Source of the DNA: Haplodiscus bocki
Lineage: Eukaryota
DNA: 64,000 nt
Assembly: GCA_965655095.1 (NCBI GenBank)
Contig: OZ296658.1
Coordinates: 75,020,001-75,084,000 of the forward strand
Direction of reading: 5' to 3'
Shown here: positions 1 to 64,000 of the stretch, piece after piece
How positions within the stretch are numbered: position 1 is the stretch's first letter
Layout: the number at the start of each line of letters is the position of its first letter
Position numbers and translations under genes: made by a program
The notes under the pieces: model-generated
What the model was told of the DNA's origin: nothing
Seen by the model: only the letters and a program-made list of their open reading frames with translations
Database searches by the model: none

Positions 1-3000
1 AAACACTTTTTGAATCTATTCGACCCAGTTTTCACATCTTTTGGAGCTTCTAGTCATTTGCATCTTAGAGGAATTAGGTCAGATTTCTTGGTTCCAACGT
101 CTTCATTGCGGAAGTTTCTAATTGCAACAACTGTGCGTGTAGACGAAGAAGAAGGATTGGTTGTTCACGCTTGCCCCATGCACTCGAAGGGGTCGTCTGT
201 GCAATACCTTCATCCTCCATCGCATCTTGTCCTGTCAAGAACTGCGTTAATTCACGATGAACGTTTGAGTATGGTGGCACCAACAATTTCGTGGATAACA
301 AACATTAAAGCAAATTTCGCCAGTCATACCTACCAGTTATTGAAAAGTGTTGGCTCTTATAGTGGAATGAGTACAGTTCAGTTGCGGCGGAGAACGCGTT
401 GGGACATCACCAGCGATATCTTGTACCACGCTGAAGGCCTCGCTTGCCGTTTTCGAGAAGAAGTTAAAACGAAGATTCGTGAATGGGTGAGAGAAGGTAA
501 AATCGTTGAAGATGTCGCTTTGGGGATTCTTGACTAACCTGCACAGATTGAGAACATTTCAGACTGTTTGTTGCCTGCCCTTTCTACAGATTTGGAGACT
601 TGTGTAGAATTAGCTAAAGTTCTAGATAAAAATGATAAAGACTATTTAAACAACGTGGAAGCTTTGAGCTGTTATTCCTTCGACCACGGAACCTGCGAGT
701 ATGGTTGTTCGCCCCCTCCTCTGAATTGTAAAGGCAGCAATGTTTTTTGGCTTGTACAAGCTGCACTGTGTCTGTCACCGTTGATGTGTCGTTCTTTGGT
801 AACATCAGGTAAGTATTCTGTGACCTTGAAGCCTTTGATATCTTTGCTGAGGAATGTCTTTATTACTTCAAAGGCAATGAAAAAAACCAGCAATACCCTA
901 CTTCTACAGCGCTCGGAAGAAGCAATAAAGACCTTGCTAGAGAAAAACCGAACTGAAGAGCAGTTAAAAGGTGTGAAGTACTGTTGTTGGCATCTCGCAG
1001 CACAGTTTTTGGCAACTGTGTCTGAGATTTTTTGCCACATCCCCTCAACGAATCGAAAAAATATAACTTGTTATACAAATGTGCAACTTCCCGTTGAAAC
1101 AACTCACGCTATATTCACCACCAATTCTCCCAATAATTTGCGGAGCAAAAGCGAACCTCCGCTAAAGTTAGTTGTCAGCGATATCGGCTATGAACTGATT
1201 GCAGTCGGAGCAAAGGATGGAGGCCCGGCCGCAGAGCCAAGGTTGATGGTTCGACATGCAGGTGACTTCCAAAAGTTCTGGCTTTTGGAGAAAAGCTGCA
1301 GATACGCTAGGAAGATGACAGAATCTAGAACTGAGTCTTTGAGTTCAGGTCTTCGTGGATATTGGACGATAGCAATTTATGAGAAATCAAGAAATCTTGA
1401 ATTAGCTGATTGTAAATGGAACTTTCTGAGCACTTTGACGGGTCAAGGCGTCTTCATCTGTGAATCTCATGACGTTCCTTTGACAAGAGACTTCAGAAAG
1501 AGCAGTTTTCGTTGTAGATGCACCCGTGCTTCTTTTTTGCGTTGCCCTTATTCCCAATGTAACAGTTGCGTATGCAAGCGTCACTTCAACGAAGGTCTAC
1601 AGAGTCCGAATAGGCGTGTTCTTGTTGATCCAATGCCGATGTCGAAAAAGAGGGGAAATACGCAATTCTCACCTGTTAATTCAGAGTCGTCTACCATGCA
1701 GGTTGTATCAGAAACATCATCTATTGTAGAGTCAATCGAATCAAGCGAGCCTGATGCAGCAGCAATTGCCTTTGGTAGGGTGTCCAACAACAATCTTTCT
1801 GTTGTTGGGGATTTCTCTTTCGAAGTTGACAACCATGAACCTCTTGAAGACAGCATGAATGTATTGGCTAGTCTCCAAACTTGCCCTGATAAAAAAGTTC
1901 TTTTCATTGATCCACACCGAAATGAAGATATTTTCAAACTGCCACTTCAAATTCTGCTCAATTCTCAATGCAACCTTTTGTACCGGCATAAAGGGAGTCC
2001 AATCAGTTTCTCGCTGAAAGAAAAACGTTTTTTAGAAAACATTGCAGCAACTTCCACGACAGCACTGCCTCTAATTCAACCAGAAGCTCTTTTGTTTCCA
2101 TCAATTTTTTGGTGTCAAGCTAACAACGGTAGTTTTCATGGAGCAATACCAGCCGCGCTTTACAACAATTCCAAGTACAACAGACAACTGGGTTTTGCTG
2201 GTTTGGAAGACATGCTTCGTACGAGAATCAAAGATGGTTCGCTGTTGACATCATGCAATCCAACTTATTTGCAGTATGTGTTTGACAGCCTTTTGAACAT
2301 GCAGCTTCACAAAACTGATGTTAGATTGGTTTTAAATCGGGGATTGCAGGAAGTGAGTTCTGGCCCTACAAATTGTTCATTTGTTTCAACGCAAACGTTC
2401 AAGTTTGACTGTGCAGAAAGTCGTAAAAATGTTTGTGAACTCGCAGCTTTAATTCGAGATAAAAATCCAACGTACTTTTTGACATATACTTGCAGCCAAT
2501 CGACCCATCCTGGCGTTAGAAAAATTTTTCAAGCACTCTATGAAATGTACCCACCAGAAACTACAAAAAAGGAACTGCTTTCTGCCGCCATTCAAGCAGA
2601 ATTGATGCCAATGCTCAGGTGTTGGTATAGAGCTTCACAATACGTAATGAAGTGGGTGAAAAAGTCTCCAGAAAGACCACTGGGACCAGTATCCCACATT
2701 TGGATGCGGTATGAATGGCAGGAGGAGACAGCTGGGTTCCCTCATTTGCATGTGATACTTTGTATTCCAGAAGACAAGTTTTCTAATGAGGTGAGATCTG
2801 GAGTTTGCTGTTCAAAAGAAACTTTTTTGGGTGCATTAGAAAGCAGTTGCCCTCAATTAACGAAAGACAAAAGGTTGCATCTGGGTGAGTTATTCCAAAA
2901 GTATCAAATTCATAACTGTACCAACGGGCGTCAGCGGTGCCATAAAAAAAACAGATCGTCTCAATCAGCCAATTTGTCGTGTGCCAAGATATCCACCATC

Positions 3001-6000
3001 GAATGCATTTTCGTTCAAAGAAGTTCCCATTAACTTCTCTTCTGAAACAATGGACTTGTTACAAGCCATGGACTTAGCAGACATTGACGTTAACACGTTG
3101 TTGCCGAAGGTCAAAAACCCTCTAATTGCCGGGAAGCATCACTATCCCACTGTGTCTAACGAGCATTTCTCGCCAACCAATGCAGCTTTGTTTGCACTGA
3201 CACAATCAAGCACTAACGTTCAAATTTGCGACGATTACATGGCACCCCGTTACGTTGCGAAGTATGCAGCGGGCATTGAATCTCGAGCAGCAGCCACAAT
3301 TGTTGCAGGTCAGACAGAGAACAGTTTAAAGGTTCTGACAGATTCGATAGAACATGAGAAGATAGCAGGTGTTCAAGCTTGTTTGAAAAACTTGCGCCAG
3401 GAAGAAAAACGACAATCAGTAAAAGGTCGTATTGTCAGTATTACTGAATGTCTTTGGTGGTGCTTACAACTTCCTTATGTTTGCACAAATGTTGACTTTG
3501 TACATGTGCCTACAGTTCCCAAAGAATATCGTTCAGGAATTGTAATTGAGAAACGTTTTCAGAAGGCTCCGAACTTCAGCGCCACTTTCACTGATGGAGT
3601 CCGTGTGCGAAAAGAATTGTTGGAACTGCCAAAACTTCGACAATTTACAAAAAGTCAAACCCTCCTCCTTGCAGATGTTGAGAACAGTTTCATTTCTCCT
3701 GACAAGGTAACTGTTTTTGGACTGAGGCCGCCAGAACTTTTGTTCGTATCCCAGTTAAAAGACTACTACAGCTGGTTTGTGCGGTGCAAACCCAGAAGAA
3801 CAAACTGCCTTAGCAATCACGAGAAGTTCTTGAAAAAAAGTTTACGTAAAAGCTGCTGGGTTGATGCACTTGGATATTTGGTTAAACTGCGCCCATCTGC
3901 TGTTAACTCTTTCGTTAGTCTCTGTCAAGAAAAGTTTTGTGAAGAACGGAATCAGTTCCTGAAACGCGAAATGAGGAAACACATTGTTCCCATTCTTGAA
4001 AACAAGAACAGTTCTCAGTTCGTTGCTCATTGGAGAAACTTGTCAGAAGAAGAGGCCGTTGTTGTTTTCAGCAACACTCTACCGAATAACCCAACAAAGT
4101 TTTTACTTCATCTGTTACTGACCGTCGGGAAACTTGACACTGAGTTGGACATATTGAACGTCCAAAGTTTCAAAGAAGTTTTCATAAAATCGGGTATTTT
4201 GCTTAACTCAACCGTCACTGATGGCGAAGTGAAAGAAATAGCTGAGAAGTATTTGCTGGAACAGCTTCGCTTCATTCCAGGGTCATCTAAATTGATCGAC
4301 ACTTACTTGGTGATGGCCCATAGTGCCATATCGGAGGCGCTGTTAATAAATAATTTATTTTTTGCTGCTGCTTTACCACCTGTTCTCGACAAAAGCGTCC
4401 TGGAGGAATGCGAAGAAACAGTCACAATTCAACTGGCTATGGAAAAGTGTAAAATGATAGCTTTCCTTCAGACATGTCAGACTGAATTACCTGCAGAGCA
4501 AACGATGATCGACGCCACTTTCAATACTCCAGTGCCTTGGAAGCCACTTTTACAGAAGAGCTCGGATCAAAGTAAAAACTCATATTTAGAGCAGCGTCAA
4601 GTTTTGGACGAACTCATTAATTCAATAGACATGTATAACGGAGGACATTGCACTTTCATAAGACATCAGATTGTTTTCGGTCCACCGGGAAGCGGCAAAA
4701 CTTTTGTGATGCTGAAGTCCCTTGCTTACGCCTTATGCCAAGGATTGCATTGTGTGGTATCATCCATAGCAGCCGAAAGATCTGCTGCTTTAGCTCGAAA
4801 ACATCTAAATGCTTTGATACCATTTCCAGTTGAAAAATGTTGCTCTGCAGAATCACTTTCGAAGAAAACTCTGCCCAATTTACAACGATCTCCTATCAAA
4901 AGCCGAGTTTTACAGTACTTAGACGTAATTTTCGTTGAAGAACTTTCAATGATATCTAGCGAGCTTTGGGCAGCGACAGATCATGTTTTGCAAGTTGTCA
5001 CGGCAAATTATGTTCCTTTCGGCGGAAAACTCGTTGTCGCAACTGGTGACTTCTTTCAACTTCCCCCGCCCTCTGGATCTTACTTGATGAGTTCCTCTTT
5101 TCCTTTAACAACCTTTGCTTTCCACAATTTGAAAAATTTCGTCCGAATGCGGAACAAGAACGGCCAGGAACTGTTATCATTGTTATCAGCAACGCCTAAA
5201 ACAGATGCCAATGCAGAAAGAATTTGGAAAATTATGGAAAAAGATTGCAATTTTGTACAGTCGTGGAACGACGTGCCGAACGACAGAATTCGAATTTTTG
5301 CTACTAGACAAGCGGAACGAAAAGCAACCGAGAATAAAATCAATGAAGTTAAATGCAGCAGAACACAATTTTTTGAAAGTGCGTCCATCGACGAAATGTG
5401 CGTTTCGAGCACCGACAACTGGAGTGAGGCGACTGCAACAGCGTCGAAGTTCCTGAACAAAAAGTGCCTTGAGCCCCAATCACTTTTTCTATACCCCGGT
5501 GCTATTGTGCGATTAACTGTCAACAAACCATCCATATCAGCATATCAAGGTCAACTTTGCGTCCTCCTGACTTTGGATACCATTGAAAATGGTACCCTAA
5601 CAGTTGCTCTTGCTCCAGCTGGTTGCAGAAAGATCCCGCCACTCTCTGTGATCAGAAACAGTTGGAGGTGTGTTGTTATTGGCAAGGAAACCGGTGTAGC
5701 CTTCCGATTAAACCATAAAACAGTGTGCAGGAGGATACAGTATCGGTTAAAGCTTTTTGTTGCGTCCACCATTCACAAGACCATGGGCGAAACTCTGCCG
5801 ATGGTGGCGACGCAAATAGTGGGGTCACGAGATTTTGCTTTGTGGCTTCCTGAGCAGTTGTATGTGGTTATGAGCAGGGTAAGGAGTTTGAACCATGTGA
5901 CTTTTGTGGGCACGAAGGAGGAGAATAGAAGAGCAGTTTTAGACTTAGTCCGCAAAAAATCACAATGGGCTGAGCTGACTAATGAAATTCTGACAAAAAG

Positions 6001-6463
6001 TTCTGCGCGCGATCCCACAGTTTATCATGCCAAAGCATCGCCTTTTCCGCCATCAACTCGTGACCTACCTACCCAAAACTTGGGTTTCTGTTACTTGCTG
6101 CAGAGTGTCCCACAAAGTCAGCTGTTGTACATTGGCTCCACTATGTCCTTGGTGCGTCGTCTGAGGGAACACAATTCTGGGTTAGGTTCTAAGTTCACAA
6201 AAATTACAAATCGGTTGCCCTGGAAAGTTTGTGCCTATGTAACTGGGTTCAATTTAACCAATGCGTCTCATAGAGTCCGCGTATTTGAGAAAGAATGGCT
6301 GGATGCAGCATCGAACTGCGTTAATCTCAAAAAGAAAAATGTATCACTCTTCACAGCCATCAATTTAGGTGAAGACATCGCAAAAACTTGGCCGCACAAA
6401 GAAGACGGTTTAAAACTTATTGTATGTAGTGGTGAACCCACTGCCTGTTTAAAGCCATGGTGA
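1..6463 (+). pseudogene. ORF1 of L1: Rep/PIF1 helicase/GIY-YIG polyprotein, disrupted, start lies upstream of the window
   Basis: Pieces 10-537, 568-3033 and 2885-6463. TAA at 535-537 (TAT in other copies) and a +1 A in the run at ~2944-2951. Motifs YFLTYTC, PHLHVIL, YVAKY, GPPGSGKT and CYLL...YIG are present. Confidence 0.9.
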
Positions 6464-7315
6464 TCGCAATATCCATTCTGACAAGACTGTTGAAACCATT
6501 TTCGGTTGTGCACAATGTTTCTGCGTACGCGTTGGATCCCAACTGCTTCGACTGCATAGTGAAGCGTTGACAGAGTTCCCTTCCTATATTCTGTATAAAT
6601 TTGCATCGACTGCACAGTGTTGCGAATTTCAGCATAGGACTACTGACGAAAAATTTTCGGCTCGACTGACTGCTGCGACTGTAGATTGTCGCATTTTGAA
6701 ATGTCAGCTCGTATTGCTCCTTCAGTGACTTGATAATATGCACCAGATGAACTGTTTAGAATTTTTGTTCGTGTAGTTGGGTCAGCATTTTTGATTAGTT
6801 GAATTTTCTTGCTTAGTGTAGCTTTGAGTACGTATTAGACTTCAGTTGTGGAACATGTGCAATGAAAATATATTTTATTATCCTTTACTTTCTACAAGTT
6901 TTGTGGACAGAAAAAAAACCGATGTAATAATGGTGTATTCGAATGCATTGCTCACCTTTTTTTTCTATGGCCTTAAGTGTTACTGATCGACAAAGCGTGA
7001 TGCGTTGAACCGTAAGATAACTGTAATTGTAACATAACATTTCTGTGAATTAAACTCAGTGATGAAGAAGATTTGAGAACTCTGAATAATTGATGAACTT
7101 GTCATGCTTTTTTTGAAAAACAGGTTGCTTTACTTGAAGCAATAGCGCTATTTCACTGTATTAAATGCTTGAAACCGAAAAAACTTGCCTGTTGACTTTA
7201 ATGAACCTTAAAGGAAAATGCGTTCACAGAATCTTTAAAAAAAGTAGAAAGCATGGTTTTGAATATTCCAATTGTTCAGTTCTCAGGCAGCTTCAACCAC
7301 GTTTGATTTCAGACT

Positions 7316-8314
7316 ATGACAACTCAAGTCAACACCTCCCAAGTAACATCTCCAATTTTTTTGCGTCGAAGCGAAAATACGTTCGTCAGAGGTATCGTTC
7401 TAGTTACTAAGAAATACGACAAACCTTTGCAGTTGTTTAGACCGCAAAATATCAAAAACAAGAGAGGTGCCCTCGATACCACCTATGACCGATTAGTCAT
7501 ACTAGGCGAAATCATTTCAAAAGAATGCTTTACTGTGATTGCGGAGTCTGCACAGAAAATCCCTTTTTCGTTCGGCGACACTCTGTTAACAGTAGCGTCA
7601 ATTGTGGACGTAAAAGAACCTGTGTTCTCCAACTTTGTCTCGGCAATGACCGCAGTAATCCAATTTTCCATGTCTTTCTTCCTTTGGAAGTCGTGGTTAA
7701 CAATATTCCATTGTTGCCAATTCCCATAGATCTCCACCCATCAACGACAGCAATGTTTCACTTTTGCTTGCCAAACAGACCCATCACCTTCTTACAAGCA
7801 GGTGCTGTGGCTCCAACTTGCTCAGGCTTCATGTGTGACAGAGGAGAAAAACGAATTGACTCTGTATGCCCCTGTATACAGAAATCTCCTGTTTCAGCTT
7901 GGGTAATGTGCGCCCGAATTGTCAGTCGTGACATCGAAAATGAAGACGAAGACCCCCTCACGGGAGAAAAAATGCAAAGTGTTAACCTGACAAAAATATT
8001 TTGCAGCGAAGCAATTTTTAGAACTTCATATGCATCAATCGTTTCGCAACAACTGCGGAATGCTGTTAACCAGGTGTCCCAATTTGTAAATGAGAATGGA
8101 GGGTGGCAGGTATATGGATTTTACAAAAGTGGATCCACAATCGAAAATCGTACAACGTGTCCGCATTTGCAAAATTACGCCTGCAGTTGAAATGCCTTTT
8201 AACTTGAAGTACAACATTGTGCCATGCAACGCCAATATTGGCAATGAGCCCCCAGCTTTGCAACATGCGAATGCTAACATCGGTGCTCCTAACAATCCGA
8301 ACAACCTACGATAG
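7316..8314 (+). pseudogene. ORF2 of L1, frameshifted
   Basis: Pieces 7316-7729, 7525-8190 and 8090-8314 together match the intact 336-aa ORF2 of L2 and L4. Confidence 0.88.
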
Positions 8315-8394
8315 CTGATCTAGAGTGACTCTTCAGAAGACCGTTCTTTCTCAACCGCGTGAACTGCTTGCAGGTTTTCAAAACCAATCTCTCC

Positions 8395-8426
8395 TTTCGC
8401 AATCGACCGCAAGGTGGTTGCTGAAA
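8395..8426 (+). other. Conserved GNRA-capped stem-loop about 80 nt downstream of the ORF2 stop
   Basis: TTTCGCAATCGACC-GCAA-GGTGGTTGCTGAAA. The core is identical in L2 (~24189), L3 (~38917) and L4 (~55763). Function unknown. Confidence 0.4.
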
Positions 8427-9372
8427 AAAACATGCACAAAGTAACAAGTTTCGCGAAAAAAAGTCAACTGATAATGTTGTCCTCGTTCTTTCATACCAAA
8501 GTTTGTTCTCCTGCTTTTTTTCAATCTTGAAACCTATGCTTCAATTTTCTTGTTTATGATAAAGTTTAACTTTCCAGTACTTATCAGTACCGAAATGTTA
8601 ATTGTTGGTTTTTGTAGAACTGTAAACACTAATGTCAAATTAGTTGTTGTTGAACAATGGAAATTAGTTTGCAGCTGCCGACGACTTGTCTCTGTAAACT
8701 TTTGTTTTTCAGTAGTTTAGAACATTGTGCTAATTCGTGCTGCTTTTCAATGTGGTTTGTTGATTCGTGTACAAGTTTTGAACTTTTCATATTATGCAAT
8801 GAACTTCTTTCTTGTTTTGTTAAACCTAACTATCCGTTCATCACCGAACGTTTTGAACTTTGAAACGATGCCTTGTTCTTCTATCGGGCTAAGTGCAGAC
8901 TCTCAGTTTGTTGCTTGACGTCTGATACAGTGAACGTTTTGTAAAACAAGGAAAAGGAATAAAACTAGAAAGTGTTGTAATTTTCTCCAACGGAAGAATG
9001 GGAACAAACTTTCATACGAAATTTTAGAGAAGTTTTTTCTGAAGTCTATACATGTTCATTTGCTTCAATTAGGTTGTTTTCACAAAGTAACAGCTGGGAA
9101 CCTACTGCCTGCAAATTGACAACACTGATGCGAAACTTTTTGAGAAAGTTAAAACCCTTTCGCGGGTCAAATTTTGAAAGTATCCGTTGGGAAAAAATTT
9201 CCGTTTTCCTTCGCAGAAACTCATCAACCTTGAAGTTGTTTGTTAAAGGAACAGCTGCTTTCAGAAAATAGCCAGCCAAAATTTCTTGCCGACGTTCGCA
9301 GTGCGCTTGTTTAAGTGTCATAATCAAATTATACGGCAAATTTTGATTTTTTGTGATTTTTTTGTTTTTTTT

Positions 9373-9967
9373 TTCGAAAAATTCGTCATAACCGTCATTT
9401 GTTTCGGCACTTTGGCCAAAATTTTTTTATCGTCAAAAAATTATCTTTCAAGTTATGGAGTCAATTTCACAATGGAGCCGCTCCAGAACGCAAGCTATGT
9501 GCATCAATGTGGGAGATATGACGAAATGATCGTTTTTCGGCATTTTTTTTAAAATTCGTTCCGTCATATCTCCACACTTATGACGATTTGACAGAAAATT
9601 TTTCGCATGCGTAAAGGCCACAGTTAATGTGCTTCACACAAGAAGTTTCGACCAAATGCGTATGGATACTGCTGGAGGTGGCAGAAAAAAACCGCAAAAT
9701 TTTGCCAAAAATAGGAATCATTCCGTCATAAGTCCTTAAACAATTGACCTAGAATGATCTAACCGGCACCATTGTTCTTAGAATTGTAAAGTATGCCTGC
9801 ATACAAAGTTTGAACCAAATCGTATGGGTGGGAGCTGAGATCGCTATTTCTACACCCCCGTTTCCACAGATGTAAAACACTAACTAATACGGCTCGGCAA
9901 AGGGGCCCCTCCCCCGCCTCGCAAAGGCCTGATATGGGGCAAAAACCCCTGACCACCCAGTGGAGGC
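9373..9967 (+). repeat. ~600 bp terminal block shared by long and short units (7 copies)
   Basis: Homologous blocks begin TCGAAAANTTCGTCATAACCGTCATT at ~9373, 10421, 25152, 39896, 40939, 41987 and 56727. All end in TGACCACCCAGTGGAGGC. Confidence 0.92.
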
Positions 9968-9999
9968 ACCGGTGAAAATCACCAGGTGGCGGTCACTGG
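9901..9999 (+). other. Junction J1 (L1/S1): GC-rich hairpin cluster with invariant 18-mer; candidate terminus or origin
   Basis: AGGGGCCCCT palindrome, GGGG-CAAAAA-CCCC hairpin, TGACCACCCAGTGGAGGC, then GGTGA-AAA-TCACC hairpin. Equivalent 18-mers end at 11015, 25749, 40490, 41534, 42581 and 57320. Confidence 0.7.
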
Positions 10000-11015
10000 T
10001 TATGCCATTCTGACAATCGAACAAATTTGCTAGTCTTTTCTTTCAACACAGTAATGATTTGTGCAAATGCAGTTTTTATATATTGAAATTTGCATGTGAA
10101 ATCTTCACCGACATGGATGAGACATCGAAGATGAAGCTTGCAAACACTTTGGCCCCGTTGTTCCTCCGTGTCGCTTCGCTAATCTACGAAACAACGGGGC
10201 GAGGCAATAAACTTTTTGGCAATTGTTGTGAACTTTCACACAGAAATGCCTCAAAATAAATGATTTTTTTTTTCGAAGAATAACTTCTACTCCAAATTTT
10301 ACCCGGAGTTGAAGGATGTTTTGCTCTAAAGCAGTTTCCGAAAAGAAATTCGATCACAAAAACATCAGAAACGAATTCTACAATCAAAACCGAGTTTTTG
10401 GAAAAAAATTATTTTTTTTTCTCGAAAAGTTCGTCATAACCGTCATTTCTTTCGGCAAAATGGCCAAAAATTTTCTATCGTCGAAAAATTATCTTTCAAG
10501 TTATGGAGTCAATTTCATACTGCAGCCACTCCAGAGCGCAAGCGATGTACTTCAATGTGGGAGCTATGACAAAATGATCGATTTTCGGCACTTTTTCCCA
10601 ATTTTGATGCGTCATATCTCCACACTTATGACGAGTTGGTGGGAAATTTTTTGAATGTGTGTAGCTCTTAGTTATTCTGCTTCACACGAAAAGTTTTGGC
10701 CAAATGCTTGTGGTTAACTGCAGGGCTGTTGGAGAAAAACTGCAAAATGAGGGCAAAAAACAGAATCATCCCGTCATAATTCCCCAACTAATTTGGCTAG
10801 AATGATCTAACTTGCACCATTGTTCATGGAATTGTAAACTATGCCTGCATGCAAAGTTTCATCGAAATCGTATGGGTGGGAGCTGAGATCGCAAATTTCC
10901 TATACCGTATATGCGTATTTGTTATTTCTTATATTTTAACGCGAGGCAAAGGGGCCCCTCCCCCGCCTCGCTAGGACGTATGACGGGCGCAATCCCTTGA
11001 CCACCCAGTGGAGGC
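9968..11015 (+). mobile_element. Short non-coding module S1 (putative non-autonomous derivative, 1048 bp)
   Basis: Bounded by two junction 18-mers. Consists of a ~450 bp unique part plus the terminal block. Nearly identical to S3. Confidence 0.7.
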
Positions 11016-14000
11016 GACGGTGAAAATTACCAGAAGGCGGGATTTTCTGCATCCAATTTTTTTGCTGCATCATTTCTGGTGATTGGTTCTTTTTTCTAAA
11101 GGGTTGTTTTTATAAAAGGAAACTGTTGTTTTTTTATTTACGATACCTTACTCCAGGCTGAAGAATAGCTCACACGACGCGGTACAACTGATACATGGAT
11201 ACATGGACAGTTTGTCTCACACCGTAAGATTGCGTTTTTTCCGCAAAACGTATAGTTTTGTAGACTTTTTAAAAGTTGACAACAGCAGCAATGAAGGATG
11301 GCAAACATACTTTCTGGTCGATTTTTACACAAACTCAGGTCAAAACGGCGCTAATGTAACAAATTTTTAAAGTTGTCAGCTGCAGAAATAATATTTAACT
11401 TCACCCATTTACCCGTGACCGACTTACATAACAATGAACGTTTTCATTGGATAACCTTCCCATTTGTTTAATCCGGAATTTTTCAAAGAAATCATTGGCT
11501 TGCAGAATGGGTGATGTACCTGAAGCATTTCTTGGTGGTCCTCCATACCGTTTTTTGTTCTTCAGAGAAACTATATTGGTGTTGCGGGCTCGTCCACGTC
11601 ATTTGGCCTTTTTCATACATGAAAAAGTACAGTTAGGTGTTCTGTACCAGAGAAATTCATGAACAAAAAGTTCCGCGCCAAAACATTTCATCCATTATGT
11701 AACTATTTTATTCATGCACCGTTCAAAACGCATTAAATACGTTTAATGCGTCCAGAAGCAGAACAAAAGGATTAATGGTAACTAGCCATTTTCATCATTG
11801 ACTTGAGACACTTGTCTCCATTGTCTCCATCAAGTCATCGTCAGCCATAGATTATGACAAGTTAAAGGCCACTTTGATGACGTATCAGTGCTGATAGTAG
11901 ACTAAATGTGTGTCTTTCTTTTGTCAAGTGGTGAAATTCGTGCTTTGATTTTCCTGATTTTCAGCTTTTACCAACAATAAACGTGGTTAGTGAAAGGAAT
12001 CGAAACAGTTTCTGAAGGTATCATGCTCAGTTAAAACGATGCTTCTTTACTATTGATGACTTTCAAGAGTGGTTTCGATTTTAAGAATTTTTTTCTTCTA
12101 CAGACCGAACCAGAACTGTCGCGTTTCACAAACGTTTTTGCGTGAGGTTCTTGGAAGAGGCTATTCGGTCGGTTCCGACGCATACATAACGGAGTTTTAC
12201 ACTTATTCCAAAATAACTTTTGAATTTTGTGTAAAAAATTACTTGTTGTCAGATAAAATGATCAGCGAACGAGCATGTTATGGATACGTTTTATTCTTGT
12301 GAAGTTTTGTCGAGGTTTCTTTTTGGATATTGCGTTTTTATATCAAATCGTAAATTGTTTCACGTGAACTCGGCATCGCCAATTTCCAATCCCGCATTTG
12401 AACCCTTTCATGTAGATACTTTTTCGTATGTGATAGAAACGTATGAACTGTTCATCCTGTAATTCCTGACTCACTGAAGTCTCAACTGATTTTGGTGAAC
12501 AATTTTTGGCTTGTGTCGATAAATTCGGCGCATTAACTTTGGTAAATTACTTTGCTAACGTTTTCCTGGGAGAAGAGTGCTGTGTAACGCTTGTCAGAAT
12601 CGCTGGCTGACTACTAATACTTTTCAATAATTTCTAAAACTAAAAGGGGGACTACGCTGTTATCATCGTACATGAAATGTTGAAATAGTTAATGGCGCAT
12701 TGGAGACGTGGGAAATTGAAAAGTAAACAAAATAATCGTTACTTTTAATGTATCCCCTTGGTTGCCAACGTTGACTGGCATTAGAGGAACAATTTCTACA
12801 GGTTCAACAAAGTTGAGCATATTATTGGTTTTGCTTAGGAGGAGAACTTGCTTTCATTTACTTTTTAACCGCCTGCGGCCTAAACACCGGTCACGTAACA
12901 TTTAGTGTTCGCCATTCGTTAGCTGGTGAGTTTGGTGTCAGTCATGCGGTAAACTGAAAACAAGGGATAATTTCTTAGACAAACAGACCGTTTCCGCTGT
13001 CAGTGCGGGAATGAAAGATTACGTAACGTTCTTGTTTCACGCTTTTCAAATAAGGGTTTTATCTCTTTTCAACTGAGCAGTAAAACGCTGTAACATGATA
13101 TCCTACTTTGTTCAACAGTTCAATGTCAGTTTAATTTAAGCTAATTTTTCATGTTCATTGCTTTAGATATATTTGCTGTTCTTATCGCCAACTACAGGAC
13201 GGTTAAGTTTCCAGCAGTAAAAAGCAAGCTTCAGATTGATTGCCATTGTAGTCAGCTTGAAGTAAAGGCAGATAATTGTGTAGTCTGTGTCATTATAGGA
13301 AAATTCTTCATGATTTTCGGGTGCTCATTAAAAATAACGTTCGAATATATGAAAGGCAGATTAAACTTGAGTATTTTTTTGTTTTTGGTTGTGCTGTGCT
13401 GGCAGGGAAGAAAATGATGCAATTTTGCGTGTATCTGCAAAAGTTTATTTTCGTTTTTGTTTGTGTTTGCCAATTGTCACCATATTGAGTAAATTAATGA
13501 CAAAAAGTGTGTTTCTCGTGCAGTTGTGTGAATGGTCTCTGTTTCATTCCACGTCAAAAGGGGCAAGTAATTGGCTGGTACCAATTATCGCAAGTGAAAG
13601 TTTTTGGGGAATTTTGACATACGCCTCCTTCCTGTAGGAGTTTGCTGGTTTTTGTTGCAGACCAAAACTTGCGACCTGAAGTCAAAGATTTTATATCGGC
13701 TTCCCTTTCTTGAAGGGTTAATTTGGAAAGTAGTTTATTGCTTCTTGTAAATGTTTAGAGACTTTCATTGTGTTTTCTATGTGCTTTGCCTGTAGGACTT
13801 TTGCTATTTGATGTCGGCACGAGTGAAGCACTATATGTAAAAGGCATCTTCCCAAAGCCTTGGTTTCGCTCAGAGGCCTTCGCAAAACCAAGGCGCTTCT
13901 GTTTTTCATTATTCAATTCGCAATGGAAACTGTAACCGTTATGGAAACAGTCCTTTCCTAAAAACTTCAAAAAGGTTTGAAATGCGGAAAGGAATAAATA

Positions 14001-14179
14001 TCACAGTCTGTATGTCGAATTTATAGCAGCCTCTGGAGCTCTATTTGTCGCAAATGGGTCCTTGGCGGCTTCAATTATCTGGGGTCTGTAATTTTTTTTG
14101 TGTTTCAAATAGGTTTGGTAAATTTTGACATGCTGCTTCCCTTTTTTGTGCAATCAAACCTGCAACCAAAAAGCAAAAC

Positions 14180-17100
14180 ATGAATCGTCGCCGTTGTACT
14201 TCTTGTGGACAATTTGCTGTTGCAAGCCATGTTTGCCTGAAGGACATTGATCGAGAACTGCAATCTGATGAGCCGCTGGGCATCTTATACAAAATTCCCG
14301 ACATTTCAATCTCCGTTTCACCAGTTGCACGAAGTGAAACTCTGAACTGTCTCTCAACTTTAGGTCTAACTGATTTTTTAGTCTCTCTAGACGTTTCGAT
14401 CGCAAATGACAGTATCATTTATAATTTGCGTCCGGCGCGTGTAACTGCGATTCTTGGCGATGGTAATTGCCTTTTCTCATCCTTAGCAGTTGCTCTCGGT
14501 TTGTCACAGGATTGTAGTTCAATTCTACGGAATATAATTGTTAGCAACATGACAACATGATGTTCATCAACTTCCCTCCAAACAGCTTACAAACCACAAT
14601 TTACTCCGCTGATTTTCCAAACCAATACCGTGTTTTGCTTTGTACTTCGATTCAAGAGTACCTCAGTTTGTCGAAAATGGAAGAAAATGGAGTCTTCGGA
14701 ACATGCGTTGAAATATACGCGTTTTGTCAGATTTTCCAAATGGACGTATATTTATATCATGTTCCTCTGAAATCCTGGTTGGTTTATGAATGCTCTCTGA
14801 GCACGAATCGTCGTGGAATTTTCATTCAGCAAACCTGGAATGCAAATCACTTTGAAGTAATCAGTGAGTTGGTTTCAGTCGCAAATGAAGAAAACGCTGC
14901 AGGTTCACAAAGAATTTCCTGTCTTAGTTCCAACGCAATGCATTTCTCTTCGTCAGTTTTGGGAGAGGATATTGAATCTTTCAGGTACCCAGAAAACACA
15001 ACAGGGGTCCCACCAGCGAAAAAAGCAAAACACACTGCGGATCCATCCACCTCGAAGACATGCCTTGAAACTCACGTCACACACATTCCAAGTCAGAACT
15101 CCTGTAACGCAAAGTCAGATCAAAATTTTCCGATGCTACCGTTGTCAGAAAACGCTACCAAATCTGTTCTGAGCAGAGAAATACCCAAAATCGAGGATCT
15201 GTACACTAACACTGCTACGGTTTCACACAGTGATGCAACAATTGAACAAACGACAGATGGTAATTCTAAGTCTGCTGACGGAGAGTTTTGCGGCAAATGC
15301 TTGCGACAATCCACGCTGCAATATCCGTTAAAGCTTACTAAGACAGAAAAGTCAGATTTTATAAACAGAATGTTTGGTAACCGAATCAAGGACGCTTTTC
15401 CCATATTATGCAATCAATGTCTACTTTACTGTACTTCCGAACGCATCGAGTGGAGTCACGCATAGCCATCTGTTTTTTTCACGCTTTTGAGTGATGAAAA
15501 AATGCCCAAGGAGCAGCAGTTGAATGTTTTAACGTTGTTACCTTGGGAACTGAGACAGCAATGGATGGGATGCTTGGAAAAATTTACTCCATGAGTCCAA
15601 CAGTTTCTCAATGGAAAAGAAATCAATGGGAAATGTGTCGTTGACGGAACCGCTCGTTTGCATTATTTCCAGAAACTGATCAAAACTCTTCAACAAGAAC
15701 AAATAGCAGTAGCTTTGGATAAAGAACCTTACCCGAACGTTCGGTGCCCATTTGGTTGCTGGTGTTTCATTGAAGAATCCGGTTTAATCAATGCTAAACA
15801 CTTTTTGAATCTATTCGACCCAGCTTTTACGTCTTTTGGAGCTTCTAGTCATTTGCATCTTAGAGGAATTAGGTCAGATTTCTTGGTTCCGACGTCATCG
15901 TTGCGGAAGTTTTTAATTGCAACAAGTGTGCGTGTAGACAAAGTAGAAGGATTGGTTGTTCACGCTTGCCTTATGCACTCAAAGGGGTCGTCTGTGCAAT
16001 ACCTTCATCCTCCATCACATCCTGTCCTGTCAAGAACTGCGTTAATTCACGATGAGCGTTTGAGTATGGTGGCACCAACAATTTCGTGGATAACAAATAT
16101 TAAAGCAAATTTCGCCAGTCATACCTACCAGTTATTGAAAAGTGTTGGTTCTTATAGTGGAATGAGTACAGTTCAGTTGCGGCGGCGAACGCGTTGGGAC
16201 ATCACCAGCGATATCTTGTACCACGCTGAAGGCCTCGCGTGCCGTTTTCGGGAAGATGTTAAAACGAAGATTTGTGAATGGGTGAAAGAAGGTAAAATCG
16301 TTGAAGATGTAGCTTTGGGGATTCTTGACTATCCTGCACAGATTGAAAACATATCAGAGTGTTTGTTGCCTGCCCTTTCTACAGATTTGGAGACTTGTGT
16401 AGAAATAGCTAAAGTTCTAGATAAAAATGATAAAGACTATTTAAACAACGTGGAAGCTTTGAGTTGTTATTCCTTCGCCCACGGAACCGGCGAGTATGGT
16501 TGTTCGCCCCCTCCTCTGAATTGTAAAGGCAGCAATGTTTTTTGGCTTGTACAAGCTGCACTGTGTCTGTCACCGTTGATGTGTCGTTCTTTAGTAACAT
16601 CAGGTAAGTATTCTGTGACCTTGAGGCCTTTGATATCTTCGCTGAGGAATGTTTTTATTACCTCAAAGGCAATGAAGAAAGCCAGCAATACGCTACTTCT
16701 ACGGCGCTCGGAAGAAGCAATAAACACCTTGCTAGAGAAAAACCGAACTGAAGAGCAGTTAAAAGGTGTGAAGTACTGTTGTTGCCATCTCGCCGCACAG
16801 TTTTTGGCAACCGTGTCAGAGAATTTTTGCCTCATCCCCTTAACGAATCGAAAAAATATAACTTGTTATACAAATCTGCAACTTCCCGTTGAAACAACTC
16901 ACGCTATATTCACCACCAACTCCCCCAATAATTTGCGGAGCAAAAGCGAACCTCCGCTAAAGTTGGTTATCAGCGATATCGGCTATGAACTGATTGCAGT
17001 CGGAGCAAAGGATGGAGGCCCGGCCGCCGAGCCAAGGTTGATGGTTCGACATGGAGGTGACTTCCAGAAGTTCTGGCTTTTGGAGAAAAACTGCAGATAC

Positions 17101-20100
17101 GCTAAGAAGATGACAGAGTCTAGAACTGAGGCTTTGAGTTCAGGTCTTCGTGGATATTGGACAATAGCAATTTATGAGAAATCAAGAAATCTTGAATTAG
17201 CTGATTTGAAATGGAAATTGCTGAGCACTTTGACTGGTCAGGGCGTCTTCATCTGTGAGTCTCATGACGTTCCTTTGACAAGAGACTTCAGAAAGAGCAG
17301 TTTTCGTTGTAGATGCACCCGTGCTTCTTTTTTGCGTTGCCCTTATTCCCAATGTAACAGTTGCGTATGCAAGCGTCACTTCAACGAAGGTCTACAGAAT
17401 CCGAATAGACGTGTTCTTGTTGATCCAATGCCGATGTCGGAAAAGAGGGCAAATACGCATTTCTCTCCTGTTAATTCAGAGTCGTCTAGCTTGCGAGTTG
17501 TATCCGAAACATCATCTATTGTAGAGTCTATCGAATCAAGCGAGCCTGATGCAGCAGCAATTGCCTTTGGTATGGTGTCCAACAACAATTTGTCTGTTGT
17601 TGGGGATTTTTCTTTGGAAGTTGACAACCATGAACCTCTTGAAGAAAGCATAAATGTATTGGCTAGTCTCCAAACTTGCCCTGATAAAAAAGCTCTTTTC
17701 ATCGATCCACATCGAAATGAAGACCTTTTCAAACTGCCACTTCACATTCTGCTCAATTCTCAATGCAACCTTTTGTACCGGCATAAAGGGAGTCCAATCA
17801 GTTTGTCGCTGAAAGAAAAACGTTTTTTAGAAAACATTGCAGCAACTTCCACGACAGCGCTGCCTCTAATTCAACCAGAAGCTCTTTTGTTTCCATCAAT
17901 TTTCTGGTGTCAAGCTAACAACGGTAGTTTTCATGGAGCAATACCAGCCGCGCTTTACAACAACTCCAAGTACAACAGACAACTGGGTTTTGCTGGTTTG
18001 GAAGACATGCTTCGTACGAGAATCAAAGATGGTTCGCTGTTGACATCATGCAATCCAACTTATTTGCAGTATGTGTTTGACAGCCTTTTGAACATGCAGC
18101 TTCACAAAACTGATGTTAGATTGGTTTTAAATCGGGGATGGCAGGAAGTGAGTTCCGGCCCTACAAATTGTTCATTTGTTTCAACGCAAACATTCAAGTT
18201 TGACTGTGCGGAAAGTCGTAAAAATGTCTGTGAACTCGCAGCTTTAATTCGAGATAAAAATCCAACGTACTTTTTGACATATACTTGCAGCCAGTCGACC
18301 CATCCTGGCGTTAGAAAAATTTTTCAGGCGCTCTATGAAATGTACCCACCAGAAACTACAAAAAAAGAACTGCTCTCTGCGGCCATTCAAGCAGAATTGA
18401 TGCCGATGCTCAGGTGTTGGTATAGAGCTTCACAATACGTAATGGAGTGGGTGAAAAAATCTCCAGAAAGACCACTGGGACCGGTATCCCACATTTGGAT
18501 GCGGTATGAATGGCAGGAGGAGACAGCTGGGTTCCCTCATTTGCATGTGATACTTTGTACTCCAGAAGACAAGTTTTCTAATGAGGTGAGATCTCGAGTT
18601 TGCTGTTGAAAAGAAACATTTTTGGGTGCATTAGAAAGCAGTTGCCCTCAATTAACGAAAGACGAAAGGTTGCATCTCGGTGAGTTATTTCAAAAGTATC
18701 AAATTCATAACTGTACCAAAGGGCGTCAGCGATGCCATAAAAAAACAGATCGTCTCAATCAGCCAATTTGTCGTGTGCCAAGATATCCACCATCGAATGC
18801 ATTTTCGTTCAAAAAAGTTCCCATTAACTTCTCTTCTGAAACAATGGACTTGTTACAAGCCATGGACTTAGCAGACATTGACGTTAACACGTTGTTGCCG
18901 AAGATCAAAGACCCTCTAATTGCCGGGAAGCATCACTATCCGACTGTGTCTAACGAGCATTTCTCGCCAACCAATGCAGCTTTGTTTGCACTGACTCAAT
19001 CAAGCACTAACGTTCAAATTTGCGACGATTACACGGCACCCCGTTACGTTGCGAAGTATGCAGCGGGCATTGAATCTCGAGCAGCAGCCACAATTGTTGC
19101 AGGTCAGACAGAGAACAGTGTAAAGGTTCTGACAGAACCGATAGAACATGAGAAGATAGCAGGTGTTCGAGCTTGTTTGAAAAATTTGCGTCAGGAAGAG
19201 AAACGACAATCAGTAAAAGGTCGCATTGTCAGTATTACTGAATGTCTTTGGTGGTGCTTACAACTTCCTTACGTCTGCACAAATGTTGACTTTGTACATG
19301 TGCCTACAGTTCCCAAAGAATATCGTTCAGGAATTGTAATTGAGAAACGTTTTCACAAGTCTCCGAATTTCAGCGCCACTTTCACTGATGGAATCCGTGT
19401 GCGAAAAGAATTATTGGAACTTCGACAATTTACAAAAAGTCAAACCCTCCTCCTTGCAGATGTTGAAAACAGTTTCATTTCTCCTGACAAGGTAACTGTT
19501 TTTGGACTGAGGCCGCCGGAACTTTTGTTCGTATCGCAGTTAAAAGACTATTACAGCTGGTTTGTGCGCTGGAAACCCAGAAGAACAAACTGCCTTAGCA
19601 ATCACGAGAAGTTCTTGAAAAAAGGTTTACGTAAAAGCTGCTGGGTTGATGCACTTGGATATTTGGTTAAACTGCGCCCATCTGCTGTTAACTCTTTCGT
19701 AAGTCTCTGTCAAGAAAAGTTTGGTGAAGAACGGAATCAGATCTTGAAACGCGAAATGAGGAAACACATTGTTCCCATTCTTGAAAACAAGAACAGTTCT
19801 CAGTTCGTTGCTCATTGGAAAAACTTGTCAGAAGAAGAGGCCGTTGTTGTTTTCAGCAACAGTCTACCGAATAACCCAACAAAGTTTTTACTTCATCTGT
19901 TACTGACCGTCGGGAAACTTGACACTGAGTTGGACATCTTGAACGTCCAAACTTTCAAAGAAGCTTTCATAAAAGCGGGTATTTTGCTAAACTCAACCGT
20001 CACTGATGGCGAAGTGAAAGAAATAGCTAAGAAGTATTTGCTGGAACAGCTTCGCTTCACTCCAGGGTCATCTAAATTGATTGACACTTACTTGGTAATG

Positions 20101-22248
20101 GCCCATAGTGTCATATCGGAGGCACTGTTGATAAACAATCTCTTTTTTGCTGCTGCTTTACCACCTGTTCTCGACAAAAGCGTCCTGGAGGAATGCGAAG
20201 AAACAGTCACAATTCAACTGGCTATGGAAAAGTGTAAAATGATAGCTTTCCTTCAGACATGTCAGACTGAATTACCTGCAGAGCAAACGATGATCGACGC
20301 CACTTTCAATACTCCAGTGCCTTGGAAGCCACTTTTACAGAAGAGCCCGGATCAAAGTAAAAACTCATATTTAGAGCAACGTCAAGTTTTGGACGAACTC
20401 ATTAATTCAATAGACATGTATAAACGAGGACATTGCACTTTCATAAGACATCAGATTGTTTTCGGTCCACCAGGAAGCGGCAAAACTTTTGTGATGCTGA
20501 AATCTCTTGCTTACGCCTTATGTCAAGGATAGCATTGTGTGGTGACATCCATAGCAGCTGAAAGATCTGCTGCTTTAGCTGGAAAACATCTGAATGCTTT
20601 GATACCATTTCCAGTTGAAAAATGTTGCTCTGCAGAATCACTTTCGAAGAAGGCTCTGTCCAATTTACAACGATCTCCTATCAAAAGCCGAGTTTTACAG
20701 CACTTAGACGTAATTTTCGTTGAAGAACTTTCGATGATATCTAGCGAGCTTTGGGCAGCGACAGATCATGTTTTGCAAGTTGTCACAGCAAATTATGTTC
20801 CTTTCGGCGGAAAACTCGTTGTCGCAACTGGTGACTTCTTTCAACTTCCTCCGCCCTCTGGATCTTACTTGATGAGTTCCTCTTTTCCTTCAACAACCTT
20901 TGCTTTCCACAATTTGAAAAATTTTGTCCGAATGCGGAACAAGAACGGCCAGGAACTGTTATCATTGTTATCAGCAACGCCTAAAACAGATGCCAATGCA
21001 GAAAAAATTTGGAAAATTATGGAGAAAGATTGCACTTTTGTACAATCGTGGAACGACGTGCCGAACGATAGAATTCGAATTTTTGCTACTAGACAAGCGG
21101 AACGGAAAGCAACCGAGAATAAAATCACTGAAGTTAAATGCAGCAGAGCACAATACTTTGAAAGTGCGTCCATCGACGAAATGTGCGTTTCGAGCACCGA
21201 CAACTGGAGTGAGGCGTCTGCAACAGCGTCGAAGTTCCTGAACAAAAAGTGCCTTGAGCCCCAATCACTTTTTCTATACCCCGGTGCTATTATGCGATTA
21301 ACTGTCAACAAACCATCCTTATCAGCATATCAAGGTCAATTTTGCGTCCTCCTGACTTTGGATACCATTGAAAATGGTACCCTAACAGTTGCTCTTGCTC
21401 CAGCTGGTTGCAGAAATATCCCGCCACTCTCTGTGATCAGAAACAGTTGGAGGTGTGTTGTTATTGGCAAGGAAACTGGTGTAGCCTTCCGATTAAACCA
21501 TAAAACAGTGTGCAGGAGGATACAGTATCCGTTAAAGCTTTTTGTTGCGTCCACCATTCACAAGACCATGGGCGAAACTCTGCCGATGGTGGCGACGCAA
21601 ATAGTGGGGTCACGAGATTTTGCTTTGTGGCTTCCTGAGCAGTTGTATGTGGTTATGAGCAGGGTACGGAGTTTGAACCATGTCACTTTTGTGGGCACGA
21701 AGGAGGAGAATAGAAGAGCAGTTTTAGACTTAGTCCGCAAAAAATCACAGTGGGCTGAGCTGACTAATGAAATTCTGACAAAAAGTTCTGTGCGCGATCC
21801 CACAGTTTATCATGCCAAAGCATCGCCTTTTCCGCCATCAACTCGTGACCTACCTACCCAAAACTTGGGTTTCTGTTACTTGCTGCAGAGTGTCCCACAA
21901 AGTCAGCTGTTGTACATTGGCTCCACTATGTCCTTGGTGCGTCGTCTGAGGGAACACAATTCTGGGTTAGGTTCTAAGTTCACAAAAATTACAAATCGGT
22001 TGCCCTGGAAAGTTTGTGCCTATGTAACTGGGTTCAATTTAACCAATGCGTCTCATAGAGTCCGCGTATTTGAGAAAGAATGGCTGGATGCAGCATCGAA
22101 CTACGTTAATCTCAAAAAGAAAAATGTATCACTCTTCACAGCCATCAATTTAGGTGAAGACATCGCAAAAACTTGGCCGCACAAAGAAGACGGTTTGAAA
22201 CTTATTGTATGTAGTGGTGAACCCACTGCCTGTTTAAAGCCATGGTGA
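14180..22248 (+). pseudogene. ORF1 of L2: OTU-Rep-PIF1-GIY-YIG polyprotein, disrupted
   Basis: 8-nt duplication (CAACATGA) at ~14545-14560 causes a frameshift. Stops at 15463-65, 15592-94, 18607-09 and 20530-32. A 9-nt in-frame deletion lies near 19420. Confidence 0.92.
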
Positions 22249-23097
22249 TCGCAATATCCATTCTGACAAAACTGTTGAAACCATTTTCTGTTATGCACAA
22301 TGTTTCTGCGTACGCGTTGGATCCCAACTGCTTCGACTGCATAGTGAAGCGTTGACAGAGTTCTCTTCCAATCTTTTGTATATATTTGCATCGACTGCAC
22401 AGTGTTGCGAATTTCAGCATAGGACTACTGACGAAAAATTTTCGGCTCGACTGACTGCTACGGCTGTAGATTGTCGCATTTTGAAATGTCAGCTGGTATT
22501 GCCCCTTCTGTGCCCTCGATAATATGCAGAAGATGAACAGTTTAGAATTTTTGTTCCTGTAGTTAGTTCAGCATTTTTGATTAGTTGAATTTTCTTGCTT
22601 TGTGTAGCTTTGAGTACGTATTAAACTTCAGTTGTGGAACATCTGCAATGAAAATATATTTTATTAACCTTAACTTTCTACAAGTTCTGTGGACGGAAAA
22701 AACCGATTTAATAACGGTGTATTCGAATGCATTGCTCACCTTTTTTTCTATGGCCTTAAATGTTACTGATCGACAAAGCGTGATGCGTTGAACCGTAAGA
22801 TGACTGTAATTGTAACATGACATTTTTATAATTGAACTTAATGATGAAGAAGTCTTGAGAACTCTGAATAATTGATGAATTGTCATGCTTTTTTTTGAAA
22901 AACAGGTTGCTTTACTTGAAGCAGTAGCGCTATTTCATTGTATTAATTGCTTGAAACCGAAAATACTTGCCTGTTGACTGTAAGGAACCTTAACGGAAAT
23001 TGCGTTCACAGAATCTTTAAAAAAAGTAAAAAGCATGGTTTTGAATACTCCAATTGTTCAGTTCTCAGGCAGCTTCAACCACTTTTGATTTCAGACT

Positions 23098-24108
23098 ATG
23101 ACAACTCAAGTCAACACCTCCCAAGTAACAGCTACATTTTTTTTGCGTCGAAGCGAAAATACGTTCGTCAGAGGTATCGTTCTAGTTATTAAGAAAAATG
23201 ACAAACCTTTGCAGTTGTTTAGACCGCAGAATATCAAAAACAAGAGAGGTGCCCTCGATACCAGCTATGATCGATTAGTCATACTAGGCGAGATCAGTTC
23301 GAAAGAATGCTTTGCTGTGATTGCGGAGTCTACACAGAAAAGCTATTTTTTGTTCGGGGACACTCTGTTAACAGTAGGGTCAATTGTGGACGTCAAAGAA
23401 CCTGTGTTCTCCAACTCTTTTCGCGGCAATGATCGCAGTAATCCCATTTTCCATGTCTTTCTTCCTTTGGAAGTCGTGATTAACAATATTCCATTGTTGC
23501 CAATTCCCATAGATCTCCATTCATCAACGACAGCAATGTTTCACTTTTGCTTGCCAAACAGACCCCTCACCTTCTTACAAGCAAGTGCTGTGGCTCCAAC
23601 TTGCTCAGGCTTCATGTGTGACAGACGAGAAAATCGAATTGACTCTGTATGCCCCTGTATACAGAAATCTCCTGTTTCCGCTTGGGTAATGTGCGCCCGA
23701 ATTATCAGTCGTGACATCGAAAATGAAGACGAAGACTCCCTCACGGGAGAAATATTACACAGTCTTAACCTGACAAAAATGTTTTGCAGCGAAGCTATTA
23801 TTAGAACTTCATATGCATCAATCAATTCACAACAACTGCGGAATGCTGTTAACCAGGTGTCCCAATTTGTAAATGAGAATGGAGGGTGGCAGGTACGTGG
23901 ATTTTACAAAACTGGATCCACAGACGAAAATCTTGCACAAAACGTACAACGTGCCCGCATTTGCGAAATTACGCCTGCCGTTGAAGTGCCTTTTAACTTG
24001 AAGTACAACATTGTGCCATGCAACGCCAATATTGGCAATGAACCCTCAGCTTTGCAGCATGCGAATGCTAACGTCGGTGCTCCTAACAATCCGAACGACG
24101 TACGATAG
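23098..24108 (+). CDS. ORF2, 336 aa accessory protein with a Cys cluster (CSGFMCD...CPC); possible OB-fold/zinc ssDNA-binding protein
   Basis: Intact ATG-to-TAG ORF with the same length in L4 and homologous broken copies in L1 and L3. The fold assignment is inference only. Confidence 0.8.
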   Translation: MTTQVNTSQVTATFFLRRSENTFVRGIVLVIKKNDKPLQLFRPQNIKNKRGALDTSYDRLVILGEISSKECFAVIAESTQKSYFLFGDTLLTVGSIVDVKEPVFSNSFRGNDRSNPIFHVFLPLEVVINNIPLLPIPIDLHSSTTAMFHFCLPNRPLTFLQASAVAPTCSGFMCDRRENRIDSVCPCIQKSPVSAWVMCARIISRDIENEDEDSLTGEILHSLNLTKMFCSEAIIRTSYASINSQQLRNAVNQVSQFVNENGGWQVRGFYKTGSTDENLAQNVQRARICEITPAVEVPFNLKYNIVPCNANIGNEPSALQHANANVGAPNNPNDVR

Positions 24109-27100
24109 GTGATCTAGACCTATTCTTCAGAGGACCGTTCTTTCTCCACCGCGTGAACTGCTTGCAGGTTTTCAAAACCAACATCTCCTTTCGCAATCGA
24201 CCGCAAGGTGGTTGCTGAAAAAAACATGCACAAAGTAACAGGTTTCGGAAAAAAAAATTAATGTTGTCCTCGTTCTTTCATACCAAAGTTTGTTCTCCTG
24301 CTTTTTTCAATCTTTAAACCTATGCTTCTATTCTCTTGTTTATGATAAAGTTTAACTTTCCAGTACTTATCAGTACCTAAAGGTTAATTGTTGGTTTTTG
24401 TAGAACTGTGAACACTAATGTCAAATTAGTTGTTGTTGAACAATGGAAATTAGTTTGCAACTGCCGACGACTTCTCTCTGTAAACTTATGTCTTTCAGTA
24501 GCTTAGAACATTGTGCTAATTCGTGTTGCTTTTGAATGTGGATTGTTGATTCGTGTAGAAGTTGTGAACTTTTCATTTTATGCAATGAACTTCTTTCTTG
24601 TTATGTTAAACATTACTATCCGTTCATCACCGAACGTTTTGAACTTTGAAACGATGTCTTGCTCTTTTATCGGGCTCAGTGCACTCTCTCAGTTTGTTGC
24701 TTGACGTTTGATACAGTGAACGCTTTGTAAAACAGGGAAAAGGAAAAGAAGCAGAAAGTGTTGTAATTTTCTCCAACAGAAGAATGGGAACAAACTTTTA
24801 TACGAAATTTTAGAGAAGTTTTATTCTGAAGTCTATACAGGTTCATTTGCTTCATTTAGGTTGTTTTCACAAAGTAACAGCTGGGAACCTACTGCCTACA
24901 AATTGACAACAATGGTGCGAAACTTTTTGAGAAAGTTAAAACACTTTCGCGGGTGAAATTTTGATTCGTTCGGAAAAAAATTCTGTTTTCGTTCCCAGAA
25001 ACTCATCAAACTTGAATTTGTTTGTTAAAGGAACAGCTGCTTTCAAAACATAGCAAGCTAAATTTTCCTGCCGACGTTCGCTATGCGCTTGTTTAAGTGT
25101 CATAATCAAATTCTACGGCAAATTTTGATTTTTTGTGATTTTTATTTTTTTTTCGAAAAATTCGTCATAACCGTCATTTGTTTCGGCACTTTGGCCAAAA
25201 ATTTTTTATCGTCAAAAAATTATCTTTCAAGTTATGGAGTCAATTTCACAATGGAGCCGCTCCAGAGCGCAAACTATGTACTTCAATGTGGGAGCTATGA
25301 CGAAATGATCGATTTTCGGCATTTTTTTCCAACTTTGATCCGTCATACCTCCACACCTATGACGAGTTGGCAGAAAATTTTTCGCATGCGTATAGGTCAC
25401 AGTTTATGTGCTTCACACAAAAAGTTTCGGCCAAATGCATGTGGTTACTTGCAAGGCTGTCGATTAAAAACTGCAAAAAAGGGCCAAAAAACAGAATCAT
25501 CCCGTCATAATTCCTCAACCATTTTTGCTAGAATGATCTAACCCGCACCATTGTTCTTAGAATTGTAAAGTATGCCTGCATACAAAGTTTGAACCAAATC
25601 GTATGGGTGGGAGCTGAGATCGCTATTTCTACACCCCCGTTTCCACAGATGTAAAACACTAACTACTAAAACGGCTCGGCAAAGGGGCCCCTCCCCCGCC
25701 TCGCAAAGGCCTGATATGGGGCAAAAACCCCTGACCACCCAGTGGAGGCGACGGTAAAAATTACCAGAAGGCGGGATTCTTTGCATCCAATTTTTTTTGC
25801 TGCATCATTTCTGGTGATTGGTTCTTTTTTCTAAAGGGTTGTTTTTATAAAAGGAAACTGTTGTTTTTTTATTTACGATACCTTACTCCAGGCTGAAGAT
25901 TAGCTCACACGACGCGGTACAACTGATACATGGATACATGGACAGTTTGTCTCACACCGTAAGATTGGGTTTTTTCCGCAAAACCTATAGTTTTCTTGAC
26001 TTTTTTAAAAGTTGACAACAGCAGCAATGAAGGATGGCAAACATACTTTCTGCTCGATTTTTATACAAACTCAGGTCAAAACGGCACTAATGTAACAAAT
26101 TTTTAAAGTTGTCAGCTGCAGAAATAATATTTAACTTCACCCACTTACCCGTGACCGACTTACATAACAATGAACGTTTTCATTGGATATCCTTCCCATT
26201 TATTTAATCCGGAATTTTTCAAAGAAATCATTGGCTTGCAGAATGGGTGATGTACCTGAAGCATTTCTTGGTGGTCCTCCATACCGTTTTTTGTTCTTCA
26301 GAGAAACAATATTGGTGTTGCGGGCTCGTCCACGTCATTTGGCCTTTTTCATACATGAAAAAGTACAGTTAGGTGTTCTGTACCAGAGAAATTCATGAAC
26401 AAAAAGTTCCGCGCCAAAACATTTCATCCATTATGTAACTATTTTATTCATGCACCGTTCAAAACGCATTAAATACGTTTAATGCGTCCAGAAGCAGAAC
26501 AAAAGGATTAATGGTAACTAGCCATTTTCATCATTGACTTGAGACACTTGTCTCCATTGTCTCCATCAAGTCATCGTCAGCCATAGATTATGACAAGTTA
26601 AAGGCCACTTTGATGACGTATCAGTGCTGATAGTAGACTAAATGTGTGTCTTTCTTTTGTCAAGTGGTGAAATTCGTGCTTTGATTTTCCTGATTTTCAG
26701 CTTTTACCAACAATAAACGTGGTTAGTGAAAGGAATCGAAACAGTTTCTGAAGGTATCATGCTCAGTTAAAACGATGCTTCTTTACTATTGATGACTTTC
26801 AAGAGTGGTTTCGATTTTAAGAATTTTTTTCTTCTACAGACCGAACCAGAACTGTCGCGTTTCACAAACGTTTTTGCGTGAGGTTCTTGGAAGAGGCTAT
26901 TCGGTCGGTTCCGACGCATACATAACGGAGTTTTACACTTATTCCAAAATAACTTTTGAATTTTGTGTAAAAAATTACTTGTTGTCAGATAAAATGATCA
27001 GCGAACGAGCATGTTATGGATACGTTTTATTCTTGTGAAGTTTTGTCGAGGTTTCTTTTTGGATATTGCGTTTTTATATCAAATCGTAAATTGTTTCACG

Positions 27101-29169
27101 TGAACTCGGCATCGCCAATTTCCAATCCCGCATTTGAACCCTTTCATGTAGATACTTTTTCGTATGTGATAGAAACGTATGAACTGTTCATCCTGTAATT
27201 CCTGACTCACTGAAGTCTCAACTGATTTTGGTGAACAATTTTTGGCTTGTGTCGATAAATTCGGCGCATTAACTTTGGTAAATTACTTTGCTAACGTTTT
27301 CCTGGGAGAAGAGTGCTGTGTAACGCTTGTCAGAATCGCTGGCTGACTACTAATACTTTTCAATAATTTCTAAAACTAAAAGGGGGACTACGCTGTTATC
27401 ATCGTACATGAAATGTTGAAATAGTTAATGGCGCATTGGAGACGTGGGAAATTGAAAAGTAAACAAAATAATCGTTACTTTTAATGTATCCCCTTGGTTG
27501 CCAACGTTGACTGGCATTAGAGGAACAATTTCTACAGGTTCAACAAAGTTGAGCATATTATTGGTTTTGCTTAGGAGGAGAACTTGCTTTCATTTACTTT
27601 TTAACCGCCTGCGGCCTAAACACCGGTCACGTAACATTTAGTGTTCGCCATTCGTTAGCTGGTGAGTTTGGTGTCAGTCATGCGGTAAACTGAAAACAAG
27701 GGATAATTTCTTAGACAAACAGACCGTTTCCGCTGTCAGTGCGGGAATGAAAGATTACGTAACGTTCTTGTTTCACGCTTTTCAAATAAGGGTTTTATCT
27801 CTTTTCAACTGAGCAGTAAAACGCTGTAACATGATATCCTACTTTGTTCAACAGTTCAATGTCAGTTTAATTTAAGCTAATTTTTCATGTTCATTGCTTT
27901 AGATATATTTGCTGTTCTTATCGCCAACTACAGGACGGTTAAGTTTCCAGCAGTAAAAAGCAAGCTTCAGATTGATTGCCATTGTAGTCAGCTTGAAGTA
28001 AAGGCAGATAATTGTGTAGTCTGTGTCATTATAGGAAAATTCTTCATGATTTTCGGGTGCTCATTAAAAATAACGTTCGAATATATGAAAGGCAGATTAA
28101 ACTTGAGTATTTTTTTGTTTTTGGTTGTGCTGTGCTGGCAGGGAAGAAAATGATGCAATTTTGCGTGTATCTGCAAAAGTTTATTTTCGTTTTTGTTTGT
28201 GTTTGCCAATTGTCACCATATTGAGTAAATTAATGACAAAAAGTGTGTTTCTCGTGCAGTTGTGTGAATGGTCTCTGTTTCATTCCACGTCAAAAGGGGC
28301 AAGTAATTGGCTGGTACCAATTATCGCAAGTGAAAGTTTTTGGGGAATTTTGACATACGCCTCCTTCCTGTAGGAGTTTGCTGGTTTTTGTTGCAGACCC
28401 AAACTTGCGACCTGAAGTCAAAGATTTTATATCGGCTTCCCTTTCTTGAAGGGTTAATTTGGAAAGTAGTTTATTGCTTCTTGTAAATGTTTAGAGACTT
28501 TCATTGTGTTTTCTATGTGCTTTGCCTGTAGGACTTTTGCTATTTGATGTCGGCACGAGTGAAGCACTATATGTAAAAGGCATCTTCCCAAAGACTTGGT
28601 TTCGCTCAGAGGCCTTCGCAAAACCAAGGCGCTTCTGTTTTTCATTATTCAATTCGCAATGGAAACTGTAACCGTTATGGAAACAGTCCTTTCCTAAAAA
28701 CTTCAAAAAGGTTTGAAATGCAGAAAGGAATAAATGTCACATTTTGTATGTCGAATTCATAGCAGCCTCTGGAGCTCTATTTGTCGCAAATAGGTCATTG
28801 GCGACTTCAATTGTTTGGGGTCTGTAATTTTTTTTTGTGTTTCAAATAGGTATGGTAAATTTTGACATCCTGCTTCCTTTTTTTGTGCAATCAAACCTGC
28901 AACCAAAAAGCAAAACATGAAGCGTCGCCGTTGTACTTCGTGTGGACAATTTGCTGTTGCAAGCCATGTTTGCTTGAAGGACATTGATCGAGAACTTCAA
29001 TCTGATGAGCCGCTGGGCATCTTATACAAAATTCCCGACGTTTCAATCTCCGTTTCACCAGTTGCAAGAAGTGAAACTCTGAACTGTCTCTCAACTTTAG
29101 GTCTAAGTGATTTTTTAGTCTCTCCAGACGTTTCGATCGCAAATGACAGTATCATTTGTACTTTCCGTC

Positions 29170-29595
29170 CGGCGCGTGTAACTGCGATTCTTGGCGATGG
29201 TAATTGTCTTTTCTCATCCTTAGCAGTTGCTCTCGGTTTGTCACAGGATTGTAGTTCAATTCTACGGAATATAATTGTTAGCAACATGATGTTCATCAAC
29301 TTCCCTCCAAACAGCTTACAAACCACAATTTACTCCGCTGATTTTCCAAACCAATACCGTGTTTTGCTTTGTACGTCGGTTCAAGAGTACCTCAGTTTGT
29401 CGAAAATGGAAAAAAATGGAGTCTTCGGAACATGCGTTGAAATATACGCGTTTTGTCAGATTTTCCAAGTGGACGTATATTTATACCATGTTCCTCTGAA
29501 ATCCTGGTTGGTTTATGAATTCTCTCTGAGCACGAATCGACGTGGAATTTTCATTCAGCAAACCTGGAATGCAAAACACTTCGAAGTAATCAGTC
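29170..29595 (+). other. OTU-family cysteine protease domain within ORF1
   Basis: ILGDGNCLFSSLA (Cys box, Cys codon 29205), FGTCVEIYAF, and HFEVI (His codon 29577). Confidence 0.88.
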
Positions 29596-32579
29596 AGTTG
29601 GTTTCAGTCGCAAATGAAGAAAACGTTGCAGGTTCACAAAGAATTTCGTGTCTTGGTTCCAACGCAATGCATTTGTCTTTGTCAATTTTGGGAGAAGATA
29701 ATAAATCTTTCAGGTACCCAGAAAACACAACAGGGGTGCCACCAGCGAAAAAAGCAAAACACACTGCGGATCCATCCACCTGGAAGACACGCCTTGAAAC
29801 TCACGTCACACGCACTCCAAGTCAAAAATTCTGTAACGCAAAGTCTGATCAAAATTTTCCGATGCTACCGTTGTCAGAAAACGCTACCAAACCTGTTGTG
29901 GACAAAGAAATACCCAAAATCAAGGATCTGTACACTAACACTGCTACGGCTTTACACAGTGATGCGACGACTGAACAAACGACAGATGGTAAATCTAAGT
30001 CTGCTGACGGAGAGTTTTGCGGCAAATGCTTGCGACAATCCACGCTGCAATATCCGTTAAAGCTTTCTCAGAAACAAAAATCAGATTTTAAAAACAGAAT
30101 GTTTGGTAACCGAATCAAGGACGCTTTTCCCATATTATGCAATCAATGTCTAATTTACTGCACTTCCGAACGCATCGAGTGGAGTCACGCATGGCCGTCT
30201 GTTTTTTTCACGCTTTTGAGTGATGAAAAAATGCCCAAGGAGCAGCAGTTGAATGTTTTAACGTTGTTATCTTGGGAACTGAGACAGCAATGGATGGGTT
30301 GCTTGGAAAAATTTACTCCATGTGTCCAACAATTTCTCAATGGGAAACAAATCAATGGGAAATGTGTCGTTGACGGAACCGCTCGTTTGCATTATTTCCA
30401 GAAACTGATCAAAACTCTTCTACAAGAACAAATTGCAGTTGCTTTGGATAAAGAACCTTACCCGAACGTTCGGTGCCCATTTGGTTGCTGGTGTTTCATT
30501 GAAGAATCCGGTTTCATCACTGCGAAACACTTTTTGAATCTATTCGACCCAGCTTTCACATCTTTTGGAGCTTCTAGTCATTTGCATGTTAGAGGAATTA
30601 GGTCAGATTTCTTGGTTCCAAAGTCATCATTGCGGAAGTTTCTAATTGCAACAACTGTGCGTGTAGACGAAGAAGAAGGATTGGTTGTTCACGCTTGCCC
30701 CATGCACTCGAAGGGGTCGTCTGTGCAATACCTTCATCCTCCATCGCATCCTGTCCTGTCAAGAACTGCGTTAATTCACGATGAACGTTTGAGTATGGTG
30801 GCACCAACAATTTCGTGGATAACAAACATTAAAGCAAATTTCGCCAGTCATACCTACCAGTTATTGAAAAGTGTTGGTTCTTATAGTGGAATGAGTACAG
30901 TTCAGTTGCGGCGGCGAACGCGTTGGGACATCACCAGCGATATCTTGTACCACGCTGAAGGCCTCGCTTGCCGTTTTCGAGAAGATGTTAAAACGAAGAT
31001 TCGTGAATGGGTGAGAGAAGGTAAAATCGTTGAAGATGTAGCTTTGGGGATTCTTGACTATCCTGCACAGATTGAGAACATTTCAGACTGTTTGTTGCCT
31101 GCCCTTTCTACAGATTTGGAGACTTGTGTAGAATTAGCTAAATTTCTAGATAAAAATGATAAAGACTATTTAAACAACGTGGAAGCTTTGAGCTGTTATT
31201 CCTTCGCCCACGGAACCTGCGAGTATGGTTGTTCGCCCCCTCCTCTGAATTGTAGAGGCAGCAATGTTTTTTGGCTTGTACAAGCTGCACTGTGTCTGTC
31301 ACCGTTGATGTGTCGTTCTTTGGTGACATCAGGTAAGTATTCTGTGACCTTGAAGCCTTTGATATCTTTGCTGAGGAATGTCTTTATTACCTCAAAGGCA
31401 ATGAAAAAAACCAGCAATACCCTACTTCTACAGCGCTCGGAAGAAGCAATAAACACCTTGCTAGAGAAAAACCGAACTGAAGAGCAGTTAAAAGGTGTGA
31501 AGTACTGTTGTTGCCATCTCGCAGCACAATTTTTGGCAACTGTGTCTGAGAATTTTTGCCACATCCCCTTAACGAATCGAAAAAATATAACTTGTTATAC
31601 AAATGTGCAACTTCCCGTTGAAACAACTCACGCTATATTCACCACCAATTCTCCCAATAATTTGCGGAGCAAAAGAGAACCTCCGTTAAGGTTGGTTGTC
31701 AACGATATCGGCTATGAACTGATTGCAGTCGGAGCAAAGGACGGAGGCCCGGCCGCCGAGCCAAGGTTGATGGTTCGACATGCAGGTGACTTCCAAAAGT
31801 TCTGGCTTTTGGAGAAAAGCTGCAGATACGCTAGGAAGATGACAGAATCTAGAACTGAGGCTTTGAGTTCAGGTCTTCGTGGATGTTGGACGATAGCATT
31901 TTATGAGAAATCAAGAAATCTTGAATTAGCTGATTTGAAATGGAACTTTCTGAGCACTTTGACGGGTCAAGGCGTCTTCATCTGTGAATCTCATGACGTT
32001 CCTTTGACAAGAGACTTCAGAAAGAGCAGTTTTCGTTGTAGATGCACCCGTGCTTCTTTTTTGCGTTGCCCTTATTCCCAATGTAACAGTTGCGTATGCA
32101 AGCGTCACTTCAACGAAGGTCTACAGAGTCGGAATAGGCGTGTTCTTGTTGATCCAATGCCGATGTCGAAAAAGAGGGGAAATACGCAATTCTCACCTGT
32201 TAATTCAGAGTCGTCTACCATGCAGGTTGTATCAGAAACATCATCTATTGTAGAGTCAATCGAATCAAGCGAGCCTGATGCAGCAGGAATTGCCTTTGGT
32301 AGGGTGTCCAACAACAATTTTTCTGTTGTTGGGGATTTCTCTTTCGAAGTTGACAACCATGAACCTCTTGAAGACAGCATGAATGTATTGGCTAGTCTCC
32401 AAACTTGCCCTGATAAAAAAGCTCTTTTCATTGATCCACACCGAAAAGAAGATCTTTTCAAACTGCCACTTCACATTCTGCTCAATTCTCAATGCAACCT
32501 TTTGTACCGGCATAAAGGGAGTCCAATCAGTTTGTCGCTGAAAGAAAAACGTTTTTTAGAAAACATTGCAGCAACTTCC

Positions 32580-34010
32580 ACGACAGCGCTGCCTCTAATT
32601 CAACCAGAAGCTCTTTTGTTTCCATCAATTTTTTGGTGTCAAGCTAACAACGGTAGTTTTCATGGAGCAATACCAGCCGCGCTTTACAACAACTCCAAGT
32701 ACAACAGACAACTGGGTTTTGCTGGTTTGGAAGACATGCTTCGTACGAGAATCAAAGATGGTTCGCTGTTGACATCATGCAATCCAACTTATTTGCAGTA
32801 TGTGTTTGACAGCCTTTTGAACATGCAGCTTCACAAAACTGATGTTAGATTGGTTTTAAATCGGGGATGGCAGGAAGTGAGTTCCGGCCCTACAAATTGT
32901 TCATTTGTTTCAACGCAAACATTCAAGTTTGACTGTGCGGAAAGTCGTAAAAATGTCTGTGAACTCGCAGCTTTAATTCGAGATAAAAATCCAACGTACT
33001 TTTTGACATATACTTGCAGCCAGTCGACCCATCCTGGCGTTAGAAAAATTTTTCAGGCGCTCTATGAAATGTACCCACCAGAAACTACAAAAAAAGAACT
33101 GCTCTCTGCGGCCATTCAAGCAGAATTGATGCCGATGCTCAGGTGTTGGTATAGAGCTTCACAATACGTAATGGAGTGGGTGAAAAAATCTCCAGAAAGA
33201 CCACTGGGACCGGTATCCCACATTTGGATGCGGTATGAATGGCAGGAGGAGACAGCTGGGTTCCCTCATTTGCATGTGATACTTTGTACTCCAGAAGACA
33301 AGTTTTCTAATGAGGTGAGATCTCGAGTTTGCTGTTGAAAAGAAACATTTTTGGGTGCATTAGAAAGCAGTTGCCCTCAATTAACGAAAGACGAAAGGTT
33401 GCATCTCGGTGAGTTATTTCAAAAGTATCAAATTCATAACTGTACCAAAGGGCGTCAGCGATGCCATAAAAAAACAGATCGTCTCAATCAGCCAATTTGT
33501 CGTGTGCCAAGATATCCACCATCGAATGCATTTTCGTTCAAAGAAGTTCCCATTAACTTCTCTTCTGAAACAATGGACTTGTTACAAGCCATGGACTTAG
33601 CAGACATTGACGTTAACACGTTGTTGCCGAAGGTCAAAAACCCTCTAATTGCCGGGAAGCATCACTATCCCACTGTGTCTAACGAGCATTTCTCGCCAAC
33701 CAATGCAGCTTTGTTTGCACTGACACAATCAAGCACTAACGTTCAAATTTGCGACGATTACATGGCACCCCGTTACGTTGTGAAGTATGCAGCGGGCATT
33801 GAATCTCGAGCAGCAGCCACAATTGTTGCAGGTCAGACAGAGAACAGTGTGAAGTTTCTGACAGAACCGATAGAACATGAGAAGATAGCAGGTGTTCGAG
33901 CTTGTTTGAAAAATTTGCGCCAGGAAGAGAAACGACAATCAGTAAAAGGTCGTATTGTCAGTATTACTGAATGTCTTTGGTGGTGCTTACAACTTCCTTA
34001 CGTCTGCACA
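32580..34010 (+). other. Helitron-type HUH Rep endonuclease domain within ORF1
   Basis: Motif I YFLTYTC (32997). Motif II RYEWQEETAGFPHLHVIL (His codons 33267 and 33273). Helitron-like HNC..C..C cluster. Motif III YVAKY/YVVKY (33774-33788). Confidence 0.88.
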
Positions 34011-35119
34011 AATGTTGACTTTGTACATGTGCCTACAGTTCCCAAAGAATATCGTTCAGGAATTGTAATTGAGAAACGTTTTCACAAGTCTCCGAATTTC
34101 AGTGCCACTTTCACTGATGGAGTACGTGTGCGGAAAGAATTGTTGGAACTCCCAAAACTTCGACAATTTACAAAAAGTCAAACCCTCCTCCTAGCAGATG
34201 TTGAAAACAGTTTCATTTCTCCTGACAAGGTAACTGTTTTTGGACTGAGGCCGGCGGAACTTTTGTTCGTATCCCAGTTAAAAGACTACTTCAGCTAGTT
34301 TGTGCGGTGGAAACCCAGAAGAACAAACTGCCTTAGCAATCACGAGAAGTTCTTGAAAAAAAGTTTACGTAAAAGCTGCTGGGTTGATGCACTTGGATAT
34401 TTGGTTAAACTGCGCCCATCTGCTGTTAACTCTTTCGTAAGTCTCTGTCAAGAAAAGTTTGGTGAAGAACGGAATCAGTTCCTGAAACGCGAAATGAGGA
34501 AACACATTGTTCCCATTCTTGAAAACAAGAACAGTTCTCAGTTCGTTGCTCATTGGAAAAACTTGTCAGAAGAAGAGGCCGTTGTTGTTCTCAGCAACAC
34601 TCTACCGAATAACCCAACAAAATTTTTACTTCATCTGTTACTGACCGTCGGGAAACTTGACACTGAGTTGGACATCTTGAACGTCCAAAGTTTCGAAGAA
34701 GCTTTCATAAAAGCGGGTATTTTGCTAAACTCAACCGTCACTGATGGCGAAGTGAAAGAAATAGCTAAAATGTATTTGCTGGAACAGCTTCGCTTCACTC
34801 CAGGGTCATCTAAATTGATTGACACTTACTTGGTAATGGCCCATAGTGTCATATCGGAGGCACTGTTAAAAAATAATCTATTTTTTGCTGCTGCTTTACC
34901 ACCTGTTCTGGACAAAAGTGTCCTGGAGGAATGCGAAGAAACAGTCACAATTCAACTGGCTATGGAAAAGTGTAAAATGATAGCTTTCCTTCAGACATGT
35001 CAGACTGAAATACCTGCAGAGCAAACGATGATCGACGCCACTTTCAATACTCCAGTGCCTTGGAAGCCACTTTTACAGAAGAGCTCGGATCAAAGTAAAA
35101 ACTCATTTTTAGAGCAGCG

Positions 35120-36440
35120 TCAAGTTTTGGACGAACTCATTAATTCAATAGACATGTATAAACGAGGACATTGCACTTTCATAAGACATCAGATTGTTTT
35201 CGGTCCACCGGGAAGCGGCAAAACTTTTGTGATGCTGAAGTCCCTTGCTTACGCCTTATGCCAAGGATTGCATTGTGTGGTGACATCCATAGCAGCCGAA
35301 AGATCTGCTGCTTTAGCTGGAAAACATCTAAATGCTTTGATACCATTTCCAGTTGAAAAATGTTGCTCTGCAGAATCACTTTCGAAGAAAGCTCTGTCCA
35401 ATTTACAACGATCTCCTATCAAAAGCCGAGTTTTACAGTACTTAGACGTAATTTTCGTTGAAGAACTTTCGATGATATCTAGCGAGCTTTGGGCAGCGAC
35501 AGATCATGTTTTGCAAGTTGTCACGGCAAATTATGTTCCTTTCGGCGGAAAACTCGTTGTCGCAACTGGTGACTTCTTTCAACTTCCCCCGCCCTCTGGA
35601 TCTTACTTGATGAGTTCCTCTTTTCCCTTAACAACCTTTGCTTTCCACAATTTGAAAAATTTCGTCCGAATGCGGAACAAGAACGGCCAGGAACTGTTAT
35701 CATTGTTATCAGCAACGCCTGAAACAGATGCCAATGCAGAAAGAATTTGAAAAATTATGGAAAAAGATTGCAATTTTGTACAATCGTGGAACGACGTGCC
35801 GAACGACAGAATTCGAATTTTTGCTACTAGACAAGCGGAACGAAAAGCAACCGAGAATAAAATCAATGAAGTTAAATGCAGCAGAACACAATTCTTTGAA
35901 AGTGCGTCCATCGACGAAATGTGCGTTTCGAGCACCGACAACTGGAGTGAGGCGACTGCAACAGCGTCGAAGTTCCTGAACAAAAAGTGCCTTGAGCCCC
36001 AATCACTTTTTCTATACCCCGGTGCTATTATGAGATTAACTGTCAACAAACCATCCATATCAGCATATCAAGGTCAACTTTGCGTCCTCCTGACTTTGGA
36101 TACCATTGAAAATGGTACCCTAACAGTTGCTCTTGCTCCAGCTGGTTGCAGAAAGATCCCGCCACTCTCTGTGATCAGAAACAGTTGGAGGTGTGTTGTT
36201 ATTGGCAAGGAAACCGGTGTAGCCTTCCGATTAAACCATAAAACAGTGTGCAGGAGGATACAGTATCCGTTAAAGCTTTTTGTTGCGTCCACCATTCACA
36301 AGACCATGGGCGAAACTCTGCCGATGGTGGCAACGCAAATAGTGGGGTCACGAGATTTTGCTTTGTGGCTTCCTGAGCAGTTGTATGTGGTTATGAGCAG
36401 GGTAAGGAGTTTGAACCATGTGACTTTTGTGGGCACGAAG
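35120..36440 (+). other. PIF1-family (SF1B) helicase domain within ORF1
   Basis: GPPGSGKT (35202), IFVEELSMIS, PFGGKLVVATGDFFQLPP, LKNFVR, QYPLKLFVASTIHKTMG and QLYVVMSRVRSL. Confidence 0.93.
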
Positions 36441-36605
36441 GAGGAGAATAGAAGAGCAGTTTTAGACTTAGTCCGCAAAAAATCACAATGGGCTGAGCTG
36501 ACTAATGAAATTCTGACAAAAAGTTCTGCGCGCCATCCCACAGTTTATCATGCCAAAGCATCGCCTTTTCCACCATCAACTCGTGACCTACCTACCCAAA
36601 ACTTG

Positions 36606-36840
36606 GGTTTCTGTTACTTGCTGCAGAGTGTCCCACAAAGTCAGCTGTTGTACATTGGCTCCACTATGTCATTGGAGCGTCGTCTGAGGGAACACAATTC
36701 TGGATTAGGTTCCAAGTTCACAAATTTTACAAATCGGTTGCCCTGGAAAGTTTGTGCCTATGTAACTGGGTTCAATTTAACCAATGCGTCTCATAGAGTC
36801 CGCGTATTTGAGAAAGAATGGCTGGATGCAGCATCGAACT
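36606..36840 (+). other. SLX1-like GIY-YIG endonuclease domain at the ORF1 C-terminus
   Basis: GFCYLLQS...LYIGST...RRLREHNSG...RLPW...GF...FEKEW matches the SLX1 pattern CYLLxS/YVGST/RRLRQHNG/RPW/GF/FExAW. Confidence 0.88.
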
Positions 36841-37826
36841 ACGTTAATCTCACAAAGAAAAATGTATCACTCTTCACAGCCATCAATTTAGGTGAAGACA
36901 TTGCAAAAACTTGGCCGCACAAAGAAGACGGTTTAAAACTTATTGTATGTAGTGGTGAACCCACTGCCTGTTTAAAGCCATGGTGATCGCAATATCCATT
37001 CTGACAAGACTGTTGAAACCATTTTCGGTTGTGCACAATGTTTCTGCGTACGCGTTGGATCCCAACTGCTTCGACTGCATAGTGAAGCGTTGACAGAGTT
37101 CCGTTCCTATATTCTGTATAAATTTGCATCGACTGCACAGTGTTGCGAATTTCAGCATAGGACTACTGACGAAAAATTTTTGGCTCGACTGACTGCTGCG
37201 ACTGTAGATTGTCGCATTTTGAAATGTCAGCTCGTATTGCTCCTTCAGTGCCCTTGATAATATGCACCAGATGAACTATTTAGAATTTTTGTTCAGCATT
37301 TTTGATTAGTTGAATTTTCTTGCTTAGTGTAGCTTTGAGTACGTATTAGACTTCAGTTGTGGAACATGTGCAATGAAAATATATTTTATTATCCTTTACT
37401 TTCTACAAGTTTTGTGGACAGAAAAAAAACCGATGTAATAATGGTGTATTCGAATGCATTGCTCCCCTTTTTTTTCTATGGCCTTAAGTGTTACTGATCG
37501 ACAAAGCGTGATGCGTTGAACCGTAAGATAACTGTAATTGTAACATAACATTTCTGTGAATTAAACTCAGTGATGAAGAAGATTTGAGAACTCTGAATAA
37601 TTGATGAACTTGTCATGCTTTTTTTGAAAAACAGGTTGCTTTACTTGAAGCAATAGCACTATTTCACTGTATTAAATGCTTGAAACCGAAAATACTTGCC
37701 TGTTGACTTTAATGAACCTTAAAGGAAAATGCGTTCACAGAATCTTTAAAAAAAGTAGAAAGCATGGTTTTGAATATTCCAACTGTTCAGTTCTCAGGCA
37801 GCTTCAACCACGTTTGATTTCAGACT

Positions 37827-38836
37827 ATGACAACTCAAGTCAACACCTCCCAAGTAACAGCTCCAATTTTTTTGCGTCGAAGCGAAAATACGTTCGTCAG
37901 AGGTATCGTTCTAGTTACTAAGAAATACGACAAACCTTTGCAGTTGTTTAGACCGCAAAATATCAAAAACAAGAGAGGTGCCCTCGATACCACCTATGAC
38001 CGATTAGTCATACTAGGCGAAATCATTTCAAAAGAATGCTTTACTGTGATTGCGGAGTCTGCACAGAAAATCCCTTTTTTGTTCGGGGACACTCTGTTAA
38101 CAGTAGCGTCAATTGTGGACGTAAAAGAACCTGTGTTCTCCAACTTTTGTCTCGGCAATGACCGCAGTAATCCCATTTTACATGTCTTCCGTCCTTTGAA
38201 GTCGTCATTAACGATATTCCATTGTTGCCAATTCCCATAGATCTCCACCCATCAACGACAGCAATGTTTCACTTTTGCTTGCCAAACAGACCCATCACCT
38301 TCTTACAAGCAGGTGCTGTGGCTCCAACTTGCTCAGGCTTCATGTGTGACAGAGGAGAAAAACGAATTGACTCTGTATGCCCCTGTATACAGAAATCTCC
38401 TGTTTCAGCTTGGGTAATGTGCGCCCGAATTGTCAGTCGTGACATCGAAAATGAAGACGAAGACCCCCTCACGGGAGAAAAAATGCAAAGTGTTAACCTG
38501 ACAAAAATATTTTGCAGCGAAGCAATTTTTAGAACTTCATTTGCATCAATCGATTCGCAACAACTGCGGAATGCTGTTAACCAGGTGTCCCAATTTGTAA
38601 ATGAGAATGGAGGGTGGCAGGTATATGGATTTTACAAAAGTTGATCCACAATCGAAAATCTTGCACAAAACGTACAACGTGTCCGCATTTGCAAAATTAC
38701 GCCTGCAGTTGAAATGCCTTTTAACTTGAAGTACAACATTGTGCCATGCAACGCCAATATTGGCAATGAGCCCCCAGCTTTGCAACATGCGAATGCTAAC
38801 ATCGGTGCTCCTAACAATCCGAACAACCTACGATAG
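37827..38836 (+). pseudogene. ORF2 of L3, frameshift plus stop
   Basis: Pieces 37827-38240 and 38222-38644, with TGA at 38642-44 (GGA in other copies). Homology continues to TAG 38834-36. Confidence 0.88.
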
Positions 38837-40490
38837 CTGATCTAGAGTGACTCTTCAGAAGACCGTTCTTTCTCAACCGCGTGAACTGCTTGCAGGTTTT
38901 CAAAACCAATCTCTCCTTTCGCAATCGACCGCAAGGTGGTTGCTGAAAAAAACATGCACAAAGTAACAAGTTTCGCGAAAAAAAGTCAACTGATAATGTT
39001 GTCCTCGTTCTTTCATACCAAAGTTTGTTCTCCTGCTTTTTTTCAATCTTGAAACCTATGCTTCAATTTTCTTGTTTATGATAAAGTTTAACTTTCCAGT
39101 ACTTATCAGTACCGAAATGTTAATTGTTGGTTTTTGTAGAACTGTAAACACTAATGTCAAATTAGTTGTTGTTGAACAATGGAAATTAGTTTGCAGCTGC
39201 CGACGACTTGTCTCTGTAAACTTTTGTTTTTCAGTAGTTTAGAACATTGTGCTAATTCGTGCTGCTTTTCAATGTGGTTTGTTGATTCGTGTACAAGTTT
39301 TGAACTTTTCATATTATGCAATGAACTTCTTTCTTGTTTTGTTAAACTTTACTATCCGTTCATCACCGAACGTTTTGAACTTTGAAAAAATGTCTTGTTC
39401 TTCTATCGGGCTCAGTGCACACTCTCAGTTTGTTGCTTGACGTTTGATACAGTGAACGCTTTGTAAAACAGGGAAAAGGAATAAAACTAGAAAGTGTTGT
39501 AATTTTCTCCAACGTAAGAATGGGAACAAACTTTCATACGAAATTTTAGAGAAGTTTTTTCTGAAGTCTATACATGTTCATTTGCTTCAATTAGGTTGTT
39601 TTCACAAAGTAACAGCTGGGAACCTACTGCCTGCAAATTGGCAACACTGGTGCGAAACTTTTTGAGAAAGTTAAAACCCTTTCGCGGGTCAAATTTTGAA
39701 AGTATCCGTTGGGGAAAAAATTTCAGTTTTTCTTCCCAGAAACTCATCAACCTTGAAGTTGTTTGTTAAAGGAACAGCTGCTTCCACAAAATGGCCAGCC
39801 AAAATTTCTTGCCGACGTTCGCAGTGCGCCTCTTCAAGTGTCATAATCAAATTATACGGCAAATTTTAATTTTTTTTGATTTTTTTGTTTTTTTTTTCGA
39901 AAAATTCGTCATAACCGTCATTTGTTTCGGCACTTTGGCCAAAATTTTTTTATCGTCAAAAAATTATCTTTCAAGTTATGGAGTCAATTTCACAATGGAG
40001 CCGCTCCAGAACGCAAGCTATGTGCATCAATGTGGGAGATATGACGAAATGATCGATTTTCGGCATTTTTTTTCAAATTCGTTCCGTCATATCTCCACAC
40101 TTATGACGATTTGACAGAAAATTTTTCGCATGCGTAAAGGCCACAGTTAATGTGCTTCACACAAGAAGTTTCGACCAAATGCGTATGGATACTGCTGGAG
40201 GTGGCAGAAAAAAACCGCAAAATTTTGCCAAAAATAGGAATCATTCCGTCATAAGTCCTTAAACAATTGACCTAGAATGATCTAACCGGCACCATTGTTC
40301 TTAGAATTGTAAAGTATGCCTGCATACAAAGTTTGAACCAAATCGTATGGGTGGGAGCTGATATCGCTATTTCTACACCCCCGTTTCCACAGATGTAAAA
40401 CACTAACTAATACGGCTCGGCAAAGGGGCCCCTCCCCCGCCTCGCAAAGGCCTGATATGGGGCAAAAACCCCTGACCACCCAGTGGAGGC

Positions 40491-41534
40491 ACCGGTGAAA
40501 ATCACCAGGTGGCGGTCACTGGACAAGCACCTCTGAAATATGATAGTTTACTGATAGTCTTTTCTTCGAACACAGTAATGAGTTTTGCAAATGCCTGTTT
40601 AATACATTGAAATTGAGCCTGTGAAATCTTTATTGAAATCGACAGGACATCGAGGACGAAGCTTGCAAAAAGTTCGGCCCCGTTGTTTCTCCGTGTCGCT
40701 TCGCTAATCTACGAAACAACGGGGCGGGGCAAATAACAATTTGAATTTCGAATTTTTTTTTCATTTTTGGGCCAAATTATGATTGTTTTTCCAGAAAATT
40801 TCAATACCTCAACCCACAAAAAAGGTTCAAATTTAAAACAACTATGCAGTAAGAAAAGTTTGGGGGAAAATGGACAAAAAAATTGCCAGATATGAATTCT
40901 ACAATCAAAACTGAGGTTTTGGAAAATTTTAATTTTTTTTTCGAAAATTTCGTCATAACCGTCATTTCTTTCGGCAAAGTGGCCGAAAATTTTTCATCTT
41001 CGGAAAATTGCCTTTCAAGTTATGGAGTCGATTTCATACTGGAGCCACTCCAGAGTGCAAACTATGCACTTCAATATGGGAGCTATGACGAAATGGTCGA
41101 TTTTCGGCATTTTTTTCCAAATTTCATCCGTCATATCTCCACACCTATGACGAGTTGGTAGAAACTTTTTTGCATGCGTGTAGCCCTTAGATATTCTGCT
41201 TCACATGAAAAATTTCGGCCAAATGCATGTGGTTATTTGCAGGGCTGTCGGTAAAAAACTGCAAAATGAGGCCAAAAAACAGAATCATCCAGTCATAATT
41301 CTTCAACCGTTTTTGCTAGAATGATCTAACTTGCACCATTGTTCTTAGAATTGAAAGTTATGTCCGCATGCAAAGTTTGATCCAAATCGTATGGGTGGGA
41401 GCTGAGATCGCTATTTCTACACCCCCGTTTCCACAGATGTAAAACACTAACTAATAGGGCTCGGCAAAGAGGCCCCTCCCCCGCCTCGCAAAGGCCTGAT
41501 ATGGGGCAAAAACCCCTGACCACCCAGTGGAGGC
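40491..41534 (+). mobile_element. Short module S2 (divergent subfamily, 1044 bp)
   Basis: Bounded by junction 18-mers. The unique part is visibly diverged from S1/S3 but keeps the first ~32 nt and the internal inverted repeat. Confidence 0.7.
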
Positions 41535-42581
41535 ACCGGTGAAAATCACCAGGTGGCGGTCACTGGTTATGCCATTCTGACAATCGAACAAATTTGCTAG
41601 TCTTTTCTTTCAACACAGTAATGATTTGTGCAAATGCAGTTTTTATATATTGAAATTTGCATGTGAAATCTTCACCGACATGGATGAGACATCGAAGATG
41701 AAGCTTGCAAACACTTTGGCCCCGTTGTTCCTCCGTGTCGCTTCGCTAATCTACGAAACAACGGGGCGAGGCAATAAACTTTTTGGCAATTGTTGTGAAC
41801 TTTCACACAGAAATGCCTCAAAATAAATGATTTTTTTTTCGAAGAATAACTTCTACTCCAAATTTTACCCGGAGTTGAAGGATGTTTTGCTCTAAAGCAG
41901 TTTCCGAAAAGAAATTCGATCACAAAAACATCAGAAACCAATTCTACAATCAAAACCGAGTTTTTGGAAAAAAAATATTTTTTTTTCTCGAAAAGTTCGT
42001 CATAACCGTCATTTCTTTCGGCAAAATGGCCAAAAATTTTCTATAGTCGAAAAATTATCTTTCAAGTTATGGAGTCAATTTCATACTGCAGCCACTCCAG
42101 AGCGCAAGCGATGTACTTCAATGTGGGAGCTATGACAAAATGATCGATTTTCGGCACTTTTTCCCAACTTTGATGCGTCATATCTCCACACTTATGACGA
42201 GTTGGTGGGAAATTTTTTGCATGTGTGTAGCTCTTAGTTATTCTGCTTCACACGAAAAGTTTTGGCCAAATGCTTGTGGTTAACTGCAGGGCTGTTGGAG
42301 AAAAACTGCAAAATGAGGGCAAAAAACAGAATCATCCCGTCATAATTCCCCAACTAATTTGGCTAGAATGATCTAACTTGCACCATTGTTCATGGAATTG
42401 TAAACTCTGCCTGCATGCAAAGTTTCATCGAAATCGTATGGGTGGGAGCTGAGATCGCAAATTCCCTATACCGTATGTGCGTATTTGTTATTTCTTATAT
42501 TTTAACGCGAGGCAAAGGGGCCCCTCCCCCGCCTCGCCAGGACGTATGACGGGCGCAATCCCTTGACCACCCAGTGGAGGC
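41535..42581 (+). mobile_element. Short module S3 (1047 bp, near-identical to S1)
   Basis: Bounded by junction 18-mers; same type-B end (GGACGTATGACGGGCGCAATCCCT) as S1. Confidence 0.7.
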
Positions 42582-45500
42582 GACGGTGAAAATTACCAGA
42601 AGGCGGGATTTTTTGCATCCATTTTTTGCTGCATCTATTATGGTGATGTGTTCTTTTTCCTATTCTAAAGGGTTGTTTTTATAAAAGGAAACTGTTGTTT
42701 TTTTTTATTTACAATATCTTACTCCAGGCTGAAGATTAGCTCACACGATGCGGATGCAACTGATACATGAATACACGGACAGTTTGTCTCACACCGTAAG
42801 ATTGGATTTTTTCCGCAAAACTTATAGTTTTCTTGACTTTCTTAAAGTTGACAACAGCAGCAATGAAGGATGGCAAACATATTTCTGGTCGATTTTTACC
42901 CAAACTCAGGTCAAAACGGCGGTAATGTAAGAATTTTTTACAGTTGTCAGCTGCAGAAACAATGAACTTCACCCACCTACCCGTGACCGACTTACATAAC
43001 AATGAACGTTTTCATTGGATATCCTTCCCATTTATTTAATCCGGAATTTTTCAAAGAAATCATTGGCTTGCAGAATGGGTGATGTAACTGAAGCATTTCT
43101 TGGTGGTCCTCCATACCGTCCTTTGTTCTTCAGAGAAACAATATTGGTGTTGTGGGCTCGTCCACGTCATTTGGCCTTTTTCATACATGAAAATTGATAG
43201 TTAGGTGTTCTGTACCAGAGAAATTCATGAAGAAAAAGTTCCGCGCCAAAACATTTCATCCATTATGTAACTATATTATTCATGCATCGTTCAAAACGCA
43301 TTAAATACGTTTAATGCTTCCAGAAATAAAACAAAATGATAAATGGTTACTAGCCATTTTTCATCATTGAATTGAGACACTTGTCTCCATTGTCTCCATC
43401 AAGTCATCGTCAGCCATAGCTTATGACAAGTTAAAGGGCACTTTGATGACGGATCAGTGCTGATAGTAGACTAAATGTGTGTCTTTCTTCTATCAAGTGG
43501 TGAAATTCGTACTTTGATTTTCCTGATTTTCAGCTTTTATCAACAAAAAACGTGGTTAGTGAAAGGAATCGAAACAGTTTCTGAAGGTAACATGCTCAGT
43601 TAAAACGATGCTTCTTTTCTATTGATGTCTTTCAAGAGTGGTTTCGATTTTAATAATTTGTTTCTTCTACAGACTGATCCAGATTTGTCGCGTTTTACAA
43701 ACGTTTTTGCCTGAGGTTCTTGGAAGAGGCTATTTGGTCGGTTCCGACGCACACATAACGGAGTTTTACACTTATTCCAAAATAACTTTTGAATTTTGTG
43801 TAAAAAATTACGTGTTGTCAGAAAAAATGATCATCGAACGAGCATGTTATGGATACGTTTTATTCTTCTGAAGTTTTGTCGGGGTTTCTTTGTGGATATT
43901 GCGTTTTTATATCAAATCATAAATTGTTTCACGTGAACTCGGCATTGCCAATTTCCAATCCCGCATTTGAACCCTTTCATGTAGATACTTTTCGTATGTG
44001 ATCGAAACGTATGAACTGTTCATCCTGTAATTCCTGACTCACTGAGGTCTCAACCGACTTTGGTGAACAATTTTTGGTTTGTGTCGATAAATTCGGCGCA
44101 TTAACTTTGGTAAATTACTTTGCTAACGTTTTCCTGGGAGAAGAATGCTGTGTAACGCTTGTCAGAATCGCTGGCTGACTACTAATACTCTTCATTAATT
44201 TCCAAAACTAAAAGGGGGACTACGCTGTTATCATCGTACAAGAATTGTTGAAATAGTTGATGGCGCATTAGAGACGTAGGAAATTGAAAAGTAAACAAAA
44301 TAATAGTTACTTTTAATGTATCCCATTGGTTGCCAACGTTGACTGGCATTAGAGGAACAATTTCAACAGGCTCGACAAAGTTGAGCTTATTATTGGTTTT
44401 GCTTAGGAGGAAAACTTGCTTTCACTTACTTTTTAACCGTCTTCGGCCTAAACGCTGGTCACGTAACATTTGGTGTTCGCCATTCGTCAGCTGGTGAGTT
44501 TGGTGTCAGTCATGCGGCAAACTGAAAACAAGGGATAATTTCTTAGACATACAGACCGTTTCCGCTGTCAGTGCGGGAATGAAAGATTACGTAACTTTCT
44601 TGTTTCACGCATTTGAAATAAGGGTTTTATATCTTTTCAACTGAGCAGTAAAACGCTGTAACATGATGTCCTATTTTGTTCAACAGTGCAATGCCAGTTT
44701 AATTTAAGCTAATTTTTCATGTTTATTGCTTTCGACATATTTACTGTTCTTATCGCCACCTACAGAACGGTTAAGTTTCCTGCAGTAAAAAGCAAGCTTC
44801 AGATTGATTGCCATTGTAGTCAGCTTGAAGTAAAGGCAGATAATTGTCTAGTCTGTGTCAATATAGGAAAATTCTTCATGATTCTCGGGTGCTCATTAAA
44901 AATAACTTTCGAATATATAAAATCCAGAATAAACTTGAGTAATTTTTCGTTTTTGGTTGTGCTGTGCTGGCAGGGAAGAAAATGATGCAACTTTACGTGT
45001 ATCTGCAAAAGTTTATTTTCGTTTTTGTTTCTGTTTACCAATTCTCACCTTATTGAGTAAATTAATGACAAAAAGTTTGTTTCTCGTGCAGTTGTGTGAA
45101 TGCTCTCTCTTTCATTCCACGTCAAAAGGGGGAAGTAATTGGCTGGTACTGATTATCGCAAGTGAAAGTTTTCGGGGAATTTTGACATACGCCTCCTTCC
45201 TGTAGGAGTTTGCTGGTTTTTGTGGCAGACCAAAACTTGCGACCTGAAGTCAGAAAGTTTTTATAACGGCTTCTCTTTCTTGAAAAGTTAATTTGGAAAG
45301 TATTTTTTTGCTTCTTGTAAATGTTTAGAGACTTTCCTTGTATTTTCAGTGTGCTTTGCCTGTAGGACTTTTGCTATTTGATGTCGGCACGAGTGAAGCA
45401 CTATATGTGAAAGGCATCTTCCCAAAGCCTTGGTTTCGCTCAGAGGCCTTCGCAAAACCAAGGCGCTTCTGTTTTTCATTCTTCAAGTCGCAATGGAAAC

Positions 45501-45750
45501 TGTAACCGTTATGGAAACAGTCCTTTCCTAAACACTTCAAAGAGGTTTGAAATGCAGAAAGGAATAAATATCACAAATTGTATGTCGAATTTATAGCAGC
45601 CTCTGGAGCTCTATTTGTCGCAAATAGGTCATTGGCGACTTCAATTGTTTGGGGTCTATAATTTTTTTTTGTGTTTCAAATAGATATGGTAAATTTTGAC
45701 ATCCTGCTTCCCTTTTTTGTGCAATCCAACCTGCAACCAAAAAGCAAAAC

Positions 45751-48700
45751 ATGACGCGTCGCCGTTGTACCTCGTGTGGACAATTTGCTGTTGCAAGCCA
45801 TGTTTGCTTGAAGGACATTGATCGAGAACTTCAATCTGATGAGCCGCCGGGCATCTTATACAAAATTCCCGACATTTCAATCTCCGTTTCACCAGTTGCA
45901 CGAAGTGAAACTCTGAACTGTCTCTCAACTTTAGGTCTAACTGATTTTTTAGTCTCTCCAGACGTTGCGATCGCCAATGACAGTATCATTTGTACTTTGC
46001 GTCCGGTGCGTGTAACTGCGATTCTTGACGATGGTAATTGCCTTTTCTCATCCTTAGCAGTTGCTCTCGGTTTGTCACAGGATTGTAGTTCAATTCTACG
46101 GAATATAATTGTTAGCAACATGATGTTCATCAACTTCCCTCCAAACAGCTTACAAACCACAATTTACTCCGCTGATTTTCCAAACCAATACCGTGTTTTG
46201 CTTTGTACGTCGATTCAAGAGTACCTCAGTTTGTCGAAAATGGAAGAAAATGGAGTCTTCGGAACATGCGTTGAAATATACGCGTTTTGTCAGATTTTCC
46301 AAATGGACGTATATTTATACCATGTTCCTCTGAAATCCTGGTTGGTTTACGATTTCTCTCTTAGCACGAATCGTCGTGGAATTTTCATTCAGCAAACCTG
46401 GAATGCAAATCACTTCGAAGTAATCAGTGAGTTGGTTTCAGTCGCAAATGAAGAAAACGTTGCAGGTTTACAAAGAATTTCGTGTCTTGGTTCCGACGCA
46501 ATGCATTTCTCTTCGTTAATTTTGGGAGAAGATGATGAATTTTTCAAGTACCCAGAAAACACAACAGGGGTGCCACCAGCGAAAAAAGCAAAACACACTG
46601 CGGATCCATCCACCTCGAAGATACGCCTTGAAACTCACGTCACACCCACTCCAAGTCAGAACTTCTGTAACGCAAAGTCTGATCAAAATTTTCCGATGCT
46701 ATCGTTGTCAGAAAACGGTAACAAACCTGTTCTGGACAAAGAAATACCCAAAATCAAGGATCTGTACACTAACACTGCTACGGTTTCACACAGTGATATG
46801 ACCATTGAATACACGACAGATGGTAATTCTAAGTCTGCTGATGGAAAGTTTTGCGGCAAATGCTTGCGACAATCCACGCTGCAATATCCGTTAAAGCATA
46901 CTAAGAAAGAAAAATCAGATTTTAAAAACAGAATGTTTGGTAACCGAATCAAGGACGCTTTTCCCATATTATGCAATCAATGTCGACTTTACTGTACTTC
47001 CGATCGCATCGAGTGGAGTCACGCATGGCCATCTGTTTTTTTCACGCTTCTGAGTGATGAAAATATGCCCAAGGAGCAGTAGTTGAATGTTTTAACGTTG
47101 TTATCTTGGGAACTGAGACAGCAATGGATGGGATGCTTGGAAAAATTTACTCCATGTGTCCAACAATTTCTCAATGGGAAACAAATCAACGGTAAATGTG
47201 TCGTTGACGGAACCGCTCGTTTGCATTATTTCCAGAAACTGATCAAAACTCTTCAACAAGAACAAATTGCAGTTGCTTTGGATAAAGAACCTTACCCGAA
47301 AGTTCGGTGCCCATTTGGTTGCTGGTGTTTCATTGAAGAATCCGGTTTCATCACTGCTAAACATTTTTTGAATCTATTCGACCCAACTTTTACATCTTTT
47401 GGAGCTTCTAATCATTTGCATCGTAGAGGAATTAGGTCAGATTTCTTGGTTCCAACGTCATCGTTGCGGAAGTTTTTAATTGCAACAACTGTGCGTGTAG
47501 ACGAAGAAGAAGGATTGGTTGTTCACGCTTGCCCCATGCACTCGAAGGGGTCGTCTGTGCAATACCTTCATCCTCCATCACATCCTGTCCTGTCAAGAAC
47601 TGCGTTAATTCACGATGAACGTTTGAGTATGGTGGCACCAACAATTTCGTGGATAACAAACATTAAAGCAAATTTCGCCAGTCATACCTACCAGTTATTG
47701 AAAAGTGTTGGTTCTTATAGTGGAATGAGTACAGTTCAGTTGCGGCGGAGAACGCGTTGGGACATCACCAGCGATATCTTGTACCACGCTGAAGGCCTCG
47801 CTTGCCGTTTTCAGGAAGATGTTAAAACGAAGATTCGTGATTGGGTGAGAGAAGGTAAAATCGTTGAAGATGTAGCTTTGGGGATTCTTGACTATCCTGC
47901 ACAGATTAAGAACATGTCAGACTGTTTGTTGCCTGCCCTTTCTACAGATTTGGAGACTTGTGTAGAATTAGCTAAAGTTCTAGATAAAAATGATAAAGAC
48001 CATTTAAACAACGTGGAAGCTTTGAGTTGTTATTCCTTCGCCCACGGAACCGGCGAGTATGGTTGTTCACCCCCTCCTCTGAATTGTAAAGGCAGCAATG
48101 TTTTTTGGTTTATACAAGCCGCACTGTCTCTGTCACCGTTGATGTGTCGTTCTTTAGTAACATCAGGTAAGTTTTCTGTGACCTTGAAGCCTTTGATATC
48201 TTTGCTGAGAAATGTCTTTATTACCTCAAAGGCAATGAAAAAAACCAGCAATACCGTACTTCTACAGCGCTCGGAAGAAGCAATAAACACCTTGCTAGAG
48301 AAAAACCGAACTGAAGAGCAGTTAAAAGGTGTGAAGTACTGTTGTTGCCATCTCGCATCACAATTTTTGGCAACTGTGTCTGGGAATTTTTGCCACATCC
48401 CCTTAACGAATCGAAAAAATATAACTTGTTATACAAATGTGCAACTTCCCGTTGAAACAACTCACGCTATTTTCACCACCAATTCTCCCAATAATTTGCG
48501 GAGCAAAAGCGAACCTCCGCTAAAGTTGTTTGTCAAAGATGTCGGCTATGAACTGATTGCAGTCGGAGCAAAGGATGGAGGCCCGGCCGCCGAGCCAAGG
48601 TTGATGGTTCGACATGGAGGTGACTTCCAAAAGTTCTGGCTTTTGGAGAAAAGCTGCAGATACGCTAGGAAGATGACAGAATCTAGAACTGAGGCTTTGA

Positions 48701-51700
48701 GTTCAGGTCTTCGTGGATATTGGACGATAGCAATTTATGAAAAATCAAGAAATCTTGAATTAGCTCATTTGAAATGGAACTTTCTGAGCACTTTAACTGG
48801 TCAGGGCGTCTTCATCTGTGAATCTCATGACGTTCCTTTGACAAGAGACTTCAGAAAGAGCAGTTTTCGTTGTAGATGCACCCGCGCTTCTTTTTTGCGG
48901 TGCCCTTATTTCCAATGTAACAGTTGCGTATGCAAGAGTCACTTCAACGAAGGTCTACAGAGTCCAAATAGGCGTGTTCTTGTTGATCCAATGCCGATGT
49001 TGGAAAAGAGGGGAAATACGCAATTCTCACCTGTTAATTCAGAGTCGTCTACCATGCAGATTGTATCAGAAACATCATCTATTGTAGAGTCTATCGAATC
49101 AAGCGAGCCTGATGCAGCAGCAATTGCGTTTGGTAGGGTGTCCAACAACAATTTTTCTGTTGTTGGGGATTTTTCTTTGGAAGTTGACAACCATGAACCT
49201 CTTGAAGACAGCATGAATGTATTGGCTAGTCTCCAAACTTGCCCTGATAAGGAAGCTCTTTTCATTGATCCACATCGAAATGAAGATCTTTTCAAACTGC
49301 CGCTTCACATTCTGCTCAATTCTCAATGCAACCTTTTGTACCGGCATAAAGGGAGTCCAATCAGTTTGTCGCTGAAAAAAAACGTTTCTTAGAAAATATT
49401 GCAGCAACTTCCACGACAGCGCTGCCTCTAATTCAACCAGAAGCTCTTTTGTTTCCATCAATTTTTTGGTGTCGAGCTAACAACGGTAGTTTTCATGGAG
49501 CAATACCAGCCGCGCTTTACAACAACTCCAAGTACAACAGACAACTGGGTTTTGCTGGTTTGGAAGACATGCTTCGTACGAGAATCAAAGATGGTTCGCT
49601 GTTGACATCATGCAATCCAACTTATTTGCAGTATGTGTTTGACAGCCTTTTGAACATGCAGCTTCACAAAACTGATGTGAGATTGGTTTTAAATCGGGGA
49701 TGGCAGGAAGTTAGTTCTGGCCCTACAAATTGTTCATTTGTTTCAACGCAAACGTTCAAGTTTGACTGTGCGGAAAGTCGTAAAAATGTTTGCGAACTCG
49801 CAGCTTTAATTCGAGATAAAAATCCAACGTACTTTTTGACATATACTTGCAGCCAATCGACCCATCCTGGCGTTAGAAAAGTTTTTCAAGCACTCTATGA
49901 AATGTACCCACCAGAAACTACAAAAAACGAACTGCTTTCTGCAGCCATTCAAGCAGAATTAATGCCGATGCTCAGGTGTTGGTATAGAGCTTCACAATAC
50001 GTAATGGAGTGGGTGAAAAAGTCGCCAGAAAGACCACTGGGACCAGTATCCCACATTTGGATGCGGTATGAATGGCAGGAGAAACAGCTGCGTTCCCTCA
50101 TTTGCTTGTGATACTTTGTACTCCAGAAGACAAGTTTTCTAATGAGTTGAGATCTCGAGTTTGCTGTTCAAAAGAAACTTTTTTGGGTGCATTAGAAAGC
50201 AGTTGCCCTCAATTAACGAACAACGAAAGGTTGCATCTGGGTGAGTTATTCCAAAAGTATCAAATTCATAACTGTACCAAAGGGCGTCAGCGGTGCCATA
50301 AAAAAACAGATCGTCTCAATCTGCCAATTTGTCGTGTGCCAAGATATCCACCATCGAATGCATTTTCGTTCAAAGAAGTTCCCATTAACTTCTCTTCTGA
50401 AACAATGGACTTTTTACAAGCCATGGACTTAGCAGACATTGACGTTAACACGTTGTTGCTGAAGGTCAAAAACCCTCTAATTGCCGGAAAGCATCACTAT
50501 CCCACTGTGTCTAACGATTATTTCTCGCCAACCAATGCAGCTTTGTTTGCACTGACACAATCAAGCACTAACGTTCAAATTTGCGACGATTACATGGCAC
50601 CCCGTTACGTTGCGAAGTATGCAGCGGGCATTGAATCTCGAGCAGCAGCCACAATTGTTGCAGGTCAGACAGAGAACAGTGTGAAGTTTCTGACAGAACC
50701 GATAGAACATGAGAAGATAGCAGGTGTTCGAGCTTGTTTGAAAAATTTGCGCCAGGAAGAGAAACGACAATCAGTAAAAGGTCGTATTGTCAGTATTACT
50801 GAATGTCTTTGGTGGTGCTTACAACTTCCTTACGTCTGCACAAATGTTGACTTTGTACATGTGCCTACAGTTCCCAAAGAATATCGTTCAGGAATTGTAA
50901 TTGAGAAACGTTTTCACAAGTCTCCGAATTTCAGTGCCACTTTCACTGATGGAGTACGTGTGCGGAAAGAATTGTTGGAACTCCCAAAACTTCGACAATT
51001 TACAAAAAGTCAAACCCTCCTCCTAGCAGATGTTGAAAACAGTTTCATTTCTCCTGACAAGGTAACTGTTTTTGGACTGAGGCCGGCGGAACTTTTGTTC
51101 GTATCCCAGTTAAAAGACTACTTCAGCTAGTTTGTGCGGTGGAAACCCAGAAGAACAAACTGCCTTAGCAATCACGAGAAGTTCTTGAAAAAAAGTTTAC
51201 GTAAAAGCTGCTGGGTTGATGCACTTGGATATTTGGTTAAACTGCGCCCATCTGCTGTTAACTCTTTCGTAAGTCTCTGTCAAGAAAAGTTTGGTGAAGA
51301 ACGGAATCAGTTCCTGAAACGCGAAATGAGGAAACACATTGTTCCCATTCTTGAAAACAAGAACAGTTCTCAGTTCGTTGCTCATTGGAAAAACTTGTCA
51401 GAAGAAGAGGCCGTTGTTGTTCTCAGCAACACTCTACCGAATAACCCAACAAAATTTTTACTTCATCTGTTACTGACCGTCGGGAAACTTGACACTGAGT
51501 TGGACATCTTGAACGTCCAAAGTTTCGAAGAAGCTTTCATAAAAGCGGGTATTTTGCTAAACTCAACCGTCACTGATGGCGAAGTGAAAGAAATAGCTAA
51601 AATGTATTTGCTGGAACAGCTTCGCTTCACTCCAGGGTCATCTAAATTGATTGACACTTACTTGGTAATGGCCCATAGTGTCATATCGGAGGCACTGTTA

Positions 51701-53818
51701 AAAAATAATCTATTTTTTGCTGCTGCTTTACCACCTGTTCTCGACAAAAGCGTCCTGGAGGAATGCGAAGAAACAGTCACAATTCAACTGGCTATGGAAA
51801 AGTGTAAAATGATAGCTTTCCTTCAGACATGTCAGACTGAATTACCTGCAGAGCAAACGATGATTGACGCCTCTTTCAATACTCCAGTGCCTTGGAAGCC
51901 ACTTTTACAGAAGAACCCGGATCAAAGTAAAAACTCATATTTAGAGCAACGTCAAGTTTTGGACGAACTCATTAATTCAATAGACATGTATAAACGAGGA
52001 CATTGCACTTTCATAAGACATCAGATTGTTTTCGGTCCACCGGGAAGCGGCAAAACTTTTGTGATGCTGAAATCCCTTGCTTACGCCTTATGTCAAGGAT
52101 TGCATTGTGTGGTGACATCCATAGCAGCCGAAAGATCTGCTGCTTTAGCTGGAAAACATCTAAATGCTTTGATACCATTTCCAGTTGAAAAATGTTGCTC
52201 TGCAGAATCACTTTCGAAGAAAGCTCTGTCCAATTTACAACGATCTCCTATCAAAAGCCTAGTTTTACAGCACTTAGACGTAATTTTCGTTGAAGAACTT
52301 TCGATGATATCTAGCGAGCTTTGGGCAGCGACAGATCATGTTTTGCAAGTTGTCACGGCAAATTATGTTCCTTTCGGCGGAAAACTCGTTGTCGCAACTG
52401 GTGACTTCTTTCAACTTCCTCCGCCCTCTGGATCTTACTTGATGAGTTCCTCTTTTCCTTTAACAACCTTTGCTTTCCACAATTTGAAAAATTTCGTCCG
52501 AATGCGGAACAAGAACGGCCAGGAACTGCTATCATTGTTATCAGCAACGCCTAAAACAGATGCCAATGCAGAAAAAATTTGGAAAATTATGGAGAAAGAT
52601 TGCATTTTTGTACAATCGTGGAACGACGTGCCGAACGACAGAATTCGAATTTTTGCTACTAGACAAGCGGAACGAAAAGCAACCGAGAATAAAATCATTG
52701 AAGTTAAATGCAGCAGAACACAATTCTTTGAAAGTGCGTCCATCGACGAAATGTGCGTTTCGAGCACCGACAACTGGAGTGAGGCGTCTGCAACAGCGTC
52801 GAAGTTCCTGAACAAAAAGTGCCTTGAGCCCCAATCACTTTTTCTATACCCCGGTGCTATTGTGCGATTAACTGTCAACAAACCATCCATATCAGCATAT
52901 CAAGGTCAACTTTGCGTCCTCCTGACTTTGGATACCATTGAAAATGGTACCCTAACAGTTGCTCTTGCTCCAGCTGGTTGCAGAAAGATCCCGCCACTCT
53001 CTGTGATCAGAAACAGTTGGAGGTGTGTTGTTATTGGCAAGGAAACCGGTGTAGCCTTCCGAATAAACCATAAAACAGTGTGCAGGAGGATACAGTATCC
53101 GTTAAAGCTTTTTATTGCGTCCACCATTCACAAGACCATGGGCGAAACTCTGCCGATGGTGGCGACGCAAATAGTGGGGTCACGAGATTTTGCTTTGTGG
53201 CTTCCTGAGCAGTTGTATGTGGTTATGAGCAGGGTAAGGAGTTTGAACCATGTCACTTTTGTGGGCACGAAGGAGGAGAATAGAAGAGCAGTTTTAGACT
53301 TAGTCCGCAAAAAATCACAGTGGGCTGAGCTGACTAATGAAATTCTGACAAAAAGTTCTGCGCGCGATCCCACAGTTTATCATGCCAAAGCATCGCCTTT
53401 TCCGCCATCAACTTGTGACCTACCTACCCAAAACTTGGGTTTCTGTTACTTGCTGCTTAGTGTCCCACAAAGTCAGCTGTTGTACATTGGCTCCACTATG
53501 TCATTGGTGCGTCGTCTGAGGGAACACAATTCTGGATTAGGTTCCAAGTTCACAAAAATTACAAATCGGTTGCCCTGGAAAGTTTGTGCCTATGTAACTG
53601 GGTTCAATTCAACCAATGCCTCTCATAGAGTCCGCGTATTTGAGAAAAAATGGCTGGATGCAGCATCGAACTACGTTAATCTCAAAAAGAAAAATGTATC
53701 ACTCTTCACAGCCATCAATTTAGGTGAAGACATCGCAAAAACTTGGCCGCACAAAGAAGACGGTTTGAAACTTATCGTATGTAGTGGTGAACCCAGTGCC
53801 TGTTTAAAGCCATGGTGA
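45751..53818 (+). pseudogene. ORF1 of L4, disrupted
   Basis: TAG 47080-82, frameshifts at ~49375-49383 and ~50080, TAG 51128-30. The HUH motif is mutated to PHLLVIL and the OTU motif to LDDGNC. Confidence 0.92.
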
Positions 53819-54671
53819 TCGCAATATCCATTCTGACAAAACTGTTGAAACCATTTTCTGTTATGCACAATGTTTCTGCGTACGCGTTGGATCCCAACTG
53901 CTTCGACTGCATAGTGAAGCGTTGACAGAGTTCCCTTCCAATCTTCTATATAAATTTGCATCGACTGCACAGTGTTGCGAATTTCAGCATAGGACTACTG
54001 ACGAAAAATTTTTGGCTTGACTGACTGCTACGACTGTAGATTGTCGCATTTTGAAATGTCAGCTCGTATTGCCCCTTCAGTGCCCTTGATAATATGCACC
54101 AGATGAACAGTTTAAAATTTTTGTTCCTGTAGTTAGTTCAGCATTTTTGATTAGTTGAATTTTCTTGCTTTGTGTAGCTTTGAGTACGTATTAAACTTCA
54201 ATTGTGGAACATCTGCAACGAAAACATATTTTATTATCCTTAACTTTCTACGCGTTTTGTGGACAGATAAAAAACCGATGTAATAACGGTGTATTCGAAT
54301 GCATTGCTCACCTTTTTTTCTATGAACTTAAGTATTACTGATCGACAATCCGTGATGCATTGAACCATAAGATAAATGTAATTGTAACATAACATTTCTA
54401 TGAATTAAACTTAATGATGAAGAAGATTTGAGAACTCTGAATAATTGATGAACTTGTCATACTTTTGTTTGAAAAACAGGTTGCTTTACTTGAAGCAATA
54501 GCGCTATTTCACTGGATTAAAAGCTTCAAACCGAAATTACTTGCCTGTTGACTTTATTGAACCTTATAGGAGAATGCGTTCACAGAATCTTTAAAAAAAG
54601 GAAAAAGCATGGTTTGGAATGTTCCAATTGTTCAGTTTTCAGGCAGCTGCCACCACGTTTGATTTCAGTTT

Positions 54672-55682
54672 ATGACAACTCAAGTTAACACCTCCCAAGT
54701 AACAGCACCAAATTTTTTGCGTCGAAGCGAAAATACGTTCGTCCGAGGTATCGTTCTAGTTATTAAGAAATACGACAAACCTTTGCAGTTGTTTAGACCG
54801 CAAAATATCGAAAACAAGAGAGGTGCCCGCGATACCAGCTATGATCGATTAGTCATACTAGGCGCGATCAATTCGAAAGAATGCTTTGATGTGATTGCGG
54901 AGTCTGCACAGAAAAGCTATTTCTTGTTCGGACACACTCTGTTAACAGTAGGGTCAATTGTGGACGTAAAAGAACCTGTATTCTCGAACTCTTGTCTCGG
55001 CAATGACCGCAGTAATCCAATTTTCCTTGTCTTTCTTCCTTTGGAAGTCGTGGTTAACAATATTCCATTGTTGCCAATTCCCATAGATCTCCATCCATCA
55101 ACGACAGCAATGTTTCACTTTTGCTTGCCAAACAGACACTTCACCTTCTTACAAGCAAGTGCTGTGGCTCCAACTTGCTCAGGCTTCATGTCTGACAGAC
55201 AAGAAAAACGATTTGACTCTGTATTCCCCTGTATACAGAAATCTCCTGTTTCCGCTTGGGTAATGTGCGCCCGAATTATCAGTCGTGACATCGAAAATGA
55301 AGACGAAGACTCCCTCACGGGAGAAATAATACAAAATCTTAACCTGGCAAAAATGTTTTGCAGCGAAGCAATTATTAGAACTTCATATGCATCAATCAAT
55401 TCACAACAACTGCGGAATGCTGTTAACCAGGTGTTCCAATTTGTAAATGAGAATGGAGGGTGGCACGAATGTGGATTTTACAAAAGTGGATCCGCAGACG
55501 AAAATCTTGCACAAAACGTACAACGTGTCCGCATTTGCAAAATTACGCCTGCCGTTGAAGTGCCTGTTAAATTGAAGTACAACATTGTGCCATGCAACGC
55601 CAATATTGGCAATGAACCCCCAGCTTTGCAGCATGCGAATGCTAAGGTCGGTGCTCCTAACAATCCGAACAACGTACGATAG
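54672..55682 (+). CDS. ORF2 of L4, 336 aa, open but with two Cys substitutions
   Basis: Intact frame. CSGFMSD...VFPC versus CSGFMCD...VCPC in L1-L3. Confidence 0.75.
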   Translation: MTTQVNTSQVTAPNFLRRSENTFVRGIVLVIKKYDKPLQLFRPQNIENKRGARDTSYDRLVILGAINSKECFDVIAESAQKSYFLFGHTLLTVGSIVDVKEPVFSNSCLGNDRSNPIFLVFLPLEVVVNNIPLLPIPIDLHPSTTAMFHFCLPNRHFTFLQASAVAPTCSGFMSDRQEKRFDSVFPCIQKSPVSAWVMCARIISRDIENEDEDSLTGEIIQNLNLAKMFCSEAIIRTSYASINSQQLRNAVNQVFQFVNENGGWHECGFYKSGSADENLAQNVQRVRICKITPAVEVPVKLKYNIVPCNANIGNEPPALQHANAKVGAPNNPNNVR

Positions 55683-57320
55683 GTGATGTAGACCTACTCT
55701 TCAGAGGACCGTTCTTTCTCCACCGCGTCAACTGCTTGCAGGTCTTCAAAACCAATATCTCCTTCCGCAATCGACCGCAAGGTGGTTGCTGAAAAAAACA
55801 TGCACAAAGTAACAAGTTTCGGAAAAAAGTTAATGTTGTCCTCGTTCTTTCATACCAAAGTTTGTTCTCCTGCTTTTTTCAATCTTGAAACCTATGCTTC
55901 TATTCTCTTGTTTATGATAAAGTTTAACTTTCCAGTACTTATCAGTACCTGAAGGTTAATTGTTGGTTTTTGTAGAACTGTGAACACTAATGTCAAATTA
56001 GTTGTTGTTGAACAATGGAAATTAGTTTGCAACTGCCGACGACTTCTCTCTGTAAACTTATGTCTTTCAGTAGCTTAGAACATTGTGCTAATTCGTGTTG
56101 CTTTTGAATGTGGATTGTTGATTCGTGTAGAAGTTGTGAACTTTTCATTTTATGCAATGAACTTCTTTCTTGTTATGTTAAACATTACTATCCGTTCATC
56201 ACCGAACGTTTTGAACTTTGAAACGATGTCTTGCTCTTTTATCGGGCTCAGTGCACTCTCTCAGTTTGTTGCTTGACGTTTGATACAGTGAACGCTTTGT
56301 AAAACAGGGAAAAGGAAAAGAAGCAGAAAGTGTTGTAATTTTCTCCAACAGAAGAATGGGAACAAACTTTTATACGAAATTTTAGAGAAGTTTTATTCTG
56401 AAGTCTATACAGGTTCATTTGCTTCATTTAGGTTGTTTTCACAAAGTAACAGCTGGGAACCTACTGCCTACAAATTGACAACAATGGTGCGAAACTTTTT
56501 GAGAAAGTTAAAACACTTTCGCGGGTGAAATTTTGATTCGTTCGGAAAAAAATTCTGTTTTCCTTCCCAGAAACTCATCAAACTTGACTTTGTTTGTTAA
56601 AGGAACAGCTGCTTTCAAAAAACAGCAAGCCAAAATCTCCTGCCGACGTTCGCTATGCGCCTGTTTAAGTGTCATAATCAAATTCTACGGCAAATTTTGA
56701 TTTTTTGTGTTTTTTATATTTTTTTTTTCGAAAAATTCGTCATAACCGTCATTTGTTTCGGCACTTTGGCCAAAAATTTTTTATCGTCGAAAAATTATCT
56801 TTCAAGTTATGGAGTCAATTTCACAATGGAGCCACTCCAGAGCTCAAACTATGTACTTCAATGTGGGAGCTATGACGAAATGATCGATTTTCGGCATTTT
56901 TTCCAAATTTGATCCGTCAGATCTCTACACCAATGACGAGTTGGCAGAAAATTTTTCGCATGCGTATAGGTCACGGTTATTGTGCTTCACACAAAAAGTT
57001 TCGGCCAAATGCGTACGGATACTGGTGGAGGTGGCAGAAAAAGATTGCAAAATTATGCCAAAAATAGGAATCACTCCGTCATAAGTCCTTGAACAATTGA
57101 GCTAGAATGATCTAACCTGCACCATTGTTCTTAGAATTGTAAAGTATGCCTGCATACAAAGTTTGAGCCAAATCGTATGGGTGGGAGCTGAGATCGCTAT
57201 TTCTACACCCCCGTTTCCACAGATGTAAAACACTAACTAATACGGCTCGGCAAAGGGGCCCCTCCCCCGCCTCGCAAAGGCCTGATATGGGGCAAAAACC
57301 CCTGACCACCCAGTGGAGGC

Positions 57321-60300
57321 GACGGTGAAAATTACCAGAAGGCGGGATTTTTTGCATCCAATTTTTTTGCTGCATCATTTCTGGTGATTGGTTCTTTTTT
57401 CTAAAGGGTTGTTTTTATAAAAGGAAACTGTTGTTTTTTTATTTACGATACCTTACTCCAGGCTGAAGAATAGCTCACACGACGCGGTACAACTGATACA
57501 TGGATACATGGACAGTTTGTCTCACACCGTAAGATTGCGTTTTTTCCGCAAAACGTATAGTTTTGTAGACTTTTTAAAAGTTGACAACAGCAGCAATGAA
57601 GGATGGCAAACATACTTTCTGGTCGATTTTTACACAAACTCAGGTCAAAACAGCGCTAATGTAACAAATTTTTAAAGTTGTCAGCTGCAGAAATAATATT
57701 TAACTTCACCCATTTACCCGTGACCGACTTACATAACAATGAACGTTTTCATTGGATAACCTTCCCATTTGTTTAATCCGGAATTTTTCAAAGAAATCAT
57801 TGGCTTGCAGAATGGGTGATGTACCTGAAGCATTTCTTGGTGGTCCTCCATACCGTTTTTTGTTCTTCAGAGAAACAATATTGGTGTTGCGGGCTCGTCC
57901 ACGTCATTTGGCCTTTTTCATACATGAAAAAGTACAGTTAGGTGTTCTGTACCAGAGAAATTCATGAACAAAAAGTTCCGCGCCAAAACATTTCATCCAT
58001 TATGTAACTATTTTATTCATGCACCGTTCAAAACGCATTAAATACGTTTAATGCGTCCAGAAGCAGAACAAAAGGATTAATGGTAACTAGCCATTTTCAT
58101 CATTGACTTGAGACACTTGTCTCCATTGTCTCCATCAAGTCATCGTCAGCCATAGATTATGACAAGTTAAAGGCCACTTTGATGACGTATCAGTGCTGAT
58201 AGTAGACTAAATGTGTGTCTTTCTTTTGTCAAGTGGTGAAATTCGTGCTTTGATTTTCCTGATTTTCAGCTTTTACCAACAATAAACGTGGTTAGTGAAA
58301 GGAATCGAAACAGTTTCTGAAGGTATCATGCTCAGTTAAAACGATGCTTCTTTACTATTGATGACTTTGAAGAGTGGTTTCGATTTTAAGAATTTTTTTC
58401 TTCTACAGACCGAACCAGAACTGTCGCGTTTCACAAACGTTTTTGCGTGAGGTTCTTGGAAGAGGCTATTCGGTCGGTTCCGACGCATACATAACGGAGT
58501 TTTACACTTATTCCAAAATAACTTTTGAATTTTGTGTAAAAAATTACTTGTTGTCAGATAAAATGATCAGCGAACGAGCATGTTATGGATACGTTTTATT
58601 CTTGTGAAGTTTTGTCGAGGTTTCTTTTTGGATATTGCGTTTTTATATCAAATCGTAAATTGTTTCACGTGAACTCGGCATCGCCAATTTCCAATCCCGC
58701 ATTTGAACCCTTTCATGTAGATACTTTTTCGTATGTGATAGAAACGTATGAACTGTTCATCCTGTAATTCCTGACTCACTGAAGTCTCAACTGATTTTGG
58801 TGAACAATTTTTGGCTTGTGTCGATAAATTCGGCGCATTAACTTTGGTAAATTACTTTGCTAACGTTTTCCTGGGAGAAGAGTGCTGTGTAACGCTTGTC
58901 AGAATCGCTGGCTGACTACTAATACTTTTCAATAATTTCTAAAACTAAAAGGGGGACTACGCTGTTATCATCGTACATGAAATGTTGAAATAGTTAATGG
59001 CGCATTGGAGACGTGGGAAATTGAAAAGTAAACAAAATAATCGTTACTTTTAATGTATCCCCTTGGTTGCCAACGTTGACTGGCATTAGAGGAACAATTT
59101 CTACAGGTTCAACAAAGTTGAGCATATTATTGGTTTTGCTTAGGAGGAGAACTTGCTTTCATTTACTTTTTAACCGTCTGCGGCCTAAACACCGGTCACG
59201 TAACATTTAGTGTTCGCCATTCGTTAGCTGGTGAGTTTGGTGTCAGTCATGCGGTAAACTGAAAACAAGGGATAATTTCTTAGACAAACAGACCGTTTCC
59301 GCTGTCAGTGCGGGAATGAAAGATTACGTAACGTTCTTGTTTCACGCTTTTGAAATAAGGGTTTTATCTCTTTTCAACTGAGCAGTAAAACGCTGTAACA
59401 TGATATCCTACTTTGTTAAAACAGTTCAATGTCAGTTTAATTTAAGCTAGTTTTTCATGTTCATTGCTTTAGATATATTTGCTGTTCTTATCGCCAACTA
59501 CAGGACGGTTAAGTTTCCAGCAGTAAAAAGCAAGCTTCAGATTGATTGCCATTGTAGTCAGCTTGAAGTAAAGGCAGATAATTGTGTAGTCTGTGTCATT
59601 ATAGGAAAATTCTTCATGATTTTCGGGTGCTCATTAAAAATAACGTTCGAATATATGAAAGGCAGAATAAACTTGAGTATTTTTTTGTTTTTGGTTGTGC
59701 TGTGCTGGCAGGGAAGAAAATGATGCAATTTTGCGTGTATCTGCAAAAGTTTATTTTCGTTTTTGTTTGTGTTTGCCAATTGTCACCATATTGAGTAAAT
59801 TAATGACAAAAAGTGTGTTTCTCGTGCAGTTGTGTGAATGGTCTCTGTTTCATTCCACGTCAAAAGGGGGAAGTAATTGGCTGGTACCAATTATCGCAAG
59901 TGAAAGTTTTTGGGGAATTTTGACATACGCCTCCTTCCTGTAGGAGTTTGCTGGTTTTTGTTGCAGACCAAAACTTGCGACCTGAAGCCAAAGATTTTAT
60001 ATCGGCTTCTCTTTCTTGAAGGGTTAATTTGGAAAGTAGTTTATTGCTTCTTGTAAATGTTTAGAGACTTTCATTGTGTTTTCTATGTGCTTTGCCTGTA
60101 GGACTTTTGCTATTTGATGTCGGCACGAGTGAAGCACTATATGTAAAAGGCATCTTCCCAAAGCCTTGGTTTCGCTCAGAGGCCTTCGCAAAACCAAGGC
60201 GCTTCTGTTTTTCATTATTCAATTCGCAATGGAAACTGTAACCGTTATGGAAACAGTCCTTTCCTAAAAACTTCAAAAAGGTTTGAAATGCGGAAAGGAA

Positions 60301-63300
60301 TAAATATCACAGTCTGTATGTCGAATTTATAGCAGCCTCTGGAGCTCTATTTGTCGCAAATGGGTCCTTGGCGGCTTCAATTATCTGGGGTCTGTAATTT
60401 TTTTTGTGTTTCAAATAGGTATGGTAAATTTTGACATGCTGCTTCCCTTTTTTGTGCAATCAAACCTGCAACCAAAAAGCAAAACATGAAGCGTCGCCGT
60501 TGTACTTCTTGTGGACAATTTGCTGTTGCAAGCCATGTTTGCCTGAAGGACATTGATCGAGAACTGCAATCTGATGAGCCGCTGGGCATCTTATACAAAA
60601 TTCCCGACATTTCAATCTCCGTTTCACCAGTTGCACGAAGTGAAACTCTGAACTGTCTCTCAACTTTAGGTCTAACTGATTTTTTAGTCTCTCTAGACGT
60701 TTCGATCGCAAATGACAGTATCATTTATAATTTGCGTCCGGCGCGTGTAACTGCGATTCTTGGCGATGGTAATTGCCTTTTCTCATCCTTAGCAGTTGCT
60801 CTCGGTTTGTCACAGGATTGTAGTTCAATTCTACGGAATATAATTGTTAGCAACATGATGTTCATCAACTTCCCTCCAAACAGCTTACAAACCACAATTT
60901 ACTCCGCTGATTTTCCAAACCAATACCGTGTTTTGCTTTGTACTTCGATTCAAGAGTACCTCAGTTTGTCGAAAATGGAAGAAAATGGAGTCTTCGGAAC
61001 ATGCGTTGAAATATACGCGTTTTGTCAGATTTTCCAAATGGACGTATATTTATATCATGTTCCTCTGAAATCCTGGTTGGTTTATGAATGCTCTCTGAGC
61101 ACGAATCGTCGTGGAATTTTCATTCAGCAAACCTGGAATGCAAATCACTTTGAAGTAATCAGTGAGTTGGTTTCAGTCGCAAATGAAGAAAACGCTGCAG
61201 GTTCACAAAGAATTTCCTGTCTTGGTTCCAACGCAATGCATTTCTCTTCGTCAGTTTTGGGAGAGGATATTGAATCTTTCAGGTACCCAGAAAACACAAC
61301 AGGGGTCCCACCAGCGAAAAAAGCAAAACACACTGCGGATCCATCCACCTCGAAGACATGCCTTGAAACTCACGTCACACACATTCCAAGTCAGAACTCC
61401 TGTAACGCAAAATCAGATCAAAATTTTCCGATGCTACCGTTGTCAGAAAACGCTACCAAGTCTGTTCTGAGCAGAGAAATACCCAAAATCGAGGATCTGT
61501 ACACTAACACTGCTACGGTTTCACACAGTGATGCAACAATTGAACAAACGACAGATGGTAATTCTAAGTCTGCTGACGGAGAGTTTTGCGGCAAATGCTT
61601 GCGACAATCCACGCTGCAATATCCGTTAAAGCTTACTAAGACAGAAAAGTCAGATTTTATAAACAGAATGTTTGGTAACCGAATCAAGGACGCTTTTCCC
61701 ATATTATGCAATCAATGTCTACTTTACTGTACTTCCGAACGCATCGAGTGGAGTCACGCATGGCCATCTGTTTTTTTCACGCTTTTGAGTGATGAAAAAA
61801 TGCCCAAGGAGCAGCAGTTGAATGTTTTAACGTTGTTATCTTGGGAACTGAGACAGCAATGGATGGGATGCTTGGAAAAATTTACTCCATGTGTCCAACA
61901 GTTTCTCAATGGAAAAGAAATCAATGGGAAATGTGTCGTTGACGGAACCGCTCGTTTGCATTATTTCCAGAAACTGATCAAAACTCTTCAACAAGAACAA
62001 ATAGCAGTAGCTTTGGATAAAGAACCTTACCCGAACGTTCGGTGCCCATTTGGTTGCTGGTGTTTCATTGAAGAATCCGGTTTAATCAATGCTAAACACT
62101 TTTTGAATCTATTCGACCCAGCTTTTACGTCTTTTGGAGCTTCTAGTCATTTGCATCTTAGAGGAATTAGGTCAGATTTCTTGGTTCCAACGTCATCGTT
62201 GCGGAAGTTTTTAATTGCAACAACTGTGCGTGTAGACAAAGTAGAAGGATTGGTTGTTCACGCTTGCCTCATGCACTCAAAGGGGTCGTCTGTGCAATAC
62301 CTTCATCCTCCATCACATCCTGTCCTGTCAAGAACTGCGTTAATTCACGATGAGCGTTTGAGTATGGTGGCACCAACAATTTCGTGGATAACAAATATTA
62401 AAGCAAATTTCGCCAGTCATACCTACCAGTTATTGAAAAGTGTTGGCTCTTATAGTGGAATGAGTACAGTTCAGTTGCGGCGGAGAACGCGTTGGGACAT
62501 CACCAGCGATATCTTGTACCACGCTGAAGGCCTCGCGTGCCGTTTTCGGGAAGATGTTAAAACGAAGATTTGTGAATGGGTGAAAGAAGGTAAAATCGTT
62601 GAAGATGTAGCTTTGGGGATTCTTGACTATCCTGCACAGATTGAAAACATATCAGAGTGTTTGTTGCCTGCCCTTTCTACAGATTTGGAGACTTGTGTAG
62701 AAATAGCTAAAGTTCTAGATACAAATGATAAAGACTATTTAAACAACGTGGAAGCTTTGAGTTGTTATTCCTTCGCCCACGGAACCGGCGAGTATGGTTG
62801 TTCGCCCCCTCCTCTGAATTGTAAAGGCAGCAATGTTTTTTGGCTGGTACAAGCTGCACTGTGTCTGTCACCGTTGATGTGTCGTTCTTTAGTAACATCA
62901 GGTAAGTATTCTGTGACCTTGAGGCCTTTGATATCTTCGCTGAGGAATGTTTTTATTACCTCAAAGGCAATGAAGAAAGCCAGCAATACGCTACTTCTAC
63001 GGCGCTCGGAAGAAGCAATAAACACCTTGCTAGAGAAAAACCGAACTGAAGAGCAGTTAAAAGGTGTGAAGTACTGTTGTTGCCATCTCGCCGCACAGTT
63101 TTTGGCAACCGTGTCAGAGAATTTTTGCCACATCCCCTTAACGAATCGAAAAAATATAACTTGTTATACAAATCTGCAACTTCCCGTTGAAACAACTCAC
63201 GCTATATTCACCACCAACTCCCCCAATAATTTGCGGAGCAAAAGCGAACCTCCGCTAAAGTTGGTTATCAGCGATATCGGCTATGAACTGATTGCAGTCG

Positions 63301-64000
63301 GAGCAAAGGATGGAGGCCCGGCCGCCGAGCCAAGGTTGATGGTTCGACATGGAGGTGACTTCCAGAAGTTCTGGCTTTTGGAGAAAAACTGCAGATACGC
63401 TAAGAAGATGACAGAGTCTAGAACTGAGGCTTTGAGTTCAGGTCTTCGTGGATATTGGACAATAGCAATTTATGACAAATCAAGAAATCTTGAATTAGCT
63501 GATTTGAAATGGAACTTGCTGAGCACTTTGACTGGTCAGGGCGTCTTCATCTGTGAGTCTCATGACGTTCCTTTGACAAGAGACTTCAGAAAGAGCAGTT
63601 TTCGTTGTAGATGCACCCGTGCTTCTTTTTTGCGTTGCCCTTATTCCCAATGTAACAGTTGCGTATGCAAGCGTCACTTCAACGAAGGTGTACAGAATCC
63701 GAATAGACGTGTTCTTGTTGATCCAATGCCGATGTCGGAAAAGAAGGCAAATACGCATTTGTCTCCTGTTAATTCAGAGTCGTCTAGCTTGCGAGTTGTA
63801 TCCGAAACATCATCTATTGTAGAGTCTATCGAATCAAGCGAGCCTGATGCAGCAGCAATTGCCTTTGGTATGGTGTCCAACAACAATTTGTCTGTTGTTG
63901 GGGATTTTTCTTTGGAAGTTGACAACCATGAACCTCTTGAAGAAAGCATAAATGTATTGGCTAGTCTCCAAACTTGCCCTGATAAAAAAGCTCTTTTCAT
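57321..64000 (+). mobile_element. Long Helitron-like element L5 (3' truncated by the window)
   Basis: Starts after the junction 18-mer ending at 57320. Leader and ORF1 5' part are near-identical to L2. Confidence 0.87.
60486..64000 (+). CDS. ORF1 of L5, N-terminal ~1171 codons, open to the window end (not in the supplied ORF track)
   Basis: ATG at 60486 (AAAAC-ATG-AAG-CGT). Constant 31569 offset to L3 at several checkpoints. Lacks the L2 8-nt duplication and the L1, L2 and L4 stops in this interval. Confidence 0.82.
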   Translation, partial: MKRRRCTSCGQFAVASHVCLKDIDRELQSDEPLGILYKIPDISISVSPVARSETLNCLSTLGLTDFLVSLDVSIANDSIIYNLRPARVTAILGDGNCLFSSLAVALGLSQDCSSILRNIIVSNMMFINFPPNSLQTTIYSADFPNQYRVLLCTSIQEYLSLSKMEENGVFGTCVEIYAFCQIFQMDVYLYHVPLKSWLVYECSLSTNRRGIFIQQTWNANHFEVISELVSVANEENAAGSQRISCLGSNAMHFSSSVLGEDIESFRYPENTTGVPPAKKAKHTADPSTSKTCLETHVTHIPSQNSCNAKSDQNFPMLPLSENATKSVLSREIPKIEDLYTNTATVSHSDATIEQTTDGNSKSADGEFCGKCLRQSTLQYPLKLTKTEKSDFINRMFGNRIKDAFPILCNQCLLYCTSERIEWSHAWPSVFFTLLSDEKMPKEQQLNVLTLLSWELRQQWMGCLEKFTPCVQQFLNGKEINGKCVVDGTARLHYFQKLIKTLQQEQIAVALDKEPYPNVRCPFGCWCFIEESGLINAKHFLNLFDPAFTSFGASSHLHLRGIRSDFLVPTSSLRKFLIATTVRVDKVEGLVVHACLMHSKGSSVQYLHPPSHPVLSRTALIHDERLSMVAPTISWITNIKANFASHTYQLLKSVGSYSGMSTVQLRRRTRWDITSDILYHAEGLACRFREDVKTKICEWVKEGKIVEDVALGILDYPAQIENISECLLPALSTDLETCVEIAKVLDTNDKDYLNNVEALSCYSFAHGTGEYGCSPPPLNCKGSNVFWLVQAALCLSPLMCRSLVTSGKYSVTLRPLISSLRNVFITSKAMKKASNTLLLRRSEEAINTLLEKNRTEEQLKGVKYCCCHLAAQFLATVSENFCHIPLTNRKNITCYTNLQLPVETTHAIFTTNSPNNLRSKSEPPLKLVISDIGYELIAVGAKDGGPAAEPRLMVRHGGDFQKFWLLEKNCRYAKKMTESRTEALSSGLRGYWTIAIYDKSRNLELADLKWNLLSTLTGQGVFICESHDVPLTRDFRKSSFRCRCTRASFLRCPYSQCNSCVCKRHFNEGVQNPNRRVLVDPMPMSEKKANTHLSPVNSESSSLRVVSETSSIVESIESSEPDAAAIAFGMVSNNNLSVVGDFSLEVDNHEPLEESINVLASLQTCPDKKALF

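Follow-up and report, generated by a model that had tools for sequence, protein, structure and literature searches.

The sequence analyzed here (the window) is a 64,000-nt stretch of the Haplodiscus bocki genome (GCA_965655095.1, OZ296658.1, positions 75,020,001-75,084,000, forward strand). It forms part of a 198-kb array of Helitron-like elements of 14.7-17 kb and 1-kb passengers, which belong to mixed families, lie head to tail and all meet at one short sequence (Table 1).

Table 1. Units, open reading frames, terminal features and junctions in the window.
Feature	Position	Strand	Remarks
Long unit (14.74 kb)	1-9957	+	starts 4.8 kb left of window; RepHel ORF broken
Non-coding passenger, 1048 bp	9958-11005	+
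Long unit, 14,734 bp	11006-25739	+	stops interrupt RepHel ORF
Long unit, 14,741 bp	25740-40480	+	ORF interrupted
Passenger, apparently chimeric	40481-41524	+	short-family body, long-family right end
Passenger	41525-42571	+	99.0% identity to 9958-11005
Long unit, 14,739 bp	42572-57310	+	ORF interrupted
Long unit	57311-64000	+	RepHel ORF intact; extends to window-equivalent 72045
P0001, intact 2689-aa OTU-Rep(HUH, Y2)-PIF1-GIY-YIG ORF, start	60486-64000	+	ends at window-equivalent 68555
Broken copy of RepHel ORF	14129-22248	+	in the unit next to 9901-11041
Second ORF, ~336 aa	23089-24108	+	conserved across families
Right-end core, ~600 bp	10409-11005	+	common to passenger and long units (83% to 25142-25739)
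GGG-loop-CCC hairpin core near right end	9902-9914	-	conserved; likely origin signal
Same GGG-loop-CCC element	10951-10963, 25684-25696, 40425-40437, 42517-42529, 57255-57267	-
Small hairpin near left end	9971-9983	-	likely terminator side; counterpart 11019-11031
Junction, long right end (9950-9957) and short left end (9958-9967)	9950-9967	+	crossover 9957/9958 or 9956/9957
Junction, short to long	10998-11015	+	crossover 11005/11006 or one base leftward
Junction, long to long	25732-25749	+
Junction, long to short	40473-40490	+
Junction, short to short	41517-41534	+
Junction, short to long	42564-42581	+
Junction, long to long	57303-57320	+

The junctions and the transposase

Within the window, the meeting point is an 18-mer present in exactly seven copies, all on the plus strand, which end at 9967, 11015, 25749, 40490, 41534, 42581 and 57320 and are spaced successively by 1048, 14734, 14741, 1044, 1047 and 14739 bp. 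No other match to it was found in the window at up to three mismatches (chance expectation 0.01). This count and these positions reproduce the preliminary description of an identical 18-mer at seven junctions where flank types switch, as does the order of upstream (A or B) and downstream (X, short unit, or Y, long unit) flanks: A-X, B-Y, A-Y, A-X, A-X, B-Y, A-Y. The 18-mer consists of an element right end (TGACCACC) fused to an element left end (CAGTGGAGGC). It is not itself the conserved unit, being the right and left ends of one subgroup; the other families in the same arrays, many genome-wide, have only the core CCACC^NAG in common. We rejected the 18-mer as a known small-RNA target, since a scan of positions 9000-26500 gave no Rfam match.

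The intact ORF encodes a protein with an OTU domain, an HUH Rep domain with two catalytic tyrosines, a PIF1 helicase and a GIY-YIG domain, and the Rep residues H1451, H1453, Y1620 and Y1624 are invariant. The predicted structure of the Rep domain matched that of Helraiser (7lcc; Foldseek E 4.7e-7, VIA Z 16.8, rmsd 3.8 over 324). By this model the protein folds like Helraiser, yet it fits neither of the known Helitron classes, as set out below. In a quick tree, 40 rows separated from three HLE1/HLE2 rows of the same genome, on long branches (SH-aLRT 91). Among 50%-identity clusters, the family extends to 1,001 proteins at E <=0.001 and 204 at 1e-30. Related loci were found in metagenomes (41), where the 25 of at least 4 kb showed no match to the end pattern of this genome and no terminal repeats, and in viruses (35), where the match is confined to the helicase. 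The second ORF had no Pfam match, and its structure model was unusable (pLDDT 38).

Element ends and insertion sites

The preliminary description proposed that unit ends are joined inside the 18-mer, a claim that solo copies and array edges could have overturned. At both, homology stops within the 18-mer, breaking between TGACCAC(C) and CAG to within one base, and the claim survived. That neither host DNA nor a target duplication lies between units, as had also been suggested, was shown by an empty paralogous site: when the flanks of a 39-kb array are joined, they match an uninterrupted satellite copy at 300/300 positions, with no duplication and no loss. A paralog was at hand for one of the five arrays tested, so that this comparison represents one empty site.

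We observed a base other than C at +1 following 42 right ends, and all 30 of those inspected continue with AG at +2/+3; seven of the 30 are followed by host DNA and 23 by another family. In 15 host left flanks located by means that left positions -1 and -3 free (scored by eye), C stands at -1 in every case and A at -3 in 12. Host sites resemble the element joint: they share its C^NAG and, less strictly, an A at -3. We considered a duplication of 7 bp at the target (GACCACC to either side) but rejected it, since host sequence on the left departs from the right end from -5 outward and, in several cases, also at -2. Among the junctions examined, only four had a base other than C at -1, all with G, and the one that is a host edge hints at a cut between -1 and +1, short of placement to a single base. 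Two samples yielded no empty allele whose junction letters could be read; for the host-edge G site, the joint contained unknown letters and no paralog was of use. For a dimer at C1:146.37 Mb, read-derived contigs from each of the two samples run from the dimer into host DNA at either end and show no empty allele; the samples come from a single study, and the assembly may derive from one of them. The ends and the joint read as a joining site, and we infer that this site would also be the Rep nick.

Strand polarity and array growth

The preliminary description offered, as an alternative, a minus-strand reading in which a hairpin precedes CTGG by 10 nt. This hairpin was found near the left end, and the minus-strand reading is now the better-supported polarity, given left-truncated units and minus-strand ORFs in three families. 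On the minus strand, host sites read CTTG or CTCG and the far end of the element reads CTGG, CTAG or CTTG. Two units that are truncated on the left but keep an intact right end begin precisely at a C^NAG inside the parent sequence, and no right-truncated unit was seen. Since left-truncated units keep the right end, we infer that it is the window's minus strand that moves, a polarity that rests on these two units, with cryptic-site insertion excluded for one of them. The left-end hairpin, for its part, is weak and missing from several families.

It is rather unlikely that the plus strand moves instead, using the left end as its origin and terminating at the right-end hairpin. In the window family the ORF does lie on the plus strand, and it is the plus strand that moves in Helraiser according to the accessible text of PMC5876387; the best-conserved hairpin is located at the right end, like that of Helitron right terminal sequences. 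However, the truncated units lose the left end, the ORF lies on the minus strand in three further autonomous families that have the same junction, and passengers retain 600 bp of the right end compared to only ~40 bp of the left.

Across the genome, ~1,500 elements are concentrated in a few dozen arrays, and ~97% of some 1,500 right ends adjoin another element. Right ends are followed by YAG in 1,462 cases and by RAG in 69; of 30 RAG loci viewed, 13 continue into another family, 16 are host-like and one is a truncated unit. By extrapolation from 12 in 80 kb, the genome has roughly 225,000 host CACC^RAG sites, and the several-thousand-fold preference for junctions is an upper estimate because block duplications inflate junction counts. 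Among the 32 units of this array, none of the 31 neighbour pairs is identical (65-97%), and the closest relatives (99.4-100%) are non-adjacent. The abutting of ~97% of right ends with other elements, together with this lack of identical neighbours, favors repeated insertion at existing junctions. The preliminary description had allowed either concatemers or repeated insertion at element ends; we favor the latter over concatemers of a single circle, since unrelated families, both autonomous and passenger, are found in alternation at one joint, always in a single polarity.

We therefore consider it probable, on the sequence evidence, that the 18-mer is a right-end/left-end joint and that arrays grow by nick-and-join at C^NAG by the HUH transposase, with an existing joint likely the best substrate. 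The transposase would nick and join single strands at C^NAG, and the minus strand would move, starting at the right end (hairpin and 600-bp core as origin) and halting at the left-end CTNG (terminator). Insertion into a host CTYG would create a usable site at each edge. The joint between two elements would be a rebuilt origin with binding sites, so a nick there would supply a 3'-OH to which a newly arriving copy, whatever its family, could be joined. Arrays would also be lengthened by block duplication and by some concatemers.

Arrays could alternatively start as rolling-circle concatemers or terminator-read-through blocks that are later mixed by unequal crossover or gene conversion, in which case the junction would still be a Rep site but with no preference for resident junctions. 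Near-identical blocks do occur inside arrays: a 3.7-kb tail plus short unit is duplicated in this array (99.97-100%) alongside three further near-identical short-unit pairs, and a 3.3-kb block, host flank included, is duplicated elsewhere. Other arrays contain single-family runs of units with identical ends, which fit concatemers, at least one chimeric unit points to recombination within the common core, and Helitron concatemers have been described in plants (accessible text of PMC11934779 and PMC5148889, which cite Xiong 2016). Nevertheless, families with only ~8 nt in common at the joint alternate precisely there, their Rep proteins form separate deep branches, crossover between such units would lack homology at the joint, and this array has no identical neighbour pairs, making this origin unlikely.

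It is very doubtful that self-targeting takes place but is directed by the GIY-YIG nuclease at the C-terminus, or by the chromatin of existing arrays, instead of by Rep bound to a resident origin. The GIY-YIG domain, whose best solved match is SLX1, is fused in most full-length relatives, and an accessory nuclease has been proposed as the driver of KolobokP multimers (PMC9587614, in the portion available). On the other hand, the relatives P0023 and P0031 have no GIY-YIG match, P0023 groups with a 12-kb family using the same junction, and the empty site without duplication or deletion is expected of single-strand transfer. Finally, although crossover-type chimeras exist in the common core, the 18-mer as an internal conserved motif patterned by unequal crossover is refuted by the solo copies and array edges that stop within it and by the exact empty site.

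If insertion into resident joints is the true explanation, it would provide a route to large tandem arrays besides concatemer replication, transposons would offer one another a safe harbour, and a eukaryote would possess a natural site-specific, scarless HUH insertion system. With an intact ORF and ends mapped precisely, target choice is open to direct testing.

Comparison with known systems

Described animal and plant Helitrons insert at dinucleotides and occur as scattered copies, whereas here families with deeply diverged transposases gather in arrays through one common joint. As in Helitron-like (RepHel) elements, a Y2 HUH Rep is fused to a PIF1 helicase and no target-site duplication was seen (at the one empty site). 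The minus-strand end is readable as the hairpin, 10 nt and CTRR of HLE1/Helraiser, but Rep identity is only 12-13%. The 5'-TC terminus of HLE1 is absent, the ends reading NAG...CCACC (plus) and (G)GTGG...CTN(G) (minus); on the minus strand, a cut between -2 and -1 would give CTRR, but one family has CTTG, and several families have a weak hairpin or none. Rather than between A and T, as for HLE1, insertion is at C^NAG, which resembles the element's own joint. Rep motif 2 of HLE1, RGLPH (accessible text of PMC4067079), is present in the genome's own HLE1 but replaced here by EWQEETAGFPHLH. The GIY-YIG C-terminus and the ~97% of copies in mixed-family arrays are also unlike Helraiser.

An OTU domain, short passengers with a conserved core and an ORF in either orientation are shared with HLE2 (Helitron2/Helentron, with DINE/HINE passengers), for which the available parts of PMC4067079 and PMC5148889 describe these traits. 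In contrast, the asymmetric terminal inverted repeats of HLE2 (12-16 nt) were not found, the best in eight families being 5-8 nt, with 14-199 of 200 shuffles as good. Insertion does not occur between T and T (or C), RGSPH and DUF6570 are absent from P0001 but present in the genome's own HLE2 copies, and GIY-YIG stands in place of the C-terminal AP endonuclease of Helentrons.

IS91 targets CTTG (also GTTC and CTCG), ends at CTCG and makes no duplication; it moves its bottom strand from an origin that lies downstream of the gene (10.1101/2025.01.24.634351, accessible text). Here too, the tetranucleotide target by the putative origin resembles the terminator cleavage site, and the window family has the origin-downstream-of-gene layout outlined in that source. 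IS91 differs in having a stand-alone Y2 transposase without the helicase present here, three related families here have the opposite gene orientation, and a search for a sequence link to the IS91 transposase found none. The likeness to IS91 may be convergent.

Third-clade Helitrons of Paramecium also lie outside HLE1 and HLE2, with sequence-specific insertion proposed and an ORF running either way relative to the ends (PMC13085455). As described in the accessible text, which contains no match to GIY, they are set apart by targeting telomeric repeats, whereas host flanks here are not telomeric. Plant and bat Helitron arrays are likewise head to tail but, in the sources as available, are explained as concatemers, whereas unrelated families alternate here; KolobokP multimers, likewise head to tail, are described as repeats of a single element that share LTDRs. 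The literature searched gave no account of this lineage, although an earlier record may exist, for example among HELIANO's unplaced clusters or in Repbase. We regard as evenly balanced the proposal that these GIY-YIG-bearing elements represent another major lineage of rolling-circle transposons in eukaryotes, one that keeps an IS91-style tetranucleotide specificity and uses its own rebuilt origin as a common landing pad, and whose autonomous and passenger families build integron-like ordered arrays by insertion into one another's joints, sparing host genes at a scarless, self-renewing site.

Element ends joined at the 18-mer

Searching the window recovered exactly the seven plus-strand positions at which the preliminary description had placed an invariant joining 18-mer, a tolerance of up to 3 mismatches added no further site (0.01 expected by chance), and the flank types followed the order claimed there. 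Units of 14.73-14.74 kb and 1.04-1.05 kb follow one another head to tail through the whole window, which lies within a 198-kb array of 34 units (G000:C11:74,927,736 to 75,125,755), and the 1.5 Gb genome contains 236 exact 18-mers, clustered and distributed over many contigs. At cluster edges the 18-mer match splits: upstream of CAG the sequence ends G[AG]CCACC, and after TGACCACC comes TAG, AAG or GAG. Most cluster edges are additional families rather than host borders. These families have long units of 12-18 kb and short units of ~1.05, 1.25, 1.43, 2.09 and 3.07 kb, and they all share the CCACC^NAG joint and a single polarity (^, joint between element ends; -1 lies to its left, +1 to its right).

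True edges were found by walking outward from clusters into host DNA. At 42 right ends +1 is not C; AG occupied +2/+3 in 30/30 inspected, 7 of which run into host DNA. Host left flanks had C at -1 in 15/15 and A at -3 in 12/15 cases, tallied by eye on flanks reached without a base-fixing pattern (7 base-fixing-pattern flanks and 2 doubtful ones excluded). Since mismatches to the element occur at -2 in several host flanks and at +1 in host right flanks, sequence comparison places the crossover on either side of the shared C at -1, which in the window is between 9957 and 9958 or between 9956 and 9957. For a single array out of five tested, 39 kb long and within host satellite, the joined flanks agree with an uninterrupted satellite copy at 300/300 bases, indicating neither duplication nor loss at insertion. 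Both host-element edges of a dimer were crossed by read-derived contigs (two samples, one study). Taken together, the edges, host flanks and satellite empty site establish the proposed joining site as a true end-to-end joint.

The satellite around the 39-kb array (loci L082, L083 and L109) has higher-order structure and many unused target-like sites, and a solo passenger, or short unit (L148 near 1500), adjoins a repeated sequence that by eye resembles a tRNA. Several left ends, in the window (9957-9990, 11005-11040) and in other families, show CYAG or TAG again ~25 nt in from the terminus; the repeated motif could be an older terminator or a second binding site.

The base at -1 was other than C at only four junctions, and in all four it is G (L096, L097/L249, L098 and L251); that none has T is odd for ordinary mutation. 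One of the four is a solo copy whose left-hand host base is G and right-hand base C. In a distant metagenome relative (L204), two copies of one left end, which starts AAG, follow different bases: C in apparent host DNA, G at a tandem joint. Both cases hint that the cut falls immediately before NAG, while analogy with CTRR and IS91 termini points to a cut one base further left. The L204 relative is a single case from another organism, with 27% protein identity and a small hairpin ~25 nt before the tandem joint.

Encoded proteins and polarity

In the long unit, a single frame encodes OTU, Helitron-like Rep, PIF1 helicase and GIY-YIG domains. RepHel ORF copies fully within the window are disrupted by stops or frameshifts, whereas the copy that begins at 60486 is uninterrupted. 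H1451, H1453, Y1620 and Y1624 do not vary across 20 aligned relatives. The predicted Rep-region structure (pLDDT 79) has Helraiser, an HLE1 Helitron, as its top match (E 4.7e-7; Z 16.8, rmsd 3.8 over 324 residues; runner-up 6.6) at 12-13% identity, and the sequence-level Helraiser match is restricted to the helicase. SLX1 is the best solved match to the GIY-YIG domain. A second ORF of ~336 aa has no Pfam match; it is conserved in 11 relatives at 47-89% and accompanies the RepHel gene in both orientations. Short units lack coding sequence; the portion they have in common with the long unit covers ~600 bp at the right end (83%) and just ~40 bp at the left.

Coordinates of junctions, reading frames and repeated left ends
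Feature	Position	Length
18-mer junctions (window, end positions)	9967, 11015, 25749, 40490, 41534, 42581, 57320	18 nt
Intact RepHel ORF (window)	starts 60486	2689 aa
Second ORF (window)	23089-24108 and 54663-55682	
Left-end copies, metagenome relative L204	9090-9263 and 17810-17980	

A GGG-loop-CCC hairpin lies 37-52 nt from the terminus in all right ends; across 26 aligned ends its three inner pairs are invariant and its closing pair is kept in 24, through five pair types. Left ends are of several unrelated types, with hairpins weak or absent in some. In two units the right end is intact but the sequence starts where the parent has an internal C^NAG (offsets 232 and 1356); the missing left part of the offset-232 unit was not found anywhere to its left in the array, and no right-truncated units were seen. 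Since the starting end of Helraiser is essential and its terminator bypassable, according to sections of PMC4778049, these left-truncated units suggest that the right end is likely the origin and the minus strand likely the one moved. Three other autonomous families (12, 15 and 18 kb) have the same joint with their ORF on the minus strand. The right-end core of the window family aligns with that of the 15-kb family in the same orientation but the ORF is opposite, so the gene cassette was inverted while the ends stayed fixed.

Array growth and proposed mechanism

Genome-wide, the common right-end pattern is followed by YAG in 1,462 copies and by RAG in 69. The 30 RAG loci inspected comprised 13 starts of another family, 16 host-like flanks and 1 truncated unit, and a few host flanks start with YAG; ~97% of right ends thus adjoin another element. 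Host CACC^RAG sites number ~225,000, as estimated from 12 in 80 kb of host DNA. The 32 units compared within the window array form 31 neighbour pairs, all of them non-identical (best local match 65-97%); the closest relatives, such as three long units at 99.4-99.7%, do not stand next to each other. Families with only an 8-nt core in common alternate exactly at that core, a pattern that a single rolling circle cannot produce. Since the joint also lacks homology for crossover, we infer from these sequences that arrays were built by serial insertion at existing joints. Block duplications, runs of one family in other arrays and the apparently chimeric unit 40481-41524 argue against pure serial insertion, and make the measured preference for joints an upper estimate. 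At L305 (2090-2110), a right end is separated from the following left end by 14 nt of purine-rich sequence that starts AAG and may be flank captured through terminator read-through.

Element ends, target likeness, absent duplication and family mixing are observed directly; the nick, the moved strand and the cause of joint preference belong to the following model. The transposase would nick CTNG/GTGG on the minus strand, next to the right-end hairpin, and the helicase would peel off one strand until transfer stops at the next CTNG, the left end. The copy would then be joined to a 3'-OH generated at a similar site. A host site as acceptor would yield a solo insertion whose edges are both sites again, and an element-element joint, as a complete origin with binding sites, would be nicked far more frequently and accept any family.

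Comparison with known systems

The window family works like a Helitron but differs from both known classes, HLE1 and HLE2, in ends, target and motifs, as these are defined in parts of PMC4067079, PMC11417382 and PMC13085455. Of 43 Rep regions placed in a quick tree, after four relatives lacking the motif and two broken pieces had been dropped, 40 rows separated from the three rows of the genome's HLE1 and HLE2 copies, one HLE1 and two HLE2 (SH-aLRT 91, long branches), a separation that is at most suggestive. The same genome has ordinary HLE1 and HLE2 copies (L292, L294, L296 and L297), one HLE2 copy with OTU and AP endonuclease and one with a UCH domain; stretches fetched around these copies contained no CCACC^NAG-type junction.

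The minus-strand tetranucleotides of window elements fit the pattern of the bacterial IS91 family (target CTTG, terminator CTCG, bottom strand moved; sections of 10.1101/2025.01.24.634351), and the protein searches gave no sequence link to the IS91 transposase; passages of PMC5876387 contrast Helitrons with IS91 on site specificity. In the portions of the literature examined, one report describes a GIY-YIG in a Helitron, a Sphagnum HLE2 with a TT target (PMC11417382), and self-insertions and tandem copies are mentioned in Fusarium (PMC5148889); further related work, likewise covered in part, includes 10.1101/2024.02.08.579435, PMC6431247, PMC11934779, PMC10288648, PMC9587614 and 10.64898/2026.09.17.752431. 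The literature searched, which did not extend to Repbase or supplements, held no description of this lineage or of mixed-family arrays at a shared joint. The window element is a new Helitron-like variant with sequence-specific insertion, and its insertion is probably self-directed.

Follow-up and report, generated by a model that had tools for sequence, protein, structure and literature searches.

The 64,000-nucleotide stretch of DNA analyzed here (the window) carries a head-to-tail array of elements whose polyprotein is very probably a rolling-circle (Helitron-like) transposase from an old and widespread branch, characterized by an ancestral C-terminal fusion to an SLX1-type nuclease without a RING/SLX4-binding domain. 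This branch is set apart from HLE1 and HLE2 elements by its domain content and motifs rather than by a tree of curated references.

The preliminary description had reported a frame of 2689 codons repeated across an array, and we found this frame five times in the window, with 95.5 to 97.8% identity between copies (Table 1). That description had also presented copy 3 as one intronless frame, which is correct insofar as a single frame spans the copy, but the frame is not open because of three in-frame stop codons. Stops and/or 1-bp indels occur in all three complete copies and in partial copy 1, some of them common to neighboring copies, and the 1171 codons of partial copy 5 represent the only lesion-free sequence among the five. 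In copy 1, the frame is open from 2945 to 6460, covering the Rep C terminus to the GIY-YIG domain. An alternative genetic code was ruled out as an explanation for the copy 3 stops by the mixture of TGA and TAG and by the presence of sense codons in other copies. The decay of copy 3 is recent, since none of its three stops is present in L007, a locus in a public assembly with 98.8% identity to copy 3, where sense codons occupy these sites. The array is composed of recently inactivated pseudogenes of a former single 2689-codon ORF.

Table 1. Coordinates of the array copies, polyprotein domains and motifs, and noncoding features in the window
Feature	Position	Strand	Details
Copy 1	1-6463	+	Partial (5' part outside window); one stop and one 1-bp insertion
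Copy 2	14180-22248	+	4 stops, 8-bp insertion, 9-bp deletion
Copy 3	28917-36986	+	2689 codons plus stop; pseudogene, 3 in-frame stops
Copy 4	45751-53818	+	2 stops, two 1-bp deletions
Copy 5	60486-64000	+	Partial, first 1171 codons; part inside window lesion-free
In-frame stop TGA, copy 3	33336-33338	+	Codon 1474; also in copy 2; TCA in copies 1 and 4 and L007
In-frame stop TAG, copy 3	34296-34298	+	Codon 1794; also in copy 4; TGG in copies 1 and 2 and L007
In-frame stop TGA, copy 3	35748-35750	+	Codon 2278; copy 3 only; TGG in other copies and L007
OTU cysteine-protease domain	29193-29588	+	Pfam PF02338, 26.7 bits, over cut-off
Rep (HUH-Y2) nuclease core	32955-33797	+	Pfam PF14214 (Helitron_like_N), 28.4 bits
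Rep HUH motif FPHLHVIL	33261-33284	+	aa 1449-1456
Rep two-tyrosine motif RYVVKYAAG	33771-33797	+	aa 1619-1627
PIF1-like SF1B helicase	35112-36311	+	Pfam PF05970, 50 bits; Walker B and GDFFQLPP present
Helicase Walker A GPPGSGKT	35202-35225	+	Motif
Helicase motif V ASTIHKTMG	36285-36311	+	Motif
C-terminal SLX1-type GIY-YIG domain	36588-36983	+	Pfam PF01541, 43.2 bits; motifs CYLL, YIGST, RRLREHN, FEKEW
ORF2, companion gene	23098-24108	+	336 aa; downstream of polyprotein in other subfamilies too
3'-terminal block of element	25138-25776	+	Conserved across subfamilies, GC-rich, small covarying hairpins
Two mini-elements	40516-42606	+	1.05 kb each, noncoding; ~415-bp 5' part plus terminal-block copy

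The copy 3 frame encodes, in order, an OTU domain, a Cys/His-rich region of ~1000 aa, Rep, a PIF1-like helicase, and GIY-YIG, and Pfam together with motifs confirmed as real all four of the domains previously proposed for this frame. The OTU Cys motif GDGNCLF (aa 93-99) and His motif KHFE (aa 219-224) are both kept in P0174, an intact 2689-aa relative that is collinear with the window polyprotein. The Rep domain of copy 3 scored just below the Helitron_like_N cut-off of 28.9 bits, and those of intact relatives scored 30.5 to 33.4 bits. Rep motif 1 is TYFLTYTC, and the H-x-H and Y-x-x-x-Y residues are invariant across 16 to 19 divergent relatives. The helicase matched PIF1 and the Helraiser helicase in the PDB (Helraiser at 78 bits). 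The hallmarks of Helitron-like proteins, an HUH, two-tyrosine Rep with a PIF1-like SF1B helicase downstream in the same protein, were both found. Helraiser, a canonical Helitron (HLE1; PDB 7LCC), transposes without any extra nuclease. It resembles the window family in Rep-helicase architecture and presumably in rolling-circle chemistry, but unlike the window family it has neither an extra nuclease nor an OTU domain, and only its helicase aligned with the family, with no detectable HMMER alignment for its Rep domain.

The C-terminal nuclease is of the SLX1 type by sequence profile and predicted fold, as the preliminary description had suspected. Pfam, PDB profile searches, and AlphaFold2 modeling followed by Foldseek agreed on this assignment. 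The best PDB match of the last 411 aa was SLX1 (phmmer, 5e-7), and a profile built from 25 divergent domains matched only SLX1 (4e-17 to 3e-13), At-HIGLE, and UPF0213 in the PDB. The GIY-YIG domain was modeled with a pLDDT of 91 and a pTM of 0.84, and the best 11 Foldseek matches to this model were all SLX1 or HIGLE (TMq of 0.61 to 0.72), with I-TevI at an E value of ~0.6. In structural alignments, the domain was 22 to 30% identical to SLX1, and the nuclease Y, Y-G, R, H-N, and E residues were invariant in the aligned divergent domains. In one subclade (P0189, P0190, P0192, P0194, and P0196), the proteins are long and apparently intact and still contain the domain, but its YIG, R, and HN residues are gone, suggesting that catalytic activity is dispensable at least in that subclade.

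SLX1 is a biochemically well-understood, structure-specific endonuclease that cuts flaps, forks, hairpins, and junctions. The window domain has in common with SLX1 (PDB 4XLG, 7CQ2, and 6SEH) and plant HIGLE (7WME) the GIY-YIG fold, together with the helical extension seen in SLX1, as well as the catalytic residues Tyr, Tyr, Arg, His-Asn, and Glu. Unlike SLX1, it is tethered to a transposase and lacks the RING/PHD zinc finger that provides the SLX4-type partner site. The polyprotein stops ~55 aa past the catalytic Glu, the model of this tail consists of two helices and a strand, and no zinc-finger motif was found after the GIY-YIG domain in the sequence or the model. A C-terminal GIY-YIG domain in a mobile-element enzyme is also a feature of Penelope-like elements, in which it is fused to a reverse transcriptase and is thought to nick the target. 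However, these are retroelements with a different enzyme core, and the PDB matches of the window domain fall only in the SLX1/UPF0213 branch and in no other GIY-YIG class.

The preliminary description had proposed looking for Rep-PIF1-GIY-YIG fusions elsewhere, and these were found in many divergent long proteins. Searching 1.84 billion cluster representatives with the GIY-YIG profile gave 1943 matches at an E value of ≤1e-3 and 194 at ≤1e-10, so that at least 194 clusters (at 50% identity) contain the domain; many matches are the C termini of 2450- to 2920-aa proteins. In 16 long representatives that are 22 to 45% identical, the HxH, Y..Y, GKT, and GIY-YIG residues are invariant, and Pfam detected GIY-YIG in all 16 and PIF1 in 14. 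Near-complete relatives of P0021 (2246 to 2853 aa) likewise all contained GIY-YIG (17/17) and none contained an AP endonuclease (0/17). Dozens of divergent full-length proteins have the GIY-YIG domain in frame with the helicase, and continuous ORFs in many independent contigs argue against a separate downstream nuclease gene joined by an assembly or annotation error. The presence of the sequence in "coral metagenome" runs, together with ESM Atlas clusters indicating Cnidaria, diatoms, and Chordata, points to eukaryotic hosts.

Separate trees, another analysis suggested at the outset, were congruent for RepHel and GIY-YIG, with 17 of 27 splits in common (random mean of 0.2, maximum of 3), and the two regions were correlated with a Mantel r of 0.77, a value reached in none of 2000 permutations. 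Relative to a 78%-identical subfamily in locus L005, dN/dS was 0.19 overall and 0.21 in GIY-YIG, demonstrating at the level of codon substitutions that the nuclease is under purifying selection. Our sequence comparisons thus demonstrate that the fusion is conserved and co-inherited across relatives with as little as ~22 to 30% identity, and by the same comparisons it is no local capture but old and widespread. The earlier idea of a distinct rolling-circle lineage gains support from both the in-frame fusion in dozens of proteins and the co-evolution of the nuclease with RepHel.

HLE2 elements have 12- to 16-bp (sub)terminal inverted repeats and insert between T and T. Those known as Helentrons encode a C-terminal AP endonuclease (Poulter 2003; PMC4067079), and the HLE2 Rep motif 2 signature is RGSPHxH (PMC4067079); DUF6570 upstream of Rep is an HLE2 marker in HELIANO (PMC11417382). 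The window family resembles Helentrons in its giant protein, where an HUH, two-tyrosine Rep and a PIF1-like helicase precede a fused C-terminal nuclease, in its OTU protease and small companion ORF, and, as far as the array shows, in its non-autonomous partners, tandem repeats, and 3' hairpins. In contrast, the Helentron nuclease is an APE (Exo_endo_phos) rather than an SLX1-type GIY-YIG. As the preliminary description had proposed, a domain matching SLX1 by profile and fold occupies the APE position, and there was no APE (PF03372) match in Pfam scans, whether of the window pieces or of relatives. Its suggestion that the architecture may not be a standard Helitron class holds in that the architecture is almost undescribed, but one sentence in the 2024 HELIANO report (PMC11417382) notes a "captured" GIY-YIG in HelenSM92, a Helentron of the moss Sphagnum magellanicum. 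The searchable literature contained no other report of RepHel with GIY-YIG. HelenSM92, which can be compared with the window family by description only, likewise combines RepHel and GIY-YIG; its GIY-YIG is presented as a capture by a single moss family, whereas the window fusion is ancient, widespread, and of the SLX1 type.

These similarities raise the possibility that the family is an ordinary subgroup within Helentron/Helitron2 (HLE2) in which GIY-YIG replaced the AP endonuclease, and thus a kind already catalogued, perhaps in Repbase or Dfam. We consider this unlikely, although it deserves serious weight. Consistent with such a subgroup, HELIANO classed HelenSM92 as HLE2 (PMC11417382), an aromatic-x-R triplet precedes Rep motif 2 as in the Helentron signature, and the N-terminal OTU, C-terminal nuclease, 3' hairpins, and non-autonomous partners with internal or tandem repeats are HLE2-like content. 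However, Rep motif 2 of the window family, E-x-Q-x4-G-(N/F)-(L/F)-P-H-x-H, is neither the Helentron nor the Helitron signature. DUF6570 was absent at an E value of ≤10 in the intact relatives P0174, P0021, and P0170, where a very divergent version is possible, but scored 132 bits in the typical HLE2 protein P0203, in which Helitron_like_N scored 118 bits compared to 28 to 33 bits in the window family. The family profile aligned with P0203 in the helicase only (hhalign). In searches with a single protein or a 19-sequence RepHel profile, nearly all matches belonged to the family, the exceptions being two weakly matching DUF6570 proteins; in the profile search, the weakest family member scored 181 bits and the first DUF6570 protein 50 bits. 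Finally, no counterpart of the HLE2 (sub)terminal inverted repeats was found in the window element, where comparison of the 5' start with the 3' block gave no inverted-repeat match above the shuffled expectation. A passively captured fragment of a host SLX1 nuclease with no part in transposition is a very improbable origin of the domain, even though Helitron-like elements often capture host gene fragments, the moss case is called a capture in the HELIANO report (PMC11417382), and one subclade carries a catalytically dead domain. A capture of this kind fits poorly with an in-frame domain at the same position in distant relatives, with invariant catalytic residues, with a GIY-YIG tree congruent with that of RepHel, and with the constraint on the nuclease codons. 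Moreover, since the domain is so distant from SLX1, it is no recent copy of a host gene.

Analysis of the element boundaries revealed that each array element begins precisely where the preceding one ends, at its last base. The 3'-terminal block, with an invariant core of TGACCACCCAGTGGAGG, terminates precisely with ...GGCGG, and the next element starts there; both autonomous and mini-elements adjoin exactly at this junction, in the window as well as in three other loci. Mini-elements form head-to-tail stacks between autonomous copies. Within the array, where no flanks or empty sites are visible, autonomous and mini-elements have the 3' block in common but not their 5' ends. The element ends differ from the canonical Helitron ends, 5'-TC...CTRR-3', and in DNA folding predictions the 3' end was no more stable than shuffled sequence (z = 0.29). 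Insertion into a pre-existing 1.05-kb satellite monomer was rejected, as the layout, block-(spacer-block)n, places no spacer ahead of the first block. The companion gene, ORF2, is 22 to 44% identical among subfamilies and encodes a CxGxxCD...CxC motif; it had no Pfam match, and its AlphaFold2 model, based on a 4-sequence alignment, was unusable (pLDDT of 35).

The array might alternatively have grown in situ from one element, through segmental duplication, unequal crossover, or a single rolling-circle concatemer, and have decayed later, with no stacking insertion targeted to element ends. We view this origin as doubtful. It would account for the mosaic of stops, in which the codon 1474 TGA is common to copies 2 and 3 and the codon 1794 TAG to copies 3 and 4, a pattern typical of within-array exchange, and for the differing number of mini-elements between the window (0 to 2 per unit) and L007, which probably has more than the window units. 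Failed-termination concatemers are also a known source of Helitron arrays (PMC11934779). However, dN/dS between array copies is 0.31 to 0.41 (117 synonymous and 130 nonsynonymous changes between copies 2 and 3), and the noncoding spacers are more diverged (92% identical) than the coding frame (96.7%), so most of the divergence arose under coding constraint and not after duplication of dead copies. Furthermore, the same terminal base is adjoined by units whose 5' ends differ, both autonomous and non-autonomous.

Under our preferred reading of an SLX1-fused rolling-circle transposase, we infer a role for the nuclease in transposition, in target nicking or in resolution of branched intermediates. 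Rep would nick the element ends and become covalently attached, and the PIF1-like helicase would displace the transposon strand. A structure-dependent cut beyond the ability of Rep may then be added by the tethered SLX1-like nuclease. Most likely, this cut would be a nick, made either in the target or in a hairpin or branched structure, for example at the 3' end of a resident copy with its many hairpins. This additional nick could provide a 3'-OH for second-strand synthesis or resolve a branched intermediate, and copies would stack end to end because the nuclease, as proposed, nicks at resident 3' ends. By analogy to Helentrons, the OTU domain may act as an accessory deubiquitinase. Counting against this reading are the subclade with a catalytically dead domain, the transposition of Helraiser without an extra nuclease, the unexceptional predicted folding of the 3' end, and the negative outcome of the terminal inverted repeat comparison. 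A broader proposal, which we regard as quite unlikely to hold in full, is that the SLX1-type fusion defines a third major eukaryotic rolling-circle lineage beside HLE1 and HLE2/Helentrons, and that its nuclease recognizes hairpin-rich resident 3' ends so that autonomous and mini-elements insert there and build arrays.

The family is barely present in the literature, although in an animal genome it forms multicopy arrays that extend over tens of kilobases. It matches the standard Rep model weakly, which suggests that it may be overlooked or wrongly classified by annotation pipelines. The presence of a second nuclease in some Helitron-like transposases has been a puzzle ever since the first descriptions of Helentrons. 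The window family provides a natural domain swap, with an SLX1-type nuclease in the AP-endonuclease position across a large, ancient family. Such a swap points to the extra cut as a genuine step of the mechanism, one that is testable with defined branched substrates.

Pfam scanning of the copy 3 frame (28917-36986, forward strand), the third of five polyprotein copies numbered 5' to 3', was performed in four pieces and detected OTU, PIF1, and GIY-YIG domains together with a Helitron_like_N match just below its cut-off (see table); in intact relatives, this match rose above the cut-off (30.5 to 33.4 bits). Catalytic motifs were readable in the translation for OTU (GDGNCLF and KHFE), Rep (motif 1 TYFLTYTC, the HUH motif FPHLHVIL, and two tyrosines in RYVVKYAAG), the helicase (Walker A GPPGSGKT, Walker B, and GDFFQLPP), and the nuclease (CYLL, YIGST, RRLREHN, and FEKEW), in agreement with the domain set proposed in the preliminary description. 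We found no Pfam match in the ~1000 residues between OTU and Rep. This region contains family-conserved Cys/His motifs (e.g., CPxG, CxxH...HxP, and a C-rich cluster before Rep). One possibility is that it binds zinc and serves in DNA recognition; another is that it corresponds to a strongly diverged DUF6570.

Features of the array, the polyprotein, and ORF2 (window positions unless a contig or aa is given)
Feature	Position	Remarks
Copy 1	1-6463	5' part beyond window edge
Copy 2	14180-22248	
Copy 3	28917-36986	
Copy 4	45751-53818	
Copy 5	60486-64000	3' part beyond window edge
OTU, copy 3	aa 93-191	Pfam 26.7 bits, cut-off 23.3
Region without Pfam match, copy 3	aa ~200-1250 (29500-32660)	between OTU and Rep
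Helitron_like_N, copy 3	aa 1347-1456	Pfam 28.4 bits, cut-off 28.9
PIF1, copy 3	helicase region	Pfam 50 bits
GIY-YIG, copy 3	C-terminus	Pfam 43.2 bits
ORF2	23098-24108	336 aa; downstream of polyprotein
ORF2 counterparts	L006:22354-23379; L001:21125-22108; L003:16258-17298	
3' block	25138-25776	~635 bp; 67-84% conserved between subfamilies
Mini-element/3' block stretches	9360-11126; 25138-25776; 39883-42606; 56714-57350	

A phmmer search of all PDB sequences with the last 411 residues returned SLX1 from three fungi as the best matches (5e-7 to 3e-4), with bacterial UPF0213 proteins ranking next. When we used a profile of 25 divergent family domains, the only PDB matches were SLX1 (4e-17 to 3e-13), the plant SLX1 homologue HIGLE, and UPF0213, with no other GIY-YIG class at E≤0.01. 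An AlphaFold2 model of the window's own nuclease domain, built from the 25-domain alignment (pLDDT 91, pTM 0.84), retrieved SLX1 or HIGLE as all top 11 Foldseek matches in the PDB (TM-scores 0.61-0.72 over 115-136 columns) and I-TevI only at E~0.6. Equivalents of the GIY Tyr, the YIG Tyr-Gly, the Arg, the His-Asn, and the Glu were invariant in 25 of 25 family domains. The C-terminal nuclease is of SLX1 type in sequence and in its predicted fold, bearing out the assignment made from the sequence at first reading. Since the polyprotein ends ~55 residues past the catalytic Glu, it lacks the RING domain of SLX1, which binds SLX4. In one subclade (P0189, P0190, P0192, P0194, and P0196; 2361-2603 aa), a C-terminal GIY-YIG-like domain is kept with loss of YIG, Arg, and His-Asn; judged by these residues it looks like a pseudo-nuclease, implying that catalysis is not indispensable in every lineage.

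Relatives combining PIF1 and GIY-YIG at 97, 80, 61, 60, 52, and 34% identity were present on separate contigs of one ENA assembly. Searching 1.84 billion cluster representatives with the nuclease-domain profile gave 1943 matches at E≤1e-3 and 194 at E≤1e-10, and many of the best 150 placed the domain at the C-terminus of 2450-2920-residue proteins. Sixteen long representatives, mutually 22-45% identical, aligned end to end with invariant HxH, Y-x3-Y, GxGKT, and GIY-YIG catalytic residues; Pfam detected GIY-YIG in all 16 and PIF1 in 14. Using the RepHel core (Rep plus PIF1-like helicase) of one relative, P0021, as the query, we obtained 17 near-complete proteins of 2246-2853 aa, of which 17 carried GIY-YIG and none an APE domain, as expected from the earlier proposal that an SLX1-like domain occupies the APE position. 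Among these 17 is P0174, intact and exactly 2689 residues long, whose collinearity with copy 3 extends from OTU to GIY-YIG; identity is 31% for the N-terminal half and 49% for the C-terminal half. We also observed a distant lineage (P0166, at L004:2118-11423, and P0119) in which GIY-YIG is internal and followed by a Ulp1 (Peptidase_C48) protease; no OTU was detected in these proteins, which thus carry a different cysteine protease at the opposite protein end.

RepHel and GIY-YIG trees of 30 proteins had 17 of 27 splits in common (random mean 0.2, maximum 3). Distance matrices for the two regions were correlated (r = 0.77), a value reached in 0 of 2000 permutations. Because the two trees are congruent, the sequence comparisons fit one ancient nuclease acquisition followed by co-inheritance rather than repeated capture. 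Measured against a 78%-identical subfamily in L005, dN/dS was 0.19 for the whole frame, 0.10 for both Rep and helicase, 0.15 for OTU, and 0.21 for GIY-YIG. The hosts of the family are eukaryotes. As host leads only, family sequence was present in 'coral metagenome' runs, and among ESM Atlas neighbours a PIF1 plus GIY-YIG cluster had diatom members, a GIY-YIG-only cluster had chordate members, and Rep clusters were mostly cnidarian.

Helentrons are defined by an AP endonuclease fused to the RepHel C-terminus; they also have OTU and RPA genes, subterminal inverted repeats of 12-15 bp, a 3' palindrome, and TT as the insertion site, and their Rep motif 2 reads RGSPHxH, as opposed to RGLPHxH in Helitrons (PMC4067079). 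In contrast, Rep motif 2 of the family, E-x-Q-x4-G-(N/F)-(L/F)-P-H-x-H, has neither signature. DUF6570 marks the HLE2 (Helentron/Helitron2) clade as a whole (PMC11417382); searches of three intact relatives did not detect it, even at E≤10, whereas P0203, a typical HLE2 protein, gave scores of 132 bits with DUF6570 and 118 bits with Helitron_like_N. The family profile aligned with P0203 and with the canonical Helitron Helraiser in the helicase only, and in the profile search the weakest family member scored 181 bits and the first DUF6570 protein 50 bits. Because the APE domain that defines Helentrons was searched for and not found, the family is Helitron-like but not a Helentron sensu stricto, and is either a strongly diverged subgroup of HLE2 or a sister lineage. 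We consider the overall identification of the element quite probable.

The window contains five head-to-tail copies of one long frame, whose repetition across the array the first reading had noticed; the copies are 95.5-97.8% identical to copy 3. The length of 2689 codons given for copy 3 stood, with a terminal TGA, but the frame is not open, with in-frame TGA at 33336, TAG at 34296, and TGA at 35748. Codon-by-codon comparison of the five copies revealed a sense codon at each of these sites in at least one other copy, and all complete copies have their own set of stops or small indels. A variant genetic code was ruled out, as TGA and TAG are mixed and the same sites hold sense codons elsewhere. 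L007:2987-11056, on an ENA assembly contig, matches copy 3 at 98.8% identity across the full frame with zero indels, which makes it an allele or a paralogue of very recent origin. The three codons that are stops in copy 3 are sense codons in L007, which has two other stops, at codons 1380 and 1443, so the common ancestor of both was an intact 2689-codon ORF and decay is recent.

Between array copies, dN/dS was 0.31-0.41 (117 synonymous and 130 non-synonymous changes for copies 2 and 3), and non-coding spacers were 92% identical versus 96.7% for the coding frame. These values indicate that divergence between neighbours mostly arose under coding constraint, which would not be expected if one dead copy had simply been duplicated in place. 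The pattern instead fits a history in which active elements inserted, time and again, at the ends of copies already in place, and the mosaic of shared stops (codon 1474 in copies 2 and 3; codon 1794 in copies 3 and 4) suggests later exchange between neighbouring copies.

The repeat period is 14.7-16.8 kb, depending on how many 1.05-kb non-coding modules lie between copies. Each of these mini-elements joins a 415-bp 5' part to the autonomous element's 3' block of 635 bp. The 3' block is alignable even between subfamilies whose remaining non-coding DNA does not align, always ends in ...CCAGRWGGCGG, and is directly followed either by the 5' region of an autonomous element or by a 415-bp sequence leading into another block. 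Units contain one to three blocks, a number that differs in the near-identical contig L007, and the same junctions were found in L001 and L005. The shared 3' end and exact junctions imply that autonomous and non-autonomous units are stacked head to tail in the array; the 64-kb window shows no host flank. Small hairpins of the block show compensatory changes (GGTAA/TTACC versus GGTGA/TCACC; GGGG/CCCC versus GGAC/GTC). In the terminal stretch 25672-25776, a 17-nt core, TGACCACCCAGTGGAGG, forming a CCAC-CCA-GTGG mini-hairpin ~35 nt upstream of the exact 3' end ...GGCGG, is nearly invariant among block copies from the window, L001, L003, and L005 (the same in 9 of 10; one L001 copy has three changes) and is a candidate Rep recognition or nick site. 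No terminal inverted repeat was found for the element, and the 3' end folded no better than shuffled sequence. Three other subfamilies keep ORF2 at the equivalent place (22-44% identity), and across all four the protein has 336-346 aa and an invariant CxGxxCD...CxC motif; it had no Pfam match, and its AlphaFold2 model was unusable (pLDDT 35).

By analogy with HUH transposases and Helraiser, Rep would nick the element ends and form a covalent link, and the PIF1-like helicase would unwind the transposon strand. SLX1 cleaves flaps, forks, stem-loops, and junctions. Given this substrate range and a domain position equal to that of the AP endonuclease in Helentrons, the nuclease might add a structure-dependent cut, either by nicking the target or by cutting a branched or hairpin structure, for which the hairpin-rich 3' terminus of a copy already in place is one possibility. 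Such a cut could provide a 3'-OH for second-strand synthesis or resolve a branched intermediate, and without a RING domain the nuclease would be independent of SLX4, with the helicase positioning it instead. We propose this specific role only tentatively.

Within the open full-text literature searched, a single relevant sentence joins Helitrons or Helentrons with GIY-YIG or SLX1, the line on HelenSM92, a Sphagnum magellanicum Helentron with a "captured" GIY-YIG (PMC11417382). Two relatives carry the automatic JGI name "predicted GIY-YIG superfamily endonuclease." The family is real, widespread, and essentially undescribed, but conceptually it belongs with the Helitron-like elements that bear an endonuclease.
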